NCBI GenBank assembly: GCA_047495785.1
Contig: JBLDXI010000004.1
Span: forward strand, 1,364,001-1,428,000
Source: Lepidodermella squamata
Taxonomy: Eukaryota; Animalia; Gastrotricha
DNA length: 64,000 nt
Direction of reading: 5' to 3'
This document shows, in pieces, positions 1 through 64,000 of the stretch. The first letter of the stretch is position 1; every line of letters starts with the position of its first letter. The notes under the pieces were generated by a model, which was given only the letters and a program-made list of their open reading frames with translations, made no database searches and was not told the origin of the DNA. Made by a program: the position numbers and the translations under genes.

Positions 1-534
1 AATAGGTTAAAGGAGGTAAAATTTCTAATTATTTTTCACTACATCGATGTTATCATAACTAACAATCGGAATTTTCAGGCATTTTCGCACTGAAATAATC
101 AGGTTGCGATCTTGAGTCCTGGAGCTGTCAGGGATGGAGCAATTTTAGTTGCTGTATTTCCCAAACTGACCAGTGGTTTTAACCAGAAAACGAGCGAAGC
201 GAGGAAATTTTGAAGATTTTCGATGAAACACGCTCCAAAACCTGTCATAATTAACGAAACAGCGGGCTAATTTATCATTTTCTTGCCCGGTCTGGCCGAG
301 CTAGGGGCTAAGGATTCCTCATTTCCATATTAACAGAGCTGTTAAGGCGCACCCATCCTTATTTGACACCTTTCGATGATTGGCTGATACCCAAATACAA
401 GCCTTTCACACCTCTTTGTCGCCACATTGATGTTCCTTGTAAAGCTGCCTGGGTTTGTATTTGGGAATTCACGGTAGTTAAGTTACCACAGCCGCCTGAA
501 AATGCTTTCCCAGCACGTCGGCCCAAGGGCTTAT

Positions 535-762
535 TTGGCCCGAGCACGGGGGTCAACAACAGGAACCAGCGCTATTGTTCAGCGCCAGCCGGGCTCGGGC
601 CGCCGGGTTCGGGCTGAGACTTGATAAAGTTATCGGATATGGCGTTGGTTGTAGGATGACCCAAGCACGGTGGCCCGATTCCAGATGCCCGAGCTCGGCT
701 GTCCGAGTTCGGCGCTGAACAATAGCGCTGGTTCCTGTTGTTGACCCCCGTGCTCGGGCCAA
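535..762. repeat. GC-rich foldback: perfect 52-bp inverted repeat (535-586 / 711-762), probably a MITE or TIR remnant
   Basis: ttggcccgagcacgggggtcaacaacaggaaccagcgctattgttcagcgcc and its exact reverse complement 124 bp downstream; GC-rich island in AT-rich background. Confidence 0.8.
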
Positions 763-949
763 GCCCTTGGCCGGCCCGTGTGCGGTGAAGCGTGATTCTA
801 TCGAATTTGTTAAATCTCCAGTAAACGTCGCATACTGGCACGTTACAGACTGGCCTGAGCGGGAAGTGCTGTTACCCGGTGGCATATGGGCCGAAATCGG
901 GCTCGGGGCTCGGGCCCCAACAGTTGAGCCAGCCTTTTCAGAAAGAGCC

Positions 950-1005
950 GTTTCTCACTCTGTTTATTTCCCGAAATATTTCGGGAAATAAACAGAGTGA
1001 GAAAC
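950..1005. repeat. Perfect 56-bp spacer-less palindrome
   Basis: gtttctcactctgtttatttcccgaaat|atttcgggaaataaacagagtgagaaac. Confidence 0.9.
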
Positions 1006-1307
1006 TCAAACGCCGATGTTCGGTAGTTTTCGGCATTTAACTCGGTTTGAGATCAACATTTCTCCGGATTTTTACTCGGAATCTCATCAAGTTGAACACT
1101 TCGATGGCTATTCTCATTTTCTGGCCAGGAGATGATAGCTTCGCCTGCGAAATTTAAGAGTTTCTAAGCCCTTTGTTTGCGTTTCTGTATGCTACTAGTG
1201 TTGGCGGTGCGGAAGCATACACCAGCAACTGACTTCTTTATTCATGAGTTCAAAATAAGAGTCATTTCATCATCGTCTTTCCTAATCTGAACCAGTATGT
1301 TTCAGCA

Positions 1308-2483
1308 TCACGGCAAACAAGATCCGCGTGACGAATGGCTGCCCGATGTCAACTGCAATTGAAACAAAAAACAGAATTTGAAATTTGAAAATTGTTGGCG
1401 ATCGAAATAGCACGACCTCATTGGCGGCGCATCCTGCTGATATTGGCCGGCAAATTTTAAACTTGTTCGTCGTTTTGTCCATGCAGCGAACGTGCGGCTG
1501 TAAAATTATAGTGAAACGTCACAGTTTCAATTAAAAATGGTGATATCAAATTTTCAAGAAATTTTCAGAAAAATGTGAATTTTCAAAAAATACCAAAAAT
1601 GTGAATTTTCAAAAAATTTCGAAAAAATGTGAATTATCAAACAATTTCTAAAAGAATTGAAATTTTCAAATAATCTCCAAAAATATATAAATTTTCAAAA
1701 TATTTAAAAAAGATCCAAAAAATTGAACTTCCAAAAAATTACCAAAAAATATTTGATTTTTCAAATAATTTCATAAAATATTAGAATTTTAAAATATTTC
1801 CAAAAATATTTAAATTTTCAAAATATCCCAAATAAAATGTTAAATTATTATTGTCTCGATATTGAGAAAATTGATTGATTCATTTTATATAAGTTGAAAA
1901 AAACGTTACTGGCGTTTTACCTGAGCCTCGCGGTTGCGGCACTCGTTGTGATTTTTGCGGAAGCTGTTCGAATTGCGAAAAACGTCACTCTGTTTGGGGA
2001 AACGTTTGAAATTTGATAGCTTTAAAATTTTAAAAGTTGATATCAATACCGGAGCTTCCGTGTCTTTGCAATTCAAGCCAACTGGAATGCAGCGAATTTC
2101 ATCCGTCAAGCGGTTGTAGCACTGAAGAACAGCCTGGAAAATCACAAGAATTTTTCCATAATTGAAATTTAAAATTTAAAATTTGAAAATTTGACCAACC
2201 CCTTCGCGGCACTTCTTAACGCTGGAAATCGGTTGGCCTAGCTTTTTTAAGAAAAACACACAAAATATTAGGATTTATTTAGGGAATTCTCTGAAATTAA
2301 TTTTACGGAATATTCATTCGGCGAGCATGATTGATCATCGATGTAGGGACGGCAATGGGCGAATCGGTCCGTTGACATGGTGAAGCAGCGGATCCACTTG
2401 CGATGAGGCTCGTGATGGCCAGCCTCGCTGAAACTCGCCATTACAGCTATCAAACAAATGACGGCAATCGCACCGACACGCAT
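1308..2483 (-). CDS. Gene A: secreted Cys-rich protein, signal peptide plus one 12-Cys triplet (6 exons, ~166 aa)
   Basis: Spliced by eye on GT-AG introns: MRVGAIAVICLIAVMASFSEA..KWIRCFTMSTDRFAHCRPYIDDQSCSPNEYS|LGQPISSVKKCREG|AVLQCYNRLTDEIRCIPVGLNCKDTEAP|SDVFRNSNSFRKNHNECRNREAQ|PHVRCMDKTTNKFKICRPISAGCAANEV|LTSGSHSSRGSCLP*; AATAAA on the minus strand near 1240. Confidence 0.8.
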
Positions 2484-3245
2484 GATTAATTTTTATGAAA
2501 TTATTCAACTATAGTAAAAAAAATTGGTGATGATTAACAGGCTTTGTAGGATTTTTTTTCAATTCAAGAAAAATATTTCGAGTCGAGCACGCGTTCATTC
2601 AAGCCGTCACGCGTCGCTGAAACCGTGGCCATTTTCAATCGTATTTTCGTCGTTATTTAGGCTTAACTATTTCTGGAATTTTTCTAAACATAAATTCATA
2701 AAAAAATTATAGATATTATAGATATTCGCTAAGTGTACGTCATCGGTCAACGCTGTCGAGTTTGGTTATCGTTTTTAAAAATCAGTGATTTTCCGATAAA
2801 CGTGAATTTTGAAAATTATCACCGAATTTTCGGATATATATCAAAACCATTAAATCTTCTGGATCTAATTATGAATGATTTATTTTTTTGCTAAAATTCG
2901 AATTAATCGACTAATTAATCGAATAATGGAAAAAATCATCGATTTCGAATTTCTGAATTTCTGTTATAGGATGTGGCTATCGATTCTATTTAAGTCTCGC
3001 ATGATAGCTCACTGGATAATGAATTCCGCCTATAGGATTTCAGGCAATTTGCGATGCTGTCAATATTTTACATTGAAATGACTTTTATTCAGCATTTAAA
3101 CTATCATTATTTTATTCCGAAGATTGACGTAGAGCGAAAAATTCACAAAATATTCATTTTCAATCAATCAATATCAATCAATATCAGTCGATTTCATTCA
3201 CTGGAATATAACGATAAGCTGTCCCGTGATTTTTCTCCAATTTGT

Positions 3246-5245
3246 TTACTTGGGAATAACGTTGAAAGCCTCTGTGTCGAAATTTGAAAAAATTAAAATT
3301 TTAATGAAATAATATGAATTCACTTTCGCAGTCGATGAGCGATTCGTACTCTTCGCCGGTTTTCTGGCCTGGCGGGCAGTGAAGCAGAACGGGGCGGCAG
3401 CCGAGGAATTCGTTCGATTTCTCGTCAAAGCACGCGCGATGAGCAGTCTGATCGCACAGAAAATTCGTGAAAATTTATTTTCAGACAAAATTATTTCAAT
3501 ACCGGGGTCTTATCCAAGCAGCGGTTGTAGCTCGCGTTGAAATTGTGATGCTCATCGTCGAAAATTGCACCCTGAAAATGGCAAGAAATTTATTAATTTT
3601 CTTATTCTTATTATTATTAATTTTTTTATTTATTATTATTAAATATCGAATAACCAAGTTTTTACCACTTTTGAAATTTTCTCAGATTTTTTCAAATATA
3701 TTCACAATTTGAATTGAAAAATTATTCTAAAATTATTTCAAAAAATTGATTTAAGTTTATGGTCAATCAATAAAATTTCAATTATTGCTGTTCGATTATT
3801 GGTTATTTTTCAAATATTTTAAGCGTTACCTCGCGCATAGCTTCGGGGCAGGGCTGATCGGCGTTGATGCAAATCGGGGTGATGGGCTTCGACGGCTGTT
3901 GAGCAGGGTGGTAGCAGTACTTGGCAGCCTGAAATTTCGAAAATTTCAAAAATTGAATTTTTTTTAAGAAAATTGTAACTCACTCCAGCTTCGCAGGCTT
4001 TGATATCGGGGAAGGCGAATTCATCAGACTGTTAGAAAATAAATCAAATTAAAAAATTTATTAAACTTTTCGGCAAGTAAATTTTTTTACCGAAATTTCA
4101 GTCGGCAGGCACTCGGAAAATCGGCACTCGGTCATGCGCATCGTTTCAGGGTTGAAGCATCGCAGGGCCATGCCCTTCGCTCCAAGAGTGCCTAAATTAA
4201 ATCGAAAAATTATTTCAACATCAAACCTCAGCGTAAAAATATTTATTTTATATTTTGAAAATAATTCGATAAATTATGATTTTTCCGAACTCGCTATTGT
4301 TCAATTTCAATTTTTTCGAAATTGCTCGAAAAAATTTAATCCTCACCTTCCAAGCAGCTAGCCAAATTAGGATAACGAGCGTGTTCAACCTGAAATTGAA
4401 AAATATTGAAATAATGAGAAATCTAAGTAATTATTTAACCTCTCCAGTTCGAACAAGGCAGCCTGCGTATTCGGGGCGGCACGCTTTGAACTTGTTATCC
4501 ACTGCCGTGTTGCAGCGGAAATAAGGCTGGGAAAAATTTGAATAAAATTTATAAAAATTCTACTGATTTAAAAAAAATTATTCACCATTTTAGCATTGTC
4601 ACGGCAGGCTTCGTAATTTTTGCGGAATCGCGTGTGCTCGTTGAACAAATGAACCTTGAAAATTGTGTTTGAAAAATTTGAAATTTGAAATTTTTCAAAA
4701 TTTCAACTGAGTATTTTTTACCGCGTACTCGCCAGTTTTGCATTCGTAGTCGATGCTGATGCAACGCGATTTCGCTGCCTCGTAATTGTAGCACATTTTC
4801 GCATCCTGAAAAATTGGAATCAATTTGAATTCGATTAAAATTAATTAAAAAATTCAACTCACCCCTCGAACACACTCAACGATGGTCGGGAACGGAAAAT
4901 CGCCCTGAAAAATTCAGATTGATTAGAAATTTCAAAACAAAATTGATAAATTTTCTTTTATTCTATAAATTGTAATTATGAATTACTCACTTATTTTTGA
5001 ATTTTGAAAATTTGATAAAAAATTGAAAAATCCAGGAATTTATTTGAATTGAAATTTATGTTTGAAAAACTTGAAACAGTGATTTTTCCCGTTGAAATGT
5101 TAACCTGGTATTCATCGGTGGAGCAAGAGCGGCGGCAGTGGACGAAATCGTCGTTGTCCTTCATGAAGCAACGGTGCCATTCATCGGCCGAGCTGAGAGC
5201 AGCAACAGCGGAGCAGAGCAGAGCAATCGCAACGGCGGAATTCAT
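3246..5245 (-). CDS. Gene B: secreted Cys-rich protein, signal peptide plus two 12-Cys triplets, no lectin domain (12 exons, ~310 aa)
   Basis: MNSAVAIALLCSAVAALSSA DEWHRCFMKDNDDFVHCRRSCSTDEYQ|GDFPFPTIVECVRG|DAKMCYNYEAAKSRCISIDYECKTGEYA|VHLF..NYEACRDNAKM|PYFRCNTAVDNKFKACRPEYAGC..|..YPNLASCLE|(phase 1)..LRCFNPETMRMTECRFSEC..|..FPDIKACEAG|AAKYCY..|..YNRCLDKTP|TAHRACF..CE|KAFNVIPK*; open frame across canonical introns. Confidence 0.82.
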
Positions 5246-5839
5246 TTATTATCTCACTAAATTCAATAAATCAAACTAAAAGGTTTGAAAAATTTGTCAA
5301 ATGACAATGAGGAGAATAAATGAATGATGTTTACGCGTTTATGTGATATTATTTTTCTCATTTTCGACTTCGCTCAGCCACGCGATTCAATTTTTTCAAA
5401 GCGCTCGTGCGGGCTCGTTAAGAGTTGTTACGTTGCAGGTGGAAGCAAATAAATTAAATTTTTCGAAAAAAGAATCCAATAAATAAGCGATGAAAAACAA
5501 TTTGTAAATATTATTGAATTACTGCATTGAAATGGGCGATGATGAATTAAGGCGGAAAAAAGAGTAATAAACTAATTACGATATTTAAACCAGAAAAATC
5601 CCTCGATAATTAGGTCATCACGGTTTATATATGAAGCAGGGCTTCTCAAACTATAGGGGTCAGGGGTCTCCGCCAGATGAATTTGTTAAAAATAAAAAAA
5701 ATTCGGAAAATAGCGTTTGCTAAAGCTGAACATGCGGCCAAGTTCTTGCAAACTATTTTTTTTAAATATATGAAAAATGGATGTAATATGGGTTATAAAC
5801 AACTTGAACGCAGAATTTCAGATTTATTCTGATTTATTC

Positions 5840-6162
5840 GGTTCTATGTCAATTGAGCAAACGAAAATTGAGCAACGAAAATAGAGCAAGGGCTTTTGAG
5901 CAACGATATTAGAGCAAACGAAATTAGAGCAAAACGACACTAGAGCAAATTTTATTTACAATAAATAACAGCTGCAATTAATTATTAAATTTGCTCTAGT
6001 GTCGTTTTGCTCTAATCTCGTTTTGCTCAAAAGTCGTTTTGCTCTAATTTCGTTTGCTCAGAAGTCGTTTTGCTCTAATTTCGTTTGCACAAATATCGTT
6101 GCTCAAAAGCCCTTCCTCTATTTTCGTTGCTCAATTTTCGTTTGCTCAATTGACATAGAACC
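5840..6162. mobile_element. Foldback MITE with long TIRs made of short internal GAGCAA-core repeats
   Basis: Starts ggttctatgtcaattgagcaa, ends ttgctcaattgacatagaacc; tandem gagcaa.cga units mirrored on the other arm; no clear TSD. Confidence 0.75.
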
Positions 6163-6712
6163 CTACTATCGATATCGGTCTGTTGGGAATATCGATTTTT
6201 GGGTCGCAAAAAATTTTTCGATTTTCCATGAATCTTTGCTGTTCTCCCAGGTTTCGCTTTTTGGGTTGCGACATTTTTTAAAATTTCAATCAATTAAAAT
6301 TTCAAATTGAATTAATTTAATTTTTCCGTTGACAAAATTTTCCACACATTTTCCTGATTTTTGAATTTTAAATATTTATTGAATTTATTGAATTTATTGA
6401 ATTTTGAAATTTATATTTGCATATTGGTACATAATTATGTGGTATATTACAACTAAAATTATTACACAATTTTCCACGAATGAAATTTGCACGATTTTTC
6501 CGGGTTTTCGGGTTTTCGGTCGGGGATGAGGTATGAGTTTTGAAAAAATAGAAATAGGAAAAAGTACCACATAATTATGATTATGATTATAATAACTTTT
6601 AGCGGAACCAAATTTTGGAGTTTTCAATGGGCCTAACACCCATTTTCGAAGCTATTAAGGATGTCATGATTGATCGGCATAATTTTGAAATGAATTATCT
6701 TCAAATTCAGCG

Positions 6713-7030
6713 GAAAGGGTACAAATAAGACAGGACAATTAAGATATGGACAATTAAGACGGGACAAATAAGACGAGGACAATTAAGACAACGAGGACAA
6801 TTAAGACAACGAGGACTAACCCTAACCTTAACCAAAATCCCAACCAAAAGCCCAATAATTGTGTTATTTTTTAATTCGTCGTATTTGTCCCGTCTTAATT
6901 GTCCTTGTCTTAATTGTCCTCGTCTTAATTGTCCCGTTATAAAATTAAATTTATCTTAATCGTCCTCGTCTTATTTGTCCCGTCTTAATTGTCCCGTCGT
7001 ATTTGTCCTCGTCTTATTTGTCCCCCTACG
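6713..7030. mobile_element. MULE-type MITE with 9-bp TSD, GGACAA(T/A)TAAGAC internal repeats and a central ctaacc tract
   Basis: aattcagcg at 6704-6712 and 7031-7039; arms agggtacaaataagac / gtcttatttgtccccct. Confidence 0.7.
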
Positions 7031-7254
7031 AATTCAGCGTCACATTCTGGATATGACGCATTCTAAACTATAGAATTCATAAATTGCCCTAATTTCGTGG
7101 AAATATTAGAAAAGCGGCCTTTTTCTTGCTTAAAATTTGGTTCCGCAACAGGCAAATTGGTTCCCCTTTTAAAGATAGCCTGCTTAAATTTACCCCTAAT
7201 TCAGAAAGTGTTTAAGGCGAGTTTGATCTCGCCTTGACTTTTGCCCGTCTGTTT

Positions 7255-7508
7255 ACTCACCTTACCTAATAACAGATATTGAAAAGGTCGAATCGATTCA
7301 AATCCGCTTCACAAAACGTTTGCTATATCGTAGTACCTACTACTCATCGACCGAAGGCTCCTCCTATGAAGAACGACTAAAAAAGCTTGGGTTGTGTTCA
7401 CTCGAATTAAGACGCTACCAACACGATCTTGCGTTATGTCATAAAATGTACCAGCGTGCTGTGGACTTAAATTTCTCGGACTTCTTTAATATTTCCACTA
7501 ATCCGCGC
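7255..7508 (+). mobile_element. Non-LTR retrotransposon (CR1/L2-like) ORF2 C-terminal fragment
   Basis: PYLITDIEKVESIQIRFTKRL..SYEERLKKLGLCSLELRR..DLALCHKM..DFF matches the typical post-RT tail of CR1/L2-clade LINEs; abuts the transposase fragment. Confidence 0.75.
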
Positions 7509-8460
7509 TTACCAGCTTTTACCAGCCATGGCAGAAATAAGAGACGTTTCAACGACGAAAGGCTCTTGGATGCGAACGCAGTGTTGTTTCGCGGTTTGCG
7601 GGATCGGCTTCACCTCCTCGAGCAACTTTGACAGCATCGGCTCGTTACGGCTAACTTCGTCGTTGCTGCAGTGGAGAACAGTTACTTTCGTTGCCAGTTT
7701 TTCAGCAAGCAAGGCAAATGCAGCGGCATCGCGTACGACGAGATTTTCATTACCCATCATTTCTTTGCGAACTGCTGATTTTACACAGCCTCCAACGCCG
7801 TCCGCGGCACTCTTCCCATGGTAAGAGGCGAAAAAATGCCACTGAAGGCTTTCCAAGAAGAGCTCTCGCACAAGTATACTCAAGCTCCCCAGGAAAAACC
7901 GCTGCTTGAAGTGGGTCTTCGCTCCTTCACTGAAACCGTCGAACTTGCGTCGAGCCGGATAGCGGAGCTTCAAGTGCGACAACACTTTGAGTAGGAAGCA
8001 ATAGGCAGCATTCGAATCGTGAAGCATTCGATCGCTCGCCACAACGTAAGACGCGATTTCAGACCCAACCCAGGCGACGAACGTAAACAAAGTAACCTGT
8101 TGGTGGTTCCAGTGAGCTGACTGGACCTCAGACTAAAAAAATGAATTGGGCAAAGGTACTGACTACTGACATATATAGTTTAACATTTAATACCTGTTGC
8201 TGAAGTGCGAAATTTTCGGCGAAGTCTATCTGAAAACGCATGCAGATTCATTAGAATCAGCGATCAATTGGTTAAATGTGGCCTGCTGGTGGGCCTTGAC
8301 CCAGCAATGAGTCGTAAACGGCGTACATTGCCCGTTTATTTTTTCAAACAGGCACTCCAAGGTCAAAGTTTTTCCAACTTTCTCAGTAGCCTATAAAACC
8401 GAAAGATCAATTGATCATCACTAAGTCAATGTTATAACTAACCTTTGTTGAATACGGTAT
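7509..8460 (-). mobile_element. Degenerate intron-containing DNA transposase fragment, probably Sola-type (DDD), copy 1 (frameshifted)
   Basis: Motifs DFAENF, QSAHW..QVTL, SD..HD, FSEG..HFK (degenerate SDG), WHFFASYHGKSAADGVGG; 1-nt deletion near 8233 relative to copy 2. Superfamily assignment is from memory of motifs. Confidence 0.65.
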
Positions 8461-8786
8461 CTCAGTTTATTTTAAATTTTACTTCTTCATTCAACACACT
8501 TCTCACAACGAATTGTCATATCAAAACGCTCGACAGTCTCATACATATCTCTCGCATAGCTCGTAAGTAATTAAATCGCAAGAGCCGGCTGTCTGGAACC
8601 TGTAAGAGCCGCCGGAGACATATATGAAAACGCAATCATCATATATCGGAAAGATCCACTGCGAAGCGACGAAATTGAAATCCGAGCCATCGTCCCATTT
8701 CATGATGTTGTTTGTCACGGTGAGGGCGATCCAGGCAGTCGCATCCGTCACATTTCCAGCAGCTTGCTGTTCGGCCTCCGACCTTA
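7660..8786. repeat. ~1.13-kb direct duplication, copy 1 (copy 2 at 12430-13557): transposase fragment plus 3' end of the C-type lectin exon
   Basis: Base-by-base match at offset 4770/4771. Confidence 0.92.
8539..8786 (-). pseudogene. 5'-truncated C-type lectin exon, paralog of the gene D last exon
   Basis: ..DATAWIALTVTNNIMKWDDGSDFNFVASQWIFPIYDDCVFI..CDLITYELCERYV*; no upstream exons; breaks at 8786 into the gene C promoter. Confidence 0.8.
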
Positions 8787-8829
8787 GAATGTTTGATATT
8801 TATTTTGTAGTTCGTGCCCTTTTGTTTAT

Positions 8830-9092
8830 TATTTTCTTCAAAAATCATAATGGATAATGCTTCAAAACTGCACTCAACCGAGACAAACACGGGCTTGAAC
8901 CCTTCAACACGCGCCGAAAAAGAAACGGACACGTGACACGTTCCATCGCACCACAAGGAGTGTCGCAATAGAAAATATCGAAAACAACAACAGCAACAAC
9001 GCACCGTCATTCACCATTCATTCGATAAAATTTTTACACAATTCATATCGTGAATTTTCAGTTGATTTTTTTTACAAGGCTCATTCGATCAG
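8830..9092 (+). promoter_or_regulatory. Upstream region of gene C with blocks conserved upstream of gene E (23830-24175, minus) and the relic at 39944-40200
   Basis: Collinear blocks aacacggrcttgaac, cacgcg, gccgaaaawgaaacg, cgtgacac shared by C and E (partly in the relic); gctcattyga.cag immediately before the ATG of C and E. Confidence 0.5.
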
Positions 9093-11716
9093 ATGTTTTC
9101 GTATCACTGTGCTCTGCTGCTAACCCTATTGCTGGCGCCAAGTGACCCGGCTTCGGGTAAAGAGTTGAACTGGGTTCGCTGCTTCTCACAGTTCAGCAAC
9201 CGATTCACCAACTGCGTACCAGCTGCCAATGGCTGTAATCCACTCACCGAATACCAGGTTTGCCACGATTTACGTGCATGCAGTAACATGATGATTGTTG
9301 AATTGCTCACCAACTAGTGGGGCGGCATTTTTCGAACAACTGGCGTCTGCAACACTGGCGTTAGTTTTACTCTTCAGTTTAAACTTGTTAATTAACGCCC
9401 TGTTTTTTCTATAGAATGCCCGAATGTGCTACAAATACGAGGCTCTTACTCCGTTTTGTGTACCTGGTAACATTGGCTGTAACAACCCTGGCAATATGAA
9501 TGTACGTCGAAAGCTCATGTTATTTCCCTTTCGTCGGATGTTCTATGACTTTTGCGTTTCAGACGTTCTGGTTCAACGATCAAAATGCGACGTTGAGTTT
9601 GAAATACAACCTCAACGAATGCGATAAACAACGAGCTGTTTTCGAAGTAAGAACTTCCAAACTGCTGTTGTCAGTGCTCATGATTAGCTTTTGGTACATC
9701 CCTTTATACTTTATAGAAATCGTCGAAATTCCGGCGTTGCACGTCGAACAGCGTCATCAAAACCTGCGTTCCCGATCCTTTCACTTGCCCTGAAAACTGG
9801 GTTAGTGCTTTGAGCTTTCCTATTTGAATTAAAAAAATCAATTGAATCGCTCAATTACTGATGGTGGAACGTGAAAATGCTCAGTTCATGAGGTAAATAA
9901 TAGCTAATATTCTATATTATTCCTCTTCTAGATCACTGAATCGACGATTTACTCAGATTTACCGTCGTGCATCAACGCCACGGGTGAGTCAAATATTTAA
10001 ATCGGATATTTGAAAAGGCTAAGATGACATTTCAATCTAAATATGTAATGACGGGCAATATTTTTCGACAAATTAAATGTTCAGCGAATTCAGGTATTTC
10101 CGTTAAATCAAATTAATCAATGATAGTAAGAAAATTCCGAGGATTTTCATTCCTGCATTACAAAAGTTGATCAACTATTGGGACAACTTGTAATTAACGC
10201 CGGAGAATTTTGCAACACGAAATTTAAATTAACACGAGTAGTGTTTTTCAATCGCAGTCTCTGTTCCGATCAGCGAGAAGCCGCACATCCGCTGTTTCGA
10301 TTCGACAACAAGCAAATTCACAAACTGCCGACCTCAAAGCACTGGCTGCTTGGCTAACAATGAGACTCAGCAATATTCGACTAATGTTTTCATCAACTAT
10401 CAAAGCTGCCTGCTCGGAGTAAGTCTCTTCTAATTTACCCGCATTTGATGTCTATAATTTCATTTTTGAACAGAACGCGGTTTCATGCAAAGATTCGTCT
10501 AACCGAAGTTCATGCTACGCCGCCTGCCCTCGAGACCTAACCCAGGTGAAACTTGGTTATTGAACATTCACGGATCAAAGTTTCTATGAGTGATTCTAAA
10601 ACAGGTTAAACTCTTCTCGGACTCGCAATCTTTTCAGCTGAACCACGGCAATTGCATCGATGAGATATCGCCCAAGGTGAGTTCGCATCAACTTGTTTTA
10701 AATCATGAATGCCGCCAGCTTGTTGCAAGTTCAATTTAAAGTACATACATAGTGCCTATTTTAAGCATGCGTCTGATGGTATGCAACACGGCAATCAGTT
10801 TAGCTTCAAGATTTCCCGGCTTCATTCGGACAACCCAATAAACGGAAAGCTATGCTTACCTTGGATGTTCAAATGGCCTTTAAATTTTCAATTGCTAAAC
10901 GCTGAAAGATCTCTTAAGAGAATGGATAGTCTCTTGGGACATTTCAATGTGTTCAATACTTTCGGACCCTACCGTTTCACCCTAACTGCGCTGCTTAATG
11001 CAATGGCGTTTTATTCACGAAATTACGGTGCTTTAGTTTTTGTTTAATTGAAAATCAGCAACAAGAACTTCATTAATTTTGCGAGTCTAACTGGAGGGAA
11101 AGAGGGGTGTGGCGTGAGGGAGCTCTGTATTATCCCCTGGCTTTATTACTATCACTTAAATAATTCTAGATAACAAAATATGTTTCTTACTGTCCCATGC
11201 CATTTTTAGCCGACTGGGTATTTCCGCTGCGTCGACAACAGCGGTGGAGCAGTTCATTGCGTCAATGCGTCCACAGGCTGCAATGCGGCAACTCAGCTTC
11301 GAATTCCGGCTAATGTGGTCTATCCGGACGAGAACACTTGCCCGAATGCGACCAAGAAGTTAAAGTTGGTGTATTATTTGGGTGACAGAGCTGCCAGCGC
11401 GGCGAAATGCGCCGAAGACAATGCTTCGTTGGCGACGATTTGGTCAGACGATGAGCTGGCTGCTGCTAAACTAGCGCTGGAGGGGAGGGGGGTTTCTGAG
11501 GCTTGGATCGGTCTCACTCGCCAAAACGGCGAATTCCGAGGGGTTGATGGCTCAAGTTTCACTTACGTTGCATCGCAGTGGGCTGGTGGTAACGGCGACT
11601 GTGCTTATCTCACATATCGATTCTCAAGTTCTCAAAACGTCCCAGTCGATGGTTATTACTATATGCTCGTTGATTGTAGTTACATTGCAAGCTTTGTCTT
11701 ATGCGAGTCGTTTTAG
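9093..11716 (+). CDS. Gene C: signal peptide, two 12-Cys triplets and a C-terminal C-type lectin domain (10 exons, ~440 aa)
   Basis: MFSYHCALLLTLLLA..WVRCFSQFSNRFTNCVPAANGCNPLTEYQ|WGGIFRTTGVCNTG|NARMCYKYEALTPFCVPGNIGC..|TFWF..NEC..|..RRCTSNSVIKTCVPDPFTCPENW|..YSDLPSCINAT|..PHIRCFDSTTSKFTNCRP..|NAVSC..|VKLF..NC..|PTGYFRCV.. then CTLD (KCAEDNASLATI, AWIGL, DGS, DCAYL, DC..FVLCE). Confidence 0.85.
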
Positions 11717-12237
11717 TGGTTCACTTTACGAACAATGCCTTGTGAGATTGTAAGAGGCCGAAGTAAAATAATAATATGTGGGGAGATTACCTATATTCTT
11801 CTGACGCGTGACAAGTTGATTGATTTTCATCAATGGCCAAGATCGACGGCTACTAAAACTATGATAGAACATACAATTCGCGAATATTTATGTGAAGATC
11901 ACAGTTTCACGTGAATAAGGACGCAAACAAAAATTACTGAAACGCCAGGGTTTGGCACCAGAATTTCTGACATCGTCTGATTTCGATCCCGTTCGATCAT
12001 GCAAGATCAGTGAACTTCATCAATTGCATGCGAAAAATTAATTAATCCGCATTAATGTATCTTGCGAGATATTTTGGCGGAATCGGTATCTCGGATTGGG
12101 ATATCGGTTAAACATTTTTATTCACAAAATTACGGCAACGACATAAAATGACTAAAATGATTATTTTTTATTTTACACCCTCTTTTCAGGCATTGTGATG
12201 TTAATTTGATAGAAAAAGAGAGAGCCTTAGCTTGGGC

Positions 12238-12429
12238 TTAGAGGGAGGCTGACGGCAGGCGATCGGCTTCAGAGACCGACAGATCGGTCGCGAACAACCT
12301 GCTATTGCCCAAAAATCCGTAACTTTCGATGCTATTAAACACTAATTGCCATTCATCCCGATTTCCGCTGGTTTTAGTTCCGCAATTTTGCGAATTCCAG
12401 TGCGCCGCATTAACAAGGTCGACGTACGA
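12238..12429 (-). pseudogene. Possible orphan C-terminal fragment of a LamG/pentraxin-like exon
   Basis: Open frame ..SYGFLGNSRLFATDLSVSEADRLPSASL* resembles the G-x-h-xx-hhF-xxx-LS-xx-E end of LamG domains; joined directly to transposase copy 2. Confidence 0.3.
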
Positions 12430-13231
12430 TCGTTGCTGCAGTGGAGAACAGTTACTTTCGTTGCCAGTTTTTCAGCAAGCAAGGCAAATGCAGCGGCATC
12501 GCGTACGACGAGATTTTCATTACCCATCATTTCTTTGCGAACTGCTGATTTTACACAGCCTCCAACGCCGTCCGCGGCACTCTTCCCATGGTAAGAGGCG
12601 AAAAAATGCCACTGAAGGCTTTCCAAGAAGAGCTCTCGCACAAGTATACTCAAGCTCCCCAGGAAAAACCGCTGCTTGAAGTGGGTCTTCGCTCCTTCAC
12701 TGAAACCGTCGAACTTGCGTCGAGCCGGATAGCGGAGCTTCAAGTGCGACAACACTTTGAGTAGGAAGCAATAGGCAGCATTCGAATCGTGAAGCATTCG
12801 ATCGCTCGCCACAACGTAAGACGCGATTTCAGACCCAACCCAGGCGACGAACGTAAACAAAGTAACCTGTTGGTGGTTCCAGTGAGCTGACTGGACCTCA
12901 GACTAAAAAAATGAATTGGGCAAAGGTACTGACTACTGACATATATAGTTTAACATTTAATACCTGTTGCTGAAGTGCGAAATTTTCGGCGAAGTCTATC
13001 TGAAAAACGCATGCAGATTCATTAGAATCAGCGATCAATTGGTTAAATGTGGCCTGCTGGTGGGCCTTGACCCAGCAATGAGTCGTAAACGGCGTACATT
13101 GCCCGTTTATTTTTTCAAACAGGCACTCCAAGGTCAAAGTTTTTCCAACTTTCTCAGTAGCCTATAAAACCGAAAGATCAATTGATCATCACTAAGTCAA
13201 TGTTATAACTAACCTTTGTTGAATACGGTAT
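12430..13231 (-). mobile_element. Sola-like transposase fragment, copy 2
   Basis: ORFs 12898-13137 and 12342-12860 separated by a short GT-AG intron; same motifs as copy 1, frame intact at DFAENF. Confidence 0.65.
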
Positions 13232-13309
13232 CTCAGTTTATTTTAAATTTTACTTCTTCATTCAACACTCTTCTCACAACGATTTGTCACATCAAAACGC
13301 TCGACAGTC

Positions 13310-15801
13310 TCATACATATCTCTCGCATAGCTCGTAAGTAATTAAATCGCAAGAGCCGGCTGTCTGGAACTTGTAAGAGCCGCCGTAGACATTTATGAAA
13401 ACGCAACCATCGTTTATCGGAAAGGACCATTGCGAAGCGACGAAATTGAAATCCGAGCCATCGTCCCATTTCATGATGTTGTTGGTCACGGTGAGGGCGA
13501 TCCAGGCGGTCGCATCCGTTACATTTCCAGCAGCTTGCAGTTCGGCCTCAGACCTTACCGTCGCCAGGGCGCCATCGTTTGCGGCGCATCTCTGTGCGGC
13601 TCCGGCCCAGTTGGTTCCTGATTCGACTAGGAAGAACTTCTTGGTCACAGCCAGGCAGGTGTTCTCGTCCGGATATGTGACATTAGCTGGTAGACGAAGC
13701 TGGGTTGCCGCATCGCAGCCTGGCGACTCCATTACGCATCGAACCGAGTTATCGCTCTTCGCCACGCAGCGGTGATACTTGGAACCCTGCAATTTTTACA
13801 TGAAATTAGTCACTTCTAGGCAAGCCCTTTCAGGGTAGGGTAAGGGGTATGGGACATCTGAGGGACTGAAAATTCGACAGGATTAAAACAGCCTTAAACA
13901 GAGAAAATCTATACGAAGCCAATGCATAATGACAGCTCTGATTTTTAAAAGTTCTCAAATCGGTAAAGGGATATCGTGAATTCATCACCAAATTATTCCT
14001 ATCACTTCCCGCAATATTAAGAGCCTAACCCTAATCCTAACCCTAATCCTAATTCTAACCCTAATCCTAACCCTAACCCTAACCCTAACCAGTTGAAAAC
14101 CAAATAAATTTGTTAGGTATTGAATTACATGAAATTTGGTACCGCCGTAAGATTTTCCCATCGGTAAAATTCAGATAGAGATTCAGAATCAAAATAGTCT
14201 AAAAATTGTGTCACTTCAACAAAGTGGAGATTGAACTATCTCTCGGCAAAGCGATGATACAGATTCCCACGCTATTATACTAGCCCATTTTATGTTCAAG
14301 TTTCAGCCCCCTGACTCTTACAAGCCGGGGTTGGAATTTACGGCGATGCGGTAAGTATTAGAAAATGTGCAGACCTGAGACATCTGAGCTTGTAAGCAGT
14401 CAGCATAGTTGCCGGAAAAGTCTGACTTCGCCCGGAAAATTGTTACCTGAAAAGCATTAGTTTTCAAAAACACTACTTATAAGATAGACCTGTCAATTCA
14501 TCCCGAAAAATAATAATTCGGCACAATAATGGAATTTACTATCCAAGCTATTGATAGAACCAGTTTTGATTAAATCAGGTTTAGCTTACCACTGTCATAG
14601 GCGACGGGCACGTGTTTCGGCAAACCATTCCATCAGACGTCGAGCATAAGGCTGCTGGCTGGAATATTTCATAAACTACTTTTCCAAGAAAACAATTATT
14701 GCAAAATAAACAAACGCCTGCAATGCAGTGATATCTGTCGATGTAAGTTCCGCTACTGTAGGTCTAAAGATGGAAAGGACCAATTAATAAAAACGTGTTT
14801 CCGAACTTTACAAGCAGCGTAACCCGAGTCATCGAGGCTGCATCGCAAGGCGTCGATTGGCAGCCAGCGAAAGACCGATTGCTTTGCAGAAAGCATCGGT
14901 TGAAGGGCACGAAATCAGCATTATTACGGACAACTATAAACAGAAATAACTTCGCTCAGGAACCTTAACGGCTAAAATGGATTCTGAAGTGATTTATTCT
15001 CATTCGATAAATGAGCTATTAGTGTTAAGTATGAAACCAACTTTTCTCCTGTGCCATGCACAGTTGCATCGTCGCATGACTGCCAACCGGGGTCTGCAAT
15101 GAAAAAATCGAGAGCAGCGAATGGTTCAAGGATTTACTTTTATTGCGAAACTCACCCCGCTATTCGGGCACGAGCCGTTGATCGGAATGCACGTCCGTTG
15201 GCCGTTTTGGTCACAGACTGTTGCCTGAATACTCTGATTCAAAGAAAACAAGACAATAGAATGGTCAGCATTAGATAACGCTCGAATCGAACCAAGAAAT
15301 TTTTGATCGTTGATCGGCACAGATCGTACTGCGATCCGAAAACGTCTCCGAGAAATTCGGCCGTCTAGGTTGTGGGAATAAGACTAGGCGTAAGAATCGC
15401 ATGTGACATCAACAGACAAACCATAACTTCGTCATTTTTATCACAGCCAAGATTACGAGGGATACATCGCATGTTGATCGTTTTGAAGTTGAAGCAACTT
15501 CTAGCCGCCTGAAAATCAAATTAAAATGCGAAATAAGTTGAAAAATAATGAAAAACTCACGCCTGATTTGCAACTTAACAACGAGTTCAACTTGAGCCCA
15601 AGCTTTATTGAAAACAGTAAAAATTAGAGCAGAAAATCTAACTTTTGAAAAAGGGCTTGCCTGAACATCATCGAGGAACGTACAGTTCTCTTTACAACCT
15701 GCAAAGGCGTCATTTAAACGGGAGAAACATCGCTTGTACTCTTGTGTACTCGCTAATGCTGCCAGGCTCAGGAAGAGAAAGATTCGAATGATATCAGTCA
15801 T
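13310..15801 (-). CDS. Gene D: signal peptide, two 12-Cys triplets and a C-type lectin domain (11 exons; first intron GC-AG)
   Basis: MTDIIRIFLFLSLAALASTQEYKRCFSRLNDAFAGCKENCTFLDDVQ|LGLKLNSLLSCKSG|AARSCFNFKTINMRCIPRNLGC..|..QYDLCRS..|..VCDQNGQRTCIPINGSCPNSG|..QLCMAQEK|..NRCFLQSNRSFAGC..|..YIDRYHCIAG|PAALC..|..NYADCLQ..|GSKYHRCV.. CTLD (WAGAAQRC, LATVRS, AWIAL, WDDGS, GCV, C..ELCE). Confidence 0.85.
13968..14159. mobile_element. MULE-type MITE carrying telomere-like (CCCTAA/CCTAAT)n, in the last intron of gene D
   Basis: Perfect 9-bp TSD atcggtaaa (13959-13967, 14160-14168); termini gggata..attttccc; relatives at 31518-35583 (split) and 51485-51711. Confidence 0.8.
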
Positions 15802-16188
15802 TCTAAATTTTGTTCGAAAAATTAAGGAAATAAATAAAATGAAATAAAAATGGCACCTATTTTTGGAGAGGATCGAGCACGTGCTGTTTTCTCTCTTAGA
15901 AAACAATTCAAGGAAGACGCGTCTGTTATTTTAAATTTAATAACGCAATCAGGACGTGTGCCTAGCCAAGACCGTGGAAGACCACAATCGGTGATCCATA
16001 AACTATCGATAAACAAGCATCAAATTGGAGTTGTTTTTTCTCTAAGCGAGAGTAGCCAGTAAATCCTTCACTTTCTCCTAGTTTTTCGATTTGTTCTCTT
16101 TCGCTTCTGATTTTTTTATCAGAACAATTTTTTTATCAGGACAGACATTGGAAGATTCATTTGCATTTGCATTGGATGACGCGTTCAA

Positions 16189-16649
16189 CACTTTAACTGC
16201 CAAAAATAGACTGCGAGATCCGATATATGGATCCAAATCCTGGCTCTGTCAAAAGACCTTTTTTCGGAACAGCGATGCGTCGTAGGGCTAAATGTAGGCC
16301 ATGACTCGGCGGTTCTGTTGACACTGAATTCGGAGCCACAAGGTCTGAGCAGGTCTTTGAAAATAACCGTGAAATAATGTCGAAATTTTGGATTAGAGCC
16401 AAAACCAGACCCAAAAATTGGACCTAATTATTAGACGCAGAATAGTCGGCACAACAATCGAAATTTCACTGCTGATTTCTATGCGTTCCTTGAAGTCTTT
16501 GTCTCCAAATTTTGTGTCAAAAGAACCGCCGGGTCATGGCCTACATTTTGCCCTACGACGCATCGTTGACCCGAAAAAAGAACTTGTGACAGACCCAGGA
16601 TTTGGATCCAAATATCGGATGGCGCAGTGTATTTTTGGCAGTTAAAGTG
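16189..16649. mobile_element. piggyBac-like MITE
   Basis: Long imperfect TIR cactttaactgccaaaaata.. / ..tatttttggcagttaaagtg flanked by tcaa / ttaa. Confidence 0.75.
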
Positions 16650-17039
16650 TTAAGCAGGCCTAGTCAACCCTGGATAATTTAGCGATAGTAGCCAAATGTT
16701 TGAATTTTCAAAACGCTAGCAGTTGAGCAGTCGCTAAAAACAGAGTGATAAGTGATCATTACAGAACATTTCACTGAGAGATTAGAACGCTTATGCCGAA
16801 TTTCGCCAAATAACGATCCAAGTTGCCTACCTTTTGATATTTTTCGAATTTCGAGCCTTTCCAACAATCGCCTTGGATTGGCCAATCACGCAATCCGAAA
16901 AACGGGGCGACTAACAAAGTGTTTTCATCATTCGGTAGAGCTCGAAAACGTCGTAGCTAAACAAATGAAGCTCGTATCAGTTTTTTTACTTCAACTTGCA
17001 ACACTCACAATAAAGTTTCGGAACAAAAATCTCCGTCTC

Positions 17040-17450
17040 GCATAAAACCAGAGCCACCATAATCCAGCACAACTTGCTGAATCGAAGACGTAAGAGCCGG
17101 AGGCACGTAAACAACTGCGAGTCGACGTAATTGCTGAGATCCAAGCCATCGTCCCATTTCATGACGTGGTTCTTCGCAGCAATCCAGGAAGTCGGAACCG
17201 TTGAATCTCCACCAGCCTGCAGCTCAGCATCCGACGTTAACGTCGCCAGGGTGCAGTTGTTTTCGACGCATTTCTGTGAGGCTCCATACGGCTCGATACC
17301 AGTCGATTGGCTATGGTTTGAGAATGGGCTTGAAAGAACTTTTTTATCACAGCCAGGCAGGTGTTTTCGTCTGAACATGTGACGTTAGCTGGAAGTCGAA
17401 GCTGGGTTTCTGAAAGAACCGAGTTGTCACTCTTCGCTATACACCAGCTG
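17040..17450 (-). pseudogene. Decayed copy of the gene D-type last exon (module C plus C-type lectin)
   Basis: KSDNSV, TQLRLPANVT, DENTCLAV.KKFF, KCVENNCTLATLTSDAELQAGG, WIAA..MKWDDG with deletions and frameshifts. Confidence 0.8.
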
Positions 17451-18155
17451 TGACTATGTTGCCAGTTGCCAGCCGATGTCTTCCCCTTAGTTTTAGAAAC
17501 ATTGCAAAATACAATCGTAGCATCGAAATTTACGAATTTTGGCTGAAAACTTAAGTCAAACTGCCGATTGCTGTCAATTCAATTCATTAATAAAATTGTT
17601 ATAAAAATTAACATCGAAAGTGAATCGAATTTGGGCCGAAAGAATTTCAAAATCTCTCTTCCACGTTCAAAATTTGATTCTTCACGGCTATTGTGCGAAT
17701 AATATCGGCGATAATGTCCAATTTTTATTGCATCGATACGACGTTAATTGACATTCGTTTGTCGCATCAATGGCAATAAACATCACTGTAGAGTAACGCG
17801 ACAAATTGCTTTCACATGTGAAGCAATGAATGAGAGAAAGCCGCGAGGCGTGGTCGGCTAACAGCACTGATGGTATCATCGCCTCGCGCATTTAAAAGGT
17901 GCGCGCACCTCTATTGTATAGCATATGCGAATACGCGCGCGCGCACAATGACAAAAGATGCGACGCGCCTCGACTTTAATACTACCACTACTACAACTAC
18001 AACACGCTCATTTGTCCAGTTGCGGCCGAGCGTGATAAGCAATAGACATGCCTAGGTGGTAACTTGCTTTATTTACCCACCTAGACGCGTATAACACTCG
18101 GAAAAATACCGAAAAATGAGTAATATCGGAATATTTTTTGGAAATTTCTAGAATA

Positions 18156-20705
18156 ATGGGTAAAATACCCAGCTTAATTTTTTTCAGATCATTATTATGG
18201 TTTCTCTCCATTAATCATCAGTGTACGTTTTTTTCATTATCCTATTATTTTTACGAAGATTACATAATTTTTATTGTAGGCGTTTCTGCATCGAAAATGG
18301 AGGCGCATTTGATTCGTGAATTGTTTAAAGACTACAACAAAATGGAACGGCCGGCCGCTGATGAACGCGATTCGGTCAATGTTATTTTCATTGTTTACCT
18401 GCGCCAGGTTATCGATGTCGTATGTTTCAAATTTTATCGAAAAGTCATTTATTTATTGAATTATTCAAGGATGAAAAACTGCAAAAAATTCAGACAACAC
18501 TCTGGCTGAGTTTGGTAAAAAAAAATTGAATTTACAACTCGAACCCTGTTTTTACGTGTTTTTTCAGAATTGGTTCGATTACAGGCTACAATGGGATCCG
18601 TGGCAACATAATAATATCACGCGGCTTCTGAGTGAGAAAATTAATTTGCATATTGTTCATAATTTTATTTAAATTTTCAGTACCTCACGATAAAATTTGG
18701 AGTCCGGATATTTTGCTGTGAGTTGTTACTTCTATCCTTCTGAATTTGTTATAATTTTCCAAATTTTTGTTAAAGGCATAATTCGGCGGTGGATAATTTC
18801 GACCCGACGAATAAAGTTCACGCTGAAGTTTTCTACAACGGCGAAATTGCTTGGATGCCACCTGGAATTTTCGCATCTACCTGGTAAGCCAAGTTCGATA
18901 TTGAGAAAATTCAATTTTCAAGAATTTTTATTGAATTTAGTTTTTTTTAAATTATATATCATTGCTTCAATAAGTTCAAAATTGTACTAGGGAAATTTCA
19001 GGTACTTTAAAAATATTCTGAAAAAATTCCAAGTTAAAAGTGTGCGAAAATTTTAAAATTTTAAAAATTATTTAGGAATTTCGTGAATTTTTTATATTTC
19101 TTTTCGTATTATTTTCTAGCCGAATTCAAATCAAGGTAAGAAACTTTCGAAAACTCGTTGGATCTCTCCAATTTTCGACTCACTCCTGCCCTAGTATTTT
19201 CCGTTCGATACGCAACGCTGTGATCTAAAGTTCAGCTCATGGACCTACGCCCTATCCGGCGTCAATTTGACCCTGCCGTTCTACGAGGCTGATCTCAAAT
19301 CGTACGTTCGCAACGGCGAGTGGGACCTGTTAGGAGCGCCAGCCATGCGTAACGTCGTGCCTTACGAGGGCGAATCTTACGTCGACGCAACGTTCGTCAT
19401 CATCCTCAGCCGGCGGCCGCTTTTCTACATTTTCAACCTCGTTGTACCGACAGTTTTGGTGAGAGAAATTTAAAAAAAATAATCCTGATTTAATTTGAAT
19501 ATTTTTTCGAAATTTCCAGATCTCAATTATAGCGCTATTGACATTCACTTTACCGGCTGAATCAGGCGAAAAAATCGGACTATGTGAGTGTTAAGTAATT
19601 AAAAAAATTCCAATTTCAATCTATTCATATTCAAAATTTCAAAATTTTTCGAAATTTTTAGATTTGTTTGGATTATTTCAAAATTTCAATTTTATTCAAT
19701 TCAATTTTAGCCAAATAATTTCCATCTTTCTAATAAATTGGAAAATAAAGATGTAATTTTTACAAGGTTTTTATGTCGGGTTTTTTCTTTCTAGGCGTTA
19801 CTGCTCTACTTTCGATTTTTGTGTTCCTCAACTTGGTCATGAATTTGCTGCCCGCCGGTGAGCACGTCCCACTTCTCGGCCTCTATTTCGGCGGCACAGT
19901 CACCCTGTTGTCAATGTCCGTCGCCAGCACTATAATGGTGCTAAATATTCACTACCGCACGCCGAAAACACGCAAATTACCGCAATGGGTACGTGCGGAA
20001 TAAAATTAGACAATGAATTTTCATTTTTCATTTCATTTCTGTAGGTTAAAATATGGATCAACAAGAGATTGGCATGGCTTGTCCGAATGAAGAGACCGGT
20101 AATTCTTCAAAATCTTCAACTTTTTAATTTTTTTTTCCAAAATTCTGAAATCAGTTAAATCATAAAATGGTGATCTTTATTTGTTTAGTTTTATTTTCAA
20201 ATTTAAAATTTTCCAAATAATTAATTTTTATTTTTTTTAAATCAATTATTAATTTTCAAATAATTTTTTTATCAGAGATTTTCCGATAACTTTTCAAGAA
20301 TAATTGAAATTTGTGGATAATGTGGAATCATTATAGAAAAATGAGGCGAACGAAGAAGAGCAACGGCGATCGACACTGGTTGTTCACAGTGAATTATCGC
20401 CTCAACCGCCTGATCTGGACATGGGTGTTTTCGAATGCACGTCGCCATACGACGATTGCGATGACTTCATCGACCGTGGCATGACGCTGACGGACGAAGT
20501 GCACTGGCGCATGCGTCAAGTGGTGCGTGAAATGCGAACGATCACCAAGAAATCAGAGCGCGACAACGAGGAGGCTGAGGTGAGTGAGGAGTGGAAATTC
20601 GCCTCCAGCGTCATCGACCGCGTCTGTTTCATTGTGTTCACTTCGATGACGATTATCATGACCCTGGTCATCATGTTCTGCGCACCCGACCCAATGGACC
20701 AATAA
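18156..20705 (+). CDS. Nicotinic acetylcholine receptor-like Cys-loop channel subunit, alpha7/ACR-16-group-like but non-alpha (no vicinal Cys)
   Basis: Signal peptide; LFKDYNKMERP; DV|DEKLQKIQTTLWL; WFDYRLQWDP; IWSPDILL; WMPPGIF; Cys loop C-RIQIKYFPFDTQR-C; FSSWTY; NGEWDL; RRPLFYIFNLVVP; PAESGEKIGL; VLNIHYR; EWKFASSVIDR TM4. Confidence 0.92.
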
Positions 20706-20826
20706 TTATCATTACATTATGTGTGAGTAAATAAAAAAATGAATTCACTTAAAGTCAACATTTTATTTCACTTCAATACACTCCTCGCAAGTAATATGTG
20801 TTGACCTACAACAGCTATGAGTGAGC

Positions 20827-23800
20827 TCACGAAAACGTCTCGCATAAGACGCGGTCAGCCAAACTATTGCAAGCAACTGTCATGTAGTAAAGATTCGCGC
20901 CGTTACGAATAACAACACACCCATCGGATGTAATAGGCGTAACCCACTGCGAATCGATGTAGTTGAAATTGGAGCCATCGTCCCATTTGAATACTTGGTT
21001 ATTTTGATGGGTGAGGGGAATCCACGCTTTCGAATATCCAATTGCACCGAAAATCAATGCTACCACGGCATCGCTCCGTTCAGAGTCTGATCTGATCCTG
21101 GCGAAGCTAGCATTTCGGGCGGCGCATTTCGACGGGGCTTCGGCAACACCAAAATTAACAGCTCCGACGACTACCAAAAAATTCTTCTTCACATTCTTAC
21201 ACGTGTTCTCATCGTTATAAGTGACATTAGCCGGTTCTCGAACTTGAGAGACCGCATTGCAGCCAACCGTTTCCGCCACACATTGAACTGCCCCGTTGCT
21301 CGTGTCGACGCAGCGGAAAATTTTCGGCTATAAAAATCAATTATACGGTTAACATATAAAAGTTGGGTCCAGTAAAATTTCTGACGTTGTGAGATTTTGA
21401 TGCAACTTTCAAGATAAATTAACGTGGAGTCGAAGAAAAGCAAAAAAAAGAAATTTCGGAACATTTGAATTCGAGTGTGGGATTGCGACAAAATTAAAGA
21501 ATAAAATTAAAAACATTAAAAACAAGTGGCATGTGAAATTTAAATTTCGAAATGTTGAGAGCCAACTCACCAGAGGTGTTATATCTCTGATACAGCTGTT
21601 ATGGTTCAGTCGGAAGTTCTGCAAGCCTGAGAACAATTTAACCTGCAAGGAAAAGCAGTTTTTACCGGCAAATTGTGTTGAACCAACTTTACCTGTGAAA
21701 GGTCTCGTGGGCAAGCGGCGTAGCAAGATAGCCGTTTGGTTGAATCCTCGCATGAAACGGCATTCTGTTGAAATTGAGACATTTTCTTGTTAGATTGCTA
21801 ATACCAAAACTCACGCCAAGCAAGCACGTCTCGCGATTGATGAACACTCCGGTCGAGTACTGCTGGGTTTCATTGCTAGCGAAGCAGCCAGGGATTTGCG
21901 GTCGACAGTCGTTGAACTTTTTGGTCGTAGAATCAAAGCACCGAATGTGCGGCTTTTCACTGATCGGAGCTGAGACTGAAATGACAAACGCAAAATTAAT
22001 TGTCGGCCCAGGTTTCTAGAAAGTCAAATCATTCACTGGGGAAATTATTCTAAATTCTATTTCTAGTTTTCAAATAACGAGACTTTCGAACCTGTTCCAT
22101 TGGTGCATAACGCGAGGGTTGGATACAGAGTTGATCCCGTGGCCTAGACCACAGAAAGGAGAATCAGCGTCACACAGTAACACATCAACCGTTTCAAATT
22201 GCTCACCCAGTTGTTGGGGCAGGAGTACGGGTCTGGGACACAGGTCATGATGACGTTGTTTGAGGTGCATCGCTTGAATTTCAAAGTCTGAAATGGCAAT
22301 GCAGTTGAACTTCAATGGTGCCATCAGTTTCTTGAAATCTCACCGCGAATTCAGCTTTCTTTTTCTCGCATTCGTTGAGGTTGTACTTTAAACTTAAAGT
22401 TGGCTTCTGATCGTCGAACCAGAACGTCTAAAATTTTAAGCGGATTTTTTGATGGTATAGCGATATCATAGTAGATAATACTTCAAAAAAAAATAAGGCC
22501 AAGGATCCGTACACCGACGCGTTTCGGCTTTTATTGCCATCTTCAGGGTCTAACAAAGAAATTTACAACATCAATTAAGCTAATTTCAGATGTGAACAAT
22601 CAGTACGGCCTCTCACCTCATTTTTGTTGCCAGTTGGTGAAGATTATATAAACTGCGGAAATTAGTTCAGCTTTACATCTTAAATGTTACTAGAAACACA
22701 ACAAGTTAAGTTAGGATATTATAGTCAAGTAATATAAAATTATAAACTATTTTTGCGATTATTTACGTATGCACATTTTGTTGATAGTGGGATCCAAAGC
22801 CTGTATGTACAGCTTTTCAGTACGTAAAAGACTGAAAGGTTTTTGGCACTGGTGGAGGATAGAGGCGTGGAATGGAGGATCTTTTTTCACACATGTTACG
22901 AAGTGCTCACCAGGCGTGCCAGGTTTTATCGAGTTGACTGAGTAAATATGCTGAGTGGTACGTGTAGCAGCAGGTTTGCTAGTGCAACCAACATATTTTT
23001 CACCACAAGTTCTACATTCCAATTGATAAATTACATTTTGTTTCGTACAGTTAGAACGAAGGTCTTTTGATAGGCCACACAAGCAACCCCAACATTTATA
23101 AGAAGTATGTACATAATCTGTGAAGCGGGTGGGTATCATGACTTTCAAGGCGGTAGATTTCCAGCAAATCTGGATATCTCTTTGATAAAAGGCCTGAAAT
23201 TTAAATTGGCTGAAATTAGCTTAATTGATGTTGTAAATTTCTTTGTTAGACCCTGAAGATGGCAATAAAAGCCGAAACGCGTCGGTGTACGGATCCTTGG
23301 CCTTATTTTTTGAAGTAACGTCTAAAATATCGATTTTATAAAATAAAAACAAGATTTCGATGACCAATTTCAATCATTTTTTAGAATTTTTTAAATAATT
23401 GAATGAGGCTCACATTCATATCACCGGGGTTGTTACAGCCGATATTTCCAGGCACGCAGAACGGGGTCAGAGCGGCGTATTTGTAGCACATTCGGGCATT
23501 CTGTAGACAAAACAGAACAAATTTGAATTTTTATAGCAGAAGAAATAACGGACCCCAGTGTTGCAGACGCCGGTTGTTCGGAAAATGGAGCCCAACTTCA
23601 ATAGACAAATAGACAAACACGTCAATTCTCGGAAGAAATTAAAATGGGGAATTGAGGAATTAACCTGATATTCGGTGAGTGGATCACAGGCATTGGCAGC
23701 TAGTTTGCAGCTGGTGAATTGGTTGCTGAACTGCGAGAAGCACCGAACCCAGTTCACTTCTGTACCCGAAACGTCGTCGCCTGACGCCAACAAAAGGGTT

Positions 23801-23829
23801 AGCAGTAGGGCGTAGCAATACGAAACCAT
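20827..23829 (-). CDS. Gene E: close paralog of gene C (two 12-Cys triplets plus C-type lectin), with a Penelope-like insertion at the intron 3 / exon 4 boundary
   Basis: Exon-for-exon match to gene C: WVRCFSQFSNQFTSC..|LGSIFRTTGVCNTG|NARMCYKYAALTPFCVPGNIGC..|TFWFDDQ..|..|PKIFRCV.. CTLD (KCAARNASFARI, AWIPL, WDDGS, GCVVI, AC..VLCE). Confidence 0.82.
22509..22554 (-). ncRNA. Minimal type I hammerhead ribozyme in the PLE pseudo-LTR (sense to the element and to gene E)
   Basis: Reverse complement reads ACC-CUGAAGA-U-GGC aauaaaa GCC-GAAAC GC GUC^GGU: full core, 3-bp stem II, palindromic ACGCGU stem III, stem I acc/ggu. Confidence 0.85.
23245..23290 (+). ncRNA. Second, inverted copy of the hammerhead ribozyme
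   Basis: gttagacc ctgaaga t ggc aataaaa gcc gaaac gc gtc ggtgtac; predicted cut after 23283. Confidence 0.85.
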
Positions 23830-24295
23830 CTGGTCAAATGAGCTTTGAAAGAAAATAAACGAAAAATTCGCTTTGTGAATTTTATAAAAAATTTAACGAA
23901 TGAAACTTGAATTGAGGCGCGTTTCAACGTGTTTGTAGTATTTTTTATGGCTCGACTCATTCTTGTGTTGCGATGACACGCGCCCTAAAAATTTCGCCAA
24001 GTCACGTCTTAAAAAAATACTCTGATACAAAACTGTGTCACGGCGTTTCATTTTCGGCGCCGAGCCCTGCCAAATAAGTGATCGCGTGTTTAAGAGTGCA
24101 CTGCCGAGTTCAAGTCCGTGTTATCCGGTTGACTATAGTTTTACAATTATTTCTTATTTCTTTGAAGAAAAATAACAGATTATTCAATTCAACAATCCAC
24201 ACATTCTTCATTTCACAGCTAAATCGACGAAGAGCAGAACTCAGTGAATAGAATTCGGCATTGCTTCGCCTGTGTTGTCAGATCTGGGAAGTGAG

Positions 24296-24615
24296 CGTGT
24301 GGCAAAATGCCTGACGGCAAATGTAGGCCATGACCTGGCGGTTCTTTTGACTCCGAATTTGGGGCCATCTGAGCAGGTCTGAGCAGGTCTTTGAAAATGA
24401 CTGTGTAATAACGTCGAAATCTCTGATTTCTGTGCGTTCCTTGAAGTCTTTGGCCCCCAATTCGGAGCCAAAAGAACCGCCAGGTCATGGCCAACATTTG
24501 CCGTCAGGCATTTTGCCACACGACGCATTGTTGACCCGATAAAAGGACTTTTTGACAGACCCAGGATTTGGATCCAAATATCGGATCTCGCAGTCTATTT
24601 TTGGCAGTTAAAGTG
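24296..24615. mobile_element. Left-truncated copy of the piggyBac-like MITE at 16189-16649
   Basis: Same right end ..tatttttggcagttaaagtg+ttaa and same internal inverted repeat. Confidence 0.75.
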
Positions 24616-25057
24616 TTAATGGTCCTGGAACACGGAGCATTACAAATTTTACATTTTCAATATCACGGTTCCCAAACCCGCAAGGGTAAGGCTGTTACAT
24701 TTCATTAAATTGTCATCACCTTGATGCCTTGACACCTCGCTCTTTTTCGGTTGAAATCACTTGCCATTATGGGAAATACAGCACACATTTTTCCATCCCT
24801 GGCAGCTCCAGGATCTAAGATCGCAACGTTATTCATCCAGGCACAGATTTGTCAAAATCGGCAACCTTCAAATTATAAATTAATGAAGACTGGTGATACA
24901 CCTACTTCCATTTATTCTTATGAATGAAATCATAGTTAGGCAAATAACATAATTCAAAGAAAACGATGTAGATTGTAAATTTTTGAAGTAACGATGAGAG
25001 TACTTTATAATCAGCAGTCACTGATGTATAATTGTGACCAACTGGCGGCTTTCCAAC

Positions 25058-28000
25058 CTAGCTCTTGCCAATCGTGAAAGCGGCACAATTGATTTCAACC
25101 ATTCGCATTTCTTCAAAACTTAGAACCTTGTAGAATAAGTTCAGGCAAGCCACGCTACCCAACAGCTGTTCTTGTGGGTTTGAAAGCGAGCTGTTAAATG
25201 GAAGTGAATGAGCCATGCACTTACTGTATTAAAAAATGAAACTAACCCTCCCAAGCGGAATAAGCCACTCGTGACAGGCCGCGAGCTGCTTCCTACAACC
25301 CCACCTTCCGTTTGGATAAAGAACTGCAATTCATTGTTGTTGGAATTGAACGTTATTGTCAGAAACTGCCATGCCATTGTGGATGGTGCCTGGATTGATT
25401 TCGATATAAAAGAATCACCATACGGCCGAATTTGAAACGTTCCGCCACTTTTCCGGAGTTCAAGTCCATCAGCACGATTTGGAGCGAATTCGAATATCGC
25501 GCCGGTCGTGCCATCTGGACTAGTGGCTAATAGAGTGATTGTAAAATTTCCCGAGGTCAGCCTGACTTTATTATCAGCCACAATCACAGGATCGGATGAA
25601 TTGTAATAGAAGGCTGTGTTTGGTACGCCGAATGGCCCGGTAACTCGTGCCAGGGGCGTGATTGGCACGTTCCTCGCATCGGCTCTAGGATCGACTACGT
25701 CGTTGAAATCAGAAACCAGTGGCCAAAGAGCTGTGTTCGATGGTAGAATAGCTTTCAAATTCTCAGGAGCCCAAGTTTTTCCGGCGCTGATTTGCAGACA
25801 TCTTCGTCGAAGTATCCACAGCTGCTGGATTGTCAGGGCTGTCTTGAATATCGATAAACAAGACACTCCACCGACAAGCTCGGCTTCGTCTACTGTAGTG
25901 GCACCCATGTGCATTTTATTGCTAGTAACTGGCGCCGTTACGCTCACCGTGTAGGTGAAGCTGTCGCAAACAGCTGTCAGCTGATTGGATGCACGATCAT
26001 AGATGACAGCAATAAAGATTCGAAGTGGGAGAGTCTGAGCAGCACATTGAAATTCATTGCCCTCCGACAGAGCATCTGTAACAAAACGCAGCAATCATGT
26101 TCCGTATGTGTACTATCGATCCAGCTGTTCACATTGGAAAAGATTTGCTCAACTCCTGTAACTTGAGGAAACCAATATTGCTAACCCCCTAGCGTTCCAA
26201 ATTTGTGAAAAACCTAAGGGTCCCCTGATGATTTTGGGTTCTGTATCAAAAATGATCGTCTGCTAAACAAGAAGAATCTTAGTTGCAAGAAAAATTAGGA
26301 AGTCAGTTCTGCTGGGGGCTGGGGGTCAAAAAGAAAAAACGCTAATCGAAAAATTGTAGGTTTTTTCTGAATTTTGAAGTTTTCATAGTCATTCGATTGA
26401 CCTATACTTTTTTCAAATTCAGGATTCGCATAAAAACCAGCTGCATATCGTTAGCGACGCGCCAAAACAACCACTTTGATGACTCATTTGATCGTACTAT
26501 GACGAGCCGAACGTAAAGAGGGAGTACGTTCGGCTTTTTTAGCACTGATCGTACTCATCGTAATTTGAATTTACGTTCAAGAGTCGAACGTACTTTCCAT
26601 AAAAAAGCTATAAATAGTAAAGTGGTTGTTTTGGCGCGTTGCTATCATTCAACTCTTTTACTCCTGGGGTGTGAGTTTTTAGTCCGGTCTGAAAGAAGTT
26701 CAGTTGGTTGGACTATTTTTCGAACGGTCTGAAAGCGTCATGCGCTGCACGTGCCGTGAAAATAGCGGAGACCGTAGACATAATATCAGTATAGACTGTC
26801 TACTTACGCGAAAAGGGGCGTAACGCCATGGACGCTAGATGGTCTGCTGATTCATCGATTTCTTGGAGGCCAAAAATAAAAAAAATAAAAAATTCAAAAT
26901 ATCGATTACTTGGCGATAAATGGGTCAGAATGCAAAGAGCCAAATGTTATCAGGTAGATCTCTTCGAGAGGAACTCTCTTGGAGAGGTGATTTTTTACCT
27001 TAATTTTAATAATGATGGAACATATCAAAAATTAGGAAATTATTTTTTGCATGCGGAGATGAACCATGACAACCGCTTCAAAAAAGTTAAATTGAACGAC
27101 TACTTGAAGTGGATTCTTCATACCAAGAGGTACCTTTTGAGTGAACCATCAAGAGTGAACCATCAGCTTATTTTTAACACTTTAAGCGCCGTTGTTTTTC
27201 ACGTGTACCATTCCTACAGGGTATTTTCGATGTACCTACCAAAAAATTCGACCCCCAGATTATTATATTTTCTTGAAGTTCATTGAATTCTAAGATCGTT
27301 AGTCAATGTCCCGAATTTTTCTGACCCATAATTATTACGTAATAGCTTAATATGCTTACTCATATTTGAGTATACGGCGTTTTCCTGCAAATTCGTATAC
27401 TCACCCATGAGTATATCGTTAGCGACGTTGAATAACTCGGATTCATGCTTGTTTACATCCGTTTTAAGGTCACGGGTGACAAGTGAAAAGCGGTTTTTTA
27501 CGTGAACAAACTGATACTATAATGACAGTTAATATATACACTCAAAGTAATCAAAACACTAATACTAACCTAAAAACAATTAGCGGTTATAAGATTCTAC
27601 GGTTTTACATAATCGCGGGGTTGAACCCAAATAAAACATGATATTTAAAAAAAAAAAGACTTTTTATTTGTCACCTATCACCTTGAAATGGAATTAAACA
27701 AGCCTAAATCTGAGTTATTCAACGTCGCTAACGATATGGCATCAGGCTCTTTTAATGAATACTCACATTTGAGTATACGGCCTTAAAGGTCAAAATTGCT
27801 ATTCTCGCCTATGAATATTTAGCGCTAGCTTTGAAACTTTACAAAACAAAATTGCGCAGTAATCAAGTAGTTTTAAGGTTTTTCTGTTGAAAAGACACTA
27901 TCAGAGATTTTTTGGAATTTTTTCCCTTAGAAAGCGTGATCTCTAAAAATAAGCTGATCTACTGAAAAAATACTTTGAAACATGGCGCATCTCGTAGAGG

Positions 28001-31000
28001 CGAAATAAAAAAATTAGGCAATTGTAGAAATCGATAATCGATGCATTATCGATGATCGATAATCGATAATCAGTGATTTCTTCGGAAAGGAATGAATATA
28101 AGGTGATTTTAACTTCAGATTTGAGTTTTGCGGTTGTTACTTGGTCTTGAGAAAGCACCGACGGATATTTTCGAAGCACAGGTCTCGTGCAAAAAAATCG
28201 CAAAAAAGCAACACACCCGCATACTCACAAATGAGTATACGGCGATATCCCGCAAATTTGAGGCTACTCATATATGAGTATATGGCTATATTCTGCAAAT
28301 TCCAGAATACTCACCTATGAGTATATGGCCGTTAAAGTGTTAAAAAAAATCAATAAGGCCCTGGAACCAAGGAGAAAAGAATCGAATATTTGCGATTTTT
28401 GGCCCCCAAGAAATTGATGAATCAGCAGGCCATCTGGCGCCTGGCGCCCATGGCGTTACACCCCTTTTCTCGTGAGTAGACAGTATATACTGATATTATG
28501 TCTATGGTGGAGACGAAGAATACCAAGTTGCCAACCTATCAAGTGAAAGGGGGCAACTAGTTAAAATTACCACAAATTACCGTAAATTCATTCAAAAGAG
28601 CACGGATGTTGTCTTCTCATATCAACACCATTCACCTCTAGACACTAGACACCATTCTCAACGCGGCAACTCGGTCTCCTTGGTCTTCACTCTTTTCTTG
28701 GCAGCACATGCCGCTTTCAAACCGGCCGCACCTTTTTCATCCGGGGCAATCTCTTATTTTATCCGACAACCAAAAGTGTGACTAAAACCTGCCGACTTGT
28801 ATTTTCATATTTTCAAAAACTTATAGTAAAAAAGTCGCCACAAATCATTCACCATGAAATTCTGTCTGCTCAGGGGCCAAAATAGGGTGCATAAAACAAT
28901 TTCTGCTAAGGATAAACTCACCCATGAATACGAGCAGAGTATTGCGAGAAAAGTCGTAAAAAATGCGGAATAGTGATGCGGTGTCGCGAAACGTAACGAT
29001 CGGCGAAAGTTTTGGTTCATCCAAGATGCTGGCGTAAATAGAAATTGTGAAAGAAGATTGGCTGAGATCAAGCAAGCTATTTTGGACTATCAGATAACCG
29101 GATGATCCGCCAGTCGATAACATGGAATTTGCGAATCCGAATGGGCCAGTATCGAAAAAATTATCATTATACACATTGACACCATGGACGCCATTTCCGC
29201 TAACATCATTTGTGCCATAAGCCTTCGTCAGCGGTAAGTAAGCCAATTCTTTCGGTGGTAGCTCAAAAGGCATCGCTGAAAATGACATGACATCTGAATG
29301 TTTGCAATTCCAGATTTCGTCAAACTTACCTTGTTCGCACTGGGCCAAATCGCTGAACCATAAACCAGTCGACGCCTAGGTTCGAGCAGATCTGGGATGA
29401 ATGCAATAAGGGAAGAAATGATTGATGCTCACGAAATTTTGAGGGCAGTTGTTGCCAATGACCACACATTGACGCGCCATGAGCAGTTGATTCACGCAGA
29501 GAAAGAGCTGCATCAAAAGGACATGAAATAGACAATTAAACAAGCGTCATCTGTCAGAAAGCAGTTTTAGCCGCTTTTACACTACACCATTCGAATGGTA
29601 AACGATGGTAATTGATGGTAATTACAAATGATTGTGTGACAACAGATGGTGAGTGAGTAACACAGCAAAATGAAGAATTTGCCGCTTTCGATTTTTAACA
29701 GATTCGTTTGTATTCTTAGCGTTCACATTATGGCCTTCGAAATATGGCCTCGGATTACTTCATTAATTGAGGGAAATACAACCAAAAATCCTGAAACGGG
29801 AGAATTTATTTTCCTAGGCTACGTTCAATTACGTATTAATCAATTTTAACGGAACCGATATCGAACTTCCTTATTTTCCGATCAAGGTTCGAACCACGGT
29901 AATTTTCGCATTTTTTACTCTTCGCGATGTATTTTTTTTAAATATTATTTGATTATTATCAGAAAAATGACAGGAAATCAGGAAATTTTCAGAAACATTT
30001 TGAGGAGTCCCTTGATATGGATTACCGAAATTGCGACGATTTCTCGACTTTCTAAAATCATCGTTAAAATTTCGAAGTTTGAAATCATTTCTTGATGCGA
30101 TAAGAGAATCGGTGAACCCCGGGCGATTTTTCAGCGAGCAATTAATAACCTGATTATCCTTTAGCGGAGCCAAATTTGTCAGTTGCGGAATAGTTGGTAT
30201 AGTTTGAATTTTAAATTAATTAATTATGGGCCCAGGTCGCCGATAGCAAGCAAGTGCCACACAATTGCGTGGAACCAAAATTGGCTGTAGACCCATATTT
30301 CTAGACTTGGAAATTTTGTTAGTTTTATCTAAGTTTTTTGATTTTTTTAAATTAATCTGGAAATTCGGAAAATGCATTTTAGGCATTTTAGTTTCCGTTT
30401 TCGGCCAAATTTGGTACCGCAATAGGCATTTTTGGTTCCGCTAAAAGTGAGACCATTTAATAATTTTACAGCTATTTTGTGTGGAAAAGCTGTCAAGAAA
30501 TACCTAGAAAAATAATTAAAATACCCAAAATTGGCATCTCGACAATTTCCAAACGCGGAGAAGCCGCGAGTTTAAGGTGATAAAGCAAGGAAATTTGGTC
30601 CAACAAATTTAGAGAAACGCATCGCGGAATCGCGGAAAATTCGCGGAATTTACACGATAATTTTTTCATTAAATTCGGCTAGGCACCGAATAAAGCTCAG
30701 GCTTCCTATCCGTTTAGACGGAAAATTAATCACGTTGTAAATGAGTCGCAGAAATACCCACGTAAACTGGTTTTAATCATTTTTAGTTTTCTCAAAATCA
30801 CGATAAAACCGTGAAAATAAGCAAAAACAAGCTAATCCTTGTTATTCAACAATTGAGTAATTACCATCAATTACCATCGTTTACCATTCGCATAGTAGTA
30901 GTGTAAAAGCGGCTACTAGTGAATGATAAACACCAGCGAAATAACAGGCTCAGGGTATATTGGGGGAGAACATTTCAGAAGCTTTCTCATAAGCTTTTTG

Positions 31001-34000
31001 AGCATATACGTAATAAGGATGTTAACCTGTTTGTAAGGGCCTCTGTCGAACGAAAAGTAACGAAAATCTTTCTGTCAACCCCTTCTGTTAACTCCTTTCT
31101 GTCTAGTCAATTTAAAAAACAACCTTCTTCCGCTAAACTGCACATTTGGCCCTTGTTTTCTGGCAGACTGCTCTTCGAATAAGAGCCTCCCAAATTCCGG
31201 AATTGATCCCACTTAATTCTCGACTGAGCCCTATCTCGTAATTCGGAATTTTTCACGAAAAACGTCTTTTCGGAGTGGCATCCGGAGATAAGTATTTCAA
31301 TTTGACAATTTATTAATTATTTGGAACCCAACTTAGGAAACAATTCTACGCACTCGGAAAGATACATTTTTCGAATTTCGAATGTATATGCTTCTATCAA
31401 TATAAAAAAATTCCGACACCTAGAAATTATCCACTTTCTTTTATTTAAAGGTATATAGAACTAGAGGAATAAAATAATTCCAAACACGAAATAGCGTTGT
31501 TTCTCCATACAATTCAAGGGATATGGTGAAATCATTATCAAGTTATTGAATTCAGCACCTGACATCTGACATTATTTAATTTTGTACCAAATTATTCCAA
31601 ACATCCCGGATTTGAACCTTCAACGCTAACATAATCCTAACCCTAACTAGTAAAAACGAATGAAATGGTTAGGTACACCTTTTCCACTTGCATTTTACCA
31701 CCGTACAATTGCATTTTTCCGATCTATTTATAGCCTGTTTTTGTTCACGTGAATAACAGCTATGATTTATTGTCGTCTTCTCCGTCGTCGTATTCCACTT
31801 CTATGGCAATGATAGTAATGAATGAATTTTATTGCTCTTAGCACTGATCACTGGCAAATTATCTGGCACGCGCCGAATTTTCTATATAACTATTCCATTC
31901 AGGGCGATTTTCTACTTTCATCTGTGCAACAATGAGTTACCTATTCTACAGTTAAATTGTATGCAGCAGGAGACGATACATTAATGCGCACTTACGGCAT
32001 TTCCCTTAAAATTTCTTGAAATGCCTATTTCTACTAAATCCGCAGAAATGGGACTCTTAAAAATACAAGGAATAAGCGCTGACTTCATTGGTGTGTTTAA
32101 TATTCTGGAATGTATAGCAAAGATTATTCCAAAATCAGGAGAGCCTATCATTAGAAATTATGCTACATTAAAAATATAACACAATGCACGAGAAACTGAA
32201 TTCTCATTCTTATTCCGCCGTGAACAATCCCAGAATAAGATGAAAAATTTGAAAAATAATGTCGACTGATTAACTCAGCCCGCCGTATTTTTACTTCAAG
32301 GCTTACACTCACCGCTGAATTTGGATATTTTGGGACACTTTTAATAGGATATTGGAATCAACTCAAGGTATTCAGAACCGCTTCGAAGTTTTGATTTTGC
32401 CGCTTCAAAATCAATTGAAATTTTCTAGACAACTTTTCTTCAAAAATATTGCAATTTTTGGGAGGTATATGTAGAAAATATTTTTATCAACATTTTCTCG
32501 GGCTTACAGCAGTCTGACCCCAATAAGTTAACTTAAAGGCTCTAAATAATGCAGCGAAATATCCTTGTCAGCGATGACTATTTGCAAAAAATTCGGCGCG
32601 TGCCTGATAATTTGCCAGTGATCAGTGCCAAGAGCAATAAAATTCATTCATTACTATCATTGCCATAGAAGTGGAATACGACGACGAAAAAGACGCCAAT
32701 AAATCATAGCTGTTATTCACGTGAACTGAAACAAGCTATAAGTAGATCGGAAAAATGCAATTGGACGGTGGTAAAGTGCAAGTGGAAAAGGTGTATTTTA
32801 TTAAAGGGTGAGGTAAAATCTGTCGCCCAAAAAGGTAAAGTTCGCCCCATTTGTGTCGCCCAAAATTAAACAAAGCCGCACTCATTGCGTAATCGCAGCA
32901 CGCGTCCACTTAAAGACGCACAGAATAGCGAGACTACGCACGTGGTTGATAATGAGTCGCCCCATAATAAATAGAGCCGCCCAATTTGATATTAGGGTTA
33001 TTGTAGTCATTAAAAATGATTTTAGAAGACGAAGAAGACGAGAATGCTCTTATTTCGGGCGAAGATGTGTTTGTAGCTGATAGCAGTGATGATGATAGCT
33101 CACCCATCACTGATGAGTCGACCAGTACTGGCAGCGAGTCGAGCAATAAATCGCCCTACAGCATGCAGCCGGCAAAATGGCACCCTGTTTTTTCGTCATC
33201 GGATGTAGACGAAGTTGAGGAGAAATGGCAGCAGCTAGCAACCGATGCTGGCAGCAGCGGCTGGACAGCGGCAAGAGGCATAAAAACCGCGAAGAAAAAC
33301 AACGAAGTATCTCAAACTTATTACTGCGCCGACTATTGTAGGAAGAAGCGCTGTCGAGCCGAAACGAAGATCGTTTACGGTGAAAGAATGCGGCTTATGA
33401 CAAACGGCATTGAACACCGGCACCCTGATGAGCCACTGCGAGGCCTGTCGTATCGCGTTCGCGCGGCCATTGACGCCTGCTACGACGAAGGAGTGAGTAA
33501 AACAACCCGAATTTTACGACTTCAATGATTTTTTTCATGATTTATGCAGTTTAAAACATTCACCGCTATCATTGCGCGCTTGGAAGAGAAAAATCGCAAC
33601 AAGCCTGACGAGGAGAAGATCGATATCAACAAAATCGACGATCATAAGATTCAGTACTACATCAAAAAGCTGAACAACGGCGGCAAAGCTGCGGTTCAAT
33701 TATTTACGTTGGCCGATTTCGACGATTTCGCTGCTGCTCATTGCGCGGTGCCGACCAACGAGCATCAGGCCTACGTCAATCACTGCGAGACTCACCTGCC
33801 GACTGCCAACGAGCCACAGGCGTTCAGGCTTCAAATGACCACGCCGGGCCTTCTTGGACTGCATTCGCATGCCGGCCCACTGCATCTGGACGGCACGTAC
33901 AAGACGAACTATATGGGTCTACCTGTTATCAACATGGGTACCACGGACAAGGCGCGTAAGTGGCACCCGACTTCATTCACGGTGGTGAGCGGCGAGAAGG

Positions 34001-37000
34001 AGCGCGATTACGAGGTCGCACTTAACGCTCACAAGGAGGCTTACAGGTAAGATAATCCTTCTTAAGTGTTTGCCTACCTGTTTACTCGCCGGTTTATAGG
34101 GTAGTGTATAAACAGCCGATGCCGACACCCCCGGTGATTGTACGCGACGGCGCCCTGGCTATCGTCAACGCCTGCAATAAAGTGTTCCCGGGCGTGAAGC
34201 AAGTCCAATGCTATGCACACGTTATGATGAACGTGGATGACAATCTACCGCTCATTAAGGTGATTGATGCCGGAACTGGAAAAATAGACCAAAAAGCCAC
34301 GAAAAAGAAGCGCGAAGAAGTGCGAGCGGCTGTTGTTTTATTACAGCAGTGCATCTCTGACATCGAATTCAATGAAGCGTCGGGTCATTTTTGCGACTTC
34401 TACTTATCCGACGAGGTAACCCGGCCGTTCATCGAATACTTCAAGCGGGTGTGGCTTGACGACTCGAATCGCAACACGTGGTACGAGGGGTTCGCCCCAG
34501 GCCTTCCATCGACCAACAACGCCAACGAATCGGGCAACAGGGACATAAAGCGGACTTGGACGGCTAGGCAGCAGCTGAAACTATTGAAATTACTCGAAAA
34601 GTTCATAGGTCAGGTGTTCCCGTTTTGGTCTTATCGCCGTGATGTGACGAATATCAACACAGCATGCCACTTCCAGGTTCTAGTAACCGTGGCTCTCCAT
34701 CACTGGCGAGGCGCTCTGGAATTTAAAGCCAAATCGGTCAAAATTCGGACCATTAATATCGATGGGGCTAGCTATCGCGTTTGGCGGCGTGATGGCGAAA
34801 AAATCGAAGATTACGAGAAAACCAGCTTTATCGTCCCATCCATTCAAAGCCGATTCGACAACTGGGCCGAATTCGTGAAGTATAAGCTGACCTATCATGT
34901 CGCAGTGTTGAGCAACGGGGTTTGGACTTGCCAGTGTCGCTACTACAGCAAAGAATTTGTTTGCTATCACTCGCTGGCCTTCGAAATCCTCTCTGGCCGC
35001 CCGGTACCGCCTGGTTATGCAAAACGGCTTACTAAGGTGGAAAAACCGGCGAAGCGTGGTCGCAAAAAGTTGGCGAAAGGGGCCCTGGCTATGCAACCTC
35101 TCGCCTATCTGGCCGGCGATCCGGATCTTGAACAAACTATCGTCAGCCCTCCTCCGGCTCAAGACGCAGAAACAACACCGGTTCGGTTAGCCCCAAAAGT
35201 CAGGCGCGTTGAAAAAGACTCGGAAGATGAAAATACTGATAAAATTGATGATGATGATGATGATGATCTTGAAAAAAAAGTTTCTTGTCAGTGCAAAAAG
35301 GGTTGTTACAAGCGAAAAGGCAAGCCATGCGCTTGTTTCTCGAGCAATTCAAAGTGTTCTGCTAAGTGTAAATGTGTTGAGTGCACCAATAAATAAAATT
35401 TGGCGGCGTTTTACCCACGCAGGGCGACTTTGTTTACTTTAGGGCGCGCCTCTCCAAAACGAGGGCGCGCTATTATCAAATGAGGGCTGAGATTAAACGA
35501 GGGCGGACTTTTACCTTTTGGGGCGGCAGATTTTATTTTACCGTTTTATTAAATGATGTTTGGTACCGGCGTAAGATTTTTCCATAATTCAAACGTTCAA
35601 ATAACTCTAGACCCGAAAAATCACCGTAATTTCGGTGATAAAAATCGGGCTTTTAGCTTATAAAATCCCCTCAATTAGGGCCCTGTCAGTATCCTTATTC
35701 ACGGATTTTCAACATTTATCTGAATTAATGCCCTAAATCACCTTAATTTATCTACAAAAACTGCAGGTATATATCCGCTGTAAGCATGAATTCAGATACC
35801 GAAACTGAATTCATGCATTCGGTAGATAAATTAGAGTGATATTTTTCTCTGGTTTTCAAATGTCATTCTTAAAAAGAGGCATTCATATAGCTTTAATAAA
35901 AATGGTCGCTGAAGTTGAAACTCACGATTGATCTGCAAGCGGCGTAATTTTGCGAAAACGTTCCATTTGCGAAATCACGTGTCTAAAAAACTCAATTTGC
36001 TAATTTATATCGAGAAAGTGAGGGAGCTGATCAGACCGGAGGCTGTCCTTGCGGGCAACTCGCCGAATCCTGGCATGTTGCTGCATCAGCGCAGAGATGG
36101 ACACTCTGAAACAGAGAAACAGTGTGAAAATGGCGGATCATTTTGAGCAAAATCCTCACCGCAGTACTGCAAGCACTTTCAGACGTGTAACTGACATTTC
36201 CAACCTGTGATGGAACATTTTGAAGTTGATCAGAGTTACGCCTCGCATCAACTCACGGCAATGGATGGGCTCGAGCAAGACGGGAAGCAGCCAATGTAGG
36301 ATTTACCGCCAGCGTTGTAACAGTGTACGTAATTAACAACTGATTATTATGAAATGTTCATCGGTTGAGATTATCCACCAAAGCTCTTAAAAACCAACTT
36401 TTGCAAATTGCAAACGAGTCATAGCTGGCTCCATCTTGGCTTGCGGTCTGGAAAAGCAAAGTATTAACAAAATCGGAATTCCGCAAAGATAAACTCACAG
36501 TCGATGCTGGGCAATTCGAGCTGATCGGGACGCATACAGTGAGCGAATTTGAAGGCGGATCGACGCAACGTTTATATTTGCCCTTTAATTATTACCAATT
36601 ATAATTAGCAAAGGCGATGAACTTTTTTACCACCTGAATCGCAGCAATGCAGGTCTGGAAATTAGTAGCAAAAAGCGTGGTGCTAGATCCGACGCTTCCA
36701 CCCTGTAAAATTTGCGATTGAACTCAACAGTAAGAAATGAAAAACTGGTGTAAGGTTTCACGTCATATTTCCCAGCGCCGCTCGGGCACGAATCCAGGCA
36801 GCTACCTCCGCTCGAAGCATCATAACACATGTTGATAGACTAAATATTAAATAGTTTGGTAAATGGTGGTATAATCGATGGGAAATCGCTGAACCCCTGT
36901 ATCGCAACTAGTTTTCGACGCGAAGATCGTTTGGCTAGGTGTCTGTTTTACGAAAATCTATCAAAGCGTGGAATCATTGAAAATAGATCTCACATCTGTC

Positions 37001-39493
37001 CCGTCGCATGGCAATTGAGCAGGCTTGCACCCGGAGAACGTCGACCCGGTCGAACCAAAGCAACGGCGATGAGGGTAGAAGGACTGAGGGGCTGAAAATA
37101 CGATTTCACAGCACATTTCTATGAAGTTAATCATCAACCGACCAGATTCGCACTCGCCAAGATCGCTGAATGTAACGCCAGCTGAGAGGCTACTTGTACT
37201 ACCAGCCGGGCAGGTTTGGGTCCCATCAGTAGGGATGCATTTAACAAGAGCATAGGTTTGTGAATTCAGACAAAATTGATGTGGTTTCTACATAGAAAAT
37301 ATATAGAAATATTGATCGATTGTACCGATATATTGCACCGTATATGCCGCGAGATAGGTCATGCATTGGGCGTAATTCGTCCCAAAATCATCTGCGTTGT
37401 TGAACGTAGCCACCTACAAATGAGTTGAATAGGCAGGTAAAAACTTCACAACACATCGCTCACCAGACTCATAGGCGATCTACAAACGCCTCGACAAACG
37501 AAAGCCGAAGCCGATTTGCATAGAGCTGCGGGCTGAGAAAACGAAACACAGACAAGTTTTGTCGCCCGATAAAAAGAAAAATGATTTACTCACCCCGGCA
37601 GAGCAATGTTTCTTGTCGATGTAGATTCCACCGCTGAAAGCCTGAGATCAAAATGAAGATTCAAATTAGATCTAAAATTGTCTGAAACAAATACAGCACC
37701 TGTGTTTGAGTTGTACTGTCACAACCCGGGGAAGCCAACCGACAGCCAGCGAATGAGCTGTTCGATGTTGAGAAACACCGAACATGCTGCGAGAAATCTG
37801 AACTGCGGGCAGCTGCAAAAAAGAGGAAACGAATTGTTTGATTTAAACTTCGGATAAGTTCGGATAACGACAAATTCGGATAAATTTGCGTATTTGACCT
37901 CAATAAGCCTCAATAATTGCTGGCCTAAATTTTCCCAAAGTTATTCCCAAGCAATACGGGGGCATAGATTCTTCTGTCGCGATTGCCTCTTTCGGATACA
38001 GTGCTCCCCCGCTATATGCATGAGGGCCGGGTCCAGGGTCGTGCAATTATCGAGGGAGACAGCTAACGGGGGCTGTAAACGAGTCAGGGATTAAGTTTGA
38101 GCGAGTTGCTAGCCAGATGGCGCTGAGCAAACAGTTAACCTGACAACGCGTGATTTTTATTTCGCCTCTAGACTCTCTTTATTCTGAGCGATTATGTTTT
38201 ACGTTTCCTCGTGATTTTTAATACTAAGGCATTCACGATGTCTCGGCAACAGTGGGACACCTGGGTTCTTATTTTCAATCCTAAAATTTTAAAACTTTTG
38301 AAAACTTTCAAAGTTGAATTCCAAGATCATACGATAAGATTCCAAGATATATTTGCTTTTCAGAACTGCCAATATTGATCAGTTGTCAGTAGCATCGATT
38401 TTAGAAGCATTCATTATACGCAGCAGTGTTTTATGAATGACATTTTTCGATTTTTCATTAAATTAATCGAATCGAAGATATTGAGCACGAAATAGCTGTG
38501 AATCGCTCTCGTCGAGTTCGATTTTGTTTCGAAATGGCGCCTAGGCACCAAAATCCGTAGCTAGGCTAACAATTCCAACAACTCAGGACAACACGAACGA
38601 ATAATCTCGGCCTAATTACGAGAATAAATCGATGTATCAAAATTCAAATAAAACGCCTAATTCCTACTCGTGATGAGCTTTACAATATTAAATTCTCTTC
38701 TATATATTTTGAAGATAAGAGACCGTAACAAACCTCGAATCTGTCCCAAGCACTCCGTCAAGCTGAAAATCGGGGTCGATTCACTCTGAAATAAATGAGG
38801 ACAAAATCATACAGCATGAAAATGAGAGAGAATCTCACCCAGCCAGTCGGACATTTGCTGTCAATGGGCACGCAAGTAACCGCTGTGCTATTCATGCACT
38901 TCTTCGCCGGGTTTTCCTGTTGAAAAATTCAAATAATTAAAAAATTCAATCATTCTCGAAAAAGGAGTAATACCATGTAGGGCCGAATAACACTGATGCA
39001 GTCGTCGTAACGCGGCTTGAACGCCAAACCCGTGAAATTGAGATGCTGCCGTGAAATAATCGGTAAACAATTCAGCAATAATTAATTACTGAAGAAAATA
39101 CCGGAATTTCATCCTTCGAGCATGCCACGGTTCGAGACAAGCATCTCAGGGTGAACTGCTTCACGTTGTAACAGCTACGGGCCGACTGAAATCAGATCTA
39201 TGAAAATATGTTGACAAAAGGTTCGAAATCAACTAACGCCGTCCTTGCATGACGCAAAATCAGTAAACGTCGAGCCGAGCTATTTGCGAGAAATTATAGA
39301 TCAGAAATTATATAGATTTTTTAGATCAGAGTGAATTGTTGCCATTCTTGTATCCCACCTGAATTTCCTCGAATACAAAGCAATCGTCTTTGCAAGCGAT
39401 GAATTCATCGTTCCATCGTGATATGCATCGCTTGTAGCAGCCGCCGAAGCCAAAAGCGATGGCAAGTAGTAAATAGGCTGTTAACAAATTCAT
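25058..39493 (-). CDS. Gene F: signal peptide, four 12-Cys triplets and two LamG/concanavalin-like domains (~26 exons, ~1,000 aa)
   Basis: Starts MNLLTAYLLLAIAFGFGGCYKRCISRWNDEFIACKDDC; 11 sub-modules in small exons from 39493 to 35926; the 12th (LFLCVNQLLMARQCVVIGNNCPQNF|ASTGLWFSDLAQCEQ) at 29507-29330; then LamG exons (YLPL..DVSGNG..GPFG..FTISIY; WPL..GPFG..FTITL..WQFLTITF; GSVACLNLF..LS.EE) with stop at 25058. Joins across the 6.4-kb and 2.8-kb introns are inferred from phase and module order. Confidence 0.72.
26449..26646. mobile_element. Small MITE with CGTTAGCGACG terminus, related to 27417-27733
   Basis: tagcgacgcgccaaaacaaccacttt / aaagtggttgttttggcgcgttgcta. Confidence 0.65.
27178..28339. 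mobile_element. piggyBac-like non-autonomous element nested in the previous element
   Basis: ttaa+cactttaa ... ttaaagtg+ttaa; six TACTCA-N4-TGAGTA palindromes inside. Confidence 0.7.
27417..27733. mobile_element. MITE with 4-bp ATAT TSD (Sola1-like), innermost element of the nest
   Basis: TIR cgttagcgacgttgaataactc / gagttattcaacgtcgctaacg; removing it and one ATAT restores tgagtatatggc, seen elsewhere in the host element. Confidence 0.72.
29568..30915. mobile_element. Non-autonomous TIR element (possibly PIF/Harbinger-like) in a gene F intron
   Basis: tagccgcttttacactac..aatggtaaacgatggtaattgatggtaatta and its reverse complement at 30858-30915; TSD unclear. Confidence 0.7.
31676..32793. 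mobile_element. Non-autonomous element with ~210-bp TIRs and TA TSD (Tc1/mariner-type target)
   Basis: ta+caccttttccacttgca..gcacgcgccgaattt mirrored at 32588-32793, followed by ta. Confidence 0.8.
32806..35543 (+). mobile_element. Full-length Mutator-like (MULE) DNA transposon
   Basis: TSD ttttattaaa at 32796-32805 and 35544-35553; imperfect TIRs taaaatctgtcgcccaaaaaggtaaagt / acttttaccttttggggcggcagatttta. Confidence 0.9.
33016..35396 (+). CDS. MULE transposase, 3 exons (33016-33492, 33550-34046, 34100-35396), 756 aa, open frame
   Basis: N-terminal C..C..HxH (WRKY/FLYWCH-like); LHLDGTYKTN, IVRDGALAI, QCYAH, TNNANESGN (DDE); SWIM CQC..CYH; KRGRKK; C-terminal CXC-like Cys cluster. Confidence 0.9.
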
Positions 39494-39824
39494 CTATTAG
39501 CTTTTTAGTGAATAAAAACGAATGGATGTGAAAAACGATATTTTTTTAATTTGTGCCGTTGTAGGAAAGGCTGTTGAAGAGCCGAGATTAATAATCCATA
39601 TAGCACCAACGAATCCACATCATCGCTATTGGCTAAACTGAAAATTACCAAAGCACGCGAGTAAGAAGATGTTCTCTCAAAGTATGGCAGAGTATGTCTT
39701 GAAAATTTGGTGAAATTTGGTGAAAAATGGAGATATCTGTTTTGAGAAATTCAACTTGAATAAGAATAAAGATTTATGAATTTTAGCTTGAGTGCTTACT
39801 CTGGTCATTTGTTTCTCTATGCTC

Positions 39825-39943
39825 CTAGTAAATCGGTTGCTGAACAGCAAGGAGCAGCGAACCTAGCTCATCTCTATACCCAAAGCCCTGTAGCTTGATG
39901 CCAGCATGAGGGGTAACAACATTGCGTAGAAATACGAAGCCAT
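39825..39943 (-). pseudogene. Exon-1-only relic of the gene C/E type
   Basis: MASYFYAMLLPLMLASSYRALGIEMS*VRCSLLFSNRFT (stop at the conserved W); gene C-like promoter sequence upstream. Confidence 0.7.
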
Positions 39944-41305
39944 GTGATGAAAAATCAGCTGAAAGTTTACCTACGCTATGAAATTTGTAAAAATTGTTAT
40001 GAATCAAATATGTAATGACGGTGCGATTCAACGTGTGTGTGGTTTATTGCGCCACTATTTGGTGTGATGAAATTAAGCACGCTCTCACAGTCACGCAGAA
40101 GTCTCAACAATCTGAGCAACGGCGTTTTCTTTTCGGGCTTCTATTAAACAACTGCGCAGTAGCTTGGTCGCGTGTCGAAGAGGTCACTGCCAAGTCCATG
40201 TCGGAGTTATATAATGTCGGAGTTTTATTCGAACTATTATTTTGAACACATACAAGCCGTTTTCACAAAATAGAACGATAATTATGAATTATGATAAAGC
40301 ATGTGCGCGATTAACTAATAAAAACCAGCTTATTGAAATTTCCAACATTTTCCGACAGCTTTTTCCTGTAAAATCAGTGATATTTTTTAGCCAAATGAAG
40401 ATGTGTAAAATTAATGAAGCCTTCTGATAAATCTCAATGGAAGTTGACAATATTTTATGATGTTACTTCAAAACTCTGAAACCGACTTTTCAAGGCTCCC
40501 ACATTACGCTTGGCCGATGAATTCTGGCATGAATCCGTGTCGAAAGTAAAATTTCGGAAAATACGGGCATTTCACGCTCATCGTATACGAAAATATATGG
40601 TATTTCGTTGTATATTTTCGTTGGCAGGGTTTTCCGCAAAACAGCCAGCTATGGTCAAGCTGGGAGCTCAGATCAGATCTATTGAAAACTGACTGAAAAC
40701 TGTGCGGGAATTTATTCCATCACGTTTTATGTGAAATCGAAATAAAATGGATTATTAGAGATTATTAGATTTCTTGAATTTTCTGATTTTTTCTTTTCTT
40801 CATTATAATGACCTGGGATATTGGTGATATCCTTTCGTAACCTCAGGTGTATGTATTGCGATTTTTTATTTTGAATTCATCAGAAAATTTACTGATTTGT
40901 TATGCACAATGGCAGGAAAATGAAAAATCAGGTAGAAGTGACCCCAAAATAATATATTATGGCGGCTTCAAATTGGTGGAAGTTTCGTCGCTAAATTCCA
41001 GTTCGCAATTGGCACTTGGCACACTTCCAACATAAAATGTGTCTGTCCCAATATAGTGCAGGTCATTTTTTCGAGTTGCGTAATACATTTTCTTGATCGT
41101 GCCCCCGTTTTTAGCAATAAAAATACTACGCATTTTCCACGGCGATTTGAATGAAACTCTAAACACGTGTTGCAGAAATGCTTAGCCTCGAGTCGCGCGA
41201 AATAAGCCACCCGTTTTAAAAATTTGTAATCTGCTCGTCATTGAATTCATTTCGCTCGAATTGATTCAATAAACGTAGCTTTTTTAGAAAATTAAATGTC
41301 GAGCT

Positions 41306-42510
41306 ATGACTTGCTACTTTGCGTTATTGGTAATTGTCGTATTGGCTGCGGGACCATTAGCAACAATGCAAGATTAGGTTCGCTGCTTCTCGCAGTACGA
41401 CAACAGGTTTTCAAGGACTGCTACCCAGCTACGCCCGGCTGCAACCCTCTAACCGAATTTATGGTAATTTCATATGATTATAAATTACGAGCCCTTATCG
41501 ATTTCCTATTTTCAGTGGGCTCCCAAATGGCTGCGTGTCGGTCCTTGCACTAATGGCGTGAGTCGTTTTGCTCAATTTGATCCGAAATTAATTTGAAGTA
41601 TGAAATTTGCTGATTTTTTTGCAGAACAATCAAATGTATTACGAAGTACGAAGCGCTCACTCCCATGCGTCCCTGGCAACGTCGGCTGCGATCGGCAACG
41701 CGAAATTAACGTGAGTATAGCGAGGCGATTGTAATATCGAAATTTCGCATAAATGTTATTGTTGCATCCAGCTGTTCTGGTTCAGTAACTTCACGCTTAA
41801 GGCCAGCCAGAGAGAGTGTGAGAAAATTATGAGGGCTGTATTTGCGGGGAGTAATTTCCTGTCTTCGCTTCTATTATAGTTTGGTTTCTCTTGAACAGAA
41901 TCTGAAATTCAGGCAAAGTACCGCAAGTGGCGTCGTCAGAACCTGCGTTCCAGATTCATACACAGATTTTGCATTTTGTCAAAACAAAACAGCCGTGGCC
42001 GATCCGTTGAGGTCGCGAGGAGCAAGCCGAGCAATATCAACATGTTGAAATCGTTTACAAGCTTCACTAATTTCCGATCTAGCGATTACAGTGATAAAGA
42101 ATTAGGTATTTTACATAGTAAATGATGTAGTGCTGACTGATTAGCGAAGTCCGATCAAAATAAGCTGACAATTGCGCCTGAAGAACACTGAAAAGTTCGA
42201 AAAGTTCGATAAAACCCCCAAAGCGTTCAAAGTTATTTCAAATAGTCTGTAACTTACGCTCAAGCCGCAGAGAAGAGCGCAGCTTACAGCAACGACTTAG
42301 CGACCTTCAGCCATTCTGGTGAATTTGCAAACTTTAAAAGCCTGTTTTATCTGCAGCGATGAGCGGTTGCTGGCAATATTTGGCTGGGCACCCAGCGGCG
42401 GACTAACGAACAGCATCAGGTGGGATGGAGATGGCTCGATGGCTCTCTGGATATTTTAATTTATCTTGGACCTAAACTGGCTGATGATTGTGCTACGCTA
42501 TACGCTATCT
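41306..42510 (+). pseudogene. Pseudogene of the gene C/E type (triplet exons plus C-type lectin remnant)
   Basis: MTCYFALLVIVVLAAGPLATMQD*VRCFSQYDNRF/KDCYPATPGCNPLTEFM|WAPKWLRVGPCTNG|..KYEALTP/CVPGNVGC..|LFWF..EC..|..RTCVPDSY; later NIWLG..GWRWLDGS..DDCATL; stop and frameshifts. Confidence 0.75.
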
Positions 42511-42910
42511 GACCAAGATGAAGACTTAAGGGGTAAGTTGTAATGAATTGGTAATATTTCAATCTTTTTTATTATTACGCAAACCAGGTTAACCAGGGTC
42601 AAGCTGGGTGCTCAGATCAAATACACAAACGAGTTTTCAATAGATCTGATCAGATCTATTGAAAACTCGTTCAGATCTATTGAAAACTCGTTTGTGTATT
42701 TGTTTCAGGTATGACATTGGACTTGTGAATTTTCACGGGTGACCATTGATAGAACGTTCATTTATTTATTTAAGAGCTTAAGTCCGTAGCCGAACGCTCA
42801 CAACAATGTTAATCGGGCAATCCACTCATAGCCGGCAGAAAAATCAGAGTCATATTCAGTCCGTTTCAAATTCCATTTGCCAATTTTGGTAGTGATAATA
42901 CATCCAAATC

Positions 42911-45900
42911 AATTGATTGGTCAAGTCCCGTAAGCGCAACCTCATGAGCGTAACCTCGCTTGTGCGTAACTTTTCGTGTGCGTAACCTGTGTGCGCGACC
43001 GACGTGCGCAACTATTGGGCGAAACCTGCTGTGTAAATAAATAAGTCAAAATACCAAGGTAATTCTCATTAGTTCAATCGCACAATTGTTGCTCAAAAGC
43101 GCATGTTCACGGAATTTTCACCCAACCGTGTATTTGCTAACCAATCCGCCAAAAATTAAAAAAAAATAGATTTAATTATCCACGATTTGTATGAAAATTG
43201 TATTGCAGATGATAAACGAAGCAACATTTTTCATCAGCATCTTAAACCGTTTGCTAGCGAAAATGTATTACTTAACCTGTTGACAACATGATCCACCTTA
43301 AGATGAATAGCACCTCGGCCGCAGCTGTGAGGACGAAGAACCACTAAGCGGACGCGGCAGGCCTCTGAAGACTCAAAATGAATCAATATCAAGATAGATT
43401 TTGAAATGTGGTTTTTAACTGTAGATGGACAGCGAGAAAATTTTTGAATTACTGCGAGGCCACGCTATTAGGCTCTCTTGACGAAGTCGATGCTCGCGTT
43501 AATATTAATGAAATGATTTTTACGATCCACCTTAATAAAAATAAAAAAGTAATCACGGATGAATAGTATCTGCTGACAGCGGAAAAGCGTCAAGTCCTTT
43601 TGGGGCTCAAATCACAACGGGCTATACTAAAGCAAACAAGCCGCTGTGCGTAAAGCGCGCACTCACACGTAGAGTCACCCTCGCCATCCTCATCGTCGCC
43701 TCTCTACGACACCCCATGGTCTAGCTTACCGCCACTTGAAATAATTGATCTTCCGTGATCACACCTTGATGTTTGCGCACATTAATCGCTCTAATACAAA
43801 AGCGTACCTTTTATTGCAGGCTCATAAAAATGAGGCGCTCATTAACGGTTTTCTTCCTTAAAGAAACAGGCAGAGGTGGAATTAGGGCGGTTTGGGTTGG
43901 TGTACATATATGGGGTGCGGTGTGGGTCATGGTTTGGTGCGGGTTGGAATGGGTTGGGTTGCGGTTAACCCATATGGGTTGCGGGTTATTTAACCCACAT
44001 TATCTATTTTTGATATTAAAAGGGCTGTCATGTTTTTAAACATCGGCAAATACTCTGCTAAACACAGCGAAGCCATTTACGTTTCCCTATCAATTCCAAT
44101 AATTTGAAAGTTACACATAAATCGACCAACAAAGCGCAATTACATTTTGTTTGCTATTGAAATTCATTCATTCGCTTGAACTCATGTTTTTGCTTCGGCG
44201 GATTGTTTTCTGTGATACATTATTCAACGACAAATGCTGTGCCTCAATCGCTCACCGGCATTGAAGCGGTCTAGGCAGCAGCGAATAAGCCAAAACAGTC
44301 GAAAATAGTGAAATATTGAATAGATCTGAGTTTCGCCAACATTTGACGGCGGGTGAATCTCATTTAGTTTTTTTGACGTAGAATCCCATTTTGCTAAATT
44401 TTCTGCTAAGTTCTAATTACACCTGTCATTTATGGCGGCATTTGGTGTTTGACATTCAACCCATGCGATTTTATTCACACCTATTTTGTGTCAAGTCGAG
44501 CATAGCTTACCATCCGCCAAGATTTTTGTTTTGACAATGCCGTTCTGATTTCAACCCAAATTTCATGAAATTTTGAAGGATAACAGATGGAATGATAGAT
44601 AATCATTTGGTAATAAATTCATCCGGAACTGACGCCTTACGGAATCGAAAATATGATTATCCAATTCGATGTTATGTGACGAATGGCCCCTGCCCCGTTG
44701 ACTAGACCTGCGTCTCATGGGATGAGCAAGATATACTAGTATTACTTGCCACTACAATTCAGCGGATAGCCTAGCTTAGGTAGTCCATTTTCCAGGATCA
44801 CCTGAGGAGCTTTATTAGAAATACGGTGTGTTTAATTGTTCGGTTCGGAGTTTTAACCAAGTACCACAAGTACTATTGCTCCAAGGGAATCACCAGTGAG
44901 CCCAAAACGGTACTTATATACTGGAACATATCTCGATCCGCGATAAAAATGCTATCAAAACTTTTATTTATGAATCTATCAGGGATTCAGCTCATTTTTT
45001 ATTATTAATATGGCTAAATTGTTCCAAGATTTTTTGTAAATTTCAAAGGTAATTCTGAGAATTTGAATGTCGTATTTTCTGAACCCCTACCCCCTCTCGT
45101 TCAGTGCCCTGCTTCGTTTAAAAGCCTAGATATATCTGATTTTTAATATGTGTAGCCCTACCTTGAATAATAACCTGGGCGCATAGTACGCGAAGATTAA
45201 ACCCTCTTCGCTGCCCTAGCGCGCATGCTACCAGGTGAAAAAAGCCCCTTAAGCTCCTAGAGGTCCAGTCGACACTCGAGATGCGGATGTTGCGCTGTTA
45301 TCTGACCGCATGAGATGAGAGGCTGGAATAAATCGATTAAAGCTTCATTACTCGCCGCGCCGCAGGTGCTATTGGCGCCTCCTGTTTCTATTTCCGGGTT
45401 GTATAGCTTAGTTTTTGTTGGTTTTCATAAGGCTTCAATTTTGCATAACCTCGGGTTGGTTCAGCTTAAAATAGCTAAACATCTTTAGGTTCTGATAAAT
45501 TATAATCTTTTCTCAGATATCAGACTAAAATCACGCATGAAAAACTATTAGGGCGCCGATATTTATAAACATCTAACTTCAAACTCAAAACATAATATTT
45601 GTAGCTGAAATCGTCGTTGGTTCGGCTAAAAGTCCTATCTCTGTAAAACCGGAGGGTCGAATGGCGCCGGCTAGATTAGAATGAATTCATGAATACCTAG
45701 CCATAAGTAAGATTCCTCTCATAGATTTGGCGAAAACTGAACATCTTCGCTCTTAGATCAATAAACTCTTCTCATTAAGATGAAATCCGAAATGTGCCGA
45801 ACTTCGTAAACTGGGGATATCAACTATCAGTCTCCATACTGTGGAGATCATCCTCTAAACTTCAAAACTAGTTCGATGTTCGATCCCGTTAGAATTATTT

Positions 45901-47329
45901 TCCTGGCAATGCCGAGAGTGTTTAAGCAATGCTATGTCTCGCACACGTTTAAAAAGCTAGCTAAACAGGGGGGTGGCGGAGAATTAACTTCTTCACAACG
46001 GAGCTCGGTATTAAATTCCAAGGGGATATTTAACATTTTTCTACGATAGTTTTTAGTTGAAAATTCTTATAAGCATTCTTTAGCTCAATCAAAAATTGAA
46101 ATTTGGCCATACCGCAGGCAAATTTAGGATACAAATTAACAAATTAAAAGCACAAATCCTGAGCAATCATGATGTACTGTTGTAGTAATCAGCGGGCATT
46201 GCTCGGCTGTTTTGTCAATTGCTGAATTCGCACATGGAGCGACAGTAGCTTGATAGTAGCAATAAATTAAAATTAGCGATAAAGCATTTTGAAACTACTG
46301 CTAATTATGAAGGATCGAGTATTGTTCCCTGGCATTGCTCAATAACCTCAGTAGTGTGCACTCTTCGCTGGCTCATTCAATCGATGACAATATACTCATT
46401 TGATTCCATACTATCGATTCAAGCTCATGTAACGCAATATATTATTGGGCTCCGATCATTTGGCAATGTTTTCTGCCAGAAATATACAAGTACGGTGATG
46501 TGGGTTAAATAACCCGCAACCCATATGGGTTAACCGCAACCCAACCCATTCCAACCCGCACCAAACCATGACCCACACCGCACCCCATATATGTACACCA
46601 ACCCAAACCGCCCCAATTCCACCTCTGGAAACAGGTGAAAATAATACGAAATTAGGGATGGAATTACCGTGGTGTGGGGTAACTTGTTTCGCTTTAAATT
46701 TTTTACCAAAAAATCCCCGTTCAATTCTCGATCGACTAGTCAACACCCGGTTGACGACCGATAAAATCAATTGAAGTGATCTTGACCAAGTGGGGTAACT
46801 TGGCCGCATGGCTATTTTACTTGTGTCGATCTGGCACAAACTAGAACAATGATTCATCACGCCCTCTTCATGTCTAGGCCACATTTTACTGCGAATACGC
46901 ACGTTGAAAATCGGCCAAGTTACCTCACAAAATTCAGGTAATTACCGCTCGCGATTGCGACATCAGTTTTCTGAATTCAAGGTGTGTTTGAAAGATATCA
47001 CCGAGAGGAATTTTTTTGTGAAATCGGCGTCTCATTTCGTCAGCGGCGTTTCAAAATTAATTTTAAAGTTGTAACATACACGTTTTTGACTAATGAAACA
47101 ATTACCGAAAATGTGTGTAATGTAGGGGTTTATAACCCGAGCATATAGGGTATATATTTTCCTCCCTGTTTTGCAGTCGAAATAAATTTCTATCGGCTTC
47201 TAACAATTTTCCAGCTTAAATACAAAAGGTTGCGCACACAGGTTGCGCTCAGCAAAAGTTACGCAAATAAGGTTACGCACGCGCGGTTACGCTCTTGAGG
47301 TTGCGCTCACGGGAATTGACCAATCAATT
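42911..47329. mobile_element. Degenerate TIR element with GCG(C/T)AACC subterminal repeats, hosting the hAT element
   Basis: aattgattggtcaagtcccgtaagcgcaacctc.. / ..gaggttgcgctcacgggaattgaccaatcaatt; catccaa(a)tc on both flanks. Confidence 0.65.
43871..46627. mobile_element. Non-autonomous hAT-like element with ~130-bp near-perfect TIRs
   Basis: CAGAGGTGG termini; perfect 8-bp TSD gaaacagg at 43863-43870 and 46628-46635; no transposase ORF inside. Confidence 0.85.
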
Positions 47330-47591
47330 CATCCAATCAATCCAATTCATCCAAATGTAGCGACATGCATCAAATGTTTCAAGTTTCGAACAAAATTGTT
47401 AACCACTTTCTGTTAAAATGTTATCACGTATGCGTAATATTGTTTTTTCATCACAATTTGTCAATAACTTAGTCAAATTAAGAATTTTATTGCATTCTAA
47501 TAGCATAAAAGATCAATTCAGTCTCAAGAAAGACGAGAAAACGAAAACAAAACTAGAAATGAATACTATCAACGTGTGTCAAGGACCTTAT

Positions 47592-50500
47592 TCATAATCG
47601 AAACGGAGGCGTGCAATACATCGTCAGCGCTTGGGCGACCACCAAATTCGGGAAGCGATAGCCCCGATAGATATCGCAAATAGGACTAAGCGCTGCACCG
47701 GCCGAGTCATCGCCGACTCGGGAGAGGACTTCGTAACTCACCGCACTGATTAAATCAACAGTAATATACGAAACCGTAGGACTTATTTTCGATACGTAAA
47801 TCGACTGGCCAATGTCGATTAGAAACCAAAAATCAGTGCTGTACCCCCCGGCGCTGCCTGATGGGTAAAATGAGCCATCAGTCATGTTGGCGTTGAGTGA
47901 AGCCGGAAAGGTCGATGTGACTTTCTTGAACAGAGCGTAATTCGTCCCAGTTTCAGAGCTAGCTTCAACTTTACAAATCAAAATGATGGCCTCGCGAGAA
48001 ATAGATATCACGTTGACGTAACGGCCCGATACGGGTGGGAAACACGGCACGGGCACTCTAGCATCATAAGGAACGTCAGGGTCGCCAGCATTGCAGTTCG
48101 TCAATGCTGCATCAGCGTACCAGGTCGGGACGCTGTTGGAAACAGCGACTCTCATGTCTGTAATGGCGTATTCAACATCGGCGTAGGTGCAGCCCTTGAA
48201 GCTAAACCGTCCTATCGGCTGTAGTGTGTAATCGTCAACGTACAGTCGGACGGCGAATGCAACTAGAGCTGGTTTAAGGTAGTTGACGAAAGGCTCAGAA
48301 TTCGGGCCACTGGAAGGTCCATCGAAAATTCTAATTCTCGATCCATTGTTTCCGGTATAAGCTACCCATTTGCTACTGTCGCCCTTTAGCCGAAATGCCA
48401 AGTGATACTTTTCAATCCAGGCCGCCAGAGTAGCGCTGGATTGAACCGCGACAATGTTGATGATTTTCAGCTCGTTGAATGTTATCTGAAAATACGGCTG
48501 ACGCTCTGTGGCCAGCGGGATCCAGTCTGAGTTGCCGATGTCATTCCTGCTCAAATCGCTAGGAGTTGTTGCACTCGAAGCAGTTTCTACGGATTCGCTA
48601 TCGTAAAGCTCAATGTTGCAAAATTGATCTAAAGAGTTTCGAAACATTATCATGGCATCATTATAAGTAATTTTATAATCTTACGTGCGCAGCCTCGAAC
48701 TCGCCATTTCAAGCAGATTTGGCCGCTCCACGATTCAGGATGGAATCTGAGATGACGGGCTATGATGTGAGGCCTTAGGAAGCTCCACTGAGTCGATGTT
48801 GAATCGTTGTTTGCAACGAAAATCTATAAAACATTTATTTCATTTTTCGAGCAAGAAATATGTCGGGCTACTTTTGTTGACGATAGGCCGATGGCTCGAT
48901 TGTAAAATGTTTTGAAGGTTACGTTATTAGTGCTGTAGGACAATCGATAGGTTCGGACGAAGCAGTTGTTCACCGAATCGCCAGATGTCGCAATCGATGT
49001 AACGATTTTCTGCTCGCCAAAGTCCAAAGTAAGAAATTCCGTGTTAGACAAGGTCGCTGGAGTCCAAGCACAAGCCATAGAGCCCCGAATATCATCCGAT
49101 CCAGGGCAAACGCCGTAGGGCGGGGAAGCAGAGGAGTAGTTTGAACTGTAAGTCCAGGCCGATGTCGATGACAGGTCGGACTCGCAAACGTGACCCTCCA
49201 CTGGAAGTGCAATAGTTTTGATATCCTCACTACAACTATTATACTTTCTATCGCTTACATGTATTCGGCGTGGGAATTTGGTTAGCAAGCTCCATGGCTA
49301 GGAGTGAATCTGCTGGGCTTTGGTAGATTGCTAGCCAAGTCATCAATCCTGTAAAGTACGCGCTGCTCGAGACATCCTAAATATGATGAATTATGTTTTG
49401 ATGCTGAAATGCCCCTTACAAAAAATTTGATTTTATATATGCTCAAAAATACTAGAAGCGGCTCTCTATCTTATGATACTGCTTTTTATTCTAGCAAAAA
49501 AGAGCCCGAAAAATCTTAGAATCAAATACAAATTGAATATATCCCAATTAATTGTTCATTTAATCCCAATTAATTGAATATAACTTTTGAAAATTTACAT
49601 CGTACACAATCACTGTCAGAAGATATTATTAGCTCCCTATCAGTTAGTATTGTCTGTGGCCTTTCGCCAGCCCTCATTCCCAGGTTGAACATGCCAGGTT
49701 GAACTCAGGTTTCCCTATAACTTGAGCCTATTTCTAGCTTGAATTTTCGGAAAATAATATGATGTTAAAAATGTAGACCTACCCTTCCTATGACGAGGCT
49801 ATTCGTGTCACCAGGAATGCAGTCGCTGAAGCTTTGCGTTGTCCCGGCCACGCCATCACGGTAGCCAGTGATTCGATGACCGCCTGCTGTGAAATCGACG
49901 TTCAAAATCAGATGCTGCCAGCGATTAACAGCCGCGTTGCCTGTATCGTTCGCAGTCTGCACTCCACCGCAATTCACCGTGTAGGATATCGACATGTCCG
50001 TCGAGTTGTAGAGCAGCTGGAGAACGGTCGATGTACCCATGGCCAGCTGGAATATTGGCTGGCTGCCAGCTGTGAAATTTTGAAACAGCATTGCGTGGAT
50101 TGCTACGGTATAGGATGGCAGAGGGGCAGATCGGTTGAAGCCGACCTTGTAGCTACTGAGGTATGAAGCCACGTTCAGTGAATTAGCGGCGGTCGGTGAA
50201 AATCGAAACACCTCCGTGTCACCCGTCGACCAAGGGAACGCAGCTCCACGAAGGGACGACCCAGCCGCAGTCAGCACATCACTTGTACCATCCAATGTTG
50301 ACAGGCCGTTGTTGTAGTCGAAGGGTGTTAACAGGACGGCTTTCATTGTGCTGGTTAGCGGGCATCGCCTCGAGGAATGGGCGAATCTTCGCGTGAACAC
50401 AACTGCGTTATACACTTGCACACACGCATAGCTCGTCGGCTGGCTGTTGGCGCCTCCGATTCTGAAAAACGTCGCATCAGTTTGTATTCCAACACCAGCA

Positions 50501-53500
50501 CAGCGATTTGACCACGAAGCAACGAATTCGCCCTCTTGGATCAGATAGGCGGTAGCCGTCCCTAATCTGTATTGAAATCCAACATAGTTCCACTGATTCA
50601 GCAACAGTTTTATCGGCGAAGTTAGCGTGAATGGCGATGTTGCACCTTTGCAAAGAGCGACAAGTTGAAGGTAGCCGGTCGAGGATGCCCTCAATCCCAC
50701 TGCAAAGGCTGTAGAATTCAACGCATCCGTCCAGCCCATCAACAATCCGCCAAAACTAGCCGGTTTGAAATGAAACAGGAGAGTGACTGACCGTAGATAG
50801 ACGGTGAAGCGGCTATTATCAGAGTTTACCCAGAGATAATCCATTTGAGAATTGAGCTTCAGCGCGCTAAATTAATAGAAAAAAAACAACTGCTATTTTG
50901 TCGACGCAAGTTTAGAATTACGTGTTACTGTAGCTGAGCACATTGTCGCACGTCGGGTTTCCAACCGCTCTGAAAGCACTGCTCGGTGTGATAAGATCAG
51001 CTAGGTTGCAGGCTAACGGATACAGCACAGCAGGCGTCGGGGCTGCAAATTTTGATTAAATTTGAGCCAAAGTGCCTTTGAGTAAGAACTCACGAGTCCA
51101 AGGAGCTTGGGCACTTTGATCAATCTCAGCGTTGTCCAAAGCCCGTTTGTATATCTGGATGTGCGATAGCCTCCCGGTCCATGCACCTCCCACCACGAGG
51201 TAAGCATTTACTTTGACTGCAGTCGATGTAAAGCAGCTGACCGCATAGATCCCACGCATGATGCGATCGATGAAAGCACGAGCAATACCCGCGCGGCAGT
51301 CGAATGTCACAGCGGTGTGAACCCAGCGATTTTTATCGATGATAACATAACCCTGGGTTTTAGGGAAACTCACCGAGTCGTTGCATGCCCGAGATTGATC
51401 CACTAGAAATGTCCCGGTATCGTTAATCCAAATTCGCATACACATACTAGGGAAAAGATAAATATCTTGTCAATAGACAAGCGTGGGATACTGTGAATTC
51501 ATCACCAACTCATTGAATTTAGTACCGAAAATCATTGAATTTTGTACCAAGTTTTTCCAATCAGTTTAATCGAAGTCACAAATTTAAAGACTCAGAGTCT
51601 AACCCGAACCCGAACCCTAACCCTAACTCTAACCTTAACAAGCTAAATAACGGAATAAACTCTTTAGGTATTGAATTAAATGAAATTTTGTGCCGCATAA
51701 AGATTTTCTCCAAAAGAGCCCATACTGTGGCTTACTTTCCTTGAGTTGAGCTGACCAAATTGAGAATGCCGCTCGTGTGCCAAACCCATGCTGAAAATGT
51801 CCAGCCATTGTTTTTGTCAGCAGCCAAATTATCCATCGGTAGAAACATTTTGCCGGAGCCTGACCACGCAAGGGCTGACAGAGCTCGCCCAGTAACGCCC
51901 AAGCCGAATGTCAGCCCGGTTGAGTAGACGCCGTTGTTGCCATTGCCGCTCAGATCGTCAGCTCGGCGCAAGATATCAAGAGGCCAGTAGCCATCTGGGA
52001 CGAGTGTGAAGGCCGGGTCGAGTTGCGGGGTAGTAATTTCTACAGATGTGATAGTTTTCGTCTCACCCAAATCAATTGTAACGTAAGACCGCTGGAAAGG
52101 ATCGCCACCACCTGATCGCAGCTTCGTGCAGTTTGTGAAACTTCTCTCCCGGATTACACGGTCGCCAGTCAAAACTGAGGCACCAGGCAGCCCAAGCAAG
52201 GCATCAGTCGCTAGATCATACGCTTTGGCTATAGGAGCTTTGAAGGCAATATTCGGTGTATACCTTGGGATAGTTCTACAGCCTAGCAGCTCGATTTTGT
52301 AACAAGGCTTCGTGCCAGAGAATGAAATCTGCTCAATCCTGAAGTATTGAGCAACAATCGGCCTCGGGAAGACAACCGTTGCGATGTTCAACGCGTCGAC
52401 ATTACCCGTTAAAGCAACTTGGCCATTATTGTCGTGCAGCTCAGCCCAGTTATCACTCGACCCAGCCTTGTAGCTCAAGGTGAACACTTGGACCCAAGAA
52501 TTAAGCATGGCACAGCCCTGAATTTGAACAGCAGTGACCACGGTCTGTTTCCTCAGATCGATTGTCAATGGCATGCTGTTAGCATACGCAGCCAAGCCCC
52601 AATTCAGCCGTGAGTAATACGGCTTTGCTACTGCAACAATTTCGGTCGAAAGTTGCGAGTCTTCAATTTCATTCGTTTCCATGCCCAGCGGCTCGAAGCA
52701 CTGAGCTGGAGAGCCCTTGACTGCCACTTTCGCTTTGCTTACAACACCCGTTCTATTCTCGAATGTGTTTGTAAATCTGACATGCTTTGTAAGAACTGGT
52801 CGGAAAGGCGTGAAAATCGTAGTTTTGCCGCTGATAGGATTCCAGAATCTGTTCTCACCGTGGCCATTATCAATCGATTGAAAGGCCAAACCATCAAAAC
52901 TCCACTCTAATTTCACCTTTAGTAAACAGTCGAACCTGCAGTAAAACTGGAATTCCGTCATCCAAACGAAGCGCTGGAGATCGATTTTAAACCAAGTACC
53001 AACGGGAGGATTGTTGGCGAACCCGAAATAATGCGGATGATTTTCGTAGAGATGGCCAAGCGGCGGCTTCTCGTCGCTAAAAGCAGAGCTCGAAGAGTAA
53101 CCCAAATCGGTTACGTAAGAATTATCAATGTCAACAATTTCACCGCCTGAAACTTGCAGCAACAAGCTAGGAGCTGTCCACGCTGACTTTAGTATTGCAT
53201 CCCATGTTGCTGTTAAAGCGCAAGATCTCGTCGATGAGCACTGGCGCGATTTCTTCATCAGACCCTGCGATGCCACTGAGAATGATGTTGCGTCTTCATT
53301 TGCTACGACCTGGGCAATTGCCGAGCCAGGCAAATCAAAGCTCCATAGGTCGCAGGTTTGGTTAGTCGCCGTGAATTGACCAGACCTGCAGAGATCGTTC
53401 GAATTACACGAAGCCATACAGGTTACGGCTGATTGAACAGAGCTTAGATTTCCAACAAGGTGGATCGAGAGGTTGTAGCCGGCCTTAACTGGGCCGAAGG

Positions 53501-53579
53501 CCATTCCGGGGTAGATGTTGTAGTGATAACCACCAGCAGCAACGCTGTGGCATAGCGCTGCCGTTAGAAGGAAAATCAT
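47592..53579 (-). CDS. Large secreted multi-lectin: PAN/Apple, 2x F5/8C, 3x LamG-like, 2x F5/8C, fucolectin-like tail (~8 exons, ~1,700 aa)
   Basis: Signal MIFLLTAALCHSVAA; PAN C.xxC..C.S..F....CDL; discoidin motifs CFEPLGME..IEDSQL, TIDLRKQTVVTAVQIQG, KIELLGC, LTLDFGEQKIVTSIATSG; LamG YWPLD..DLSGNGNNG..WTFSAW..WVHTAVTF..IYKRAL; C.P..GRYV.V....L..VE and NYALFK.V (F-type lectin-like); no TM segment seen. Confidence 0.82.
51485..51711. mobile_element. Third copy of the telomere-repeat MITE, in intron 1 of the multi-lectin gene
   Basis: gggata.tgtgaattcatcaccaa ... (aacccg/aaccct)n ... taggtattgaatta.atgaaattt..taagatttt. Confidence 0.7.
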
Positions 53580-54999
53580 AGATTTTATATTATTTTGATA
53601 ATGTAATCAGAGAGCAAACCCGACTCAACATTGATTTTTTCACAATTTTTGTGCGTGATGTTATTTTTCTGAACTCAGTTGAAGGCATTGTAGGTATTAA
53701 TTGGATACAGCTTTCACACTGCTTCGCATCAACACATTCTTGTAGACATCTGAAATTCTACGGCGTAGAAATAAATAATTTAGTGGCCAAAAAGCTTGCA
53801 CACGTTTTCTCGCTGCTAAGGTAAAGTTTTTATGAAAAAATCAAGCGTTCACCGATTGATTTAATTCCGTTTTCTCAGCTTGACGATGACCGAAATTTGT
53901 CAAAGGTAACAACGAAAATGCATTCGGATATCAATCCAAGTTTAAGTCTTCAGAGTTCTTTCAGTTTGGCTGCGATTCCCAACTACAAATTGTGTAATTT
54001 CAACTGATCGCGGCATTTTCGTCACTACTTTTTTCGCCCCTTCCCATTTAAACGATAATTTCTTGAAAGTTTACCGAAGACTGTCTACTGTTGAAAATCG
54101 CTTAACATTATTCCCCATGGTTACCAAAAATAATAACAATAATAATAATAATGGTTTTATTTAGTCCTCCTCTCGATTAAGCATCTATACCGTAAAAACG
54201 GTTTTGAGGAGGGCGAAGGCAGGCGATAGATGGAAATCACCCACCCCCACAGTTGAAGATTCTACTTTTTCCAAAAAATTCATAATCATTCATTGAGTCA
54301 ACAATGTTGCGCCATTCGATTTTATCAAAAGATAGTAATTCAGTCAATTGCAGATCAGGAATAATTTTAATTTCAAATTTATTTTCTTTTATACCAAAAA
54401 TATGGGAGGCAAAACAATATTGAGAGTCGTACTTTAGTACTGATTGAATGGAAAAAGTCTGTTAGAAATTAGCTGGCATAGTCTCCTTGCAGCTGAGATA
54501 AGATAAATATTGATCGATACATGCAATTTATACATGTAATGCCGCCTATTGTAGGGGAGAAAATGGACTAAATAGCGAGTTTGATATGCTTCATTTTATT
54601 CCATTCACCTTAGAAGAGCTCGTAATAAATAATATTGTTTATCATGAACTCAAAAACTGTCTTTTGTCTGCGGTCATGAAACCAAAACACCGTTTTGCTT
54701 TGCGACCTGAATTTTCGCCTTACACCGCAAATGAACTTTGACCATGAGACGGGCTATCGTTAAAAAATCGTAATTTTTGGCGATAACTTTGGATTATCCA
54801 GGCAAGAGGCTACTGTTTATATCCGGAACAAAAGCGTGCGGCGCGTCAACACCTAAAATTAGAAATTAATTGTCTGTCACCGTTTATCGAAAAAAATCGA
54901 CCTAATATCTAGTTCATTTCATTTATTCATTCATTTAATTAATTTCAATTTATCAGTGATATTTCCTTAGTTGAAATTGTGCATTATTATTATTGACGA

Positions 55000-55246
55000 A
55001 TGAATCATACCTGTAATTTGTTTATGATTTGCGTTGTGATCGTTGGGCTAGCAAACAGCAGCAAGCCGTTGAATTGGGCGCGATGCTTCTCTTAGCTAAG
55101 CAACAGATACACGTCTTGCGCACCGGCTTCTGATGCCTGTAATCCACTCACTGAATATTCGGTACGTCAAATTTTTGAAAAATAATTGTTCATCCATTTA
55201 TACTATGATCTCTGTTTTATTTGTATCACTTCGACAGTTGGGTCTA
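55000..55246 (+). pseudogene. Relic of exon 1 (and the start of exon 2) of the gene C/E type
   Basis: MNHTCNLFMICVVIVGLANSSKPLNWARCFS*LSNRYTSCAPASDACNPLTEYS|LG; in-frame stop, then unrelated sequence. Confidence 0.75.
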
Positions 55247-56039
55247 ATTGATCTAATTACGATCTAAACGATAATCAGAACCTGCTAGAGTCCCCATTTT
55301 TTAGGATTCGTTTGGTAACGTCGATATTTTCATATCCGTGCAAAAATCGTAATCCGTTACGATAATCCCGTAAAAAATCCTGATCCATTACTCAATCCAT
55401 ACTTTGGGTATTCACTGCTCAATTACTTACATCTTGTAACAAGTGATATCGTATAGCACCAAGTATATAATCAATGCAAATGATGTTTCAATGCAAATTA
55501 TTCACAAACTAGTAGTCAAGTCAGAGTTAATCGTCATCATATCTCATAAGCGGAGGTGGAGCAGTGCATCATCCAAGCTTTGGCTGCCATTTAGAAGCAA
55601 CTCCAAAGTTAACGCCTTTGAACCGCTTTAAAAACGACGAAAAACAAAACTCTAAACCGGACTTTTTAACCTTTCCACGTCTAAAAATCGCTCCGATTTA
55701 CGAGAAATCCGGTTTACAGAGTCCGGTTTAGACGACAAATTAAATGTAAGTTCATACTTTCGGCAAGAGCCACTGAAATCCGTCTGGTTTAGAGAAATTC
55801 CGGTTGAGACGACTCTGGTTTACACAACTTTACTGTATACCGTATATGACTCGATGATGTCGCAAAACACTTTTATTTTTATAAAACACGAGCCTGCTGT
55901 GAGACAATGTTTTTTACTTACAAGGCGATGGGTTTTTTTTAAATAACAGGGAATTTGTGAGGGCCAACAAATCGGGATGGTGGATATCCTATGCGTGCAG
56001 AAGTTCAGAAATTCTACCCGAGTGTTAAAGTAGGCGATT

Positions 56040-58397
56040 TCAACACGTTAATTTTGCCCTAGCTCCTCGTGAAATCAGCAAATCTGCCACATATGTCCTT
56101 TTCAGACATATAGCGTAATCTAGAGCATTATAGCCTTTCGCATTTATAATATTCACATTTGCACCTCTATCCAGCAGCAGCCGAGCAACATCGGCCCAGC
56201 CCCGCATAGCCGCGTTTATCAACGCCGTGTCGCCTTCATTACTTATGGCATCGATGGCTGCTTTGCGATCGAGCAACAGTCGAACCACTTCCATTTTTCC
56301 TTTCCAAGCAGCAAAAATAAGCGCCGTGTTGTTAACATTATCTGTTTCGTCGATGGAAGCGTTGCGATCCAGTAACAGCCGCACCGTTTCGACATGTCCA
56401 TACTTAGCCGCATATATCAAAGCTGTCGAGCCATTGTTATCTTTAGCCTCGATAGAGGCGTGGCGATCCAAAAGCAGTCTAACGGTATCGATATGCCCAT
56501 TGGCAGCCGTCTCCATCAACGCCGTCGTGCCATTTTTGGACTTGACGTCAATGGATGCGTTGCGATCGAGCAACAGTCGTACAGCCTCAACCTTGCCTTC
56601 TATAGCCGCTAGAATCAACGCCCTGTGCCCATTATGATCCGTGGCCTCTATGTCAGCTTTGCGATCCAGCAACAGCCTAATCATTTCAACGTTTCCTTTA
56701 AGTGCGGCGTGCATCAGCGCAGTGTCGCCAATGTCAGTCTTGGCTTCTATAGCAGCTTTGCGATCTAATAAGAGTCGCACGGCTTCGACTTCCCCCAAAA
56801 TAGCCGCTAGAATCAAAGCTGTGGCACCGTAGTTACTCCTGGCCTCTAAAGCAGCGTTCCTATCCAATAACAGCCGAACTACTTCGACATCCCCACGTGC
56901 AGCGGCACTCATCAACGCCGTCCAGTCTTCGTTATCCTTGGCGTCAATGGAAGCGTTGCGATCGAGTAGCAGTCGTACAGCCTCGATCGAGTTAATAAAA
57001 GCCGCACGCCTCAGCGCTGTTTGGCCATCGTTGTCCTTTGCGTCAATGGAAGCGTTGCGATCGAGCAACAGTCGTACAGCTTCGACCTGGTTGAAAACAG
57101 CCGCCCAAATCAATGCTGTCGTGCCATTTTTATCTTTGGCCTCCACGTCAGCTTTGCGATCCAGCAACAGTCGTACAGCCTCGACCTGGTTTAAAACAGC
57201 CGCCCAAATCAATGCTGTCGTGCCATTTTTATCTTTGGCCTCCACGTCAGCTTTGCGATCCAGCAACAGCCTAATCATTTCAACGTTTCCCTGCTGCGCG
57301 GCGTATATCAGTGCAGTCTTGCCATTGTTACTCTTGGCTTCCATAGCAGCTTTGCGATCCGATAATAGTCGCACGGCTTCTATTTTCCCTAACCAAGCCG
57401 CTTTAATCAACGCTGTGAAACCTTCGTTATTCCTGGCCTCGATAGAAGCGTTGCGATCCAATAACAGTCGGACTGCTTCGATTCGCCCACTTGAAGCTAC
57501 GTGCATCAATGCCGTCTCGCCTACATCGTCTTTGGCCTCGATGGCGGCCTTGCGATCTAGCAACAATCGAATTAAATCGACTGGCGCCAATAAGGCCCCA
57601 ATCATCAAAGCCGTCATGCCCTGGTTGTCCTTGGCCTCTAAATCAGCGTTTCGATCCAGCAACATTCGTACTGCTTCGATTTTTCCCCTGGAAGTCGCAA
57701 AAACCAAAGGCGTCCAGCCAGTAAAATTATCCTTAGCCTCAATCTGAGCGTTGCGATCCAATAGCAGTCGTACAGTTCCAACTTCCCCCGCCAGTGCTGC
57801 AGAAGTCAATGCCGTCACGCCCAATTCAAACGTGGCCTCGATGGCAGCGTGGCGATCCAGTAACAGCCGAACAACTTCGACATGCCCATTGCCAGCCGCA
57901 ATCATCAACGCCGTTAAGCCACCGGTACCCGTTGCGTCGATCGAAGCATTCCGATCTAAAAACAAGCGAGCCACTTCGACTCGTCCATGCCTAGCCGCAA
58001 ACATTAACGGCGTCCTGCCTTCGTCACTCTTTGCCTCGATCGAAGCGTTACGGTCCAGCAACAATTGAACTGATTCTAAATCTCCACAACTAGCAGCATG
58101 CATTAACGACGTCCTGCCGTTGAAACCTTCCAGGGCATTCACATCAGCACCGCGGTCGAGAAACAACCGAGCAATTTCCACTCGCTGCCCCGGTTTCTGA
58201 TTGATACACACCCAAATACTATGAAGCAGGGTGCCATTCTTAGTATTCCAATTATCGCAGGTATATAAATTGGGATTGCGCCAGTTCGGATCGAACTTGC
58301 CGCCAGTGGAGTCGTCGATCTCCGCCACAAGTTGCCGCACCTGCTCTACATCGCCTGTCCCAGTTACACTCCATAGCACCCCATACACTTCACGGAT
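56040..58397 (-). CDS. Intronless exon encoding ~21-23 ankyrin repeats; predicted last exon of the protease gene
   Basis: 33-aa periodic GxTALxxAAxxGxxExVRLLLDRxAxIxAxD; no ATG near its start; preceded by acceptor ctttctttag. Confidence 0.92.
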   Translation of the reverse strand: MREVYGVLWSVTGTGDVEQVRQLVAEIDDSTGGKFDPNWRNPNLYTCDNWNTKNGTLLHSIWVCINQKPGQRVEIARLFLDRGADVNALEGFNGRTSLMHAASCGDLESVQLLLDRNASIEAKSDEGRTPLMFAARHGRVEVARLFLDRNASIDATGTGGLTALMIAAGNGHVEVVRLLLDRHAAIEATFELGVTALTSAALAGEVGTVRLLLDRNAQIEAKDNFTGWTPLVFATSRGKIEAVRMLLDRNADLEAKDNQGMTALMIGALLAPVDLIRLLLDRKAAIEAKDDVGETALMHVASSGRIEAVRLLLDRNASIEARNNEGFTALIKAAWLGKIEAVRLLSDRKAAMEAKSNNGKTALIYAAQQGNVEMIRLLLDRKADVEAKDKNGTTALIWAAVLNQVEAVRLLLDRKADVEAKDKNGTTALIWAAVFNQVEAVRLLLDRNASIDAKDNDGQTALRRAAFINSIEAVRLLLDRNASIDAKDNEDWTALMSAAARGDVEVVRLLLDRNAALEARSNYGATALILAAILGEVEAVRLLLDRKAAIEAKTDIGDTALMHAALKGNVEMIRLLLDRKADIEATDHNGHRALILAAIEGKVEAVRLLLDRNASIDVKSKNGTTALMETAANGHIDTVRLLLDRHASIEAKDNNGSTALIYAAKYGHVETVRLLLDRNASIDETDNVNNTALIFAAWKGKMEVVRLLLDRKAAIDAISNEGDTALINAAMRGWADVARLLLDRGANVNIINAKGYNALDYAICLKRTYVADLLISRGARAKLTC

Positions 58398-61300
58398 CTA
58401 AAGAAAGATTGCTGGGAGATTCCTCGAACTGCTGCATTGCCTTGTGAAACTCACAGGTCTTTGCTTTGCTGACACGCAAGAACCAGGCAGGGACCATGTG
58501 AAGTTCGATAGGCACGTTATGGAAGCATTTCCACGAATCACAAAATCTTGGTTGCATGATATGCTTCGAATAGCCCCGACGCTCGAAAGGCCTGGAGCTA
58601 CGGCGCCGTTTTTCAACGTCTGAACAGCACCGCAGCCTTTAGGGCAAGCAATACAGATGGCGAGTGAAATCATGTATTCACTTACCTGTACGGTTACACC
58701 TTCCATTTATCCCTGGACGGAATGGAGGAAAGCAAGAGGCAGTTGAGACAGATGCGGAGTACGTGAAACCAGGGTTGCATTTGACGCTCACCACCCCTCC
58801 TCGTTCCAGTATCGTTCCAGGTCTTAGAACTACATCAGTATCTTCCGAAGTTTCCGGGTCCACTCGGGTGACAATTCCCGATGTTATGTTTGGTATGACA
58901 CAAGACTGCTCGGGAGGGCTCGTCTGGCTGCGACCATCTATGTTCTCTGAAATCCAATCGAGAACCTTGCAGACTCTGCTGTAGATGCCAGGCGTGCGTC
59001 CATCGCATGACTCATCGCCGTTTGAAATAATGCCTAGAAGGTAAATTTTCCTCGACATCAAGCACATGAGAGGGCCCCCAGAATCTCCAACACAAACGTT
59101 GCTGCCGTCAGAGGCTAAACACATTTTCGAATCGATCATGGTGACTGGATTCGAGCGGCCTCGGGAATACTCCATTGAACAATTCCGGTACGATCGAACT
59201 TGAAGATTCAGCTTCCTCGGGATCTCAGATATTCTGGCTGAAAAACATAAATGCTCTATAACGATGTGCAACATAGCTAGCCTGTAAACACCATATAGAA
59301 AAACAATATTTATCTGCTGCTTAGCTAACTTTCTAAAATTTCAAAAATTCTCTCTTGGATGAAAATCAGCTGATGAATTTATTTCTAATTAAAGCGCTAA
59401 TCTCCATTTTTTCATAAAAATTTATTCTTGTTGTTGGCTTCATTGTTGGCTGCTGAACAATTTCGATAAACGTGATTCCAATTCCAAATCAAATCAAATT
59501 TCAAACTAGGCTAAATACCTCCATCCAAGATTGAGGATTTATCCACAAATTTTCAATTCGAAGCATTTTCATCGCAATTCAAACCATTGATTCCGCAAAA
59601 AAGCGAAAACTAAAGCTCGCTTCGCTCGCGGTGTTGTAATTATTTGTTTTGTAGCAGTCCCGCCCCAAAACTATCATCGAATTCGTCTACTTCGCTCGAT
59701 TCGCTGTATCTTCTAGCTTTCACTGTCACAAGCGATGCCGTGTTGCGACTTCTGGACCCCAATGCTGCCCGAGCTCTCTCGGATTTCATGGAAAGCTGGC
59801 CGATTGTTTCTTGATTTCCGCGACATGCTGGACGAATTCTGCCCAAATTTCCCCAATTTCTGGACGAATTCTGCCCGATTTTCCCGAGCTCGTGGCTAAG
59901 TACTGTTCGATTGGGGTGAATGCTGCCCGATTCGATATCTGGCGTGTGCAATTTCTCCCAAAATTATGCCACATTTTTCTTGATTCTTAATAAAATCGTT
60001 TGGAGTGTTGCTTGAACTTTTTTGGGGTTTCTCTTGTGTGTTTGACAAGTGGGGTTTTTAGTGATATTTTCTGGACAAGCAGGGATTTTCTGATATGAGA
60101 ATATCAAAAAATATTCTCCATCTATCAAAAAATGCCTGTTTGGAAAATATCTAAAAATCCCTGCTTGGAAGAAGGTATTATCAGTTTATATTTCGGCCAT
60201 TAAGAAATACCCCTTTTATGGCCTATTTTTATGGCCTGAACCGGCATAACTTTATAATGAAAGATTTATGGCGATCCGAGTTGTCAATTTTTTAATGTAA
60301 TTTTTTAAAATATGAAAAAAGTCGGCAGGTTTTACTAGCATTTTTGGTAGTCAGATGAAATAAGACATTGGTCGGATTAAACAAGTTGTCCTCCAAGTAG
60401 CTTATGATATGAGAATATCAAAAAATGTTCTCCATCTATCAAAAAATGCCCGTTTGGAAAATATCTAAAAATCCCTGCTTGGAAGAAGGTATTATCAGTT
60501 TATATTTCGGCCATTAGGAAGGCAAATTTTACGATACGATCCGGATTTTACTAATTATAGCCCTTTTCGGTGGATTTTAAAATACTATTCGTATTTTGAA
60601 ATTAAATAAAATTATATTGGTGGGCGGATAGCAAGTGGTCGCGTGCCGCAATTAGGCTCGAAAATATTTACTGTGAAAAGATTGTTAGTTTCCTATTTGT
60701 TACAGTGTTTTCTAAGGCTATTAGTTATTACCTATTTCCTGTATACGAGAATAACGTACTGCGAGAAAAATGGCCCCAGCCAACTGCTACCGCCGAATCA
60801 CATCCGTCAATTGAATCCGCTGTGAACGAGTTGGACCTGCACATTGCAGTCGCGTCAGGTAAACAAATCGGTCGTATCTGCTGTGTGAATCTAGGAATCG
60901 GGCTCGTCAACCGTAAGAGAGCGAAATCAAAGTCGTAGAAATTCCGACTTCCGTTGTATAGCGGATGAACTAAAGGCGGCAGAGACACAAGAGACTCGCG
61001 AGAGGCTGTTTCCGACCGAATGCTGATATTATGCCGACCTAGAGACACTTTGATCCTTTTCAAACAAAGAATAGCAAATAATGTAGAAGAGGAATGTGAT
61101 TAAAAAACCTACAAAACGGGCGCATTTCTGGTTTTCCAAACGCAATGAGCAGCTGTAATGAGCCATTCCCTCGAAATGAGAGAAGCTCCGCAATATGAGG
61201 CTGATGTTTCGCGGCTGAAATAAATCTCCAATGAGACCTTAGAAGAACAAGATTTTTCAGGTTAATTGTATGGGAAAATAATTGCACTCAGGCAAACCAG

Positions 61301-61450
61301 CCACGGGTATTCATTTGGTTCTGTCGGGTGACTGCCTGGGTCGCTTGATTTCGCAATTGCCGTAGAGATTACAGTACCGCATCCGAGATCTTGAGCGATT
61401 GCAACGCCGGAAATCAGCACAAGGAAGGTGATAGCTTCATGAAGGCGCAT
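56040..61450 (-). CDS. Secreted S1 serine protease, 2x Sushi/CCP, ankyrin-array fusion (6 exons, ~1,200 aa); the protease-Sushi part alone spans 58398-61450
   Basis: Signal MRLHEAITFLVLISGVAIA; TAAHC, DFALL, GDSGGP; Sushi CVIP..CNPGF..C..G.C and C..NG..CNQDF.I.G...TC....WS....C; 57-nt gtgagt..ctttag intron (58398-58454) joins QRP to IREVYG in phase 0. Confidence 0.72.
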
Positions 61451-61599
61451 TTCGAGTAACGCTAGTTTACACCATGCAACAAAACTTGATGAAAGTATCC
61501 TCTTTCGTGATGAAGAACATCTGATGCTTGCGTTCGAGTATTTTCATTTTATTAGTGTTTTTCTCACTTGCTTCTCGATGTAATAATATAAACAAGATA

Positions 61600-61622
61600 T
61601 TACAGATAAAAGCGTGTTAACG
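61600..61622 (-). promoter_or_regulatory. 23-bp GATA-containing element, identical upstream of both protease genes (second copy 62923-62945)
   Basis: cgttaacacgcttttatctgtaa lies ~130-170 bp upstream of each ATG, in otherwise diverged sequence. Confidence 0.5.
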
Positions 61623-63077
61623 ATTTTTTCTATTGTTGTGATATAGAATAACCTCCGGTTAGATATAGTACTAAGAAATGAAAAGTTGGCTAAAGACCAA
61701 CAGGCAGCCAGATGATATCGCCAAGAAAGCGGTGTGTGAGTGGCCGAGACGAATTGTCTAAACTATCAAAGCCAGGTCACAAGCTGGAAGATTCGCGCAA
61801 TCGGTTAGGATTCACCATGATTTAGTAGTTTAAAAAGGCGTTTCAGTAAATTGAATGAACGCAAATTAGTGAAACTAGTCTGGTTAATTCTTTGTATTTC
61901 CTGCAAATCGCAAAAAGTTTGATGACTTCAATATGGAAGATTATTTAATTTTGGTTGTTATTGACGATTTTGAATTTTCAAACTTCAGACCTCCGTGAGC
62001 CATGAGGCACCCATCCGCCTCAAAAAACGGACAACCCCAGAGACGCTCTGGAAAGTGGCATTGATTCACATTGTCGTGGAGACACTAGCTCGATCCCAAT
62101 AAATGGCGAGATTCCTCACCTTATATTACCCTAAGGAATTTTGACAGCGCATAAAAAAACAGTAGCATTTATTTAATTGAATTGGGCAATATTAAGTAGC
62201 GGGTGTGACTTTTCTCATCTGACCTATGTCTTATTTCATTCGACAGCCTAAAATGTGACTAAAATCGTCATGAAAAAATCGATTTTCTCGATTTTCCTTA
62301 GTTCGATTTTTCCGTATGGAAATACCCCTTTTATGGCCTGAACTGGCATAACTTTAAATGAAAGATTTATGGCGATCCGAGTTGCATTGTGTTTGAGGTG
62401 GTAAGTTGAAAAAAATCTGCACGCTGAAATAAGACAGTGGTCGGATTAAACAAGTTGTCCTCCAAGTAGTTTGGACGCGGAATTTTGGAATTGCCAGCAG
62501 TTTTGCACCTTGAAAGCCATGAAAATAGAAAACTCGCTGGTGGCCGCAGCCTGGTAAGAATTGTGATGTTAGAATCGCCGAGGGTTAGGTGTTGAGAAGT
62601 TTTGCTTCATGCCTATTTTATGTTTTATGCCTGCCGCCTTATTTCTTTAATAATTAAAAGAAAGTTGCTTTGACTTCAACAACGTCAAAAGTCAACCCCA
62701 CTATACTGCCTGTTTCCACTGTACGAAGTAGGATCCGGGAGCTGAGGTGTTTTCTGCGTGATTTCTGCAGAGTTCCAGAGGACTCCAACCAAACCCCTCT
62801 GCTTGGAGTCCCGGGGCTGGGATGTCGCGACCCTGCCTGTTTCGCAAACATACACATTTTGTAATTGTTAACACTAATTTGTAAGTGAAGCATCTACCCC
62901 GAGTTTTGACGATAGCACAACACGTTAACACGCTTTTATCTGTAACTTGTTAATATTAATATTAAAGCAGAAAAACACGAGAAAAAAATTAATAACATAC
63001 TCGAAAGCTATCGTCACATAACACGGAGCACAGGATAAATCGCAGGCATCACATTTTACTGCATGCTGAAACTCGTC

Positions 63078-63765
63078 ATGCGTATTCTCAAAGCTATCAC
63101 CTGTCTTAAGATAATTTCCTGCGTTGCAATTGCTCAAGAATGCGGTACTGTAATCTCCACTTCAACGGCGAAAGTAAAAGGCCCGGGCAGTCATCCAGTA
63201 GAAGCACATGAATACCCATGGCTGGTTTGTATAATTGAATGTGTTATTTTCTTATACCGGAAAATATGTTTTTTGAAGGTCTTTCTTGAAATTTATACCA
63301 GCCGCGAAACATCGGCCGCATATTGCGGAGCTTCTCTTATTTCCAGGGAATGGCTCATTACAGCTGCTCATTGCGTTTGGAATGATGGAGAGACTCCAAT
63401 TTTGTAAGGTTTTTTGTTTTATATTCTCATATCAGATGTTGGGAAACTTTTTTATTTACAGAATTAAAGCAATGATTGGGCGCCATAACATCAGTGTTGA
63501 AACAGAAACAGCCTCTCGCGAGTCCCTCGTGCTTCTGCCGCCTGTGATACATCCGCAATACAGTGGAAGTCGGAATTTCTACGACTTTGATTTCGCTCTC
63601 TTACGACTGTCGAGCCCGATTCCTAGATTCACACAGCAGATACGACCGATTTGTTTACCTGACGCGACTGCAATGTGCCGGTCCAACTCAATCACAGCAA
63701 ATTCGATCGATGGGTGCAATTCGGCGGTCGCAGTTGGCTGGGGTCATTTTGCACATAGTAGGTAA
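63078..63765 (+). CDS. Second serine protease paralog, head-to-head; first three exons only, continues beyond the window
   Basis: MRILKAITCLKIISCVAIAQECG..EYPWL|VFLEI..YCGASLISREWLITAAHCV..|..YDFDFALLRL..IRPICLP..AVGWG; same intron positions as the first copy. Confidence 0.85.
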
Positions 63766-64000
63766 TTTTTTGTACACTAGTGACGAGAGCAGAGCTTTGG
63801 ATTTGATTTGATTTGATATGCAGCTTAAATCACGGATCTTCCTCAATCAATCAAAATCAATCATTGTCCCACCTTCCAGAACTAAATCAATCAAATCAAA
63901 TCAACGACACCCATAAATCACAATAAATCGCAAACATTAGGATTTTCAAGAAGTTGGGGGCGTTGAAAATGCAAGCAATTGATAAAATAGTGTGAATTTG

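Follow-up and report, generated by a model that had tools for sequence, protein, structure and literature searches.

A Lepidodermella squamata gene predicted to join a secreted S1-type protease and CCP modules to a DARPin-like ankyrin array

On the minus strand of a 64,000-nucleotide stretch of DNA (the window) from Lepidodermella squamata, an animal with small introns, positions 61450-56040 hold a gene of six exons and five GT..AG introns that together give a single 1221-codon frame. From the N- to the C-terminus, the encoded domains are a putative signal peptide, an S1 protease, a divergent CCP (Sushi) module, a canonical CCP module and about 23 ankyrin repeats. The explanation that we favour overall, with somewhat better than even confidence, is that this six-exon gene would direct the synthesis of a protease-CCP-CCP-ankyrin protein of the secretory pathway that carries a variable binding arm. 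It is no single oddity, since the genome contains at least 106 ankyrin-cap genes. We infer its transcription and splicing, as well as the secretion, glycosylation, catalysis, binding and biological role of its product, and these are discussed below together with the evidence from which they are drawn.

The coding model comprises 3666 nt and 1221 amino acids, every codon being open, and its introns measure 60, 57, 1522, 49 and 57 nt. Exon 1 (61298-61450; all features of this gene lie on the minus strand) carries the start codon, the putative signal peptide MRLHEAITFLVLISGVAIA followed by QD, and a short pro-segment; the exon ends in ...EYPWL. The protease is spread over three exons: exon 2 (61113-61237; Pfam Trypsin E = 6e-7) supplies the N-terminal part and the catalytic His (LITAAHC), exon 3 (60760-61055; Pfam Trypsin E = 5.9e-7, together with paralogue alignment) the middle and the catalytic Asp (YDFDFALLRL), and the first part of exon 4 (58912-59237; Pfam Trypsin E = 8.6e-15) the C-terminal half and the catalytic Ser (GDSGGP). 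The second part of exon 4 (58686-58911) encodes the first CCP-like module, which is divergent and holds four Cys, and exon 5 (58455-58636) encodes the canonical second CCP, ending in ...SCVSAKQRP (Pfam Sushi E = 3.1e-7). After intron 5 (58398-58454; 57 nt, GTGAGT...CTTTCTTTAG, phase 0), exon 6 opens with the ankyrin N-terminal cap (58113-58397; the first 95 codons, lacking an ATG). The remainder of the exon (56040-58112) consists of some 21 uniform ankyrin repeats of 33 residues each, followed by a two-Cys C-terminal cap and the TGA at 56042-56040. Pfam placed Trypsin in exons 2-4 and Sushi in exon 5, and counted about 20 Ank units in exon 6; these were the sole domains that it returned, and no CUB, EGF, lectin, translocation or pore-forming domain was found. 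Intron 3 (59238-60759; 1522 nt, GTACGT..TTTTCAG) is enlarged by DNA of high-copy repeats, one of them 119 nt long and present as a direct repeat at 60088-60206 and 60402-60520. The word depth of contigs climbs to about 10,000 there, compared with roughly 50-200 in several other bins across the gene. An 861-nt contig from run X2, which is DNA-like and probably from the source sample, spans 57842-58702 unspliced with zero mismatches, so that the genomic sequence across the junction of the second CCP (CCP2) and the ankyrin exon is confirmed. Run X1, from a relative, contributed only scraps of contigs at 90-95% likeness. The spliced join appears in neither run, and neither bears on expression.

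The initial annotation had described an ankyrin reading frame devoid of a start ATG, and this is what was found: from 58397 the frame stays open as far as the terminal TGA (785 codons, or 782 amino acids if counted from an internal GTG), it is closed upstream by an in-frame TAG at 58400-58398, and its first ATG is codon 99. The 57-nt GTGAGT intron that had been proposed to join it in phase to CCP2 was likewise recovered at 58454-58398. Its removal links the ...AKQRP of CCP2 to the IREVY... of the ankyrin exon in phase 0, with a predicted spliced junction of ...AAGACCT joined to ATCCGTGAAG... and a predicted junction peptide of the QRPIREVYGVLW type. The arrangement is conserved in about 20 paralogues, where the CCP2 exon ends in (K/R)RP followed by GT(A/G)AGT, and (I/V)REVY opens the ankyrin exon directly behind TTTAG, again in phase 0; wherever the last CCP exon was found, a phase-0 GT(A/G)AGT donor stands directly after RP. 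These copies and 20 further caps made up a set of 40 ankyrin exons, all of which begin right after an AG acceptor (40/40) and none with an ATG (0/40). An in-frame stop lies directly upstream of the ankyrin exon in 18 of the 20 copies checked, and in most the first Met falls at about codon 99. Across the roughly 20 paralogues the CCP2-ankyrin intron measures from 50 to 5357 nt, with all three mod-3 classes represented, so the common frame cannot be the result of read-through; among the 40 copies no paralogue was seen in which CCP2 is directly fused to the ankyrin exon, the shortest intron being 50 nt. The ATG-less first 70 codons gave a median dN/dS of 0.35 at a dS of 0.75 (119 pairs), and this N-terminus is, as judged from these substitution rates, under purifying selection. 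That donor and acceptor sit at one and the same codon in about 20 paralogues, and that the acceptor recurs in all 40 copies, goes far beyond chance. Taken together, the conserved splice phase, the ATG-less exon and the purifying selection speak for the earlier proposal that protease, both CCP modules and ankyrin array form one coding unit, and we consider it very probable that the six exons are spliced as such.

The three protease exons each scored above the Pfam cut-off for Trypsin (PF00089, 20.6 bits), with 29.9, 30.0 and 55.6 bits for exons 2, 3 and 4 respectively. The catalytic triad of His57, Asp102 and Ser195 is complete (TAAHC, DFDFALLRL and GDSGGP); the His is replaced by Asp in two paralogues, in L006 and L007. 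The protease part holds 12 Cys, in a pattern that we read as fitting the canonical S1A disulfide partners, and a Cys in the exon 1 pro-segment (GCG) would tether this segment to the protease. The activation site reads AKSS·DPGSHP as against AKSR·GPGSHP in most paralogues, and the gene has lost the basic residue that stands ahead of the protease domain. The usual Ile16 N-terminus (Ile/Val-x-Gly-Gly after a basic P1) is absent from this gene and from all paralogues compared. Residue 189 of the S1 pocket is Asn in this gene and in L008 (..DGSNVCVGDSGGP), versus Asp in most paralogues. Because the usual activation site is missing and Asn takes the place of Asp in the S1 pocket, the predicted enzymology differs from that of trypsin, and catalytic activity could be weak or absent. 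On its sequence, the protein is a predicted member of the S1A fold family, not trypsin-like in specificity. Co-variation of P1 with residue 189 was considered and rejected, as P1 is R, K, T, S, P or G in the paralogues independently of residue 189.

The initial annotation had named two Sushi domains, of which the second stood and the first did not pass the Pfam threshold. CCP2 scored 31.1 bits against the Sushi profile (PF00084, cut-off 20.7 bits), and all 15 copies compared share its C1, C27, C41, W47 and C53. The first module reached 14.2 bits (range 13-18) and is missing the conserved Trp. Profile-profile comparison of the two modules gave a probability of 5%, and comparison of the first with PDB profiles gave weak matches, mostly to factor H, DAF and CD46 chains (E 0.03-0.9). 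Its AF2 model (pLDDT 76) was matched by Foldseek almost exclusively to CCP modules among the top entries, with TM scores of 0.5-0.63 and E values of 0.04 or worse. The four Cys and the modelled fold together suggest that the first module is a CCP.

Exon 6 matches the ankyrin profiles (PF00023 and PF12796; Ank_2 E = 3e-149, Ank E = 2.6e-138), and its register comprises 21 units spaced 33-34 residues apart, plus caps. Tandem Repeats Finder detected a 99-nt tandem array of 3.7 copies at 56900-57269, which includes two adjacent, nearly identical repeats. The N-terminal cap carries two invariant Cys and an invariant Asn belonging to an N-x-S/T sequon; its AF2 model has a pLDDT of 93.9 and is helical from residue 2. 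When the N-terminal 165 amino acids were modelled, the best matches among solved structures were DARPins (TM 0.75, rmsd 2.5 A, about 30% identity), the repeats having TAL(M/I) where DARPins have TPLH. Repeat positions 1, 3, 8, 11 and 12 show an entropy above 3 bits and the framework below 1 bit. This combination of fixed framework, variable face and top structural matches agrees with the DARPin-like character given to the repeats by the initial annotation. Pooled dN/dS was estimated at 1.04 for the hypervariable binding-face positions versus 0.30 for the framework, with repeat-level orthology uncertain between arrays of different length, and a value near 1 is compatible with relaxed constraint no less than with diversifying selection.

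A signal peptide and the lack of a transmembrane segment had also been claimed, and both are predicted here from sequence inspection and a hydropathy scan. The hydrophobic stretch covers residues 6-24 (KD 1.83) and ends in AIA, followed by QD. Inspection and the scan indicate that this N-terminal segment, AITFLVLISGVAIA followed by QD, is the sole hydrophobic one resembling a signal or membrane segment, and a signal-like N-terminus is kept across more than 20 paralogues. Two ankyrin helix pairs match or exceed it in hydropathy (1.92 and 1.83) and were read as amphipathic repeat helices because they have Asp, Arg or Pro inside. Neither a membrane span nor a hydrophobic (GPI-type) C-terminal tail was found in the 1221 residues, and the C-terminus is hydrophilic (...ARAKLTC). 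N-x-S/T sequons occur at 1.37 per 100 residues in the family versus 0.34 in generic ankyrin proteins (the 120 best matches; p = 5e-12), and at 14 versus 4.4 expected in the present gene, an excess that is inflated by repeat duplication since NAS belongs to the repeat consensus. Both cap Cys and the Asn of the sequon are without variation among the 30 copies compared. With these invariant residues and a roughly fourfold sequon density, the ankyrin part appears to have adapted to the secretory pathway. It is likely that the product enters the secretory pathway, which would place the ankyrin part in a luminal or extracellular setting.

The ankyrin-cap exons of the genome lie nearly all in open frames, and at least 30 are protease-linked. 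One paralogue stands head-to-head with the present gene on the plus strand: its exons 1-3 are found in the window at 63078-64000 (position in L004 + 62499 = window coordinate). The annotation had left open whether this copy also ends in an ankyrin exon, and it does so: L004 has the same six-exon structure, 825 amino acids in all, and a terminal 391-aa ankyrin exon beyond the window end. The family, which is large, is also fast in its turnover and variable in repeat number. The protease-CCP-ankyrin genes also have protease-less Sushi-ankyrin relatives.

The reading of the locus as two units, in which a protease-CCP-CCP gene would end at the TAG of intron 5 and the ankyrin frame would be a separate gene, or an exon with another leader, that was co-duplicated, draws on the following features. 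Intron 5 is in frame and closes with TAG, which would be read as a stop; an mRNA that retained this intron would give protease-CCP-CCP without the ankyrin repeats. The CCP2-ankyrin gap also reaches 2-5 kb in some paralogues, and CCP2 was not seen within 3 kb at 10 of the 20 extra ankyrin loci, which leaves room for other upstream exons at those copies. However, a mere 57 nt, without an ATG, separate CCP2 from the ankyrin exon in the present gene. A frame that is closed by a stop upstream and has its first Met at codon 99 is nevertheless constrained over codons 1-70, which fold in the model as an N-cap, and the 40 caps examined begin at an acceptor throughout, never at a start codon, with the CCP2 exon always ending in a phase-0 donor. 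We therefore hold the two-unit reading to be very improbable.

A one-gene model in which the ankyrin array serves as toxin-like cargo inside a target cell, or is cut from the protease at a basic linker and then works apart from it, would accord with the general rule that ankyrin repeats are intracellular and bind cytosolic partners, and has a precedent by analogy in the ankyrin-bearing latrotoxins and in bacterial Ank effectors. The CCP2-ankyrin linker is indeed basic and conserved, (K/R)(Q/R)RP-(I/V)RE, and a large and fast-evolving family with variable repeat number resembles venom and effector families. Yet furin-type cleavage is not supported for the present gene, in which the linker reads AKQRP, and trypsin-type enzymes cleave Arg-Pro bonds poorly. 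The conserved cap Cys and the sequon excess suggest instead a domain made for an oxidising, glycosylating compartment, and the Pfam scan returned nothing of a translocating or pore-forming kind, so that this reading appears unlikely. It could also be argued that the family architecture is real and the present gene itself a decaying or neutral copy without function, as several paralogues are broken or truncated (the middle copy of L006, L014 and L021), a repeat-laden 1.5-kb intron splits the protease, and, besides the Asn189 and the loss of the basic residue ahead of the protease, the near-universal NVT sequon of the cap reads SVT here. Against such decay stand the open codons, the five retained GT..AG introns, the intact triad and the dN/dS relative to the closest paralogue, which is 0.27 for the framework (dN 0.117, dS 0.434) and 0.30 for the cap; it is highly improbable on our assessment.

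Returning to the secretory-pathway protease with a variable binding arm, we propose that the whole protein would enter the ER, gain disulfides and N-glycans there and then be exported. The ankyrin solenoid, with its fixed framework and hypervariable concave face, may be the variable part that binds a target, the CCP pair may serve as spacer or adaptor, and the protease may act as effector or set off a downstream step. The role that we consider most likely would be the extracellular recognition of changing targets, in defence against microbes or parasites or in the attack on prey. Whether the array acts as a variable binder that directs the protease is, in our estimate, evenly balanced; from the same features we infer a candidate binder-guided protease or toxin. 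More tentatively, and on the doubtful side, the protease-CCP-ankyrin and Sushi-ankyrin genes might constitute a germline-encoded extracellular recognition system in which the variable face binds targets and the protease cuts them or starts a cascade. Such a system would consist of natural, glycosylated, disulfide-capped 'DARPins', each copy for a different outside target, and could be set beside complement/MASP or the LRR-based variable receptors as their ankyrin-based equivalent. If true, an ankyrin family behind a signal peptide would overturn the intracellular-only rule of thumb, and nature would offer a precedent for the binder-guided protease as an engineering idea. The short list of scaffolds with which animals achieve diversified extracellular recognition (immunoglobulin domains, LRRs, lectins and fibrinogen-related proteins) would grow by one, and the arrays could supply ready-made, secretion-competent binders.

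The initial annotation knew of no description of this architecture, and within the public proteins and literature searched we came to the same result. Protein searches used single exons as queries within set length ranges. The ankyrin cap had no match among public proteins of 430-1370 or 66-210 amino acids, and the 120 best matches to the whole array were generic ankyrin proteins, none with Trypsin or Sushi; they included fungal NACHT-ankyrin proteins, which matched part of the array at 38-50% identity. An exhaustive protein search with exon 4 gave matches of at most 45% identity, and ten long ones, examined by Pfam, were mostly multi-trypsin proteins without Sushi or Ank. The literature search returned no Trypsin+Sushi+Ank protein and, besides latrotoxin, no secreted animal ankyrin arrays.

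Several known systems nonetheless share features with the L. squamata protein. C1r, C1s, MASP-1/2 and horseshoe-crab factor C are likewise secreted and combine a chymotrypsin-fold protease, a CCP pair and a separate recognition part, the protease acting where the recognition part binds. In C1r, C1s and the MASPs, however, recognition modules (CUB-EGF-CUB) are followed by CCP-CCP and a C-terminal protease, whereas the order here is protease-CCP-CCP-ankyrin, so that the CCP pair follows the protease; complement-type recognition relies on CUB, EGF or lectin modules or on partner proteins, and the candidate for this role in L. squamata is the ankyrin array. Latrotoxins of widow spiders resemble it as animal proteins that work outside the producing cell and carry about 20 ankyrin repeats. 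They have no classical signal peptide, protease or CCP, and their N-terminal part forms a pore; the latrotoxin wing/body region is absent from the L. squamata protein, whose N-terminal 436 residues are accounted for by signal peptide, Trypsin and CCPs. Lamprey VLRs and the NACHT-ankyrin proteins of fungi and invertebrates also form large families of solenoid repeats with a variable concave face and variable repeat number. VLRs differ in being built of LRRs by somatic assembly while the present array is germline-encoded, and NACHT-ankyrin proteins are cytosolic while the array is joined to a protease and preceded by a putative signal peptide. DARPins and consensus ankyrins, lastly, have in common with it a near-invariant 33-residue framework, variation at hairpin-tip and first-helix positions and N- and C-terminal capping repeats. 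DARPins are man-made, with two to three internal repeats and neither cysteines nor glycans, whereas the L. squamata array is natural, with about 23 repeats behind a predicted signal peptide, conserved cap Cys and many N-x-S/T sites.

The gene under study lies on the minus strand and was modelled as six exons (61450-61298, 61237-61113, 61055-60760, 59237-58686, 58636-58455 and 58397-56040) separated by introns of 60, 57, 1522, 49 and 57 nt, all five with GT..AG borders. When joined, the exons give a 3666-nt frame whose lone stop is at its end and which codes for 1221 aa; judged from its sequence, this is a real and intact gene. Pfam analysis assigned exons 2, 3 and 4 to Trypsin, exon 5 to Sushi (the CCP module; 31 bits against a cut-off of 20.7) and exon 6 to ankyrin families with E-values down to 3e-149. 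The end of exon 4 was assigned with moderate confidence to a further, divergent CCP-like module. This segment scored 14 bits in Pfam Sushi, under the threshold, it contains four Cys and lacks the Trp, and its profile matches to factor H, DAF and CD46 were all weak. Its AF2 model (pLDDT 76) was compared to the PDB and the matches were almost all CCP modules, at TM 0.5-0.63 with weak E-values. Intron 3 (59238-60759), the sole long intron of the gene, is packed with repeat DNA, including a 119-nt direct repeat (60088-60206 and 60402-60520, 97% identical), and the paralogues likewise have a long intron at this position. Its word depth in the DNA run reached ~10,000, several other bins of the gene lying at roughly 50-200, and it therefore contains a very high-copy element.

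The initial annotation had described an ankyrin ORF devoid of a start ATG and joined in phase to the Sushi domain by a 57-nt intron, and both features were borne out. From 58397 the ankyrin frame runs open for 785 codons, with its first ATG at codon 99, and the TAG directly 5' of the frame is at once an in-frame stop and the end of the acceptor. Intron 5 (GTGAGT..CTTTCTTTAG) is a phase-0 intron whose removal places ...AKQRP directly before IREVY.... The genomic sequence across this intron was confirmed by DNA-like contigs, probably from the source sample; a second contig set, from a relative, gave only scraps.

The reality of this join was examined in the 121-Mb assembly (the window being C4:1364001-1428000), which contains at least 30 relatives of the protease exons, by comparison of 20 paralogue loci. 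Where the pieces are present they lie on one strand as protease, CCP, (CCP), CCP, ankyrin cap (the conserved start of the ankyrin exon) and ankyrin array. In the ~20 copies with both sides located, the last CCP exon ends in (K/R)RP directly before GT(A/G)AGT, and the ankyrin exon begins with (I/V)REVY directly after TTTAG, at an identical codon boundary; the introns between them span 50 to 5357 nt and fall into all three length classes modulo 3. A further 20 caps from a genome-wide list start precisely at an AG acceptor that has a pyrimidine tract, none of the 20 with a start codon there, and caps beginning at an AG acceptor amount to 40 of 40. A stop codon is found just 5' of the ankyrin exon in 18 of 20 copies, and the first Met ~99 codons into it in most copies. 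Codons 1-70 of the exon showed a median dN/dS of 0.35 at a dS of 0.75 (119 pairs) and retain invariant residues across 30 copies, while the N-cap model built with an alignment reached a pLDDT of 93.9, its first helix starting from residue 2. A translated, constrained exon without a start codon must be spliced to something upstream, and within 57 nt of this ankyrin exon the CCP exon's phase-0 donor is the only candidate partner. Overall, the paralogue comparison strongly supports protease, CCPs and ankyrin array being a single coding unit, which we regard as very likely.

The product had been proposed to carry a signal peptide and no transmembrane segment. In agreement with this, the N-terminus (MRLHEAITFLVLISGVAIA/QD) resembles a signal peptide by inspection and is kept in paralogues, and a hydropathy scan of the 1221-aa protein found no membrane-like segment beyond it. 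Two ankyrin helix pairs have hydropathies of 1.92 and 1.83, versus 1.83 for the N-terminus, but contain Asp, Arg or Pro; the C-terminus is hydrophilic. The 12 Cys of the protease part fit canonical S1A partners as read from an alignment, propeptide tether included. In the N-cap, two Cys and the Asn of one N-x-S/T site are shared by all 30 copies compared, and the C-cap, the last part of the array, has two further Cys in most copies. The family carries 1.37 N-glycosylation sequons per 100 aa, four times the density of the 120 ordinary ankyrin proteins that matched best (0.34; p = 5e-12), and this copy has 14 versus 4.4 expected from shuffles, with the caveat that NAS belongs to the repeated consensus. 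The ankyrin part looks adapted to the secretory route, and its repeats are probably luminal or extracellular.

The ankyrin array consists of 21 regular 33-residue units plus caps; copies differ in array length, from about 200 to 952 aa. At 56900-57269, TRF reported 3.7 copies of a 99-nt period (83% match) and two adjacent units are almost identical (NGTTALIWAAV(L/F)NQVEAVRLLLDR...), so the array grew by recent unit duplication. Comparison of 121 repeats drawn from 15 copies showed a nearly invariant framework, with more than 3 bits of entropy at positions 1, 3, 8, 11 and 12. By our own mapping these variable positions sit at the hairpin tip and first helix, and are largely those randomised in DARPins, which were also the best solved-structure matches to the modelled N-terminal 165 aa of the exon (TM 0.75). 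Between close paralogues, dN at the variable positions was five times that of the framework, and pooled dN/dS was 1.04 versus 0.30; the value at the variable positions would fit relaxed or diversifying selection, the latter not being proven.

The protease has its catalytic triad. Residue 189 is Asn in this copy and its closest relative and Asp in most copies; the activation region reads KSS·DPGS in the same two and KSR·GPGS in most, and the canonical Ile16 was found in no copy of the paralogue alignment. Two paralogues, L006:2529-3210 (contig C42) and L007:3851-4530 (contig C36), have Asp in place of the catalytic His57 (TAADC) and ADSGGP in place of GDSGGP. Their frames stay open and their ankyrin arrays are long, and pseudo-proteases are therefore likely within the family. 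Broken copies were also observed (L006:5900-6800 and loci L014 and L021), with the C-terminal half of the protease interrupted by a frameshift or in-frame stop, with truncation, or with an ankyrin frame of 78 aa.

The gene belongs to a large, lineage-restricted family that shows birth-and-death turnover, with at least 106 ankyrin cap exons in the genome, nearly all in open frames. A head-to-head paralogue on the plus strand starts at 63078, ~1.6 kb from the start of the gene, and runs through the window end at 64000 to ~68560 (window-equivalent, in locus L004). This neighbour, for which the initial annotation had left the 3' end to be followed, has the same six-exon structure (825 aa, intron 5 of 1183 nt) and does end in an ankyrin exon, of 391 aa, beyond the window. 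Contig C64 carries a duplicate of the divergent pair (L008 and L005), and pairs have thus been copied as units.

Secreted binding proteins cluster in the window, which carries several further genes of extracellular recognition type. C-type lectin domain ORFs were observed at 11315-11716 (plus strand), 13310-13792 and 20827-21279 (both minus), as were two minus-strand F5/8 type C (discoidin) proteins, one with a PAN domain, at 47592-48653 and 51732-53579. A weak Pfam match marked a MULE-type transposase-like ORF at 33016-35396 (plus), with a 430-aa ORF (34104-35396) whose last part is rich in Asp/Glu and Cys. A pair of near-identical minus-strand ORFs without Pfam match, 4.8 kb apart (7509-8090 and 12342-12860), are probably mobile element copies.

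Searches of public proteins with single exons as queries found neither a relative of the ankyrin cap nor a protein combining Trypsin, Sushi and Ank, and a literature search found no description of such an architecture. Within this coverage, the protease-CCP-CCP-ankyrin arrangement is undescribed, as the initial annotation had supposed. Latrotoxins resemble the protein solely in having ankyrin repeats. In working, in so far as we infer its function, the modular complement and clotting proteases are closest, which combine a recognition part with a pair of CCPs and a protease. The protein falls outside that group, in which the module order is reversed and CUB and EGF modules occur that are absent here by Pfam; unlike in those proteases, its candidate recognition part is the ankyrin array.
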